Below are positions 1 to 57,556 of a stretch of DNA of 57,556 nucleotides, piece after piece (the stretch's first letter is position 1; every line of letters starts with the position of its first letter). Location: positions 1 to 57,556 of the IMG/VR virus record IMGVR_UViG_3300013132_000058. One strand, written 5' to 3'. A model generated the notes under the pieces. It was not told the DNA's origin. It made no database searches and was given only the letters and a program-made list of their open reading frames with translations. A program made the translations under genes and the position numbers. Source of the DNA: a virus (Duplodnaviria; Caudoviricetes).

Positions 1-498
1 ATCAATTGGTCAACAGGTAGAACAGATTTGTGGGTACAAACCGCTGATTTGACTGCTTCAGACTTGAGTACGGGTCAAACTTTTTCACGATTATTTACTG
101 GTAATGCTGCACCTGGTACAACAATTGAAAATGCTTGGACAACATTCAGAAGTCAATTAACAGGAACATATACAACTATGACATTGTCAAATTCACTTGG
201 GACATCATTGACAGTGAATGATTCAAAAGTACAAGATATTGCAGATGCGTTAAGAACAGCAACAACTAATACTAATTTTTCAGTTGTTATTGGTTCAAAT
301 ACTTGGAGAGTACTTCATGGATGCGTTTCGGGTACGCCAGATGTTAATTCTATTTACTTGACAAATGATACTGCTTGTAATTGCGGAGGTGGTGGTAAAT
401 ACACAATAAGACCGATGATTAAAAATTTTATTTGGGGTGGACTTAATGGTTCGTCTTGTGCTCAACCAACTCAAACAATAAATGTAACATTTAACTGA
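1..498 (+). CDS. C-terminal part of a Thr/Ser/Cys-rich probable virion or adhesin protein (5' truncated by the window edge)
   Basis: Frame +1 is open from base 1 (INWSTGRTDLWVQT...), so the TTG start at 28 is an artefact. It ends ...CNCGGGGKYTIRPMIKNFIWGGLNGSSCAQPTQTINVTFN-TGA. Confidence 0.65.
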   Translation: MNWSTGRTDLWVQTADLTASDLSTGQTFSRLFTGNAAPGTTIENAWTTFRSQLTGTYTTMTLSNSLGTSLTVNDSKVQDIADALRTATTNTNFSVVIGSNTWRVLHGCVSGTPDVNSIYLTNDTACNCGGGGKYTIRPMIKNFIWGGLNGSSCAQPTQTINVTFN

Positions 499-635
499 TG
501 GAAGAATTATATTACATATTAGATATTGAAACAAATTTACCTATAATCGAAAATTTGACATACCAAGAGGGGATAAATTGGTTGATAGAAAATGGTGTCG
601 CAAACATTCATATTCTAACTCAACACACTTCTTGA
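498..635 (+). CDS. small hypothetical protein (45 aa)
   Basis: The ATG overlaps the upstream stop (TGATG), which suggests translational coupling. Translation: MEELYYILDIETNLPIIENLTYQEGINWLIENGVANIHILTQHTS. Not in the ORF track. Confidence 0.6.
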   Translation: MEELYYILDIETNLPIIENLTYQEGINWLIENGVANIHILTQHTS

Positions 636-643
636 TTTTTTTT

Positions 644-711
644 TTGACAGATTTTTTCACTATATTTAATTATAAAGACTAACTGCAGATACGTCTGCAA
701 GCTAATGTGTC
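644..711 (+). promoter_or_regulatory. putative promoter plus leader hairpin of the DNA polymerase gene
   Basis: TTGACA at 644-649 and TATATTTA at 661-668, followed by the hairpin TGCAGA-TACG-TCTGCA at 684-699, about 30 nt before the ATG at 730. Confidence 0.45.
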
Positions 712-729
712 AACCAAAAATTATTGTAC

Positions 730-3618
730 ATGAAAGAATTAATTTCGCAAGAAGTTATTGAGAACTTTTTGTTCGGTTCTGACCCAGAAAAATACATAGT
801 TGGTGTCGAATACGATTATCAAAAAAATTTAATATATAAAATAATTCAGGACCCAGAAAAGGGTAAAATTATAAAACCTGATACGTTTACCCCATTCTTG
901 TGGTGTGGGGATTTATCTCAGTTAAATTTTTACGGGGGTTCTAAATCAGAACAAAAAAAATATATACAACATTATGGTATCGTAATTGAAAAATTAAATA
1001 CTGAGAACCACCCAAGATTAATTAACGGTCATAACTTTTTAATCAAAAGTATAAAAAGTTATTCATCACTAATAAGTTTTTTCAAAACAGGTGGTATCGA
1101 TATATGGAATGATAAATATAAACAATATTTTACTATTTTATCCCCCGTAGAACAATATTTAGTACAAAAGAAAAAAAGATTATTTAAAGGAATTGATGAT
1201 TATAATGGTGTTCATAGATTAGTATTCGACATTGAAACTACTGGTTTAAATCCAAAAGAGGATAATATAATCCTAATTGGCATAAAAGATAATCGAGGTT
1301 TTAAGAAAACGATACCAACATTTGGTGATGATGGTGAAAAAAATGCAATAATATCATTTTTTAATTATATAAAAGATATTAAACCAACAATTATTGGTGG
1401 TTATAATTCTGCTTCATTTGATTTTCCATTTATATTAAAAAGAGCAAAATATTTAGGATTAGATATTACTGAACTAACATCGGTATATGGTAATAGAGGT
1501 TTGAAAGAAAAAGAGGGGTTATTAAAGTTAGCAAATGAAATTGAACCTTATACTCAACATACTTTGTTTGGTTTTAATATAATTGATATTTCTCATTCTG
1601 TTAGAAGAGCACAAGCAATTAATTCGGAAATCAAATCTTGGAGTCTTAAATATATCACCAAATATCTTGAAAAAGAAAAACCTAATCGTGTATATGTTGA
1701 TGGTAAAGAAATATCAAATGTATATCTATCGAATGACAAATATTATGTAAATCCAAAAACAGGTAAGTATAGAAAGATTGGGGAAAAAGGGACTGAAAAT
1801 TTATTATCAAGATTTCCTAATGTTTATGAAATATGGGATGGTGAAAAAATAATAGAACAATATCTTGACGATGACCTTTATGAAACTATGATTGTGGACG
1901 AATCATTTAGTCAGTCTACATTTTTACTTTCAAAGTGGATTCCCACAACATATGAACGTATATCTACGATGGGAACTGCAACATTATGGAAAATCATAAT
2001 GTTATCTTGGTCATATGAAAATAATTTGGCAATACCGTGTAAAGTAGAAAAAAGGAAATTTACTGGTGGATTATCTCGTTTATTGAATGTTGGTTATTCT
2101 AAGAATGTTGTCAAGTTTGACTTTGCATCTCTGTATCCATCCATTCAACTTGTCTATGATATTTTTCCTGAATGTGATGTAATGGGTGTTCAGAAGTCCT
2201 TACTGAAATATTTTAGGAACATTCGTATTCAATATAAGAGACTTACAGGTGAATTAAAAGATAGTAATCCTGTTTTGTCTGAAATGTATGATAGAAAGCA
2301 GTTACCTATTAAAATATTCATTAACGGTTACTTTGGTTCATTATCAGCACCACAAGTATTTCCATGGGCAGAAATGGATAAAGCAGAATCAATCACTTGT
2401 ATCGGAAGACAGTGTCTTCGAATGATGATTATGTTTTATATGAAGAAAGGTTATAAACCATTAGTTATGGATACTGATGGTGTAAACTTTGAAACACCAG
2501 TAGATGTTGAATCTCATACATATGTTGGTATTGGAAATAATGAATTGGTCGAAAAAGGAAAGATATATAGTGGTGTTGAAGCAGATACAGCAGAATTCAA
2601 TGATTTGTTTATGAGGAATGAAATGGGTCTTGATTTGGATTATTTCTCTCCTTCGACAATCAATATTTCAAGAAAAAATTATATTATCAAATTAATTAAG
2701 AAAGGTAAAGAAAAGATTAAATTAACTGGTAATACTATCAAGTCAAAGAAACTTCAACAATATATTTCAGACTTTTTAGACGAAGGACTAAAACATTTAT
2801 TAAATGGTGATGGTGTTTCCTTTATAGAATTATATTATAGTTATATTGATAAAATTTTTAGTAAACAAATACCTTTATCTAAGATTGCAAATAAAAGTAG
2901 GATGAAACAATCCGTTGAATACTACAAAGACCACATTACCAAGAGAACTAAATCAGGGGTATTGATGTCAAGACAAGCACATATGGAACTTGTTATACAA
3001 AGTCAATATCCCGCTAATTTGGGTGAAACTATATACTATGTAAATAATGGTAAAAAGAAAACATCGGGGGATGTTCAAAAAATAACAAAAGCAACAAAGA
3101 AACAACAAGAAGAATATTATATTAATAATGGTAAACCAATTCCGTTTGACTATGTTGAAATCAATTGTTATATGATACCAGAAAAAGACATTACAAGTAA
3201 TCCTCAAATGACCGGTGATTATAATGTTCCGAGATACATTAGTATTTTTAATAAAAGAATTGAACCACTTCTTGTAGTATTTAAACCTGAGATTCGTGAT
3301 GATATATTGATTGAAGACCCAAAAGACAGGCAATATTTTACTAAAATACAATGTGACTTAGTAAATGGATATCCATTGAAAGAGGTCGGTCAAGATAAAT
3401 TTGATGAAGTTATGACTTTATCTGAAAGTGAAGTTAGATTTTGGAATGAAATGAAACAAGACCCATATTTTATGTACGTTGATAACAGTGTGAATATTAT
3501 TGACCAATATTGGGTCAACCATAACAGAAAAGTTGTGAACTATGAAGAAAAAAGTTCTATTGATAGTTATGAAGATATACAAGAAGATGATTCAAATATA
3601 TATTTTGCAATAGATTAA
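730..3618 (+). CDS. polB: family B DNA polymerase with 3'-5' exonuclease domain
   Basis: ExoI FDIETTG, ExoII GYNSASFDFPF, ExoIII YLDDD; polymerase motifs FDFASLYPSI, KQLPIKIFINGYFG and MDTDG. ATG 730 is preferred over TTG 724. Confidence 0.95.
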   Translation: MKELISQEVIENFLFGSDPEKYIVGVEYDYQKNLIYKIIQDPEKGKIIKPDTFTPFLWCGDLSQLNFYGGSKSEQKKYIQHYGIVIEKLNTENHPRLINGHNFLIKSIKSYSSLISFFKTGGIDIWNDKYKQYFTILSPVEQYLVQKKKRLFKGIDDYNGVHRLVFDIETTGLNPKEDNIILIGIKDNRGFKKTIPTFGDDGEKNAIISFFNYIKDIKPTIIGGYNSASFDFPFILKRAKYLGLDITELTSVYGNRGLKEKEGLLKLANEIEPYTQHTLFGFNIIDISHSVRRAQAINSEIKSWSLKYITKYLEKEKPNRVYVDGKEISNVYLSNDKYYVNPKTGKYRKIGEKGTENLLSRFPNVYEIWDGEKIIEQYLDDDLYETMIVDESFSQSTFLLSKWIPTTYERISTMGTATLWKIIMLSWSYENNLAIPCKVEKRKFTGGLSRLLNVGYSKNVVKFDFASLYPSIQLVYDIFPECDVMGVQKSLLKYFRNIRIQYKRLTGELKDSNPVLSEMYDRKQLPIKIFINGYFGSLSAPQVFPWAEMDKAESITCIGRQCLRMMIMFYMKKGYKPLVMDTDGVNFETPVDVESHTYVGIGNNELVEKGKIYSGVEADTAEFNDLFMRNEMGLDLDYFSPSTINISRKNYIIKLIKKGKEKIKLTGNTIKSKKLQQYISDFLDEGLKHLLNGDGVSFIELYYSYIDKIFSKQIPLSKIANKSRMKQSVEYYKDHITKRTKSGVLMSRQAHMELVIQSQYPANLGETIYYVNNGKKKTSGDVQKITKATKKQQEEYYINNGKPIPFDYVEINCYMIPEKDITSNPQMTGDYNVPRYISIFNKRIEPLLVVFKPEIRDDILIEDPKDRQYFTKIQCDLVNGYPLKEVGQDKFDEVMTLSESEVRFWNEMKQDPYFMYVDNSVNIIDQYWVNHNRKVVNYEEKSSIDSYEDIQEDDSNIYFAID

Positions 3619-4742
3619 ATCACTTGGATTGGATATATCATCGCTCTATATTTTAATGCAGCGTTCAAATATTCCGCTTCTGATTTTTTTCGCTCCAATA
3701 ACTTTTCGGGTCTTAATCTTGTTAATATTCCTTCAGTACCTATCAGTTCTTCAATTAATTTAGACCTTTCATCTTTATATTCAGTTTGTAAAGATGTATA
3801 ATCTAATTTTACGGTACTATCGGGTACTTGTAACTCTCCAGAAAATTTACCCCATATTCTTGATAAACCTTCTTTAGCATAAGTCATCAAATAACGTCTT
3901 ATCCAATTCTGAGCAGGTTTATTCAACTTAGACCAAGTTAAAATTTCAGTTGCAACATCTGATGGTAATTTAACAATATCTTTATTTGCTTCCAAACATT
4001 CATCACGATTATCTGTAGTTTCATAATACCAATACCATAATTGGTAGTTATGTTGTTGTATTGAACCAAAATCAAATTTACCACCTGGTGTATTATATAA
4101 GTGTACAAGTTTTGTTCCATTTGGTCCTGCGGTAATTCTATATGTCAATTCTCCACCAATTAATCTGTTTTTAATGTTTCTATCTTGCATCCTTAACAAT
4201 AAATCAAATGCTGGTAACATGAAATAAGAACCTGATGTACCTACTTGTGCAAAACCACCAACACCACCGAAACCAACACCCCCAAGACCACCAAAACCAC
4301 CCAAAAATGGGTCAACAATTGAATCAGTTAATTCTGCCCTTGTGAACCATAATAACTCATTTATTTCTCTTCCTGCGGGAATTATATAGGTTTGTGTATT
4401 TGCGGTTAATGTGATATAATCTTTTTTTAATTCCCATGGTCCACCAGCTTGTAAACCAACAATTTTAGAATATGCATATGAATATTGTGTTTCATAATCT
4501 AAACTTCTTGTTGTAAATGCTCTAGTCAATGAAACAGCGTCAACATCAACATTAACCAACGAAGACCATTGTGATTCAATCAACCAATTGTAAATGTATT
4601 GTTCGTAATCATTAATGCTTAATTCTAAGAATGAATCCATTTGTTCTTCTGTAAGTTCAATACCTCTTACAGGCATTCCTAATAAATGAAATATTTGAGT
4701 ATATAATTTTTCTTTATCTATTTGTGATATTACTGTTGACAT
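3615..4742 (-). CDS. neck / head-tail adaptor protein (T4 gp13-like)
   Basis: The N-terminus LLGMPVRGIELTEEQMDSFLELSINDY resembles the gp13 family (LGxPV..ElxxxQ). It has a Gly/Phe-rich loop and a C-terminal RIWGKFSG..VPD. Confidence 0.7.
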   Translation of the reverse strand: MSTVISQIDKEKLYTQIFHLLGMPVRGIELTEEQMDSFLELSINDYEQYIYNWLIESQWSSLVNVDVDAVSLTRAFTTRSLDYETQYSYAYSKIVGLQAGGPWELKKDYITLTANTQTYIIPAGREINELLWFTRAELTDSIVDPFLGGFGGLGGVGFGGVGGFAQVGTSGSYFMLPAFDLLLRMQDRNIKNRLIGGELTYRITAGPNGTKLVHLYNTPGGKFDFGSIQQHNYQLWYWYYETTDNRDECLEANKDIVKLPSDVATEILTWSKLNKPAQNWIRRYLMTYAKEGLSRIWGKFSGELQVPDSTVKLDYTSLQTEYKDERSKLIEELIGTEGILTRLRPEKLLERKKSEAEYLNAALKYRAMIYPIQVI

Positions 4743-4779
4743 AGTTTGACATATTACAATAAATATTTTATATTTAGAT

Positions 4780-5013
4780 ATGGATACAAGTGATGAAAAA
4801 ATGAAAGAAATTTTATTATTTTGTTATCAAAACAAAATAATATTCGAATTTAATAAGGAAGGTACAAAAAATAAATTTATTATTGATAAAGTAGATGAAA
4901 AAAACAGATTTGTGTTATCGATACCCAATCCAAAAGACAAAAAATTAGAAAAACTCATTGTTGGTGGATTTAAAGAACTAAAAAATTTGATTAATCAAAT
5001 CTCTACTAAATGA
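4780..5013 (+). CDS. hypothetical protein (77 aa)
   Basis: ATG-started ORF preceded by TATATTTAG; it overlaps the 3' end of the convergent helicase gene by 36 nt. Confidence 0.55.
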   Translation: MDTSDEKMKEILLFCYQNKIIFEFNKEGTKNKFIIDKVDEKNRFVLSIPNPKDKKLEKLIVGGFKELKNLINQISTK

Positions 5014-6735
5014 TTCTGAATATTCACCATCGCCCATAACTTGGTCAATAATATTTTTCTTTTTTTGTAATATATTATAAATTATTCTTTCGATTGTATT
5101 ATCAAATATAGGATAGTAAACTAATACTGAATTTTTTTGTCCATACCTATATGCCCTATCTTCTGCTTGAGAATGGTGTGCTGGAACAAAAGATAAATCA
5201 TTCATTATTACAGTTTCTGCTGCTGTTAATGTGATACCAACACCTGCAGCAATTATATTACCTATGAATAATTTTGTTTTATCATTATTTTGAAATTTAT
5301 CGATACTTTCTTGTCTTTTATCTTTAGACATTCTACCATCAAGGGTTACAGAAATCTTTTTATATTTATCGTGTAATATTTCTAATGTATTTGTAAAATT
5401 TGTAAATACAATTATTTTTTTATCTTGTTCTAAAAACTTATCAATTAATTCACAGGTATATGGAATTTTTTCCATTGCAATTAATTGTCTAATTTTCATT
5501 AGTCTATTTAAGGTGACAGTAATACTTTCTTTATTTTTGTTTTCATTGGTAATTCTCATAAAATCTTCTAACTCTTCATCATAAAAAGTACTTTTTAATT
5601 CTAAAAATAACGGTGAAATAATTTTTTCTGGTAAATCTAATACATCTGTTTTTAATCTTCTAAGCACAATATTTTTAGTCAATTCTCTCAATTCATCCAA
5701 GTTAGAGGCACCACTTGTATTCCATATTTTTCTATTTCCAACCTTGAATTGATATCCTTTACAATATCTTTTTACATATGTTTGCCAATTTATTGCTAAA
5801 GGTGAGTTTACAATTTTAAGCAAGTTAAAATAGTTTATTGGTCTTGATGTCATAGGTGTACCCGATAACAACCATACTTTTGGTATTTCAGATAAAACAT
5901 CATTTAATAATTTTGTGCGGTTAGCTTGGGGATTACTGAGAAAATGACACTCATCCACTATAGCTAAATCAAAATTAGCATTTACTAATAATTTATAATC
6001 ATCACTATCTTCTGATTTTTCTGTTGTATGATAATTTTTTATGATATCATAATTGATAATGTAAAAATCAAAAGTTGAACCCCATTTTCTTCCTTCGACA
6101 ATTAATATTCTTCTATCAGTATAATTTTCAATTTCACGTTTCCAATTTATTTTAAGTGAAGCGGGGCAAACAATAAGTATTTTTTTTGCTTTTGATTCTA
6201 AAGATGATATCACCGCAATTGTGGTTTTTCCTAACCCTTGTTCATCTGCTAAAATATAACGGTCATTTGCTAAAAGTTTCTCTATTGCAATTTTTTGATG
6301 TTCAAGCGGTGGTCGATTAGAATATTTTGTGTAATCAATTTCTCTATCCAATTTTTTTTCTTCAACAACTATAGCTGTTTTTGGAACATAAAAACAATAG
6401 TTATTCTCTGATTCAATAATTTTTCCATATATGTGATATGCTTTATCAGTATCACACAATAATTTTTCACACCAAATACTTTCAGGAGGATTTACTAATT
6501 TTTTCTCATCCATGAGTTTATCTGCAAATGAAGAAGATAATTTTAAGAATTTTCTTGCAACTTTAGGGTTTATATTATGATATTTTAAAATATAGTCTGA
6601 TTGTGGTCTAGTGAGATTAATAATCTTTTTATTTAATAATCTTTTTTTCCATTCTAATATTTGATTATTAGAACCTTCATAATTTTCTAAAATATTTCTT
6701 GCTTTAATTTCAGGTGTTTCAATGTCCATATTCAT
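4978..6735 (-). CDS. SNF2-family (SMARCAL1/HARP-like) helicase/translocase
   Basis: Motif I ILADEQGLGKT, Ia IVCPASLKINW, II DECH, III LSGTP, V GVGITLT, VI QAEDRAYRYGQ. Confidence 0.92.
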   Translation of the reverse strand: MNMDIETPEIKARNILENYEGSNNQILEWKKRLLNKKIINLTRPQSDYILKYHNINPKVARKFLKLSSSFADKLMDEKKLVNPPESIWCEKLLCDTDKAYHIYGKIIESENNYCFYVPKTAIVVEEKKLDREIDYTKYSNRPPLEHQKIAIEKLLANDRYILADEQGLGKTTIAVISSLESKAKKILIVCPASLKINWKREIENYTDRRILIVEGRKWGSTFDFYIINYDIIKNYHTTEKSEDSDDYKLLVNANFDLAIVDECHFLSNPQANRTKLLNDVLSEIPKVWLLSGTPMTSRPINYFNLLKIVNSPLAINWQTYVKRYCKGYQFKVGNRKIWNTSGASNLDELRELTKNIVLRRLKTDVLDLPEKIISPLFLELKSTFYDEELEDFMRITNENKNKESITVTLNRLMKIRQLIAMEKIPYTCELIDKFLEQDKKIIVFTNFTNTLEILHDKYKKISVTLDGRMSKDKRQESIDKFQNNDKTKLFIGNIIAAGVGITLTAAETVIMNDLSFVPAHHSQAEDRAYRYGQKNSVLVYYPIFDNTIERIIYNILQKKKNIIDQVMGDGEYSESFSRDLINQIF

Positions 6736-6812
6736 ACAATATATATAAATTATCTCATAATATCTATAAATAAATATTAAATTGAGAACTATTTATGAAA
6801 TAATGATTATAT

Positions 6813-7985
6813 ATGATTCTATCTAGAATTAAATACGATGAATTTATTCTTTCATTATTAGATGAAAGTAGTAGTGAATATAAAAAATTATTTAAACAAC
6901 AATTATCGAAAACTAATACTGAATCGATTCATGACATGCTTGTAAAACATAATTTTCAAGATGTTTATATATCATTTAGAGATGATTATCGAGTATCAAA
7001 TATTAATATCTATACGCCATATGATACACCAATAGGTTTATATGCGTATCCTTTATCTGATTTACTACAATCAAAAAAAATTTATATAAATAACAATTTT
7101 AATACGGAGTGGAATGATGTTAAATCTATTCCCGATGAAAAATTTTTTACAAATAGGGTATTTCCTTTTGCACAGGACAAACCTGTAATATATCTTTTTC
7201 ATATATCAGATAATTCTAATATAATTTTTACATCAAAAGATGATTTTGATAAAATATCATATTATTTAAAGAGAATTTATTCAATATTGAAAAATAAAAT
7301 GGAAATTTCAAAACCACAGATTTCATTGATTGAAGATATATGTTATAATTATTTAAACTATAAATTCTATAATTCAACTTGGTTCAAAAAAAGTGTTGTT
7401 GGAGCTCAAGCATTATGGAGTATAATATATGATATTTCAAATATACTAAAAATAAAACCTAATAAATTTTTTACATCGATTGTATATCAAATTGGTTTAA
7501 AGGGTGTAGTTGATGATGCTGGTCTTGGTGCAATACATCCTAATGAACCAATTCAAGCAGTATTTTTTTATGGTTATGAAAAATTGATTGATGATAAATT
7601 ATTGTTATCAAGAAGATTTGGTAAAAATTTTATGTTACCCGTGAGTAAACCATATTCTGAATATAATGAATTTGAAAAAAAGAAAATTTTGTTCAGAAAT
7701 CAAGATAAAATGTCTAAATTTTTTAGTGAGAAATTTAGAATGAATTACAGCCGTGTAAATGAATTTATTAAATATAAATATTTAATTAATAATAAAATAC
7801 CTGTTCCATTATACAATTTAAGTAAAAACCAATGGGATTTTATTTATATAAATCCATATAAAAAAATTTACAAATTATTGGATATAAAAGATGTTCATTC
7901 ATCTTGGTATAGTGAAAATAATGTAAGTCTTTTATTCAATGAAATTCAAAAAAATATAGTAAAACAAAAAAACCTTACAATGTGA
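6813..7985 (+). CDS. hypothetical protein, possibly an ADP-ribosyltransferase-like fold
   Basis: 390-aa ORF behind TATTTAT (6790-6796), with conserved-looking blocks TPIGLYAYP and GLKGVVDDAGLGAIHPNEPIQAVFF. The function is inferred only. Confidence 0.55.
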   Translation: MILSRIKYDEFILSLLDESSSEYKKLFKQQLSKTNTESIHDMLVKHNFQDVYISFRDDYRVSNINIYTPYDTPIGLYAYPLSDLLQSKKIYINNNFNTEWNDVKSIPDEKFFTNRVFPFAQDKPVIYLFHISDNSNIIFTSKDDFDKISYYLKRIYSILKNKMEISKPQISLIEDICYNYLNYKFYNSTWFKKSVVGAQALWSIIYDISNILKIKPNKFFTSIVYQIGLKGVVDDAGLGAIHPNEPIQAVFFYGYEKLIDDKLLLSRRFGKNFMLPVSKPYSEYNEFEKKKILFRNQDKMSKFFSEKFRMNYSRVNEFIKYKYLINNKIPVPLYNLSKNQWDFIYINPYKKIYKLLDIKDVHSSWYSENNVSLLFNEIQKNIVKQKNLTM

Positions 7986-8500
7986 TGTCAAATTCTAAAT
8001 TACCAATAACAAGATTATCTAAATTTTTTTCTGAGGATGATTTTTTTTTACAAATAAAATTAGGTCAAGAATATCTACATGGAGATATAAACATGAAATT
8101 TGTTTTATATCGAGTTGATAGAGAAAAAACTGATACTAATAATATATATGGTGAAGCGGGAAAAGACGACATAAAATTTTTTCCACCTGTTGAATTTAAT
8201 GGTATAGTCAAGATTGATGACCCAAAAAATGTATCATATAAGGGTGGAATTATGAGGTATCAAGAAGCAGGGAATGTTATAATATCAGTTTACATATCAC
8301 ATTTAGAAGAATTAGGTATAGATATCAGATATGGTGATTATATTGGTTATGCGGATAAAGAAGATAAATTAAGATATTATCAAGTTACCAACGATGGAAG
8401 AATCACGTCAGACGGAAAACATAAAATGTTTGGTTATAAACCACATTATAGAACAATAACTTGTGCTATTGTACAAGAAAATGAATTTAGAGGTATTTAA
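7985..8500 (+). CDS. head closure / neck protein (gp14-like, putative)
   Basis: The ATG overlaps the previous stop (TGATG). YRVDREKTDTNNIYGE and LEELGIDIRYGDYI resemble head-closure proteins, and it lies just upstream of the tail terminator. Confidence 0.55.
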   Translation: MSNSKLPITRLSKFFSEDDFFLQIKLGQEYLHGDINMKFVLYRVDREKTDTNNIYGEAGKDDIKFFPPVEFNGIVKIDDPKNVSYKGGIMRYQEAGNVIISVYISHLEELGIDIRYGDYIGYADKEDKLRYYQVTNDGRITSDGKHKMFGYKPHYRTITCAIVQENEFRGI

Positions 8501-8503
8501 AAA

Positions 8504-9760
8504 ATGGCAAGACCTAAAAGAAAAAACAATATTGATGTCTATGAAAATAGAAATCCTTTATTAGGAAAGGACGTACAGGATAATAGACAAAAATTATTAG
8601 ATAATATTACAAAATCAGATACATACTTACCTGATTCTATTTTGCATGATGATTTAGATAGAGGTATGTTGGAATATGTAAAAAAACATTTTGTTATAGT
8701 ATCAGATGGAGAAAAAATTCCTGTCATTGACAAAATTTTAACTGTACAAAGATGGGCAGAATTTTCATCTAATTGGTCTTTTTCCGATAATGATGGTAAC
8801 ATAAAATTACCATTTATTGTTGTAATAAGGAAACCAGATGTACAACCTGGTTCCAATCCATCAATTCAAAGAACTATACCTGATAGGAAAGTTTTCTATT
8901 ACCAAACTATTCCGACTTGGGATGGTAACAAAAAAGGCGCAGATGTATATAAAATACCACAACCTGTTGCTGTTGATATTACATATGAAATATCATTAGT
9001 TTGTAACAAATTTACTGATACAAATCATTTGAATAAAATTGTAATGCAAAAATTCGCGTCAAGACAATCTTATACAATAATAAAGGGACATTACATACCA
9101 ATAATTTTACAAAGTAATGACGATACAACACCATTAGATACAATAGATGGAAGAAGATTTTATATTCAAAACTATAAATTTATAATGTTAGGTTTGTTAG
9201 TGGACCGTGATGAATTTGAAGTAAAACCAGCTTTAAGTAGATTTTTATTGATGAATGAATTGATAGAAGATATCGAAACCAAGAAAAAATATGAAAATAA
9301 AGATATTAATGTTAAAAGTATATCATTTGTAGCAAACGGTGTTGACACGACTTTTAGTGTCGGAGAGTCGATAACATTTCTTTTAAATGTTGGAATCAAT
9401 GGATTAGTACAAATAAAAAATGTAGATTATTATCATATTTCAAATACATCAAAAATTACATTTGATGAACCACCTCAAGAAGGAAGTATAGTAACTATAG
9501 TATATTATAAAGGAAAAAGCTCTGAAGTATATATTGATAATTATGGTAAAATTGTTCAATTAAGAAACGAAACATTCATTTATGATGGTTCATCATTATC
9601 ATTTAACACTACTTCAAATATATCTTATGTCATAACTGTTGATATAAATGGTTTAGTTGAAGAAATAGATAATGGTTATTTTGTATCTGGTGACGATGAA
9701 TTTACATTTAATTATACACCAGTCATAGGTTCAAAGATAAGTATAGTATATTTTAGTTAA
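8504..9760 (+). CDS. tail terminator / sheath stabiliser (gp15-like) with two extra C-terminal repeat domains
   Basis: KLPFIVVIR and PQPVAVDITYEISL blocks typical of gp15-like proteins, directly before the sheath gene. The C-terminus has two copies of F..dG...F...INGLV....Y....TF..P..GS...IVY. Confidence 0.65.
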   Translation: MARPKRKNNIDVYENRNPLLGKDVQDNRQKLLDNITKSDTYLPDSILHDDLDRGMLEYVKKHFVIVSDGEKIPVIDKILTVQRWAEFSSNWSFSDNDGNIKLPFIVVIRKPDVQPGSNPSIQRTIPDRKVFYYQTIPTWDGNKKGADVYKIPQPVAVDITYEISLVCNKFTDTNHLNKIVMQKFASRQSYTIIKGHYIPIILQSNDDTTPLDTIDGRRFYIQNYKFIMLGLLVDRDEFEVKPALSRFLLMNELIEDIETKKKYENKDINVKSISFVANGVDTTFSVGESITFLLNVGINGLVQIKNVDYYHISNTSKITFDEPPQEGSIVTIVYYKGKSSEVYIDNYGKIVQLRNETFIYDGSSLSFNTTSNISYVITVDINGLVEEIDNGYFVSGDDEFTFNYTPVIGSKISIVYFS

Positions 9761-9851
9761 AAAAATGAAGTTTGTCAATATAAATTAATCTTTGAATAAA
9801 ATAAAGATATTTATATGATAAGTAATAAATATTAATAAATTTTTTAAACTA

Positions 9852-12755
9852 ATGGCAACTTCAAACAGAGTTTTTGTATCCCCCGGTGTATATACATCAG
9901 AAAAAGATTTAACGTTTGTTGCACAAAGTATTGGTGTAACAACATTAGGAGTGGTAGGTGAAGCATTGAAAGGTCCTGCTTTTGAACCTATTTTGATTCG
10001 TGATTTCGACGAATTTAGGACATTTTTTGGTGGGACATCCATATTGAAAGATGGTGATGGTAATCCAAGATATGAATTATCATATGTTGCAAAATCATAT
10101 CTTCAAGAGTCAAATCAATTATTTGTAACAAGGATTTTAGGTCTCACAGGACATAAACCATATAGAACATATGGTATAACAACACTTGGTGGTTTAGAAC
10201 CTTCTCAAACAGGAACAACATCTATTGCTGCTTGGGAAAATAGTTTGTCGTCAAGTTCTACAGGTACAACCACTCCAACTGAATCAGGTATTACTGGTTC
10301 AACATTCTACTCATCATTGACGGGTAAAACATCGATTGATGGTACTTCAATGACAGAATACATTGTTCAGAATTTCAGTGGATTTACAACTGCCGACCAT
10401 AACAAATGGTTTGTAATTGGTTTAGTACCAACATCAGGAACTACAAGTTTAACTTCAACATTAGAGGAATTATCACCACTGACAGGATTGTACAATGATG
10501 ATAATACCAACGGTAAAGAATGGTATAATCAAATGTTTACCGATGCATTAACTGCAGTACATTCATATTTGTTTGTATATAATAGTGGAACGACATCATT
10601 TACAACTACAAGATATGTATATGATGCTTCTGTAAATACAGATTACGATGATATTGTGGTTGCTGCTTTAAGAAGTAGAGGTAGATATGTAAATGATGCA
10701 TTAATAAGAGAAGTAAGTGGTGCAACAAGTGTCACAGTATCTGACATTGATGACATTGGCTCAAATCCTCTTGGTGAATTTACATTAAGTGTCACAGGAG
10801 CTACTGGCGGAGAAAAAACGTTTACAACATCATTTGATAGTACATCTTCAAAATTCATTACTAAAGTTTTAGGTACTGATGTATTTGACAGGAATTATAG
10901 TGATTTTCCATTATATGTTCATGAAGTATATAACAATGAAATCGATAACTTATATGGTCTTGGACTCATTAGAGGTCTAAGTACGACCGTTACAACCAAT
11001 TTAGATGGTAATGACTTCTTAACTACTTGGAAGACATCATCGTCTCCTTATGTCGTTTCAGAAGTAAGGGGTAATAAAGTAAACAACTTATTCCAAGTTA
11101 TTACAATTTCAGATGGTGAATCTTCAAATTTCGATGTGAAGATTACAATACAAAACGTTGATTTAGAAAATAGTCAATTTGATGTATTAGTCAGAGACTA
11201 CAATGATACTGATGATAATATGGTTGTATTGGAGAGATATACAAGATGTTCATTAAACCCAACATTACCTGGTTATATTGCCAAAAAAATCGGTACATCT
11301 AATGGTGAATATGAATTGAAGTCAAAATACATCATGTTAAATATGGCTGATAATCATCCAACAGATGCAATTCCTGCTGGTTTCAAAGGTTATACAACAA
11401 ATGTTGATTTCGATACAAAAACTCTTGGTTCAATATCATATAAAACATCTTATTTATCTGCGGGTGATGTTGTTAAATATTTATCAAATGGTATACCCGT
11501 AATATCAAATGGTGACAAAGTAAGAAAAGTATCTCTAGGTTTTTCAACACAAGATGGATACAAATTTGATAGAGATTTACTGAAATATAAAGGTGTAAGT
11601 GCAACTGGAGTTACTCATGGATTCCATTTATCAACCAACGCATCTACAATCACTGGTAGTACATATGATGGTTATGAATTTAAAACAACTGAATATGATT
11701 TAGAAGGGACTAACAAAGGACTTTTAACAAGTATTGCTTACAGGAAATTCACATTTGTTACCGCTGGTGGTTTTGATGGATGGGACATTTATAGAGATGT
11801 AAGAACTTATTCGGATAGTTACATTTTTGGTAAATCACAATATGTATTAAATCATACAAATACTAATACTACAAATGGTGTGTTTGATAACACAACAGGT
11901 AATTCTGATTATTATTCATATCTACTAGGTATTCAAACATTTTCAAATCCAGAAGCGATTGACATCAATGTATTTGCGACTCCTGGTATCAATTTATCTG
12001 ACCATTCCTCTTTGACCCAACAATCAATCGACATGATTGAGACGGACAGAGCGGATTCACTCTATATCATCAATAGTAAAAATAGAAGTACTTCGGATGA
12101 TGTTATTGAAGACTTAGAAACAATTGATTTGGATTCTAATTATTCTGCAACATATTGGCCATGGATTCAAGTAAGAGATGAAGATAATGGAAGTCTTATC
12201 TATGTACCACCCACTTGTGAAGTAGTACGTAATATCGCACTTACTGATAACATTACTTATCCATGGTTTGCAGTAGCTGGTTATCAAAGAGGGTTGGTTA
12301 ATTCAGTCAAAGCATTTAAGAAGTTAACACTTGATGAAAGAGATGATTTGTATAATGCTAGAATCAATCCAATTGCAACCTTTGCAGATACTGGTACAAT
12401 CATTTGGGGTAACAAAACTCTACAGGTAAAAGAATCTGCGCTTGATAGAATTAACGTTAGAAGACTTCTTTTAAGAGCAAGAAAACTTATTTCGGCAGTT
12501 GCAATAAGATTGTTATTCGAACAAAATGATGAGCAAGTGAGAAATGAATTCCTAAGACTAGTCAATCCAATACTAGAATCAATCAAGAGAGAAAGAGGTT
12601 TATCTGAATTTAGAGTTACAGTATCGAATGATGTAGAAGACCTTGATGCAAATACATTGAGAGGTAAAATATACATTAAACCAATAAAATCGTTAGAATT
12701 TATTGATGTTGAATTTATTATTACTCCAACAGGAGCATCTTTTGAAAATATTTGA
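9852..12755 (+). CDS. contractile tail sheath protein (gp18-like)
   Basis: N-terminal VSPGVYTSEKDLTF and KGPAFEP; C-terminal PWFAVAGYQRG, RINPIATF, IWGNKTLQ, RINVRRLL, FEQNDEQVR and KPIKSLEFI. Confidence 0.95.
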   Translation: MATSNRVFVSPGVYTSEKDLTFVAQSIGVTTLGVVGEALKGPAFEPILIRDFDEFRTFFGGTSILKDGDGNPRYELSYVAKSYLQESNQLFVTRILGLTGHKPYRTYGITTLGGLEPSQTGTTSIAAWENSLSSSSTGTTTPTESGITGSTFYSSLTGKTSIDGTSMTEYIVQNFSGFTTADHNKWFVIGLVPTSGTTSLTSTLEELSPLTGLYNDDNTNGKEWYNQMFTDALTAVHSYLFVYNSGTTSFTTTRYVYDASVNTDYDDIVVAALRSRGRYVNDALIREVSGATSVTVSDIDDIGSNPLGEFTLSVTGATGGEKTFTTSFDSTSSKFITKVLGTDVFDRNYSDFPLYVHEVYNNEIDNLYGLGLIRGLSTTVTTNLDGNDFLTTWKTSSSPYVVSEVRGNKVNNLFQVITISDGESSNFDVKITIQNVDLENSQFDVLVRDYNDTDDNMVVLERYTRCSLNPTLPGYIAKKIGTSNGEYELKSKYIMLNMADNHPTDAIPAGFKGYTTNVDFDTKTLGSISYKTSYLSAGDVVKYLSNGIPVISNGDKVRKVSLGFSTQDGYKFDRDLLKYKGVSATGVTHGFHLSTNASTITGSTYDGYEFKTTEYDLEGTNKGLLTSIAYRKFTFVTAGGFDGWDIYRDVRTYSDSYIFGKSQYVLNHTNTNTTNGVFDNTTGNSDYYSYLLGIQTFSNPEAIDINVFATPGINLSDHSSLTQQSIDMIETDRADSLYIINSKNRSTSDDVIEDLETIDLDSNYSATYWPWIQVRDEDNGSLIYVPPTCEVVRNIALTDNITYPWFAVAGYQRGLVNSVKAFKKLTLDERDDLYNARINPIATFADTGTIIWGNKTLQVKESALDRINVRRLLLRARKLISAVAIRLLFEQNDEQVRNEFLRLVNPILESIKRERGLSEFRVTVSNDVEDLDANTLRGKIYIKPIKSLEFIDVEFIITPTGASFENI

Positions 12756-12771
12756 TTCCTAATTTTTCATC

Positions 12772-12807
12772 AAAAAACCCTCTTAATTAATTTTAAGGGG
12801 GTTTTTT
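12772..12807. terminator. bidirectional rho-independent terminator
   Basis: AAAAAACCCTCTTAA...TTAAGGGGGTTTTTT stem with A and T tails, between the sheath gene (+) and the convergent LDT-like gene (-). Confidence 0.8.
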
Positions 12808-12828
12808 ATTTATTTTTATTATATTTAC

Positions 12829-12924
12829 ATGTATAGAACTTTTAATAACTATCAAATATATTTTACCATGGACATAAAATTAAATTGTGAACATTGTAAT
12901 AAACAATTCATTGTCGTTCAATGA
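12829..12924 (+). pseudogene. short CxxC zinc-ribbon fragment, possible homing-endonuclease remnant
   Basis: MYRTFNNYQIYFTMDIKLNCEHCNKQFIVVQ-TGA, preceded by TATATTTAC; only one CxxC pair is present. Confidence 0.3.
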
Positions 12925-12940
12925 AATTTGAAATGTTACT

Positions 12941-13621
12941 TTAAGGTTGAACAAATAATTTTGTTCCGACATTTATTGTTGAAAGTAAATCCAATATACC
13001 ATTATTTGATATTCTAATACAACCTCCAGATGCTTTTCTACCTAATTGTTTTTCTCAATTTGTTCCGTGTATATATATACCTCTTGAAAATACATTCTTA
13101 TTGCATTCTTCATATCCCTGTAATACCAATATTCCTGTCAAAACTTCAGCTTTATGTAAATGTCCTTCTTCGTCTTTTCTAGTACTATCAATATTTGGTC
13201 CTAATACACTATTAATGGGTCTTTTACCAACCAATACTTGGTATTTTTTTGGTGATTTTATTTTATCTGACACTTTCATTAATCCAGGATTTGTGAGAAA
13301 TGAATTACTTGAACTTCCAAATCCATTGGCTCCAGTAGAAATTTTATATTGTCTTGTTAAACTTACACCATTATTGGTATAAAATAATGTTTGTGTTGGA
13401 CCCCAAACTATTAATAATGGTTCATTCTTTTTAATTTTATTATTCTTTAATAGAATACTATATACATCTTTCCAACTTTTTGCGTTCTTAGTGAATTTAG
13501 TACTACACTCTTCATTAGAAAAAAAACTTTTTATTTTACCGGTAACACGGTCTATAAAACCTTGTTCAGATAATAAGGTTACTAATTTATCTATTTGTTT
13601 TTCAGTAAGAATAATTTTCAT
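12941..13621 (-). CDS. L,D-transpeptidase (YkuD) family protein interrupted by an in-frame TGA at 13055-13057 (readthrough or pseudogene)
   Basis: YKISTGANGFG..S..TNPG, then RGIYIHGTN-TGA-EKQLGRKASGGCIRISNNGILDLLSTINVGTKLFVQP-TAA(12941). The His...S-x-G-C catalytic motif is complete only if the TGA is read through. Start ATG at 13621 (MKIILTEKQ). Confidence 0.8.
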
Positions 13622-13652
13622 ACTAATAAATATCAAAAAAAAAATTACCCAG

Positions 13653-13750
13653 TATACTAGAACTAGTTTTTTAGTTATTTTCTATTATTATTTTTTTAAA
13701 TTTTATATATTAATTATTAGATATTACTTCTAGTTCTAAGTACTAGTATA
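13653..13750. repeat. CTAG-rich imperfect inverted repeat flanking an AT-rich spacer (candidate replication origin or operator)
   Basis: TATACTAGAACTAG (13653-13666) versus CTAGTTCTAAGTACTAGTATA (13730-13750), around about 63 nt of nearly pure A/T. Confidence 0.5.
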
Positions 13751-13898
13751 GAAAAAATACGAATTTTTTCCGAGAAAATCAATAGGTTGAGACAAATTTT
13801 TTTCATAAACATAAATTTTTTAATACTTTCAATATTTTTTTTATTGTCTAAGTGTTTTTTTTTATAAGGTGATATTTATTTGTAAATATAATACTAAC

Positions 13899-14387
13899 AT
13901 GGCGGACTTACTAATGAAAATGCCCCTCCCTTACGAACCCAAAAGAAAAAATAGGTTTATATTAAGGTTTCCATCATCATTGGGGATAAATGAATGGTAT
14001 GTTTTTTCAACAAGCAGACCAACAGCAAAAATTAAATCAGTTGAAATACCTTTTCTTAATACATCAACATACGTTGCAGGTAGATTCGATTGGGAAGAAA
14101 TTAAAGTTCAATTTAAAGACCCCATAGGACCTTCTGCATCACAAGCATTAATGGAATGGTTTCGTTTACATGCGGAATCCGTGACAGGTAGAATGGGTTA
14201 CGCAGCAGGATACAAGAAAGATGTTGAACTTGAAATGCTCGACCCAACAGGTGTTGTAGTTGAAAAATGGATTCTTCAAGGATGTTTCTTAACTGGCTTG
14301 AATTTTGGTGACTTGAACTATAGCCAAGATGAATTAGCTACAATTGATGCATCTCTTAGAATGGACCGTTGTATACAAGTATACTAG
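13899..14387 (+). CDS. tail tube protein (gp19-like)
   Basis: YEPKRKNRF, YVAGRFDWEEI, YKKDVELEMLDPTGVVVEKWILQGCF, FGDLNY, LRMDRC; it follows the sheath gene. ATG 13899. Confidence 0.9.
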   Translation: MADLLMKMPLPYEPKRKNRFILRFPSSLGINEWYVFSTSRPTAKIKSVEIPFLNTSTYVAGRFDWEEIKVQFKDPIGPSASQALMEWFRLHAESVTGRMGYAAGYKKDVELEMLDPTGVVVEKWILQGCFLTGLNFGDLNYSQDELATIDASLRMDRCIQVY

Positions 14388-14439
14388 TATTTATTACATA
14401 TCTTTTGTAACCAAAAGAAAATTCTATTTACAATTTAAT

Positions 14440-14474
14440 AAAATTCCCATATATTTTTTATGGGAATTTTTTTT
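14440..14474 (+). terminator. rho-independent terminator after the tail tube gene
   Basis: AAAATTCCCATA-loop-TATGGGAATTTT followed by a T run. Confidence 0.75.
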
Positions 14475-14491
14475 ATTTAAAACTAAATATT

Positions 14492-14890
14492 ATGTCTACA
14501 ATTATGTATCATGCAATAGAACCATTAATGGAAAATAGATTTTTAATTGAATTAAATGGTAGTGACGTACCTTCATATACTTTCAGAGAATATGAGTTAT
14601 ATAATGAAGGTAATGATTTTATATTTAAAACAAAATTTTATGAAAATGTCAATTATACTTTTAATCCAAAAAGTATATTTGATATTACAAGTGTAAATAT
14701 TAAATATTTGGACCCCGTTGGTGACATTGTTAATGGTTTGACTTTTAAAGTTAAGGGTATAAATTTCAATAGAAAACAATCTTATTCAAACAGTGAATTA
14801 CAAATTAATGAAATAAAAATTCTTGTTGATGTAGAGTCTATGACACCGTATTATCATGCTAATAAAGAAGAAAATACTGAAAAAAAATAA
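14492..14890 (+). CDS. divergent tail-tube-like paralog
   Basis: EPLMENRFLIE aligns with tube EPKRKNRFILR, KYLDPVGDIV with EMLDPTGVVV, and SYSNSEL with NYSQDEL. Confidence 0.6.
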   Translation: MSTIMYHAIEPLMENRFLIELNGSDVPSYTFREYELYNEGNDFIFKTKFYENVNYTFNPKSIFDITSVNIKYLDPVGDIVNGLTFKVKGINFNRKQSYSNSELQINEIKILVDVESMTPYYHANKEENTEKK

Positions 14891-14893
14891 AAT

Positions 14894-15643
14894 ATGGAAG
14901 AATTAAGAGTTGACCCAACAATACAATATGATGTTGTTGAATTACCGAGTAAAGGAATTTATTATCAAAACAATAAAAAATCAGTTAGGGTTGCCTATTT
15001 GACCGCATCAGATGAAAATGTATTATCATCACCCAATATAATTAATACAAGTAATGTAATAGATGAATTATTGAAAAGAAAAATTTTAGATAAAGATATT
15101 AATTATGATGAAATTGTTGATAGAGATAAAGAAGCAATATTAATTTTTTTAAGAAATACTGCATTCGGTTCTGAATATAAAGTAAAATTAACTGACCCAG
15201 AAACTAATGAGTTTTTTTATGATAATATTGATTTAAGCACATTAAATTACAAGGATTTTAAATTGGAGGCAGATATAAATGGAGAATATAAATTTTTCAT
15301 GCCAAAATCAAAAATTGATATTACATTTAAATTTTTGACCAAAAAACAAGAAAAAGAACTTGAGAATATAAAAAATAATTGGAATGGTAATGATGTTGCA
15401 CCCTTGGTAACAAAAAGATTGGAAATGATGATAAAATCTGTTGCGGGTGTTAGGGACCAAATGAATATTAGAAATTTTGTATTGAATTTACCTATAGTAG
15501 ATTCTCAAGAGTTTAGGAAATTTGTTAATGAACATGAACCTGGACTTGATTTAAAAAGAAAAGCAAAAGCCCCATCAGGAGAAGAGGTCGATTATGTAAT
15601 CGGCTTTGGGGTTGAATTTTTTCGAGTTTTCTACGGATTATAA
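14894..15643 (+). CDS. tail/baseplate assembly chaperone (T4 gp26-like)
   Basis: VVELPSKGIYY, YLTASDENVL, DKEAILIFLRNTAFG, DSQEFRKFV..EPGLD and a C-terminal FGVEFF; located between tube and tape measure genes. Confidence 0.75.
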   Translation: MEELRVDPTIQYDVVELPSKGIYYQNNKKSVRVAYLTASDENVLSSPNIINTSNVIDELLKRKILDKDINYDEIVDRDKEAILIFLRNTAFGSEYKVKLTDPETNEFFYDNIDLSTLNYKDFKLEADINGEYKFFMPKSKIDITFKFLTKKQEKELENIKNNWNGNDVAPLVTKRLEMMIKSVAGVRDQMNIRNFVLNLPIVDSQEFRKFVNEHEPGLDLKRKAKAPSGEEVDYVIGFGVEFFRVFYGL

Positions 15644-15770
15644 AAAAACACAATTATCAGAAATTTTCTTTCTGATAAGAAAGGGGTTCTCATATGGTGA
15701 TATCATATCTATGCCGATATTTGAAAGAAGGTGGTTTATCGAATACATCATGGAAATAGAAAATAAATAA
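15612..15770 (+). CDS. second tail-chaperone segment (gp51/GT-like) in the +1 frame, probably reached by frameshift
   Basis: The +1 frame is open from 15600 to 15770: ...FFEFSTDYKKTQLSEIFFLIRKGFSYGDIISMPIFERRWFIEYIMEIENK-TAA. No ATG lies at its 5' end (only TTG at 15606/15612). Not in the ORF track. Confidence 0.65.
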   Translation: MNFFEFSTDYKKTQLSEIFFLIRKGFSYGDIISMPIFERRWFIEYIMEIENK

Positions 15771-15786
15771 TTGTCTATTTATTTGT

Positions 15787-18700
15787 ATGGCAAGGTCAAA
15801 AACACTACAGCAACATGCAATTAATTCTTCAAATTTTTCTGACTATCTTCGTAGAGTATCAAATGATGGTTATGATGTAAATGATAGAGGAGAAGCTGAC
15901 CAAATTTTTTCAGTTTGGGCACAAAGAGAAGGTCCATCTAGAGGTAATCAACCTAATAATAATGATACAAAATCATTTAGTAATATATTGAGTGCATTCC
16001 GAAGTAATGCACAATTCACATCTATTGAACAAGAAAATATCAAGGTTGATAAATTTGTGGAGTCATTCATGGGTATTATTAAACAACCAAAAAAAGTAAA
16101 TATTTTTACTCAGCCATCAGAAATTATAAAACAATTGATTCAATCTTCTTTTATAGAACTTGTAAATCAATTAGAAATATATTATAGAGAACAATCAGCA
16201 TTAAGAACCGCAATAAATAAAGATGCTGGTCTAAATTTTCAATTTGCAGAATCTTATAGAAAAACACTAACTGACGCAAGTCCAAAACTATTACAATATG
16301 GTATTAGTTTTAAAGATTTGGCAGAAACATCAGTTGCATTAGTAAAAAATACTGGTCGTTTTTATACACTTAATGAAACTTCAATTATTAGAGCTGCACA
16401 AGTTTCAGGTGCATATATGGATTCTATGTATGATATGACGACATTACTACCTGCATTTGAAAAAATTGGTATTGGAGCAACAGAAGCAATGGAAAGTATT
16501 GCAAGAGCGGGTAAGGATTCTATTTCTTTAGGTTTAAGGGCACAAAATGTCACCAAACAAGTCGGGGCAAACATTGACAAATTAAATCAATATGGATTTA
16601 AAAATGGTGTCGATGGTCTTACAAAAATGGTTCAAAAATCCATAGAATTTAGAATGTCGATGGAAGAAGTTTATAAAATTGCGGATAAGGTAATGTCTCC
16701 TGAAGGTGCAATAGAATTATCTGCGAATTTACAAGTTTTAGGTGGTGCCATCGGTGCGTTTAATGACCCTATGCAGTTGATGTATATGGCAACTAACAAT
16801 GTTGAAGGATTACAAGATGCATTAATTCAAGCATCTTCTAATTTGGCTACATACAATCAAGAACAACAACGTTTTGAGATTACAGGTGTCAACTTACGTT
16901 ATGCTAAACAAATGGCAGCAGACTTAGGTGTGACGTATAATGATTTAGCACAAGGTGCAATTGCAGCTGCAGAAAAAAGTTCAGCTGCATCTGATTTATT
17001 GAGAGCAGGATTAATATTGGATGATGAAGATAAAGAGTTTATTACCAATATTTCTAAGATGAAAGATGGAAAAATGGTAATTGACGTAAGTAATTCAACT
17101 AAATTACAAGAATTTTTTGGTGGAACTTCGGTTGCACTTGAAAATTTGGACCAAGCACAAGTTGAAATGATAAAACAATATAGAAGTCAATTAACTAAGA
17201 AAACAGAAGAAGAAATTATATTTAATCAATATACAAGTATAACAAATATTGAAAACTCAGTGAATTCAATTGCAGCTCGATTGAGAACTACTGCTGGTAG
17301 GGGTTTGGAAAATATTGTGATGGATAAGGGTATGCGAAAATTGATGGAAACGTTTGGAATGGAAATCGACGAAAATAGACCAGTAACCGAAGAAATTACC
17401 TCTAAATTGACTAGTCTTGTAAATAGTTTAAATGATAAACAACTTAGATATTATGAATTAGATAAAGAAGTTATAAATCGTTTTAAAAAAGAAATAGAAT
17501 CTTATGAAGATGCACTTGGATTAAAAAAAGAAAGCAGTACAGAAACCAAACCAGTAACTCCCCAAAAACAAAGTACACCCACTAAAATTGAACCTAAGAA
17601 AGAAGGCGAAAATGCATATGATAAATTTAAAGATAATATCTCAAATAACATTAGCATTATGACAGGTTTAATAAATAGTGCGTTTGGTAAAATATCAGAT
17701 GCATATAATAGTATGTCCGATAGACTTTTTTCGGTAAATAAGGATTCGAAGAATCACTTATCAAGTATAGACGGAAATATCAAAACGTTAGTTGATAAAT
17801 CAAATACAAATGTAACAGCTAAAGTTAATAGTAAAAATTCATCATCACCTATAGTTACAACAGAAAATGATGATTTGGCAAAATTAGTATCTTATTTATC
17901 ATATGAAGATTATACAATATATACATATTTAAAAGAAATAAGTAATTCATTTAAATCATATGCTGAAAATACATCATATAAAACATCAGAAATAAAAGAA
18001 ACAAAACCCAAAAAAGAAAAAGCAGAATTATTTTTTGATAAAGGATATAAAGCACCTGTACAAAAACGAAAAGTAAATGACGAAAATGTTGATAAAAAAA
18101 ATAATGAAGAAACAATAACAGGACCTTTTAAAAATGTTTCTAATATAGAATCTAATAGTGATAAAACTATTCAACCACCAAAAATTGAACAAAACCTATT
18201 AACTAAAAATATTACTGAAATTCTAAATAATATTAGTAGTTTGAATACTGAAGGAAATAGTAGTTTGAAATCATTATATGATTTATCTAAAGAATCAAAT
18301 AATATTTTATCCAATATACAAAAAAATACATTACCCAAAATTGATACCGATAAAACACTTTTAAGACAAGACACACTTGTAACTGAAAAAATAGTCAGTC
18401 AACCAAACACACCACAAACAGATTTAATATCTAATTTATTTCCAATTATACAAAATATAAGAGATGATATTTCAGATATTTTAAATTCTAATATACTTTC
18501 TGAAGGAAAACTATACGACATTAACAATCAGATGGATTTATCTATAAAAAATAATGAAAAAAATAATATAGTTATAAGTCAACCAAATGTAATTGAATAT
18601 AACAAAATAGGTAACCAAATTTTTACACAACTTGTAGATGTAATGTCAAAACCTAATCCGACTGAAAAAACAGATAAAACAATTACAGTAAGACATATAC

Positions 18701-18837
18701 ACGAACACCAACATATTGTAAAATCTCCGGCAATGGAAGATGCACTAGCAAGATATATTACTAGATTTCCGAATTTTTTTAGAGAGTCACAATCTATGGA
18801 TGAGAGAAGTTATACAAATACTGAGATAATAACATAA
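15787..18837 (+). CDS. tape measure protein (putative)
   Basis: 1016 aa with a helical Ala/Gln-rich core (EGAIELSANLQVLGG, DPMQLMYMA) and a low-complexity C-terminal half, in the canonical position after the chaperones. Confidence 0.75.
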   Translation: MARSKTLQQHAINSSNFSDYLRRVSNDGYDVNDRGEADQIFSVWAQREGPSRGNQPNNNDTKSFSNILSAFRSNAQFTSIEQENIKVDKFVESFMGIIKQPKKVNIFTQPSEIIKQLIQSSFIELVNQLEIYYREQSALRTAINKDAGLNFQFAESYRKTLTDASPKLLQYGISFKDLAETSVALVKNTGRFYTLNETSIIRAAQVSGAYMDSMYDMTTLLPAFEKIGIGATEAMESIARAGKDSISLGLRAQNVTKQVGANIDKLNQYGFKNGVDGLTKMVQKSIEFRMSMEEVYKIADKVMSPEGAIELSANLQVLGGAIGAFNDPMQLMYMATNNVEGLQDALIQASSNLATYNQEQQRFEITGVNLRYAKQMAADLGVTYNDLAQGAIAAAEKSSAASDLLRAGLILDDEDKEFITNISKMKDGKMVIDVSNSTKLQEFFGGTSVALENLDQAQVEMIKQYRSQLTKKTEEEIIFNQYTSITNIENSVNSIAARLRTTAGRGLENIVMDKGMRKLMETFGMEIDENRPVTEEITSKLTSLVNSLNDKQLRYYELDKEVINRFKKEIESYEDALGLKKESSTETKPVTPQKQSTPTKIEPKKEGENAYDKFKDNISNNISIMTGLINSAFGKISDAYNSMSDRLFSVNKDSKNHLSSIDGNIKTLVDKSNTNVTAKVNSKNSSSPIVTTENDDLAKLVSYLSYEDYTIYTYLKEISNSFKSYAENTSYKTSEIKETKPKKEKAELFFDKGYKAPVQKRKVNDENVDKKNNEETITGPFKNVSNIESNSDKTIQPPKIEQNLLTKNITEILNNISSLNTEGNSSLKSLYDLSKESNNILSNIQKNTLPKIDTDKTLLRQDTLVTEKIVSQPNTPQTDLISNLFPIIQNIRDDISDILNSNILSEGKLYDINNQMDLSIKNNEKNNIVISQPNVIEYNKIGNQIFTQLVDVMSKPNPTEKTDKTITVRHIHEHQHIVKSPAMEDALARYITRFPNFFRESQSMDERSYTNTEIIT

Positions 18838-18884
18838 GCATAATTAATTTTTTTTGTTGCTCTATTTATTATTAAAACATTTGA

Positions 18885-21800
18885 ATGCCATTAGATTTTG
18901 ATTCAACAAAACAATTTAGAGATTTTGTATTATCGAGAACTTTACAAGTTCCGAATGGTCCACAATCATTTACATCACAAAATTATATAGTACAAAATTT
19001 GAATCAATTTCCAAATTTAGACCCTGGCGCAGTTGATACAAATCGACAGATAGATTTATTAATACCATCAACTAATAACATATTTAAACCCACACAATAT
19101 TTTATAAAAGATGTGTTAGAAACAATACCTAGACGAGCTAATCTATCACTATATTATAACGGTACACCTTATTTCTTGAGTGGTGAATATAATTTAGTCG
19201 GCATTATGAGTAATGATAATTATGATAATGAGTCTGAATTATTCAAATTTGCAGCATCATATATCCGAGACAGGACACAAAAAGGACCAGTTTATTCAAG
19301 ATTAGAACAAAACTTACTTAAATCGACTTTAGGAAAAATAAGATTATTAGATGCTCTTCAAGGTAATTTAGCAACTGCAACAAATATTGTTACTGGTAGG
19401 GAGCCATTAGTGGAATCAAATAATAATATTACAGTTGCGAAAACTCCAATTGGTAAAGGAATTGATTTTATTCAAACTGTTGCTGGTGTTGAGTTTCCTT
19501 GGACAGAAATACCTGGTGATTATTTAACTAATCCAAATAGACAAACAGAAAGAAGAAATACAGCAAATACTGAAATTGGTAGAACGTTACAAGATGCATC
19601 TGGCGCATTATTATCAATTTTCGGTGTACAAAGAAAACCATTGGAAACACGAAAACCTTCAGATATATTTATTGAATATACTGGTACAGGACCAAAACAA
19701 CAATTATTTGATTTATTATCAAAATCAAAATACGCTCCAAATTATACAACAACTGCAAGGTCACAAAACACATCAAAACTATTTAACTTTATTGATAAAG
19801 CTGCCCAAGGTATTAAGAATTTAATTGGTACTGAAGCACCTGAAGGAGTTGCATATATTGGAGATGATAGGGGTAATAATGTTATCAATACTATGTCAGA
19901 TATGAATGGTAACATAGTAAAAAGTAATTATTATCTAAGTTTACTTTTTGATGAATCACAATCAAGATTATTTGAACGTACAAAAAACGTAAGTGAATCA
20001 GGAGAAATTTCAGGTAAACTAACTTGGATAAGTCGAAATTCCAATAATAAATTAGGTGTAAATAATGATGAATACAATACACAATCATCAAATTTAGAAA
20101 AATCGCTATCAACAAATTACGAATTCAGAGAAGATTCAATTTTTGGATATACTCAACAATTATTAGACAGTATGCCAAAAGGTGGAGAATCTAGAAATCA
20201 TATCGGTAATGTAATAGACCAAACATCAAGAGTTTTTAAAGAAGGTGATAAGTTTTTATCTAGAGGTTCATCTATCAAATATGTGGACAAATTTACAGGT
20301 ATAGAATCGGGTGTTGAATACTGTAGAACATGGACAAAAGATAGACCATATTTATCCTATTCAGATACAATGAAAATAGGTGGAAATAATAGAAAATTTG
20401 AAGGTACAGTAGTATCTAATCCATGGAATTTGAATATTGGTCCAATGTCAAATGGAAAGAAAGGTTTCGAAAATTCTTCAAATATATTCGATGGATATAA
20501 TTTTGGTACTGATAAAGATGGTAATTCTTTTTATGCTAAAAAATATATGTTTTCCATAGAAAACTTAGCATGGAAAACATCAACATCACCTGGTTTCACT
20601 GTTTTGGATTTACCAGTATGTGAAAGAGGACCAAATGGTGGTCGTATTATGTGGTTTCCACCTTATGATTTAAAAGTAAGTGAACAAAATAGTGTTAAAT
20701 GGGATGAAAATAATTTCATAGGAAGACCCGAACCAATATATACGTATAATAATACAACAAGAAGTGGGACACTAGGTTTCAAAATAGTGGTGGACCACCC
20801 AAGTATATTAAATTTATTGACTAGAGAATTTTTTGAAAACATGTCAGATGAAGAATCTGACAATTATATTAATGCATTTTTTGCTGGTTGTGAAACATTA
20901 GATTTTTATGAATTGATACGAAGGTTTAGTACATTGGACCCAACGGATATTGAGTATATAAAACAGTATTTGAATGATTCAAAAAACACAGACCAAGAGG
21001 TAGTAAGAAAATATAAAACCGTATTAAATCCAACTGTAAATGAAAACACACCTGTAACAAATAAATCCAATAAAGAAGAATCATCATTAATCGAAGCATC
21101 ACCTTTAAACGTTACGTTATATTTTGATGATGGTGTACCACTTACAGAAACTGGATTAATAACGCAAACGGATTATGAAAAATTATATTCTAGCTACGTT
21201 GTTAAACAAAATATTTATTCGAGTGAATTGAATAATTTATTAATAAATCTTACTGGAACAACATTTACAAATGATGTTTTACCCAATGTAAAAAATGATA
21301 GAAAACTTATATACAATACAGAAAACGATGTTAGTAGTGAAAAAATAACATCAAAAGTAAATTTTTATAATAATAATTTTAGTGTTTTTACAATTCGACA
21401 TAGTTTTTATGTAGTTTATCTAACAGATTTAAAACAACTTTTGACTGAAGGTAAATCTGAGGATATTAAGATTATAATTAATTCGAGTGCGTCATCAAGA
21501 GATACCACCGAAAAAAATTTATTGCTTACATTTAGACGTTCATATAGTGTCTTGTTAGATATTTTTAAAAAAATTACTAAAACAGATTCTACTCCACCAC
21601 AACCAAAATGGGTAGATACAAAAGATAAAAAAGAATTTGTAAGTGTATATTCATCAAAAAATGATTTTGGTTATGATTATGACACAAAAATTACAGTTAC
21701 TATTACAAACTCAGGTGAAACTTATCCAGGTTGTGAAAATAAAGATTTTAAATATAAAACAAGATTGGGTATAGTATCTCCAATTGCATTTGAGTGTAGA

Positions 21801-23648
21801 AAAACAGAAGTAAATATAACATATAAAAAAAGTTCAACTGAGGATACAAAAAAACAAAATGACAATACAACAGTAATACAAAGTCAATCCCCGACTAGAA
21901 TTATTATAGATGGTGAAACACAAGTCCCGACTAAAGTTAAAAAACCACCTATTGATATAATGAAAAGAATTATAATGAAAACATTATCTGAATGTTTTTA
22001 TTTCAAAAAATTAGATGAAACATCACCAACAGTTTTTAATTCATTAAGAGAAAAATTAAGATATTTTCATCCTGCCTTCCATTCAACAACACCAGAAGGG
22101 CTAAATTCACGATTGACGTTTATTCAACAATGTTTACGACCTGGTGAGACATTACCAATAAAAGGGTTATCAGATTCAACTGATTTGAATGCCCGTAATA
22201 CCACATTCGGTCCCCCACCAATATGTATTCTACGAATAGGTGACTTTTATCATTCAAAAGTTGTTATAAGAGATGCACAAATAAGCTATGATGACTCTAC
22301 ATGGGATTATAACCCTGAAGGTATTGGATTACAACCTATGATTGCAAGTGTCACACTTTCCATATCATTCATCGGGGGTCAAGGATTAGAGAGACCAGTA
22401 GAAAGATTACAGAACGCACTATCATCTAATTTTTATGCTAATACTGAGATTTATGACGAAAGGTCAATTCAAACAAACACATTAATATCAGGTAAAGATG
22501 CAGAAAAATTCACTAAGGAATTTTTAGAAGATTTACTGAAAAGAGATAATAGAACACCTGAACCTGAAAGTGAAAACAACGGTAGTACATTAAGAAACGG
22601 TAAATATATCGGTGAATTTTCTGAAGGGGTCTTATCATATGCAAAATTGGTTATCGATGTACATAATAAAATAAAAAATTATTTTAAAGTATTTACAGAA
22701 TCATATAATATTTTAATTCCTTTTTATGGGAAAAAATTGAGTAACTTGATTTTATCGAATACCTATCGTACTATAAAAACATATGATATTTGGACACCCT
22801 CAGATAGTTTATCATCACCTTCAGAATCAATTGATTTGTTAGGATTATATCCAAAAGGAAAAGAATTATCAATATATATTCAAGTTGTAAAAAGACAATT
22901 TATAACAACACTAAAAAATAGTAATCCATCGGTAATATTTGGGTTTGATAAATTTATGGATAGTTCTTTAATAACAAAAACAAATGATGAATATCTATAT
23001 AAATTTTTAGAAAAAGAGGTATCAACTATTTTTGATGATATGACAAATAATTCTCAAATATATGCAATTGAAAATTCAAGAGATGAATTAATTAAATCAA
23101 TTGACAATGTAAATTTTATTGTCAAACATGGGAAAGATTTTATGATGATGCCAGATAAAAGTACAAATACCAATGTTGGCACTCAAGTTACTTTAAGTGG
23201 TTTTACCAAAAATTTATTATATGATGAGTATTCTTATGGTATTGATTATATAAATAATAATACATCAAAATTATATGAAGATTTAGATACGACAATAAAT
23301 TTTAATAATCCGACATTTACAACAAGTGATGTATCTGAAATAATGAAATCAATATTAAAAAATAAAAAAAATAATTTATTAAATATTTTTACTGATAGAA
23401 GTTTATATAATGATAATGTTCTCAAAAAAATGTCAAATTCTTTAGATAAATTTTTTAATGATTCACCAACCGAAAAAAAATTTAAATTAGGTAAGTATAA
23501 AGATTATGTTGAAAAAATATTATCATATACAATCAATACAACAACTGACGCAAATCCGTCCGATACTATCTATGTTGATGGTGATAAAATAAATAAATCA
23601 CCAATATTGGTAAAAGATAAATTAAACTACTATAAAACTAAGTTATAA
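18885..23648 (+). CDS. large baseplate / tube-initiator-like protein with an internal OmpA-like domain
   Basis: Tube-initiator-like blocks WFPPYDL, FIGRPEPIYTY and PPICILRIGDFYHSKVVI, split by an insert containing SSASS...NLLLTFRRSYSV...GE...CRKTEV. Confidence 0.6.
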   Translation: MPLDFDSTKQFRDFVLSRTLQVPNGPQSFTSQNYIVQNLNQFPNLDPGAVDTNRQIDLLIPSTNNIFKPTQYFIKDVLETIPRRANLSLYYNGTPYFLSGEYNLVGIMSNDNYDNESELFKFAASYIRDRTQKGPVYSRLEQNLLKSTLGKIRLLDALQGNLATATNIVTGREPLVESNNNITVAKTPIGKGIDFIQTVAGVEFPWTEIPGDYLTNPNRQTERRNTANTEIGRTLQDASGALLSIFGVQRKPLETRKPSDIFIEYTGTGPKQQLFDLLSKSKYAPNYTTTARSQNTSKLFNFIDKAAQGIKNLIGTEAPEGVAYIGDDRGNNVINTMSDMNGNIVKSNYYLSLLFDESQSRLFERTKNVSESGEISGKLTWISRNSNNKLGVNNDEYNTQSSNLEKSLSTNYEFREDSIFGYTQQLLDSMPKGGESRNHIGNVIDQTSRVFKEGDKFLSRGSSIKYVDKFTGIESGVEYCRTWTKDRPYLSYSDTMKIGGNNRKFEGTVVSNPWNLNIGPMSNGKKGFENSSNIFDGYNFGTDKDGNSFYAKKYMFSIENLAWKTSTSPGFTVLDLPVCERGPNGGRIMWFPPYDLKVSEQNSVKWDENNFIGRPEPIYTYNNTTRSGTLGFKIVVDHPSILNLLTREFFENMSDEESDNYINAFFAGCETLDFYELIRRFSTLDPTDIEYIKQYLNDSKNTDQEVVRKYKTVLNPTVNENTPVTNKSNKEESSLIEASPLNVTLYFDDGVPLTETGLITQTDYEKLYSSYVVKQNIYSSELNNLLINLTGTTFTNDVLPNVKNDRKLIYNTENDVSSEKITSKVNFYNNNFSVFTIRHSFYVVYLTDLKQLLTEGKSEDIKIIINSSASSRDTTEKNLLLTFRRSYSVLLDIFKKITKTDSTPPQPKWVDTKDKKEFVSVYSSKNDFGYDYDTKITVTITNSGETYPGCENKDFKYKTRLGIVSPIAFECRKTEVNITYKKSSTEDTKKQNDNTTVIQSQSPTRIIIDGETQVPTKVKKPPIDIMKRIIMKTLSECFYFKKLDETSPTVFNSLREKLRYFHPAFHSTTPEGLNSRLTFIQQCLRPGETLPIKGLSDSTDLNARNTTFGPPPICILRIGDFYHSKVVIRDAQISYDDSTWDYNPEGIGLQPMIASVTLSISFIGGQGLERPVERLQNALSSNFYANTEIYDERSIQTNTLISGKDAEKFTKEFLEDLLKRDNRTPEPESENNGSTLRNGKYIGEFSEGVLSYAKLVIDVHNKIKNYFKVFTESYNILIPFYGKKLSNLILSNTYRTIKTYDIWTPSDSLSSPSESIDLLGLYPKGKELSIYIQVVKRQFITTLKNSNPSVIFGFDKFMDSSLITKTNDEYLYKFLEKEVSTIFDDMTNNSQIYAIENSRDELIKSIDNVNFIVKHGKDFMMMPDKSTNTNVGTQVTLSGFTKNLLYDEYSYGIDYINNNTSKLYEDLDTTINFNNPTFTTSDVSEIMKSILKNKKNNLLNIFTDRSLYNDNVLKKMSNSLDKFFNDSPTEKKFKLGKYKDYVEKILSYTINTTTDANPSDTIYVDGDKINKSPILVKDKLNYYKTKL

Positions 23649-23650
23649 AA

Positions 23651-23977
23651 ATGAGTAGAAATTATTTTGATAGATATCAATTTTTTGAAACAGATGGTAA
23701 TTTCAGAATTGTACCTGGTATAGAATTACCGATAAAATCAAGTGATAAGTACATAACATATAATAAAGGACGTACAAGATTAGATAAAGTTTCACAAGAT
23801 AATTATGGTTCACCTACGTTTGGTTGGTTAATTATGCAGGCAAATCCTGAAGTTGGAGGTATTGAATTTGAAATTCCTGACAATTATGTTCTGAGATTGC
23901 CATTTCCTTTAATTCCATCTTTACAAGATTACAAAAGAGCAGTAGATTTATATAATTTATATTATGGGGAACAATAA
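23651..23977 (+). CDS. baseplate wedge LysM-like protein (gp53 / P2 gpX-like)
   Basis: RLDKVSQDNYGSPTFGWLIMQANP...LRLP matches the RLD.ia..yYG....wW.I..aN pattern. Confidence 0.75.
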   Translation: MSRNYFDRYQFFETDGNFRIVPGIELPIKSSDKYITYNKGRTRLDKVSQDNYGSPTFGWLIMQANPEVGGIEFEIPDNYVLRLPFPLIPSLQDYKRAVDLYNLYYGEQ

Positions 23978-26900
23978 TTTGTCTGATAGTGAAAAAATTT
24001 TAGTCAAGGTAGACCACAATAATTTAATTTATATTGACCCTAATAGTGTTATTGATAATGATGGTAGTCCTCAACCAAGAAATGTCAAACAAGAGAATTT
24101 GATTATGTTTGTAAACTTGGAAGCAGATATAATTCCGAGGTCAATTTTAAAATCTGAAAACGATAGAAATACATTAGTGTCCATTGCAAGAGGAACTTTG
24201 AATTTTTTGAGAAATCAGAAAGGTGGTGATTATGATACTAATTGGACAGAATCATTTTATTCGCAACAAAAAAATGTGAATATACCTTTCGGTAACACAG
24301 GATTATCAACACAAATTAAAATTAATGACGATTACTATGATGAAACAGGACAATCATTTGGTATTGATAGTATCAACATATCAATCAAAGGAGCTAATTC
24401 AATCCCACAGGTAAACATATCATTTATTGATGTTAGAGGTAAAACATTATTTGAATCACCTGAAAATTCAGCATATAAAGCATTTTTTCATCTTCCATGG
24501 CCAATTTTTTACCTAACATTGAAAGGTTATTATGGTAAAGCAATAAAATACAGATTACATTTATCCAAATTCAGTAGTAAATTCAATGATTCAACAGGTA
24601 ATTTTGATATTACAACAACTTTTGTTGGTTCAACATTTGCATATTTGAATGACATATCATTAAATTTGATAATGAATGCTCCCTATATGTACTATGTTGA
24701 AAATACAACAACAAAAAATACAGACACTAATGAAACTATTGTTGAAATATCTCGTACATCGAAAGGTTACCAAATACTTAAATCAATATATGCAGAATAT
24801 GAAAGGAAAGGTTTAGTTGAAAAAGGTTTTCCAATAAAAACTTTAAGAGAATTAATCAGAAACGCTGAAAATTTAGATAAAACATTAGAAAAAACAATTT
24901 TAAATGATAAATTAAATCCTATTGTTTTTGTAGGAATGAATGAATTTGAAAAATCAATCGAAAATTTTGAGAAAGCGTGTATAGAGTGGGCTAAAAAATA
25001 TTTGTTACAAACAGGTGAACTTGATAATGATAATTTTAGATGGTATGAATTAAATTCACAAAACAAAAAAAGTAGTGAAAACATTATTGGATTAACTGGA
25101 ATTACATTAGAAAAAATAGTTATTAATAATGTTGATAATATAAATAAAAATAAGTTATTTGCAGAAGAAGTAAAAAATTTAATTAAATCACAAAAAACAG
25201 GAAATTCAAATTTTTCTGTAGAAAATATATTATCTAAACCAATCAAATGGAGTGATAAATATTACAGACAAAATTCAAAAAATCAACAATATGAAGTAAA
25301 ATTTGATTTATTAATTTCAGAAATAAGAGAAATTAAAAAAACATTCGACACTGAAAAAGATAAATTAATAAATTATGTTGAAGATGAAATGAATAAAATT
25401 ATAATAAATAAAGATTTTGAAGGAGGGTTTGGGTTCAAACCAACCATAAAAAATATTTTTGCGGTAATTTTAGCAAATGCTGATGTGTATATTAGATTGA
25501 TGAAAGATGTACATCAAAAATCGTTTAATAATGGAAGTGAAAGACAAAAAAACATTGGTAATTTATCTAAAGAAACTTTGTATGATAAATCAATATATCC
25601 ATGGCCAGAAATTAAAAAACCATCCGAAAAAGACAAACAAAATGTCATTGCATATCCTGGTGATAATGATTTGATTGAGAAGTTGAAATCGGATGATGCT
25701 GAATTATGGCCTGAAGTTGATTTCGTCGAAAATTACATAAGGGTTGCAACAAACAAATCAGACCCAAACTCAGAAAAAGAAACAGGTATTGATAATATTA
25801 ATTTCAAATTACCTGATGATAAAAATGCAAATAATTTTCAACCATTAAATGCGTTTTCCATTGTAAGTGAAAATATACCATATATTGATAAATCTCCATC
25901 ATCTTTTTTGTATGAAATTTGGGAAAGAGCAACTTACATAAATTTAGTTGATTCTTTTGATTATTCAACATTGAAAGAATTATCAGATGTTGAGTTTATA
26001 AATATAAAAAATTCGATTGTTGAAGATACTGAAATTATTAATATTTTAAGTAAAGATATTACCAGTGTAAATATATTGACACAAAAATTGAGTGAATATT
26101 CACCATTTGAACGATATCCATTTTATCAAGATGAATTATCAACTATACCATATATAAAAGATTCTATTAATGTACCATATAAAATTGTTGAAAATAGTTC
26201 AATTAATAAAAATATAATAACTCAAAAATATGATAATTTAAAAAAGCAATTATCAACGTATAAAGCAGAATCTTATAGAAAAAATATATATCCTTTCAAT
26301 TCTGATTTATATCTATCTTATTTGAAACAAAATTCATATACTGATGATGAATTGAAATTTACAAATCAATTTGTTGTTGATATTACTGATTCATTAATAC
26401 AAACATCTGATAGTGTAAATTATGTGAAATCAAAATACACAATCAATATGTTTGATAATAAATTAAAAATCAATAACACGAATGTAAATTTATTGAATAC
26501 ATCATTTTTTCATAGACAAATATATTATGATTTTATAAAACAATCTAGCATCGGAAAATATGTTGCATCATCATATTTGTTATTAAATTCGTTACCATTT
26601 ATTGATTTAGATGAGATTGTGTCTATAGGTGGAGATACAGTTTCTAAAGTGAAATATTCTGCATTATTCAGAGAAATTGGAGCAACACATGATATACCAT
26701 ATCATTTAATTTGTAAATGGGGTTCAATATATCATAGGTATAAGAAATATATAATAGATGGTGTTGATATATTAGGAAATATTTTAAATCCAAATAAAAA
26801 AACAAGACCAATTGACGGTGAATTATTTTTCAATAACAAAGAAACATCTTCAGAATTCACAGCATTTACAATTAATGGTGAGACTGTCACATATAATCAA

Positions 26901-29723
26901 CAGAGAGATATTGGTATCCATCCTTTTTATGACGCGATATTTCATCAAGTAGTTAATGATTACAATCATTATGACGTATTATCGGGAAATACATCCTTTT
27001 CACAGAATGTTATTGACAAAAAAATATTATCACGTGTGTCGAATGAAGCTAATTTATTGAAATTTTGGACATCTTTTGTAGACAATAACAAATATAAATC
27101 CAATGAAAATTTTTATACTTTATTACCTTGTGATGGAAATAATAGTAATAATAATATTATCGAAAACTTAACTACAGGTGAACTAACAACTAATTCTGAA
27201 ACTTTTTCAACCGCATTACAGAAAAATTTCAGAATTATATGGCAAGATGAGTTTATTAATGACAATTTCGATAATCAAAATTTTCCTTCTTATAATCAAT
27301 ATCATAGAACATATGTAAGTAATTCAACTTCATTGGATAATTTATATTCAATAAATGATGATTATCGCAAGATTTTGGATTTAATAGGAACATTTAGTCC
27401 ACAAATATTAGATGAATTCGAAGAAATATTTTTACAATTTTCATCTGAAAAACTCAATGATAAAAAAGATTATAGGTTTCCTAATGTAAGATACACTAAA
27501 TTTCAAGATTTATTAAAAGAAATTGTAACGATAGATAAAACGACAATTACAAATACACAAATTGATGCATTAATTTTGGATTTGAAAAAATTACAAGTCG
27601 AAAAACTTAAAGAAGTTACAACTAAAATTACATCAGATAATAATAAATTAAAAATTACTATTGGGAACCCTAAAGAATTTGATTTACATGTATTATATGG
27701 ATTTACAAAATTGAATCCAATTAATACATTTTCATATAATTTATTTAATACATCACAATTAACAACGAACAATTTAAAACTTATAGAATTATATTTAAGT
27801 GAAGATACTAATAATTATTATAGGGATTTTTTTCAAGTTCTTGATGTCGAATTAAATGAAACAAACATTATACAATTTAGACCTTTAATTTACATATATG
27901 CGGGATATCGCAAGAATAATGGAATAAATAATCTGACAAGTTTTAGACAATATTTAATTGACAATATATTACAAAAATCAGATGTAAATAATGTAGGAAG
28001 TTTCGAAAGTCGTAGGTTAGTATATCTAAATTTTTTGATTGCAAATTTTAGAAATTTAGAACAAAAAATACCTAAAGAAACATTTAAAAAAATTGTACCA
28101 GGATATAATATCAAAGACCCTAAAATAGAGTTATATAATTATTTTAAATCTTTCAATGATAAATGGATTGCTGGTAATTCTATAGGTCAGAGATTATTAC
28201 TTGAAGAATTTTTATTCTTGGATAAAGCCAATAAAGATATTGGTGATAAATTATATATAAATATTGATAGATTACTTAATTTAGGTGACCCAAAAAATTC
28301 AAAAATAACATTGTATGGAATAATTTCAGTGTTATTACAGAATTCAGGGTTAGATATGAGACCTATACCCGCGTATGTCAATTTTTATGGAAACAATACA
28401 AAAAACCTTAATAAGATTACACCATCTAAAAATGTTGCGTCAAATTTATTTGGTACTTTTTTAGAGGTGGATTATCAAGATTCATCACCCAAGATTATAA
28501 TACAGTATATTGGTCAAACATCTAAACATTTAGATGTACAAAATAAAAAATATAAATTTGCTGATGACTCATTTGTGATGTCAGATACAAATAATAATCC
28601 TTTATTGATAACCTCTTTGGAATCATTCGAGAATGTTGATTTATCAAAATCAAATAGAGTAGTTGCGTTTGAAGTAAGTTTTGGCGACCAAAATCAATCT
28701 ATTTTCAAAAGCATACAACTTGACCAATCATCATTAAAAAACACTTCAGAGTCGTTTGTAGTTATGGAAAACATTGCTAGAACAGAATCTGGTGCCGGAG
28801 CATATAATATAGATGTAGGTTTATTTGACTATTACAGACAAGCATCATATACATGTGATGTTACTTGTTTTGGAAATGTTATGATACAACCAACTATGTT
28901 TTTTTATTTGAAAAATGTTCCAATGTTCAAAGGTTCATATTGGATAACTGAAGTGACTCACAACATCAAAGCGAACAATTTCACAACAACATTTAAAGGT
29001 ACAAGGATTCCTTTCAAATCATTACCAGACCCTCAAGATTCGTTTACATCATCATATAGAGTTTTATTTGATAAAATAAGAAATAAAGCAATCTTGAAAA
29101 TTAAAAATGAACAACAAATATTTGATAACGGGTACACATTTACATATAATAATATAACATATACAACAAAACCAGTATTTTTACTTGACAATGAAGATTT
29201 TTATAAAAATGTTGTAAAAAAAGCAGGATTTACTGATATATATTCTGTACCATATAATGGAAGTATTGGAGGTGAATTTATACAATTAATAAACTACACA
29301 CACCCAACTAAATCAAATAAGGAATGGTTGAGAGCAAGAGTAGTAATTATGGGTGGAGAAAAAAACATAATAGATGATAATACATCCATGGAAATAGTAA
29401 CAAAGAAAAACGGTACAAAATTATTATGGAGTGCAGTTAAAAACAAAAGTGATAGTTCTACATTTTATAGCTTAAATTTTGTTGAACAATTTTTGAATCA
29501 AGATAATAACTTTAATCAATTATTAAATGATAAAACATTTTTCGTTAATCCTAAAAACAGTAAAGAATTATCGGTAGAATATAAATTTGATAATAACACA
29601 ATATCAGGACCCATAACATTTGGTCCAAACGTGCAAAATTTTGGAATCGGAATGTCAAAATATTTGATGAATAAATTAGGATTGTTTGAAGGAGATATTG
29701 TATATTTTATTATGGAAAAATAA
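23964..29723 (+). CDS. large baseplate hub protein (gp27/VgrG-like domains)
   Basis: N-terminal FGIDSINI, FIDVRGKTLF and FYLTLKGYYG; C-terminal hub motif YTCDVTCFGNVMIQPTMFFYL...GSYWITEVTHNI...FTTTFKGTR. Confidence 0.65.
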   Translation: MGNNNLSDSEKILVKVDHNNLIYIDPNSVIDNDGSPQPRNVKQENLIMFVNLEADIIPRSILKSENDRNTLVSIARGTLNFLRNQKGGDYDTNWTESFYSQQKNVNIPFGNTGLSTQIKINDDYYDETGQSFGIDSINISIKGANSIPQVNISFIDVRGKTLFESPENSAYKAFFHLPWPIFYLTLKGYYGKAIKYRLHLSKFSSKFNDSTGNFDITTTFVGSTFAYLNDISLNLIMNAPYMYYVENTTTKNTDTNETIVEISRTSKGYQILKSIYAEYERKGLVEKGFPIKTLRELIRNAENLDKTLEKTILNDKLNPIVFVGMNEFEKSIENFEKACIEWAKKYLLQTGELDNDNFRWYELNSQNKKSSENIIGLTGITLEKIVINNVDNINKNKLFAEEVKNLIKSQKTGNSNFSVENILSKPIKWSDKYYRQNSKNQQYEVKFDLLISEIREIKKTFDTEKDKLINYVEDEMNKIIINKDFEGGFGFKPTIKNIFAVILANADVYIRLMKDVHQKSFNNGSERQKNIGNLSKETLYDKSIYPWPEIKKPSEKDKQNVIAYPGDNDLIEKLKSDDAELWPEVDFVENYIRVATNKSDPNSEKETGIDNINFKLPDDKNANNFQPLNAFSIVSENIPYIDKSPSSFLYEIWERATYINLVDSFDYSTLKELSDVEFINIKNSIVEDTEIINILSKDITSVNILTQKLSEYSPFERYPFYQDELSTIPYIKDSINVPYKIVENSSINKNIITQKYDNLKKQLSTYKAESYRKNIYPFNSDLYLSYLKQNSYTDDELKFTNQFVVDITDSLIQTSDSVNYVKSKYTINMFDNKLKINNTNVNLLNTSFFHRQIYYDFIKQSSIGKYVASSYLLLNSLPFIDLDEIVSIGGDTVSKVKYSALFREIGATHDIPYHLICKWGSIYHRYKKYIIDGVDILGNILNPNKKTRPIDGELFFNNKETSSEFTAFTINGETVTYNQQRDIGIHPFYDAIFHQVVNDYNHYDVLSGNTSFSQNVIDKKILSRVSNEANLLKFWTSFVDNNKYKSNENFYTLLPCDGNNSNNNIIENLTTGELTTNSETFSTALQKNFRIIWQDEFINDNFDNQNFPSYNQYHRTYVSNSTSLDNLYSINDDYRKILDLIGTFSPQILDEFEEIFLQFSSEKLNDKKDYRFPNVRYTKFQDLLKEIVTIDKTTITNTQIDALILDLKKLQVEKLKEVTTKITSDNNKLKITIGNPKEFDLHVLYGFTKLNPINTFSYNLFNTSQLTTNNLKLIELYLSEDTNNYYRDFFQVLDVELNETNIIQFRPLIYIYAGYRKNNGINNLTSFRQYLIDNILQKSDVNNVGSFESRRLVYLNFLIANFRNLEQKIPKETFKKIVPGYNIKDPKIELYNYFKSFNDKWIAGNSIGQRLLLEEFLFLDKANKDIGDKLYINIDRLLNLGDPKNSKITLYGIISVLLQNSGLDMRPIPAYVNFYGNNTKNLNKITPSKNVASNLFGTFLEVDYQDSSPKIIIQYIGQTSKHLDVQNKKYKFADDSFVMSDTNNNPLLITSLESFENVDLSKSNRVVAFEVSFGDQNQSIFKSIQLDQSSLKNTSESFVVMENIARTESGAGAYNIDVGLFDYYRQASYTCDVTCFGNVMIQPTMFFYLKNVPMFKGSYWITEVTHNIKANNFTTTFKGTRIPFKSLPDPQDSFTSSYRVLFDKIRNKAILKIKNEQQIFDNGYTFTYNNITYTTKPVFLLDNEDFYKNVVKKAGFTDIYSVPYNGSIGGEFIQLINYTHPTKSNKEWLRARVVIMGGEKNIIDDNTSMEIVTKKNGTKLLWSAVKNKSDSSTFYSLNFVEQFLNQDNNFNQLLNDKTFFVNPKNSKELSVEYKFDNNTISGPITFGPNVQNFGIGMSKYLMNKLGLFEGDIVYFIMEK

Positions 29724-29757
29724 TTTTTATTTTTTTACTATATTTATATAAAAAACT

Positions 29758-29955
29758 ATGAGACAAAATAATATTGAAAATATTTTAGATAAATATTTGA
29801 ATGTTGAAAATAAAAAAAATTCAAATACTAAAGAAAAAGAAGTTTGTGATATGGTTACTGGTGAATGTTATGTTGTGAGAGAAAAGGATGGTATTGTTGA
29901 AAGAATAAATAAAAAATATCTTACCGAAGACGGTAGACAATTATTACAAGATTGA
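29758..29955 (+). CDS. small hypothetical protein (65 aa)
   Basis: ATG ORF behind TATTTAT (29741-29747); EVCDMVTGECY...DGIVERI...TEDGRQLL. Confidence 0.7.
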   Translation: MRQNNIENILDKYLNVENKKNSNTKEKEVCDMVTGECYVVREKDGIVERINKKYLTEDGRQLLQD

Positions 29956-29959
29956 AACT

Positions 29960-30610
29960 ATGTTAGAGAAAAAATTATTAGAGGAAATCGCACGATATAA
30001 AGAAATTAATCGATATGCGAGAAAATTAATGAATGAGCAAGATTTACCACCTACACCTGGTGGAGATTTACCGCCACCTGCACCAGGTGGTGACGTACCT
30101 CCACCAGCACCTGGTGGAGATTTACCGCCAGCACCTGGTGGTGATGTTCCTCCTCCTCCCCTTCCTGACGATTCGGGTGTAGGTGGAACGGATACTGAGG
30201 AAATTGATATCACTGATTTAGTTAATATGACTAAAAGTATCAAAAAAGATATGGAAAATAAAAAATCCGAATCAGTTGGTGTTGAAACAAAAATGAATGA
30301 TATTTTTACAAAATTGGATGATTTGGAACAAAAATTATCTAATATGGATAATATCATTTCAAAGATAGAAGAATTGGGCAGTAAAGTTGAAAGAATGAAA
30401 CCTAAAACTCCTGAAGAAAAATTAAATCTTCGTTCATTAGATTCATATCCATTCAATCAGAACCCCCAAGAATTTTTTGCACATAAAAAAAATGAAATGG
30501 AAATGAGTGGTAAAAACGAATATGTTTTGACAAAAGATGACATAATGAACTATTCTAATGATAATATAAGGGATACGTTTAATTCAGATTTAGAAGATGA
30601 AGAATTTTAA
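29960..30610 (+). CDS. Pro-rich acidic coiled-coil protein, possible prohead core/scaffold or internal head protein
   Basis: Leader ending LMNE/Q, five D[L/V]PP-type repeats, and the coiled coil IFTKLDDLEQKLSNMDNIISKIEEL. Confidence 0.55.
   Translation: MLEKKLLEEIARYKEINRYARKLMNEQDLPPTPGGDLPPPAPGGDVPPPAPGGDLPPAPGGDVPPPPLPDDSGVGGTDTEEIDITDLVNMTKSIKKDMENKKSESVGVETKMNDIFTKLDDLEQKLSNMDNIISKIEELGSKVERMKPKTPEEKLNLRSLDSYPFNQNPQEFFAHKKNEMEMSGKNEYVLTKDDIMNYSNDNIRDTFNSDLEDEEF
30041..30166 (+). repeat. coding tandem repeat, 5 units of 24-27 bp encoding (GG)D[L/V]PPPAP
   Basis: Variants of GGTGGAGATTTACCGCCA(CCT)GCACC, forming a GC-rich island within the ORF. Confidence 0.85.
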
Positions 30611-30980
30611 TACTAATGTAAACTTTTTTATTGGTTTGCAGTCACAAATGAAAATTTTGCATTGGCAAACAATTGGCTCAGGAAGTTATGCTCAACATAA
30701 TGCGTTCGCAGGTTTTTATGATACAATGGATGAATTGATTGATAATTTTGTTGAACAATCGATGGGTAGATATGGTAGGTTTCAATTGGATGACAATTCT
30801 AATACAATAGAATTAATGAACTATCGAGACGTAGATTTGAAAAAATTTATTGAAGTACTTAGAAATTCATTAATATCAATGTCAAGTGAAATTGATGATA
30901 CTGATACAAATTTATTAAATTTAAGAGATGAAATGTTAGGTGAAGTAAATAAATTAAATTATTTGTTGACGTTGGAGTAA
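30597..30980 (+). CDS. Dps/ferritin-like protein (DUF5856-like)
   Basis: LHWQT..SYAQHNAFAGFYDTMDELIDNFVE resembles the Dps ferroxidase H-W...H...D...E pattern; C-terminal LLNLRDEMLGEVNKLNYLLTLE. Confidence 0.75.
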   Translation: MKNFNTNVNFFIGLQSQMKILHWQTIGSGSYAQHNAFAGFYDTMDELIDNFVEQSMGRYGRFQLDDNSNTIELMNYRDVDLKKFIEVLRNSLISMSSEIDDTDTNLLNLRDEMLGEVNKLNYLLTLE

Positions 30981-30998
30981 AAAAATATTTTCAAAAAT

Positions 30999-31032
30999 AA
31001 AAAGGTCAGAGTTTTTTTTCTGACCTTTTTTT
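30999..31032 (+). terminator. rho-independent terminator
   Basis: AAAAAGGTCAGA-loop-TCTGACCTTTTTTT. Confidence 0.8.
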
Positions 31033-31064
31033 ATTATATTATATACATAACCAAATTTATAATT

Positions 31065-31901
31065 ATGTCAACATTAGATTCAGTACTTGCACAGTACGAA
31101 AAAAACAAACAAGCCACAAGTGGCAACAAAGTTTCTCAGGACGAGAGAATGAAAAAGTATTTCACCACAATTTTACCTAAAGGTTCTAAAGGTGAAGAAA
31201 GAAGAATTAGGATTTTACCGACAAAAGACGGTTCATCACCTTTTGTTGAGGTAAAATTCCACGAAATTCAAGTAGGGGGTCAATGGTTAAAACTGTATGA
31301 CCCAGCACAAGAAGGTAAACGTTCACCCCTAAATGAAGTTTACGAAGGTCTAATGATGGAGGGAGATGCACAAAGTAAAGAAGATGCAAAAACATATCGC
31401 TCACGTAAATTTTACATTGTAAAAGTTATTGATAGAGATAATGAACAGGATGGTGTAAAATTTTGGAGATTTAAGCATAATGCAAAAGGTGATGGTGTTT
31501 TTGATAAAATCTTTCCTATATTCAAAAACAAGGGAAATATTACCGATATTAAAAATGGTAGAGATTTGATTCTTTCATTAACCTTAGCAAAATCTGGTAA
31601 TGGTAAAGAGTATACTGTAATCAATTCAGTCATTCCCGAAGACCCTGGACCTTTACATACTGATAAAGAAACATCTAAAATTTGGGAGAATGACGAACTT
31701 GTATGGTCTGATGTTTATTCCAAGAAAGGAGAAGATTACCTTGAGATGGTTGCAAGGGGGGAAGAACCGAGATGGGATTCTGTCACCAATAAATGGGTAA
31801 GTAATGCTATGGAAGAATCTGAAATTACAAGCAACAAATCGAAAAAGGTTGTTGTCGACCCTCAAATTGATGATAGTGTTGATGATGATTTACCTTTCTA
31901 A
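31065..31901 (+). CDS. single-stranded DNA-binding protein (T4 gp32-like)
   Basis: RIRILP, FYIVKVIDRDNEQDGVKFWRF, DIKNGRDLIL, and an acidic tail ending DDDLPF. Confidence 0.85.
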   Translation: MSTLDSVLAQYEKNKQATSGNKVSQDERMKKYFTTILPKGSKGEERRIRILPTKDGSSPFVEVKFHEIQVGGQWLKLYDPAQEGKRSPLNEVYEGLMMEGDAQSKEDAKTYRSRKFYIVKVIDRDNEQDGVKFWRFKHNAKGDGVFDKIFPIFKNKGNITDIKNGRDLILSLTLAKSGNGKEYTVINSVIPEDPGPLHTDKETSKIWENDELVWSDVYSKKGEDYLEMVARGEEPRWDSVTNKWVSNAMEESEITSNKSKKVVVDPQIDDSVDDDLPF

Positions 31902-31917
31902 TTGAATCAAAAATAGT

Positions 31918-31965
31918 GAACCCCTTGGGTTGGTCAGATTGGTCAAAGACCAATCCTTGGGGTTC
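31918..31965 (+). promoter_or_regulatory. GC-rich structured element between the SSB and recombinase genes
   Basis: Outer stem GAACCCC/GGGGTTC and inner stem GATTGGTC-AAA-GACCAATC, with a duplicated TTGGTCA. Confidence 0.55.
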
Positions 31966-31985
31966 CTTTACCAAAAATTTGTAGT

Positions 31986-32990
31986 ATGGCAATCAAGAAA
32001 AAAAGTTTTGATTATATTTCTAAGTTTTCGAGTAGTACAAAATATAAGAATGAAGATTTTTATTATTGTGGGGAAGCATTTAATCAAGCGTGTGGTCTTC
32101 CCGGTCCAGTAATGGGAAACATTAATATGTTTCTTGGTCATACCAACTCTTCAAAGACAACAGCAATGATTTTGTCTGCAGTAGATGCACAAAAAAAAGG
32201 AGATTTACCTATTCTTATTATTACTGAACGTAAATGGAAATGGGAACATGCACTTGAACTTGGATTTCAGGCAGAAAAAAATGAAGATGGAGAATGGGTT
32301 GGAGATTTTATTTTCAATGACTCATTTGATTATATTGAACAAGCAACAGATTTTGTGAATGAAATATTGAATTTACACGAAAAAGGTGAAATCCCAAGAA
32401 ATATTTTGATTTGTTGGGATTCAATCGGTTCTATTCCATGTAAATTGACATATGACGGTAAAGGTGGTAAACAACATAACGCATCAGTACTTTCTGATAA
32501 AATCGGTATGGGTATTCATGCAAGGATTACAAAATCAAAAAAAGAAGATTACCCAACAAAAGAATCTCCTTTCTATGTGACGATGGTTGTAGTAAACCAA
32601 CCATGGGTAGAACTACCCGATAATCCTTTTGGACAACCTGAGATTAAAGCAAAAGGTGGAGAAGCATTATGGTTAGCATCCGCACTTGTATTTTTATTTG
32701 GAAATCAAAAGAAATCAGGTATTAATCACATAGATGCAGTTAAAGGAGGTAGAAAAGTTTCATATGCGGTGAGAACTAAAGTATCAATATTAAAGAATCA
32801 CGTAAATGGATTGGGTTATAAAGATGGTAAGCTTATTGTTGTACATAATGGTTATATTCCTGATACGAAAGAGGCGTTAGAAGAATACAAAAAACAATAT
32901 TCAGAATTTTGGTCTCAAAAACTTGGTGGCGTTTTTACATTATCTGAATCAGTAACAACTGAGGATGATGAAGATGAATCCGATTATTAA
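31986..32990 (+). CDS. RecA/UvsX-like recombinase
   Basis: Walker A-like GHTNSSKTT, IITERKW, Walker B ICWDSIG, VVNQ, KGGEAL, and an acidic C-tail; adjacent to the SSB gene. Confidence 0.85.
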   Translation: MAIKKKSFDYISKFSSSTKYKNEDFYYCGEAFNQACGLPGPVMGNINMFLGHTNSSKTTAMILSAVDAQKKGDLPILIITERKWKWEHALELGFQAEKNEDGEWVGDFIFNDSFDYIEQATDFVNEILNLHEKGEIPRNILICWDSIGSIPCKLTYDGKGGKQHNASVLSDKIGMGIHARITKSKKEDYPTKESPFYVTMVVVNQPWVELPDNPFGQPEIKAKGGEALWLASALVFLFGNQKKSGINHIDAVKGGRKVSYAVRTKVSILKNHVNGLGYKDGKLIVVHNGYIPDTKEALEEYKKQYSEFWSQKLGGVFTLSESVTTEDDEDESDY

Positions 32991-33006
32991 TCTGTAATAA
33001 ACTTTA

Positions 33007-34029
33007 ATGTCTGTATTATTAGTTGATGGTGACAATTTACTTACAATCGGTTTCTATGGTGTTAAAAATTATTTCTACAAGGGAAATCATATTGGAGGAA
33101 TATATCATTTTCTCAATACTCTTAGGAGAGCGTTTGAAACATATTATTTAGATAAAATAGTTGTATTTTGGGATGGTGAAGATTCGTCGCATTCAAGAAA
33201 AAAAATATATGCAAATTATAAAGCAAATAGGAAAGAAAGATTAAAATCTGAAGAGGAAAAAAATTCATACCAATATCAACGATATAGAATAAAACAATAC
33301 TTAGAAGAAATATATGTTAGACAAGGTGAGTATCAATATTGTGAAACAGATGATTGTGTTGCATATTACACACAACAATCAAATGAAAACAATATCATAA
33401 TATATTCATCTGACGGTGATTTAACTCAATTAATATCTGATAAAATTAAACTATATAATCCTCAAAAAGGAAAGATTATAAATATTGGTGACATTTCAAA
33501 TTTTAAAAACGAAGATATTTTAGTAGAAAATATCGTTGTTGCTAAAATGATATGTGGGGATTCTTCAGATAATTTTCATGGAATAAGAAATTTTGGTATT
33601 AAAACATTAGTTGAACTTTTTCCTGAAATTAAAAAAGAAAAACTTACGATTGAAGATATAATTAATAAAGTACAAGTCTTACATGAAAATGATAAAGACA
33701 ATAGAAAACTTATCAATTTATTGACAGGGGTAACGAAGGAAGGAGTTATGGGGGATGAATATTTTGAAATTGCAAAAAAAATTATAGAATTAAAAGAACC
33801 AATATTGACAGAGGAAGCTAAGAATGATATTTATAGTCTTATAAATGAGAGTTTGGACCCAGAAGGAAGGTCGTACAAAAATACATTGAAAATGATGTCA
33901 CAGGATGGTATTTTCAATATATTACCTAAATCAGATGATGGATGGATAAACTTTATAAATCCATTTTTAAGATTGACAAGAAAAGAAAAAAACAAAAGAA
34001 TGATAAAAATTAAACAAAATGAAAAGTAA
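33007..34029 (+). CDS. 5'-3' exonuclease / RNase H (FEN1, T4 rnh-like)
   Basis: LLVDGDNL, VFWDG, YKANR, ETDD, SSDGDLTQL, and the helix-hairpin-helix GDSSDNFHGIRNFGIKT. Confidence 0.92.
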   Translation: MSVLLVDGDNLLTIGFYGVKNYFYKGNHIGGIYHFLNTLRRAFETYYLDKIVVFWDGEDSSHSRKKIYANYKANRKERLKSEEEKNSYQYQRYRIKQYLEEIYVRQGEYQYCETDDCVAYYTQQSNENNIIIYSSDGDLTQLISDKIKLYNPQKGKIINIGDISNFKNEDILVENIVVAKMICGDSSDNFHGIRNFGIKTLVELFPEIKKEKLTIEDIINKVQVLHENDKDNRKLINLLTGVTKEGVMGDEYFEIAKKIIELKEPILTEEAKNDIYSLINESLDPEGRSYKNTLKMMSQDGIFNILPKSDDGWINFINPFLRLTRKEKNKRMIKIKQNEK

Positions 34030-34264
34030 AATTGAATTACTGAACTCAGAAGGACCAATTTTAGAATTGTATAAAAAATCAACTTTTATGCTAAGATTTA
34101 AAGAGTCTGGTGAGTTGATGGAAATTAATGAAAAAACATTAAGACAATTTTTAGATGGTAAATTGACACTAATCACAGAAGATTCAAAAGGATGGAACAT
34201 GAATGATTTCTCCGATGGAATGAAACAATCAAAAGAAAAAATTAATCAATTTATAAACAGTTAA
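34019..34264 (+). CDS. hypothetical protein (81 aa)
   Basis: ATG ORF filling the gap in the replication operon and overlapping the previous stop. Confidence 0.6.
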   Translation: MKSKIELLNSEGPILELYKKSTFMLRFKESGELMEINEKTLRQFLDGKLTLITEDSKGWNMNDFSDGMKQSKEKINQFINS

Positions 34265-34266
34265 AT

Positions 34267-34707
34267 ATGCAACAAGAATTAACAAAGTTTGAGTTTTTAT
34301 TATCTCTTGATGACAATATTATTTGTCAAAGATTTTTTAATGTAAAAAATCATAACCCAAAATCAAGGCGTTCAATGAATTTACACGAATGTGTAAAAAA
34401 AATTTGTGAGACAATTTCAGAAGATTTGAAAATAAAAAGTTCTGATTATCTATGTGAAAATCAAAACTTTTTTTTGTCTCCCGATGTTGTGGAAGAAGTG
34501 AATAATGATAAAGAAGAATATTTTGATTTAGTAATTAAGTTAGATGAGAATGTATTTATTCAAAGAATATTTCCAGCATATTATTATCACCCTAAGGTAA
34601 GATATACGGTTGATATTCGTAATAGGTTGAAACAATTCTTATCGGATTTAACTGAAACGTTATCCATGACAGAATTGGAGACGACCTATTTAGGTTATGA
34701 ACTTTAA
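34267..34707 (+). CDS. hypothetical protein (146 aa) upstream of the helicase
   Basis: Tightly packed ORF with IICQRFFNV and YHPKVRYTVDIR blocks; function unknown. Confidence 0.7.
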   Translation: MQQELTKFEFLLSLDDNIICQRFFNVKNHNPKSRRSMNLHECVKKICETISEDLKIKSSDYLCENQNFFLSPDVVEEVNNDKEEYFDLVIKLDENVFIQRIFPAYYYHPKVRYTVDIRNRLKQFLSDLTETLSMTELETTYLGYEL

Positions 34708-34716
34708 AAAAAAAAG

Positions 34717-36093
34717 ATGTCAGAAAAAAACTTTGGATATTTAGGGTTTGATTTTCAACAAAAATTGATTAAAGCAATTATTGAAGATAAAAAATATGCT
34801 GAAAGGATTATAGATATAATTGAAAGTAAATTTTTTGAGAATTCTTCATTTAAATTCATAATGGAGAATATAAAGGAGTTTTATAATAGATTTGAAAGGA
34901 TACCCGATTATGTTACTTTATCACAAAAAATAGTAAATGAGAACGGTAACAATACTACATGTAACATACATTTGGATACGTTAGAAATACTAAAAAATTC
35001 TGACCATAATACAGACTATGTTCAAGAAACTGCGTTGAATTTTTGTAGACAACAAAATTTAAAAAAAGTATTAAAAAGAGTTGATAAAATTATTGAAGGT
35101 GGAGAATTTGAAAAGTATAGTGAAATCGAAAATCTGATTGTAGATGCATTACAGGTTGGTGTTCAAGAAGATGAACCAACTGATGTTTTTGATGATATTG
35201 ATAGTGCATTAGAGAAGAATTACAGACATCCAATACCCACAGGTATAGTAGGTATAGATAACCTCTTAAAGGGTGGTTTAGGTCGTGGAGAATTAGGAAT
35301 TATACTTGCACCAACAGGTGTTGGTAAAACTACCATTCTATCAAAATTTTCTAACACGGCATATAATATGGATTTTAATGTTCTTCAAATCTTTTTTGAA
35401 GATAATATGGGAGATATCAAAAGAAAACATTATACTATATGGTCTGGAATTCCATCTGATTACCAACCTGACAATAAGAGCGAAGTAATTGATAAAGTAC
35501 AAGAAATAAAAAGTAAATCTAAAGGAAGACTTAAACTTCTTAAACTTCCAAGTAGTGAAGTTACAATATCACAAATAAAATCAATAGTACGAAAAAAAGT
35601 TGCAGATGGTTTCAAAATTGATTTGTTAATCATAGACTATGTTGATTGTATACATCCAGAAAAATCTGCGAATGGTGAAGAGTGGAAAGGTGAGGGTGCA
35701 ATAATGAGAAGATTAGAATCTATATCTAGTGAATTTAATTTAGCGATATGGACTGCAACACAAGGTGGTAGAGATTCAATATCATCTGATATTGTTAATA
35801 CTGACCAAATGGGTGGTTCCATAAAAAAAGCACAAATTGCACATGTAATTGTATCTGTGGCTAAAACTTTGGAACAGAAAGAACATAATCTTGCAACAAT
35901 TGCATTATTAAAATCTAGAATAGGAAAAGATGGTATTGTTTTTGAAAATTGTAAATTTAACAATGAATATATATTAATTGATACTGAATCACAAAGTACA
36001 TTATTGGGTGTAGAGGAACAAAAAGTACAAGACAGACAAGAAAGAGCAAAACAGGCTTTTCTGAAAAGACAAGAATTAAGTAATAAAAATTAA
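34717..36093 (+). CDS. replicative DnaB-like helicase (T4 gp41-like)
   Basis: IPTGIVGIDNLLKGGLGRGEL, Walker A APTGVGKTT, FFED, Walker B IIDYVD, WTATQ, LLKSRIG. Confidence 0.93.
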   Translation: MSEKNFGYLGFDFQQKLIKAIIEDKKYAERIIDIIESKFFENSSFKFIMENIKEFYNRFERIPDYVTLSQKIVNENGNNTTCNIHLDTLEILKNSDHNTDYVQETALNFCRQQNLKKVLKRVDKIIEGGEFEKYSEIENLIVDALQVGVQEDEPTDVFDDIDSALEKNYRHPIPTGIVGIDNLLKGGLGRGELGIILAPTGVGKTTILSKFSNTAYNMDFNVLQIFFEDNMGDIKRKHYTIWSGIPSDYQPDNKSEVIDKVQEIKSKSKGRLKLLKLPSSEVTISQIKSIVRKKVADGFKIDLLIIDYVDCIHPEKSANGEEWKGEGAIMRRLESISSEFNLAIWTATQGGRDSISSDIVNTDQMGGSIKKAQIAHVIVSVAKTLEQKEHNLATIALLKSRIGKDGIVFENCKFNNEYILIDTESQSTLLGVEEQKVQDRQERAKQAFLKRQELSNKN

Positions 36094-36108
36094 TATAAAA
36101 AAAGTAAA

Positions 36109-38376
36109 ATGCAAAAAGGTAAAAAGTTTTTGAGTGATTTAAAATTGTATTCTGATTATTTCAAATGGAGAGAAGACCTAAATAGGTATGAAAATTGGCA
36201 AGAATCCTGCGAAGACATTATTAATGGGCATAGAAAAAAGTATGCAGGTACTTACATTGATGATTATTTACTTTCAGCATTAGAAAGTATGATTGACCAA
36301 GCAGTACTAGCATCACAAAGAAATCTTCAATATCGTTACAATGAAATTATGAGGCATAATACAAGAATGTTTAATTGCACTAGCACACATATTATGCGTA
36401 ATCGTGTTTTCCAAGAAATTTTTTATCTTGGTTTATCTGGTTGCGGTGTTGGTGGTGGATTACTTTTACCATTTGTAGATAATTTAAGCCGCATTCAAAA
36501 AAGAACATTGGGAACCAAAACCTATATTGTACCTGATAGTATAGAAGGATGGGCAGACGCTTTGGGCGTTCTTATGTCGTCTTATTTTGCTGACAAACAA
36601 CCATTCCCTGAATATGCTGGATATGAAGTAAAGTTTGATTATTCTAAAGTGAGAGAAAAAGGGACTTATATTAGTGGTGGTTTTAAGGCACCTGGGCCTG
36701 ATGGTCTTAAACAATCTTTGGAAAAAATTGAACAATTAATAGAAAAATGGATTGAGAAAGAAGGAAATAAAATCAGACCAATTTTAGCATTTGATATTAT
36801 TTGTCACGCTTCTGATGCTGTATTATCTGGTGGTGTTAGAAGGTCAGCACTTAACATGATTGTGGACCCGAATGACCAAGAAATGATTCATGCAAAAGTT
36901 GGAAATTGGAGAAGTGAAAACCCTCAAAGAGCAAGAAGTAATAATTCTGTTCTTCTTTTGAGAGGGAAAGTTACAAAAGAAGATTTTGAATATCTTGTAA
37001 AATTAAATGAAGGAGATAGTGATATTGGTTTCTTATTTGCAAATTCATGGTTCGACATGTTTAATCCATGTTTTGAAATTTTAAAATTACCTATTCTTGA
37101 CACAATTGATTTCTCCAAAATTGACTATGAAGATATTTGTCATTATGTCAAATCAAATGAACACAAATTTGGAATCCAAGGTTGTAATCTTACTGAGATT
37201 AACGCAGAAAAAGCAACAACTAAAGAAAAGTTTTTCAAAGCATGTAGAGATGCTTCAATTCTTGGTACACTCCAAGCTGGGTATAATTCATTCCCATATC
37301 TTGGTGAAGTAAGTGAAAAGATATTTGCTAGAGAAGCACTTCTTGGGGTTAGTATTACTGGATGGATGAACAATCCTATGTTATTCAACGCTGAACTTTT
37401 AAAAGAAGGTGCACAAGTTGTTAAACAAACTAATAAAGAACTTGCTCAAATTATAGGTATAAATCAAGCAGCAAGAACCACATGCGTAAAACCTTCTGGT
37501 AATGCTTCTGTAGTATTAGGAACATCATCTGGTATACATCCAGAACATTCTGAAAGATACTTCCGTATCATGCAACTTAATAAAGAGAGCAACACCGCAA
37601 AATGGTTAGATAACAACATGCAGTTTCTTTTAGAGGATAGTGTGTGGTCACAAACTAAAAGTGATTATGTTGTATTTGTACCGGTTGAAAATCCGAAAAA
37701 AGGTTTATTCAAAAAGGATATGAAAGGTGTTAAACATCTTGAGTTAATTAAACTTGTTCAACAAAATTGGGTAAATGCTGGTACAAATCCTGAAAAGTGT
37801 GTATATAATCCTGTGAACCACAATACATCTTGCACAGTTATTATAGATGATAAAGAAACTATTATAAACTATATCTGGGACAACAGACAAGATTTCACAG
37901 CCGTATCATTTATTTCAGACTATGGTGACAAGGATTTTAATCAGGCACCATTCACGTCTGTGCTTACATTAGAGGAATTGGTTACCGAATATGGTAAAGG
38001 TGCTGTATTGGCTTCTGGATTGGTTGTAGACGGTCTTCATTATTTTGAAAACAATCTATGGAATGCGTGTGACACATTAATCAACATGGGAACCGAATAT
38101 GCTTTGCCTATTACTGGAACAAGAGAACAAGTTTTACTAAAGAAGTATTGGTTAGATAGGGCCAAAAAGTTTGCTAAGAATTACTTTAAAGGTGATTTAA
38201 AGAAAATGGTCTATTGTTTGAAAGATGTACATTTATTCCACAAATGGGAAACAGTTACAAGACAATTCAAAGAAGTAAATTTTGGAGAAATTCTTGATAA
38301 ACCACAGTTCAAGGACATTAGTGATTATGGTGCTCTCAGTTGTGCAGGGGGGAGTTGCGAGATAGTTCGTATTTAA
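36109..38376 (+). CDS. nrdJ: ribonucleotide reductase, probably class II (adenosylcobalamin-dependent, RTPR-like)
   Basis: FNC, GCGVG, GGVRRSA, NPCFEI, GCNLTEIN, TCVKPSGN and C-terminal CAGGSCEI; no nrdB gene nearby. Confidence 0.8.
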   Translation: MQKGKKFLSDLKLYSDYFKWREDLNRYENWQESCEDIINGHRKKYAGTYIDDYLLSALESMIDQAVLASQRNLQYRYNEIMRHNTRMFNCTSTHIMRNRVFQEIFYLGLSGCGVGGGLLLPFVDNLSRIQKRTLGTKTYIVPDSIEGWADALGVLMSSYFADKQPFPEYAGYEVKFDYSKVREKGTYISGGFKAPGPDGLKQSLEKIEQLIEKWIEKEGNKIRPILAFDIICHASDAVLSGGVRRSALNMIVDPNDQEMIHAKVGNWRSENPQRARSNNSVLLLRGKVTKEDFEYLVKLNEGDSDIGFLFANSWFDMFNPCFEILKLPILDTIDFSKIDYEDICHYVKSNEHKFGIQGCNLTEINAEKATTKEKFFKACRDASILGTLQAGYNSFPYLGEVSEKIFAREALLGVSITGWMNNPMLFNAELLKEGAQVVKQTNKELAQIIGINQAARTTCVKPSGNASVVLGTSSGIHPEHSERYFRIMQLNKESNTAKWLDNNMQFLLEDSVWSQTKSDYVVFVPVENPKKGLFKKDMKGVKHLELIKLVQQNWVNAGTNPEKCVYNPVNHNTSCTVIIDDKETIINYIWDNRQDFTAVSFISDYGDKDFNQAPFTSVLTLEELVTEYGKGAVLASGLVVDGLHYFENNLWNACDTLINMGTEYALPITGTREQVLLKKYWLDRAKKFAKNYFKGDLKKMVYCLKDVHLFHKWETVTRQFKEVNFGEILDKPQFKDISDYGALSCAGGSCEIVRI

Positions 38377-38423
38377 TTTAATTAGAAATTAATTTCTTAT
38401 AAAAAGTAAATGAATATTTATGA

Positions 38424-39101
38424 ATGATGAAAAGATTGACGATTGTTATACCAAGCAAAAACGAAGGAAAAACATTAATAAAATGTTTAAGTCTTTTAGA
38501 ATTGCAAACCGAAAATTTTGATATAATAATTGCAGATTCATCAGACATTCAGGATATTGAATTACATGAATACGTAAAAGAAAAGTTTCATATAAGAATT
38601 ATTGATGGAGGTTTGCCAAGTGTGGCACGTAATAAGGGGTTTGACTTAGTTCAAACCCCTTATGTTCTTTTTTTGGATGCAGATATTATGTTGTACGATA
38701 CAAAAATCTTGGAAACATGTATACAAAGAATGAATGAATATGAATTAATAAGTTGTGTTTATAAATGTGATGATAACAAATATAATTATGTTTGGAAATT
38801 TTATCACATTATTCAAAAAATTATGTCAGAAACTTTTGTTGTTGGTGGTTTCCAATTATGGAATGTACAAAAATTTAAAGAATATGGGAAATTTGACATC
38901 AATATAAAAGTTGCTGAGGATTGGATGTTAAGTAGAAAAGTAAAAAAACATAAACACAAACTAATAGATAGATATATATATACTTCAGGTAGAAGATTTA
39001 AAAATAAGGGTGTTATGTGGATGTTATATCTAATGTTAAATTCTTGGATAAATAGAAATAATATAAAATGGTTTTATAAAAGTCACAATTATTGGTCATG
39101 A
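38424..39101 (+). CDS. glycosyltransferase family 2
   Basis: TIVIPSKNE, IIIADSSD, ARNKG, DxD motif FLDAD, AEDW, TSGRRF, and an amphipathic C-terminus. The start may be the second ATG at 38427. Confidence 0.9.
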   Translation: MMKRLTIVIPSKNEGKTLIKCLSLLELQTENFDIIIADSSDIQDIELHEYVKEKFHIRIIDGGLPSVARNKGFDLVQTPYVLFLDADIMLYDTKILETCIQRMNEYELISCVYKCDDNKYNYVWKFYHIIQKIMSETFVVGGFQLWNVQKFKEYGKFDINIKVAEDWMLSRKVKKHKHKLIDRYIYTSGRRFKNKGVMWMLYLMLNSWINRNNIKWFYKSHNYWS

Positions 39102-39190
39102 AAAAGAAAATTAATTTAGAATTAATTATTATTACAACCGTATCGTTATTTATACTTAGTTTAAAAATTTCTCAATGGTTGATACGATAA
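39098..39190 (+). CDS. small membrane peptide (30 aa)
   Basis: ATGA overlap with the GT2 stop; MKKKINLELIIITTVSLFILSLKISQWLIR has a basic N-terminus and a hydrophobic helix. Not in the ORF track. Confidence 0.45.
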   Translation: MKKKINLELIIITTVSLFILSLKISQWLIR

Positions 39191-39936
39191 TCATATCTGA
39201 TTTACATTTAGGTACAAGGGATTGTAAATCAGAAGAATTATTAGAATTTTTATCAAATAACGAATGTAGAAATTTGATTTTAAATGGTGATATTATTGAT
39301 GGTTGGGCAATAAATAGAGGGTCTAAATGGAGAAAAAAACATACAAAAGTAATTAATAAATTATTTGAAATATCAAAAAAAACAAACGTCATTTGGGTTA
39401 GAGGTAATCATGACGAATTTTTAGATGAATTTATCGATTTTAATATAGGTAATATTAAAATCGTAAGAAATTTTGTATTGAATATACAACATTGGGTCAA
39501 AGAAGATGTTTTTGAAAATAGAAGATACTATGTTTTTCATGGTGATGATATTGATGTTTTCATGTTGAAATATAAATGGTTATCAAAAATAGGTAGTATT
39601 GGATATGATATTGCTCTTTGGTTAAACACATATTATAATAAATGGAGAAAATATCGTGGATTAAAATATAAATCAATATCAAAACCACTAAAGCAAAATG
39701 TAAAATCTGCAATTAATTATGTAAATGATTTTGAAGTCACAGCAACAAAAATCGCAAAATATAATGAATGTGTTGGAGTCATATGTGGTCATATACACCA
39801 AGATAAAAACATATTTATAGATAATATACATTATTTGAATTCAGGAGATTGGGTAGAGTCAATGACTGCAATAATCATTCATCAAGATGGAAAAATTGAA
39901 TTATTAACATATAAATTAAAAATTGAACATGAGTAG
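39175..39936 (+). CDS. metallophosphoesterase of the PlcP/LpxH2 type (phospholipase C-like)
   Basis: IISDLHLG, NGDIIDGW, RGNHDEFL, FHGD, ICGHIH and YLNSGDWVESMTA, plus the amphipathic insert typical of PlcP/LpxH2. Confidence 0.85.
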   Translation: MVDTIIISDLHLGTRDCKSEELLEFLSNNECRNLILNGDIIDGWAINRGSKWRKKHTKVINKLFEISKKTNVIWVRGNHDEFLDEFIDFNIGNIKIVRNFVLNIQHWVKEDVFENRRYYVFHGDDIDVFMLKYKWLSKIGSIGYDIALWLNTYYNKWRKYRGLKYKSISKPLKQNVKSAINYVNDFEVTATKIAKYNECVGVICGHIHQDKNIFIDNIHYLNSGDWVESMTAIIIHQDGKIELLTYKLKIEHE

Positions 39937-40123
39937 AACTTTTGAAAAAGGAATACATTATTATTTGGTTGATACAAGAGTTGTATTTACTGAAATATAT
40001 CATTTAGAAAGAGGGTATTGTTGTGGTTCCGTAAAAGATGGTTGCAGACATTGTCCATACGAACCAAAAGGACAAAGGGGTAATACCAAAGTAAAAGAAA
40101 AAGATAAAAACTCGGACGAATAG
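39929..40123 (+). CDS. small Cys-rich protein (DUF5522-like)
   Basis: VFTEIYHLERGYCCGS..GCRHCPY; ATG at 39929. Confidence 0.75.
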   Translation: MSRTFEKGIHYYLVDTRVVFTEIYHLERGYCCGSVKDGCRHCPYEPKGQRGNTKVKEKDKNSDE

Positions 40124-40134
40124 TCCGAGTTTTT
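40106..40134 (+). terminator. rho-independent terminator
   Basis: AAAAACTCGGAC-GAATA-GTCCGAGTTTTT, overlapping the stop codon. Confidence 0.8.
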
Positions 40135-40172
40135 ATTTATAACCATTTTATCAATCATTATATTTATTTCAT

Positions 40173-40622
40173 ATGGCTACGTATGGTATAGATTTTCCAT
40201 TCAGGGATAGTAACAAAGGAACTTTTTTGAGGATGACTAGTACACCAGAGAAAGAGGTTAGAGCAAATCTAATTCATTTATTATTGACAAGAAAAGGTAC
40301 TAGATATTTTTTACCAGAATTCGGTACAAGAATATATGAATATATATTTGACCAAAATGATATAGTATCATGGAATTTGATTGAAGAAGAAATAAGAGAA
40401 GCTATAAAAAAGTTTATTCCAAACTTAGACATTAATTCAATTACTGTAATCAATGCAGAAAATGATGATTCAGAATCTACAAGTGTTTCAGAACAGGAGG
40501 ATGATAGATTATTTAGAGTTTCGGATTTATCAACTAAACCATATACAGCAAAAGTAAAAATTGATTACACCGTAAATAACGGTGCATTTTCATCATCTGA
40601 TTTTATAATTATAAACATTTAA
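40173..40622 (+). CDS. baseplate wedge protein (gp25-like)
   Basis: GIDFPF, VRANLIHLLLTRKGTRYFLPEFGTRIYEYIFD, IREAIKKFIP. Confidence 0.9.
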   Translation: MATYGIDFPFRDSNKGTFLRMTSTPEKEVRANLIHLLLTRKGTRYFLPEFGTRIYEYIFDQNDIVSWNLIEEEIREAIKKFIPNLDINSITVINAENDDSESTSVSEQEDDRLFRVSDLSTKPYTAKVKIDYTVNNGAFSSSDFIIINI

Positions 40623-40623
40623 A

Positions 40624-42456
40624 ATGGCAAAAAAAATATCCTACTCAGTTAGAGATTTCGCGAGTTTAAGACAGGAACTTGTAAACTTAACAAAATTATA
40701 TTATCCAGATTTAGTTAAAAACACTAATGATGCGTCAATATTTTCAGTATTATTAGATTTAAATGCTGCGGTTGCAGATAATTTACATTTTCATATAGAT
40801 AGAGTTTGGCAAGAGACAATGTTAGATTTTGCACAACAACGTCAATCTTTATATCATATAGCAAAAACTTATGGATTAAGAATACCAGGGAATCGTCCGT
40901 CTGTTGCATTATGTGATTTTTCAATCAATGTACCTGTACGTGGTGATAAAGAAGATGAAAGGTATTTGGGATTATTAAAAAGTGGTGCACAAGTGTCAGG
41001 TGGAGGTCAAATATTTGAAACAACTGAAGATATTGATTTTTCAAATCCATTCAATAATAGGGGGGAACCTAACAGACTCAAAATACCAAATTTTGATGGT
41101 AATAATAAATTGATATCATATACGATTACGAAAAGAGAAGCTGTAGTTAATGGTGTGACAAGAATTTATAGAAAAGTAATCACTGAAATTGACCAAAAAC
41201 CATTTTTAAAAATTTATTTACCTGAACAAAATGTGTTGGGTATTGTCTCTGTTATTCATAAAGAAGGCACATCATTTGGTGCAAATCCAACATCATCAGA
41301 ATTTGATTCTAATGTAAATAAATGGTATGAAGTTAAATCATTAATTGAAGATAAAGTATTCATACCAGACCCCACATCTGTTTCTGATAGAAATAATTTT
41401 GTTGCAGGTAATTATGTGAATGTAACAGACAAATTCATAACTGAATATACTCCTGAGGGTTATTTTTTAATGACATTCGGTTCAGGTAATGTTGACCCGA
41501 TGGACAATTTAGATGATTATATAACAAACAATTTAAAAGTAAATTTGGGTTCATTTTTGAATAATATGTCTTTAGGTATGATACCAAAACCAAACACAAC
41601 TTTATTTATAAAATATCGAATCGGTGGAGGTAGAGATTCAAATTTAGGAGTAAACGTAATTCAAAGTATTGATAATCTTGAATTCAATGTATTAGGCCCA
41701 AATACCGCAATTAACTCTCAAGTTATACAATCATTAAGAACAACTAATGTGACACCAGCAATAGGAGGTGCAGACCAACCGACAATAGAGGAATTAAGAA
41801 ACATGGTCGCATATAATTTTGCTGCACAGAATAGAGCAGTTACATTAAATGATTATAAATCATTGATTGAAAATATGCCGTCCACATATGGCGCGCCAGC
41901 AAAAGTAAATGTTATGGAAATTGATAACAAAATAGTAATCAAAGTATTATCATATGATGAAAGAGGAAATTTGACAGACATTGTTTCAAGTACATTAAAA
42001 AATAATATCATAAATTATCTATCTGAATATCGTATGATTAACGATTACATAGATTTGGATAATGGAGAGGTGATTGATTTAAAATTAGAATTAGATTTAG
42101 TCATAGATAAAAATGTTTCTCAAACAGATATTTTAAAAACAGTGATAACTGACACAACAGATTATTTTAGTATTGATAAAAGAAAAATGGGAGACCCATT
42201 ATTTGTTGGAGATTTAATAAGGTTAATTGGTAATATATCAGGAGTAATCAATGTTGTTGAAGTTAGAGTATATAATTTGACAGGTGGGGAATATTCAACT
42301 TCTGAAGTTGCACAATCATATAAAGATGTACTTACAAAAGAAATACAACAATCTGATTTAACCATATATATGAAGTCTAATCAAATTTATCAGATAAGAT
42401 TTCCAAATAAGGATATTAAAATAAGGGTAAAAACATTAGGTACGACTACATTTTGA
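40624..42456 (+). CDS. baseplate wedge protein (T4 gp6 / baseplate J-like)
   Basis: RDFASLRQEL, DNLHFHID, YRIGGG..SN, AIGGAD, FAAQNRAVTLNDY. Confidence 0.88.
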   Translation: MAKKISYSVRDFASLRQELVNLTKLYYPDLVKNTNDASIFSVLLDLNAAVADNLHFHIDRVWQETMLDFAQQRQSLYHIAKTYGLRIPGNRPSVALCDFSINVPVRGDKEDERYLGLLKSGAQVSGGGQIFETTEDIDFSNPFNNRGEPNRLKIPNFDGNNKLISYTITKREAVVNGVTRIYRKVITEIDQKPFLKIYLPEQNVLGIVSVIHKEGTSFGANPTSSEFDSNVNKWYEVKSLIEDKVFIPDPTSVSDRNNFVAGNYVNVTDKFITEYTPEGYFLMTFGSGNVDPMDNLDDYITNNLKVNLGSFLNNMSLGMIPKPNTTLFIKYRIGGGRDSNLGVNVIQSIDNLEFNVLGPNTAINSQVIQSLRTTNVTPAIGGADQPTIEELRNMVAYNFAAQNRAVTLNDYKSLIENMPSTYGAPAKVNVMEIDNKIVIKVLSYDERGNLTDIVSSTLKNNIINYLSEYRMINDYIDLDNGEVIDLKLELDLVIDKNVSQTDILKTVITDTTDYFSIDKRKMGDPLFVGDLIRLIGNISGVINVVEVRVYNLTGGEYSTSEVAQSYKDVLTKEIQQSDLTIYMKSNQIYQIRFPNKDIKIRVKTLGTTTF

Positions 42457-42510
42457 TTTAATTTTTATTTATAATAATAGAAAATAACATTTTTTCTATT
42501 TATTATTATA

Positions 42511-45500
42511 ATGGTACAAAAGCATAGAATATTCACTGATATTGGAATTGACCAAAAAATTGTAGTTGAACTAAAACAGGACTATGATTTGTTGGAAGTT
42601 CTCTCATTAAAATTCACTCAAAAAGATGTATATACATCCTTGTGTTCTGATTACGGTGTCGTTGTAGGAAGAATCTCCGCAAATAATGGTTTAGGAATAC
42701 CAAACGCGAAAGTTTCAATATTCGTTGAATTATCTGATGATGACGTTAATGACCCAGTAATTTCCAAATTATATCCATATATAGAAGTTAGAGATAGAAA
42801 TGAAGATGGTTACAGATACAATTTATTACCAAACAAAAAACAACATGGTGGACATGTACCTACAGGTACTTTTCCGAGTCAATCCGACATATTAAACAGG
42901 GAAGAAGTATTAGAAGTATATGAAAAATATTACAACTATACTGTAAAAACAAATGATGCTGGTGATTTTATGATTTGGGGAGTACCCGTAGGAAGTCAAA
43001 GATTACACGTCGATATTGATTTATCTGATATTGGTTGTTTTTCTTTGAGACCTTATGATTTTATAAAAAAAGGAATAGGTGAATCAAATTTTGAAAGATT
43101 TTATAATTTTAAATCAAGTATAGACATTGATGGATTACCACAAATTGTAAGTTTTGATAAAACTATAGAGGTATATCCATTTTGGGGGAATCAAGAATTG
43201 TGTGAAATTGGCATAACAAGAAGTGATTTTGATTTATCTGATAGGGGTATATCAATAGACCCAATTACATTAATACTTTTCTCTTCATTTACAGACGATA
43301 ATAGTGACGCAATAAAACGAAATGGTAGAATAAGAGCAAAATCAGGTTATAAATGTAATCTACAAACGAATTCAGGAACAATAGAATGTGTAAGATATAG
43401 TGGTAATAAAGTTATTGGTTCTGATAATGTATCACTATATCCTGAATTAGAATATTTTAATATTACTGAAGTCATAGATGAAGATGGTGTTGCTATGGCG
43501 TTGTTACCCATGAATATGGATTATGTTTATACTAATGAATTTGGTGAACAAGTTGTAACAAATGACAAAAATAGGGGTGTACCGACAACATCTATTGCAA
43601 GATTTCGTGTTGGGTTAGATTTCAATGATAGAAAAAAAACCACAGCAAAATATCTTGTACCAAACATACGAGAATTCACACCTGATATTAATAGAGGGAC
43701 ACATAATCGAGCAGAATATAGTATGGGTATGTTAGCTACATATCAATTTTCAGATGTATTTGAAGATTATTTAACAGTTTTTCACCCAATAACTGGCTCA
43801 ACCTTAGACACAACTAATTATTCTCCTTTCGTCAAAAATCATAAAAAAGATTTGATGTTAGGTACTAACAACAATGGAATACCAGAGGATTATTTTTACA
43901 AATTTACATATGGTAAAGTATATACAATATCTTCTTTTCAAGGTACGCATTATGAAACATCAAGAAGAGATGCATTTTTAGGAGTAAAACAAATAAGACC
44001 AAAAATTGAAGAAGATTGTGCTTCTAAAGTAAACTATTTCCCAACCAATTTCGCATTCAAAAACAGAACTAATTTTAATCTTCTTATATCACAGATTGTA
44101 TTATTTTTTTTACTTATAATAAACACTGTATTTGTAAAATTTGGAGAATTATTGGGTGGGTTTGTATATACGATTGCAGATTTCTTTTCCAATTTAGTTA
44201 TTCCAATAATTAGAGTAAGGTTATTTGAAAAATTAGGTGAACAATTAAAGGATTTAGCATATAAAATACAAGATAGATTCACAGTTTTACTATCATTGAC
44301 AATATATCCCGATTGTGAAGAATGTTTGTCTGATGATGAATATGTTACACAAGACACATCATTCCAAAATAATTATTGTAGAATCGGAGAAGTTAAATTA
44401 AAATTAAATAATTACGAATCAGGTGCAAATAAATATGTTTTATTATATATAAAAAACACTGAGTCATCAACTAATTTTAGTAGTAGTGAAAATGACGCTA
44501 CCACACTATTACCGGATTTATTCCCTAATCAATCGTCAAAATCAAATGAAGGATTATGTGCAGATGCAGATACGATTAATTATTCAGACTTAGATAATCT
44601 ACATACCTTGACTGTATCAATACCAAATGACACAAATACATCAAGATATTTTGCAAACATATATCCAATTAGTTCATCTAATAGTGTAAGTTTTACTGAG
44701 TTCCTAATTTTTTTCAATGATGGTGTTAATTCATTTGATACAAAATTTATTGTGGATAATGGTGGTGGATTAATGAATACTTTTGGTTTAGGTAATGGAA
44801 AATACTTGGTATTTACTTATGATGAATGGAATGAATTGACTGGTATTGACTATGAGAATACTACTGTTGACGATACAAATACATACGCTGTTCTAAGAAT
44901 TGGTGATAGGTCAAAATTAATAGACGAACAAACAAAAGGAAATAATGTCGTCATAGAACAAGGTTGTCAGAAATATGATAAAGTATTTGATGAATCCATT
45001 GTTAGAACCTATTTGTGGGGGCAAACAACAAATTATGGTTCTGTTACAGACCCACTTAATCCACCAACATATTCAAGTGGTTATCAAGAATCTCAGACAA
45101 GACCTTTGAATTATAATTTATTATCAACTATCATTGGTACACAATCAACACAAAGACTACCATATAAAGTTACTTGGAATAAAATCGGTAATTCAACATA
45201 TGACCGAAGAACAAAATCAGGATTGTCTGAATTTAGAGATGGAGTATTTACAATAATACCATCAATAAATGGAGGTAGTAGAAATCTTATTGCAATAAGA
45301 GAATGGTATAATAGAAAAAGAATGAGTACAACCTTTTGTGGTGGTATTGTAAATTATTCATTTATTGATAATTGGTTACACGGAATACTTTATTTTTTCA
45401 AATTTGATAGAAGACTAAGATGGGATGATGAATCCAATTTTGATTTGAACCAAGGTGGTTCAAAATATCCAAGAGAATTAATATTCTATAATGTATTTGA

Positions 45501-46701
45501 TGATAATTTTTATTACAGAAGCACACCATATAAATTTACAAATAATGTTGGCGAATTTATCGGGCAACAATATTTCAAAGTTACAAATTCTTCACTTTAT
45601 CAAAAACAAATATTACATCCAACAACATTTTATGATTTAGGAGTTCGAGATGAATTTTTTTACGAAATATGTTCAGATTCAAATATAGACCCAAATTGTT
45701 CAGTAATTAGAGATATATCTAAAACTTCATACCAAGACCCAGCATTAATATTAGAACATGCTTTGAATTACCGATTAGACGCATCAAATGCAAAGTTTAA
45801 AATTGATGAATTCTTTAGTGGAACTGAATATGGTTCAAATATTAAAGTATTGGATGGAGACATTTTACAGTTAATATCAATCAATTGCGAATCAGGTATT
45901 GAAGATTTTGACTTAGATAGTCCCCAATATTTTATATATAACAATGAATTTATGGACCCAGAAAGTCCACAGTTCGCCTCTTATTTTAAGAGAAATAATT
46001 TATTTGGACCATTACCTATAGATTTTAAATTCGATGTAAATGGTGCATTTGTAAGAGGATGCCTTAATAATAGATTAGGAGATTTTTCACAAAAAGTTCC
46101 ATTTTATTTATGGGATAAAAAAGATGATGGTTTTGGTGGGTATGGTCTAATATCTGATACGCAAAAATGGGATAGACAAAATATTGCGACCATGAAATTA
46201 CAAAGAATATTTTCAATATCATCACATAATTCAACAACCACAAATTATTTAATGAGTGATGGAGAAGAAGAATATTTGTTGAAACCAATGACAATAACAC
46301 ACCCGACAATATCAATACAAGGTTCATATGAAAATATGTTAGAACGTATTGATGTAATTAGTTTATCACCACCTAACACATCAACAAATGGTGCGTTAGA
46401 ATATATTGAAGGAAATATATGGTTACATGTCTTATCATATGCCGGTTCAGATTTTAAAAAGACACCAATTACAGGTGATTTATATGTTGTTGTTAATAAA
46501 ACATGGGTCAAACAGTCCCAAGGATATGTAAATGGATTATTTGAAACATTTTTATTTCAAACTCAAAAAAATTATAGTGGAAATAAACAAGTTTTATCAA
46601 CACCATTTTTATTCTATTTTGGTTTAAAACCAGAAAAAACATCTTTTGATATTTTTACAAAATACTTTGGACCTAAAAATGCATTTATAACTGTAGACTA
46701 A
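42511..46701 (+). CDS. large baseplate-associated structural protein with an internal hydrophobic segment
   Basis: 1396 aa after the wedge genes; N-terminal GVVVGRI..GIPNAKVSIF..TNDAGDFMIWGVPVG (transthyretin/CarboxypepD-like); hydrophobic stretch at about 44074-44217. Confidence 0.6.
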   Translation: MVQKHRIFTDIGIDQKIVVELKQDYDLLEVLSLKFTQKDVYTSLCSDYGVVVGRISANNGLGIPNAKVSIFVELSDDDVNDPVISKLYPYIEVRDRNEDGYRYNLLPNKKQHGGHVPTGTFPSQSDILNREEVLEVYEKYYNYTVKTNDAGDFMIWGVPVGSQRLHVDIDLSDIGCFSLRPYDFIKKGIGESNFERFYNFKSSIDIDGLPQIVSFDKTIEVYPFWGNQELCEIGITRSDFDLSDRGISIDPITLILFSSFTDDNSDAIKRNGRIRAKSGYKCNLQTNSGTIECVRYSGNKVIGSDNVSLYPELEYFNITEVIDEDGVAMALLPMNMDYVYTNEFGEQVVTNDKNRGVPTTSIARFRVGLDFNDRKKTTAKYLVPNIREFTPDINRGTHNRAEYSMGMLATYQFSDVFEDYLTVFHPITGSTLDTTNYSPFVKNHKKDLMLGTNNNGIPEDYFYKFTYGKVYTISSFQGTHYETSRRDAFLGVKQIRPKIEEDCASKVNYFPTNFAFKNRTNFNLLISQIVLFFLLIINTVFVKFGELLGGFVYTIADFFSNLVIPIIRVRLFEKLGEQLKDLAYKIQDRFTVLLSLTIYPDCEECLSDDEYVTQDTSFQNNYCRIGEVKLKLNNYESGANKYVLLYIKNTESSTNFSSSENDATTLLPDLFPNQSSKSNEGLCADADTINYSDLDNLHTLTVSIPNDTNTSRYFANIYPISSSNSVSFTEFLIFFNDGVNSFDTKFIVDNGGGLMNTFGLGNGKYLVFTYDEWNELTGIDYENTTVDDTNTYAVLRIGDRSKLIDEQTKGNNVVIEQGCQKYDKVFDESIVRTYLWGQTTNYGSVTDPLNPPTYSSGYQESQTRPLNYNLLSTIIGTQSTQRLPYKVTWNKIGNSTYDRRTKSGLSEFRDGVFTIIPSINGGSRNLIAIREWYNRKRMSTTFCGGIVNYSFIDNWLHGILYFFKFDRRLRWDDESNFDLNQGGSKYPRELIFYNVFDDNFYYRSTPYKFTNNVGEFIGQQYFKVTNSSLYQKQILHPTTFYDLGVRDEFFYEICSDSNIDPNCSVIRDISKTSYQDPALILEHALNYRLDASNAKFKIDEFFSGTEYGSNIKVLDGDILQLISINCESGIEDFDLDSPQYFIYNNEFMDPESPQFASYFKRNNLFGPLPIDFKFDVNGAFVRGCLNNRLGDFSQKVPFYLWDKKDDGFGGYGLISDTQKWDRQNIATMKLQRIFSISSHNSTTTNYLMSDGEEEYLLKPMTITHPTISIQGSYENMLERIDVISLSPPNTSTNGALEYIEGNIWLHVLSYAGSDFKKTPITGDLYVVVNKTWVKQSQGYVNGLFETFLFQTQKNYSGNKQVLSTPFLFYFGLKPEKTSFDIFTKYFGPKNAFITVD

Positions 46702-48470
46702 TGAATAAAAGAAAAGTCATATTACCAACAAAAAGATACTTCAATGCACCCGAAGAAGAATTAAATACGTTATTAGAGTTAAATAATTCTCAAAATTTAC
46801 TTAGAGAAAATGACAAGAATATTATATTAAGTGTATCTGAATTATACAACAAGGAAAGAAATCAAAGTATTAAATATAAAATATATGGTAAAATAAAATT
46901 AATTTTTAGTAATGAATATGTTGGAACAACACAATATGATTACTTGAGAAATAATTTATATCTTCTTGGTGTTGGAGAAGCTGGCAATGATACTGGATAC
47001 ATACCTTATAATGAATTTGCGTTGTTTAGAAACGATACGTTGAGAGAAATAAATAATCCATCATCAGGAAACACAGTGATAAATTTTACACCTGATATTG
47101 AATTATTTACACAATACACGGGGCATACCACAATTACAAATATTGATGCACCGTATTATAATTGGAATGTTTATTTATCATATGTATATACATCAGATAC
47201 ACAATATCAATTATCATATACATTATCTAATAATGTTACTTATACATTCAAAGCAGAGGATGGAATACCATTTGTAATATCATCAGATTCAAGATATTAT
47301 ATTTTAACTACTACTGTTGAACATGGAATGAGTGTTGGAGAATATATTATTCTTAACAATTCAATTATAAATTCTTTACCTATTATTGATAAAATATTTT
47401 ATATTGATATAGTTGGAGATGAAACTTATAATTCAGAAAAATTTATAATTAAAATATTAAAATCTGAAGTTTCAAATACTATAACATTAACTAACAATAC
47501 TGTAATTTTTGGTAAAAGATGTTTGAATAAAAAAGATATTAATAATACAACCTCACAATATTATGTTCATAAACATAAGACATTAACAAATATCGATGAT
47601 TATATAATGGATAATATTGGTTTTGAATCATCTATATGGGAAGACGAAAAAAAATTATTATTTGAAAATTCTGCTGGAATTAACAATTATTTAGTTGAAA
47701 AAAATAGAATGGAAAGTGTATTGTTTGATTTTAAAAGACCATTTTATTTATCAGGCATTACTAACAATTTAGGGTATACTCCAACAGAAGTTTATGTAAC
47801 AATTTTATTTAGAAATAAAAACGGTTATTTTGACTACCCACCAAAAGTTGGTTATAAATTTCACTTTCACGATACATGGATAGACCAACATTTTGATGGA
47901 GATACATCAAAAGAAAACAATTTATCATTTACTCAATTTTCTAAAACAGAAAATTCAACAACATATAACTTTAAATCTGGAAATCAAATTTATGTTGGTA
48001 CACCTTTGATTGGAGGTTTTATTGAATATAATAATTCAGAATTTAAAGAAAGAGTTATAAGTGAATGTTACCATAAAATTACAATACCGACTGATATTTT
48101 TGATTACAATCAAAATGATAATGCATCTTATCAAGGAGCATCAAATACTAACATGTTTGGTTTATATTTTCAACCACATCACAAAGTAAAACTTAGACAA
48201 CTATCACCTTATATTGAAACTTCAAAAGTTGATAATGTCATCAATTTGCCTGAAAATGTAAAATATTTTGATGACGAAAAATTATGGAAATGGAGAGATT
48301 TATATGAACATGGATTTATTGATGATGAAGGAAATGGAACTGATTTCCCATTTGTCAATGACATTCATTATGTGATAAAGAATATAAATGTTTATTTAAG
48401 AAACGAAAAATTATATACAAATAAAGAAGAAGGTTTAACCTCATTTTTATTAAAAAGAATTAAATGTTAA
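46701..48470 (+). CDS. putative baseplate/structural protein (589 aa)
   Basis: Coupled start (TAATG), beta-rich composition, C-terminal WKWRDLYEHGFID...DFPFVN; no specific family recognised. Confidence 0.6.
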   Translation: MNKRKVILPTKRYFNAPEEELNTLLELNNSQNLLRENDKNIILSVSELYNKERNQSIKYKIYGKIKLIFSNEYVGTTQYDYLRNNLYLLGVGEAGNDTGYIPYNEFALFRNDTLREINNPSSGNTVINFTPDIELFTQYTGHTTITNIDAPYYNWNVYLSYVYTSDTQYQLSYTLSNNVTYTFKAEDGIPFVISSDSRYYILTTTVEHGMSVGEYIILNNSIINSLPIIDKIFYIDIVGDETYNSEKFIIKILKSEVSNTITLTNNTVIFGKRCLNKKDINNTTSQYYVHKHKTLTNIDDYIMDNIGFESSIWEDEKKLLFENSAGINNYLVEKNRMESVLFDFKRPFYLSGITNNLGYTPTEVYVTILFRNKNGYFDYPPKVGYKFHFHDTWIDQHFDGDTSKENNLSFTQFSKTENSTTYNFKSGNQIYVGTPLIGGFIEYNNSEFKERVISECYHKITIPTDIFDYNQNDNASYQGASNTNMFGLYFQPHHKVKLRQLSPYIETSKVDNVINLPENVKYFDDEKLWKWRDLYEHGFIDDEGNGTDFPFVNDIHYVIKNINVYLRNEKLYTNKEEGLTSFLLKRIKC

Positions 48471-48471
48471 T

Positions 48472-49281
48472 ATGAAAATATTAAAACCATTAGTTGATTT
48501 AAATATTGTACCATCTAATACATCTGATTATAGAATAGATTTAGGTTGGGTGGAATCAATGAATAGTTATGAATCTGAATTATTAGATATTGTTATAAAT
48601 GATATTGAAAATTATGAGACAGTTAGATATATTCACAAAAATTATACTTCAACCATAGATAGTGTTTCGTATAGTCAAAATGATATTTGGTATTATTTTT
48701 ATTTTTTAGATGGTAATAATTATGTTCAAAATTATGAAAGTGTTGGAATCACTAATTCTCAAAATTCTAAATTAACTAAACAATCTACAAATAGTTTTTT
48801 TAGATTAGAATTTTATAAAACACCAAATGATGAAATCCCTAATCGAGACAATAGAAAACTAATATTTGGAAAAAATTTAGATTTACCCACAGGTGAAAGA
48901 TTTTATTTGACAGCAGATAACTTTAATGATTTTGTTTTTGTACCCGTATTCATGGGTTCAAACTATAAAAATAAAGAAAATATGTATTTTTTTTGGTTTC
49001 AAGATGAAACACCATATGATGAAACCGAATTTACAGGAAATACATTATATATGACCGCAAAATTTTTTAATGGTGGTGATGGTTCAATTGTTGACTTTAC
49101 TAATAAATGTTTAAGTAGTATAGATGAAGTTGATGAATCTGAAGATATGTATTATAAAATTATAATCAATATGACTAATTATACATATGAAGTGTACGAA
49201 TTTGATGGAATTATTGGTAATAGAATCGGAATTAGAAGTAACCCAATAAAATTTTATGAAAAAGGTGGAGGAAATTGTTAA
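48472..49281 (+). CDS. putative structural protein (269 aa)
   Basis: Packed into the late operon; SFFRLEFY and YMTAKFFNG blocks. Confidence 0.6.
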   Translation: MKILKPLVDLNIVPSNTSDYRIDLGWVESMNSYESELLDIVINDIENYETVRYIHKNYTSTIDSVSYSQNDIWYYFYFLDGNNYVQNYESVGITNSQNSKLTKQSTNSFFRLEFYKTPNDEIPNRDNRKLIFGKNLDLPTGERFYLTADNFNDFVFVPVFMGSNYKNKENMYFFWFQDETPYDETEFTGNTLYMTAKFFNGGDGSIVDFTNKCLSSIDEVDESEDMYYKIIINMTNYTYEVYEFDGIIGNRIGIRSNPIKFYEKGGGNC

Positions 49282-50405
49282 TGGAAAAAAATAAATATCA
49301 ATTATTAAGAAAAAAAATTCCTGAAGTTGTTTTAGTATCATTGAATAGTCAAAATTGGTATGATTATCAAGATAAAATTATTCCTTGGTCGGGTAGTTTA
49401 TATATCGGACCAAACATAAATGATATATATTATAATGTAACAGGTAGTGTTGCAGTTGGTTATTACAAATGGAATGGTGATAAATGGAAAACAATCAACG
49501 ATACAAATTCTTATTATTCTTATAACATACCGATATTTTTAGAATCAAAAGTTGATGAATATGGAGTAATGGTTGGATTTGATGGTAATATTGAACAGGT
49601 AGAACAATTGGTAAACTTTTCATATACACAAATTGATAAAACAATAACATTGTATAATACAGTAAATCCTGATAAATTAAGAACGATAGTTGAACAAACA
49701 TATGATGTAAATTGGGGTGATGGAACAACATCAAACATAGATATCAATAGTGGTATCGTAGGAACTAATCTACCTGCAATAACACATACATACGTTAATA
49801 ACAACACATACACAATTAGAATTTCTCTAAACTCACCATGGAGCACTCAAATATTAGAAAAAAAAGTTACAATACCTCAAAATATATTTAAATACAATCC
49901 TTTAGGGACATTTTCTAATGTGTCTGTACCATCGTACACAAACGCAACAGGACAAACACAAAATTATCTATATGATTTAGATAATACCAATATTACAGGA
50001 TATACAATATCTGGATTCACATATTTAGCGATTGGAAAAAGTAGAGTACAAGAACTAAAATTATATGGACAGAATGAATATAGTGGAACAACAATTGGTA
50101 TAGATAATATTGGTAATTATACAGCATATACAATTGATGGTTTATATTATAAAGATTACAATGATGGATACACAATGATTACCGGAAGTACAACAGGTTA
50201 TACAAGAGAAGAAGTATTCAATAAATTAATTACACGTAATGAACATTTTTTAGGTTTTGTAGATGAACCTCAAATATATTCTGACATATTTGTTGATAGA
50301 AAAAAACAAAGTGTATTAGAAAATAATTTTAGATTATCTGAAATCGATAGTATTGGTGAATTAGAGGTCTATCAAAATGAATATTTTCAAATAAAAAAAC
50401 AATAA
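49281..50405 (+). CDS. putative structural protein with a PKD/Ig-like domain
   Basis: The ATG overlaps the previous TAA; YDVNWGDGTT...THTY....YTIRI is a PKD signature. Confidence 0.65.
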   Translation: MEKNKYQLLRKKIPEVVLVSLNSQNWYDYQDKIIPWSGSLYIGPNINDIYYNVTGSVAVGYYKWNGDKWKTINDTNSYYSYNIPIFLESKVDEYGVMVGFDGNIEQVEQLVNFSYTQIDKTITLYNTVNPDKLRTIVEQTYDVNWGDGTTSNIDINSGIVGTNLPAITHTYVNNNTYTIRISLNSPWSTQILEKKVTIPQNIFKYNPLGTFSNVSVPSYTNATGQTQNYLYDLDNTNITGYTISGFTYLAIGKSRVQELKLYGQNEYSGTTIGIDNIGNYTAYTIDGLYYKDYNDGYTMITGSTTGYTREEVFNKLITRNEHFLGFVDEPQIYSDIFVDRKKQSVLENNFRLSEIDSIGELEVYQNEYFQIKKQ

Positions 50406-50429
50406 AATTATATTTATAAATAAAACTTT

Positions 50430-57556: not shown

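Follow-up and report, generated by a model that had tools for sequence, protein, structure and literature searches.

Results

The stretch of DNA analysed here, hereafter the window, comprises the entire 57,556 bases of an IMG/VR virus record, with a GC content of 28.4%. CheckV rates it 18% complete, which implies a genome of ~320 kb, and its source is an uncultured AT-rich jumbo myophage of roughly that size from lake water. On the minus strand, antisense between the tail sheath and tail tube genes, lies a gene of the YkuD (L,D-transpeptidase-fold) family that, read as uninterrupted, occupies positions 12941..13621 and comprises 226 codons followed by TAA at 12943..12941. Our reading of the window places an in-frame TGA at codon 189 of this gene (13055..13057, minus strand), between the motifs HGTN and SGGC and followed by a G.

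The sheath gene (9852..12755, plus strand, 967 aa), which matches Phage_sheath_1 and Phage_sheath_1C and ends in TGA, is convergent with the YkuD gene. Its best deposited match, Microcystis phage Mel-JY01, is 33% identical, its C-terminal part matches Flavobacterium phages at 40% identity, and no named family could be assigned. The gp19-like tail tube gene (13869..14387, plus strand), whose match to Phage_T4_gp19 (E 1.4e-05) lies below the Pfam cut-off, is divergent from the YkuD gene and is followed by a T4-baseplate-like gene; it is 85% identical to 10 related loci, with homology beginning at residue 10. Very large ORFs of the tail/baseplate region (1016, 1587, 1919, 1396 and >2069 aa) lie within 15787-29723, 42511-46701 and 51350-57556 of the window.

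Past the TAA of the full-length YkuD frame and, read in that direction, before the sheath end, an inverted repeat (I12, 93% complementary) forms a terminator-like hairpin at 12772..12807 with a 15-pair stem flanked by an A-run and a T-run (one found against 0.3 expected), which may act as a bidirectional intrinsic terminator between the two convergent genes. Upstream of the YkuD ATG, no Shine-Dalgarno-like purine run was found in 13622-13868 (tttttttttgatatttattagtATG), and this, together with the 28% GC content and the Flavobacterium-phage matches of the sheath, might hint at a Bacteroidota-type host.

The YkuD gene starts with the ATG at 13621, where its MKIILTE matches the MKIIITE of homologues, and under the standard code its 5′ part (13058..13621, minus strand) yields a product of 188 residues, covering a low-confidence N-terminal stretch of 36 residues and the YkuD β-core up to His185-Gly-Thr-Asn, that ends ...SRGIYIHGTN at N188 before TGA 13057..13055. 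The 3′ part (12944..13054, minus strand) continues in the same frame with 37 intact sense codons, EKQLGRKASGGCIRISNNGILDLLSTINVGTKLFVQP, up to TAA 12943..12941, and carries Ser198-Gly-Gly-Cys201-Ile-Arg203 together with the strands and the helix that complete the fold. The catalytic residues are thus distributed on both sides of the stop, with the codon for His185 (13069..13067) upstream and those for Cys201 (13021..13019) and Arg203 downstream, so the gene lacks an uninterrupted frame that places His and Cys on one polypeptide, and the full motif H-G-x(n)-S-x-G-C-x-R (H185, C201, R203) exists in the read-through frame only. A preliminary description of this DNA had reported a YkuD-family gene with a TGA between its catalytic His and Cys, an open frame of 37 codons beyond it and a truncated product without the nucleophile Cys, and our minus-strand reading bore this out in every detail. 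The family assignment likewise held, as the 226-residue read-through protein matches Pfam YkuD (PF03734) over residues 72-224 with an E-value of 4.2e-16 and 60.3 bits against a cut-off of 23.4.

Both parts lie in one frame, so frameshifting is not needed to join them. None of the in-frame codons that separate the TGA from Cys201 is ATG, GTG or TTG, and reinitiation is therefore unable to rescue the nucleophile, which led us to reject a split enzyme made by reinitiation.

An AlphaFold2 model of the read-through protein, built from 32 aligned sequences, reached a mean pLDDT of 85.7 and a pTM of 0.80 and showed the β-sandwich fold of the YkuD family. A Foldseek comparison with solved structures returned Bacillus subtilis YkuD (1y7m) as the top match (E 3.6e-08), with 4jmn and LdtMt2 chains among the further top matches (E 1e-7 to 1e-8, probability 1.00). 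The family profile in turn matches solved L,D-transpeptidases across HGTN...S-x-G-C-x-R, with the catalytic His, Cys and Arg aligned. According to the model, a product truncated at the TGA is left without strands 196-198, 202-204 and 221-225, without helix 206-215, and without Cys201 and Arg203. Residues 1-36 are modelled with a pLDDT below 50; this N-terminus, MKIILTEKQIDKLV..., is charged and helical, and by inspection shows no evident signal peptide or LysM-type domain. The N-terminal segment is kept in the family as MKIIxTE.Q...L.EQ, and Cys39 is nearly invariant. L,D-Carboxypeptidases are also found among YkuD-fold proteins, and the phage proteins are putative peptidoglycan cross-linkers or cleavers.

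To judge whether the stop is real, we compared the window with contigs from two public sequencing runs, X1 and X2, that come from different samples and studies, were sequenced and assembled separately, and differ in contig structure. A 7775-nt X1 contig with a word depth of 8.54 covers 12000-14270 with 0 differences from the window, and in X2 two separate short contigs at depth 3.8, one of 235 nt over 12910-13144 across the TGA and one over 13216-13626, likewise show 0 differences. Both runs are from lake water and date from 2020, so they may belong to one campaign, and X1 may be the source sample of the window. Identical letters in both make a one-off sequencing or assembly error unlikely; the preliminary description had called such an error equally possible, which no longer holds now that X2, from a separate sample and study, shows identical letters at the codon. 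As contigs were compared, minor alleles stay hidden, and an intact allele may co-exist with the interrupted one.

Related viruses carry a sense codon at this position. In all 23 related viral loci codon 189 is AAA (19), AGA (2), AAG (1) or AGG (1), with no internal stop in the matched region of any of them, and when 31 homologous proteins are aligned, this column holds K in 21, R in 7, and Q, H and Y once each. Five further homologues that we inspected are intact through the Cys motif, and H185, C201 and R203 are invariant across the 32 aligned sequences. The stop, whose conservation among homologues the preliminary description had left for alignment to decide, is therefore confined to this lineage as far as these 23 loci and 31 proteins extend. 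In a collection of 5.8 billion proteins the only one ending at HGTN was the window's own 188-aa product (P0002); none of 46 matches, which range from 124 to 396 aa, is another homologue of ~188 aa with that end, and apart from the window's own product the protein search returned no relative above 57% identity. Among metagenome contigs, a scan with the YkuD protein gave 594 pattern matches, none confirmed as relatives, and a 35-nt pattern around the TGA codon gave 0 matches; a 29-nt pattern matched viral contigs only three times, all at known distant loci with AAA at the codon.

The identity of the ancestral codon can be approached through this column, in which Arg is the sole observed residue one substitution away from TGA. 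With 458 of 635 occurrences, AGA dominates among the window's Arg codons, and L012, the relative nearest in composition and local motif (28.8% GC, LGRKASGGC), has AGA at codon 189. Because of these three observations, an A-to-T change from AGA (Arg) to TGA appears to be the most parsimonious origin of the stop.

The sequence beyond the stop has kept the character of a coding region. The tail retains all seven family-invariant residues (E190, L193, G194, S198, G200, C201 and R203) and is 51-68% identical to syntenic homologues, as compared with 61-63% for domain residues 71-188, and with this level of alignment and the retained invariants it is not a chance open frame. The ratio of YkuD to sheath distance is 1.3 for the window and 1.5-3.1 for most pairs with intact genes, mosaic outliers apart, and we thus see no sign of prolonged relaxed selection on the gene at the level of its sequence. 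The open tail discriminates weakly by itself: although a single substitution could turn 17 of its 37 codons into stops, at 0.1 substitutions per site it would still escape any new stop with a probability of 0.48, and a tail that is still translated would look the same. In the collections searched, no relative came closer than 57% identity.

TGA serves as an ordinary stop in the rest of the window. The 32 standard-code ORFs cover 93.7% of it (17,981 codons) and end in TAA (24), TGA (5) or TAG (3); TGG occurs 158 times in them, and no other TGA lies in frame. Four complete genes end in TGA, namely those at 6813-7985, the sheath gene at 9852-12755, the GT2 gene at 38424-39101 and that at 40624-42456, the fifth such end being that of the truncated YkuD ORF. 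The sheath TGA follows the conserved ...TPTGASF(E/D)NI and aligns with TAA in 10 of 10 relatives. When the window was read with table 4, no other main-strand gene fused with its neighbour and the TGA-ended genes gained just 5-26 codons; the YkuD gene alone gained a stretch of known homology, and the 26-codon extension of the sheath is without counterpart in relatives. These results uphold two statements of the preliminary description, that TGA is an ordinary stop elsewhere and that the genome as a whole is not recoded. For the ORF at 6813-7985 (390 aa), Pfam gave no match. L012 lacks a counterpart, the genes on either side being 68 bp apart there, and an insertion or deletion appears to distinguish these close relatives.

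Signals that could direct recoding at the TGA were sought in the RNA and among tRNA genes. A 116-nt region from 18 nt upstream to 95 nt downstream of the TGA folds at −10.8 kcal/mol (z 0.30) and was equalled or surpassed by 120 of 200 shuffled sequences, so no structure is evident 3′ of the stop, and selenocysteine insertion or structured readthrough was rejected on this ground. The 57,556-base window, which is 18% of the genome, contains 0 tRNA genes. In G001, a complete relative of 321 kb with direct terminal repeats whose YkuD protein is, at 46% identity, a distant one, ARAGORN assigned sense anticodons to all 24 tRNAs, including Trp(CCA) and Ser(TGA), and none of the 24 is a suppressor with anticodon TCA. 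A suppressor tRNA could still lie in the remaining 82% of this phage's own genome. The G001 tRNAs cover most amino acids and comprise a 23-tRNA cluster (C1:134990-140972) and a lone tRNA-Ser(TGA) at 161395-161482.

The YkuD family recurs in related phages. At 11 viral loci (L002-L011 and L013) the gene neighbours the sheath gene, the tube gene or both, with relative order and orientation unchanged; both neighbours are present at 7 of these loci, and the family also occurs in complete phage genomes of 317-321 kb at 46% identity. A tblastn search of 50,697 deposited phage records with the read-through protein gave no match at E 1e-5, and its only PHROG match is a weak one (E 4.6e-4) to an entry without assigned function. 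A limited literature search found nothing on YkuD genes in jumbo phages, from which we claim no absence from print; a YkuD domain in a gut-phage endolysin is mentioned in passing in PMC13284279. We regard the occurrence in the tail module of uncultured lake jumbo phages as a new membership of a known family.

The site and the sequence of the gene vary within this group. A YkuD homologue with 50% identity to that of the window lies at another site in L012 (L012:6001-6681), whose flanking genes are the most similar among the relatives (63-87% amino-acid identity); it is located between homologues of the SNF2-type helicase gene (4978-6735 in the window) and the gene at 3615-4742, where the window has only a 235-bp spacer (4743-4977). 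L012 ends inside its sheath gene, before any copy between sheath and tube would be reached. Given this different site, either the YkuD gene has changed place within this group of phages or the group has two paralogues of it. Furthermore, L006 and L008 share 98.5% identity in the sheath and 70.5% in YkuD, and L008 and L007 share 94.8% in YkuD and 78.9% in the sheath, which suggests recombinational exchange of the small antisense YkuD gene among related phages.

Discussion

Taking these observations together, we consider it likely that the TGA is a genuine, lineage-specific and recent nonsense substitution in an accessory YkuD gene, which is the alternative that the preliminary description had named as a very recent nonsense mutation and the one that best fits K or R in relatives, an AGA codon one step away and the lack of further decay. 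An AGA to TGA substitution would have occurred in one lineage, and since the rest of the gene is undecayed, we take it to be recent relative to the divergence of the family. Under the standard code, translation would stop after His185-Gly-Thr-Asn, and the main product would lack Cys201 and Arg203; judging from the model, this 188-residue fragment would be catalytically dead and probably unstable. The gene would then be a fresh pseudogene, or else tRNA-Trp, as a near-cognate and without any programmed signal, would still read the UGA in a small percentage of cases and so allow some full-length enzyme, with no dedicated recoding device involved. Ordinary leakage of this kind amounts to a few per cent in model bacteria, and Trp at codon 189, which tolerates K, R, Q, H or Y, should do no harm. 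Against a recent nonsense mutation speaks that the TGA allele is the consensus in two samples, as a strongly deleterious allele might not persist.

Two of the rival readings deny that a standard stop interrupts the gene. That the phage truly has a sense codon at 13055-13057 and the TGA is a sequencing or assembly error is a concern for any metagenome assembly of modest word depth (8.5 and 3.8) known from contigs only, but the agreement of X1 and X2 over 12910-13144 and the nature of the site, a substitution-type difference outside any homopolymer run, render it most improbable. That the phage or its host reads TGA as Trp or Gly (tables 4 or 25) would suit a very AT-rich genome and a YkuD frame that is open under table 4; this reading contradicts the terminus of the sheath, whose TGA sits exactly at the TAA of all ten relatives, merges no other gene, and leaves TGG as the Trp codon 158 times beside no other in-frame TGA in 32 ORFs, and both W and G are absent from the codon-189 column of the 31 homologues. 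We rejected an alternative code, refuted as far as 57.5 kb shows, and its probability is close to nil.

The other rivals accept the stop and give it a use. The preliminary description had proposed programmed or suppressor-tRNA-dependent readthrough that acts as a safety switch. On this view selection would keep the TGA so that the cell-wall-active enzyme is completed only in the presence of a phage-encoded UGA suppressor or of conditions that promote readthrough, whether for timing or for safety, and several features would agree with it, namely an intact 37-codon tail with all invariant catalytic residues, a TGA allele that is the consensus in two samples, a variable codon 189 that should tolerate an inserted residue, the tRNA richness of jumbo relatives (24 in G001) beside the unseen 82% of this genome, and the recoding of stops in late and lysis genes described for other phages (bioRxiv 10.1101/2021.08.26.457843). 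The proposal nevertheless found no support, as none of the 23 loci or the 31 aligned proteins shares the stop, the region downstream is unstructured (z 0.30), and no suppressor was found in the window or in G001. The sheath and three other genes end in TGA, which is the opposite of recoded phages, and a suppressor would also lengthen the sheath by 26 residues, so we judge such a switch quite unlikely. Very unlikely, in our view, is selection for the truncated form itself as a non-catalytic peptidoglycan-binding or regulatory remnant with a tail that is dead and not yet decayed; two samples carry the allele, and codons 1-188 are undamaged and match homologues in their degree of conservation, but the remnant, deprived of three strands and a helix of a compact single domain, is unlikely to fold, and no homologue of similar length ends at HGTN among the 46 matches. 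The UGA could instead be kept as a crude attenuator of expression, with basal reading by tRNA-Trp, which jumbo relatives encode themselves (CCA in G001), giving a small percentage of a Trp189 enzyme, and this we regard as unlikely. If it were true, the stop would reduce an activity that remodels peptidoglycan and does harm when fully expressed, and the intact tail and the allele shared by two samples would reflect ongoing purifying selection rather than recency.

Under the preferred reading of a recent nonsense substitution, the stop itself is an ordinary phenomenon, a caution that a lone in-frame stop in a metagenomic phage contig should not be taken for recoding; were it maintained, it would be a natural case of a phage enzyme attenuated by a leaky UGA. 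Of modest value is the well-conserved YkuD-fold family that, in a clade of AT-rich, uncultured jumbo phages from lakes, lies antisense between the genes for sheath and tube and has no counterpart in deposited phage genomes, for which virion-associated wall remodelling, lysis and superinfection exclusion are candidate roles.

In profile, motif and fold the read-through protein belongs to the YkuD/L,D-transpeptidases (PF03734), including B. subtilis YkuD (1y7m), LdtMt1 and LdtMt2 of Mycobacterium tuberculosis, and PDB 4lzh. It differs from the solved enzymes in that it is only 15-19% identical to them in sequence, in that its ORF is broken between His and Cys, and in that its gene sits in a phage tail module. 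The A1 protein of phage Qβ arises from leaky readthrough of a UGA by tRNA-Trp, and both the stop and the extension behind it are conserved and essential. Low-percentage reading of UGA by tRNA-Trp would likewise give a longer product from the YkuD gene, whereas the stop of Qβ is conserved and the one described here is unique to one lineage.

For prokaryotic genes, Belinky et al. 2021 (PMC7918605) argued that lone in-frame stops are common, are often transient, and lower rather than abolish expression, and the YkuD gene resembles their cases in having a single nonsense codon in an otherwise undamaged gene. We assign it to this class of lone stops, and not specifically to the maintained ones, which are recognised in sets of close relatives by conservation of the stop or a dN/dS below 1. 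Recoding of stop codons in phage late and lysis genes with suppressor tRNAs has been described by Borges et al. (bioRxiv 10.1101/2021.08.26.457843), and code 15 has been described in crAss-like phages (PMC9523058). The window shares with such phages an in-frame stop in a cell-wall-acting gene of a large phage. No suppressor tRNA was found in the window, which is 18% of the genome, or in G001. However, recoded phages carry many in-frame stops across their late genes, whereas the window has one in 57.5 kb and clean sheath, tube and baseplate genes, and it uses TGA as a terminator; in these defining features this phage is unlike the stop-recoded phages.
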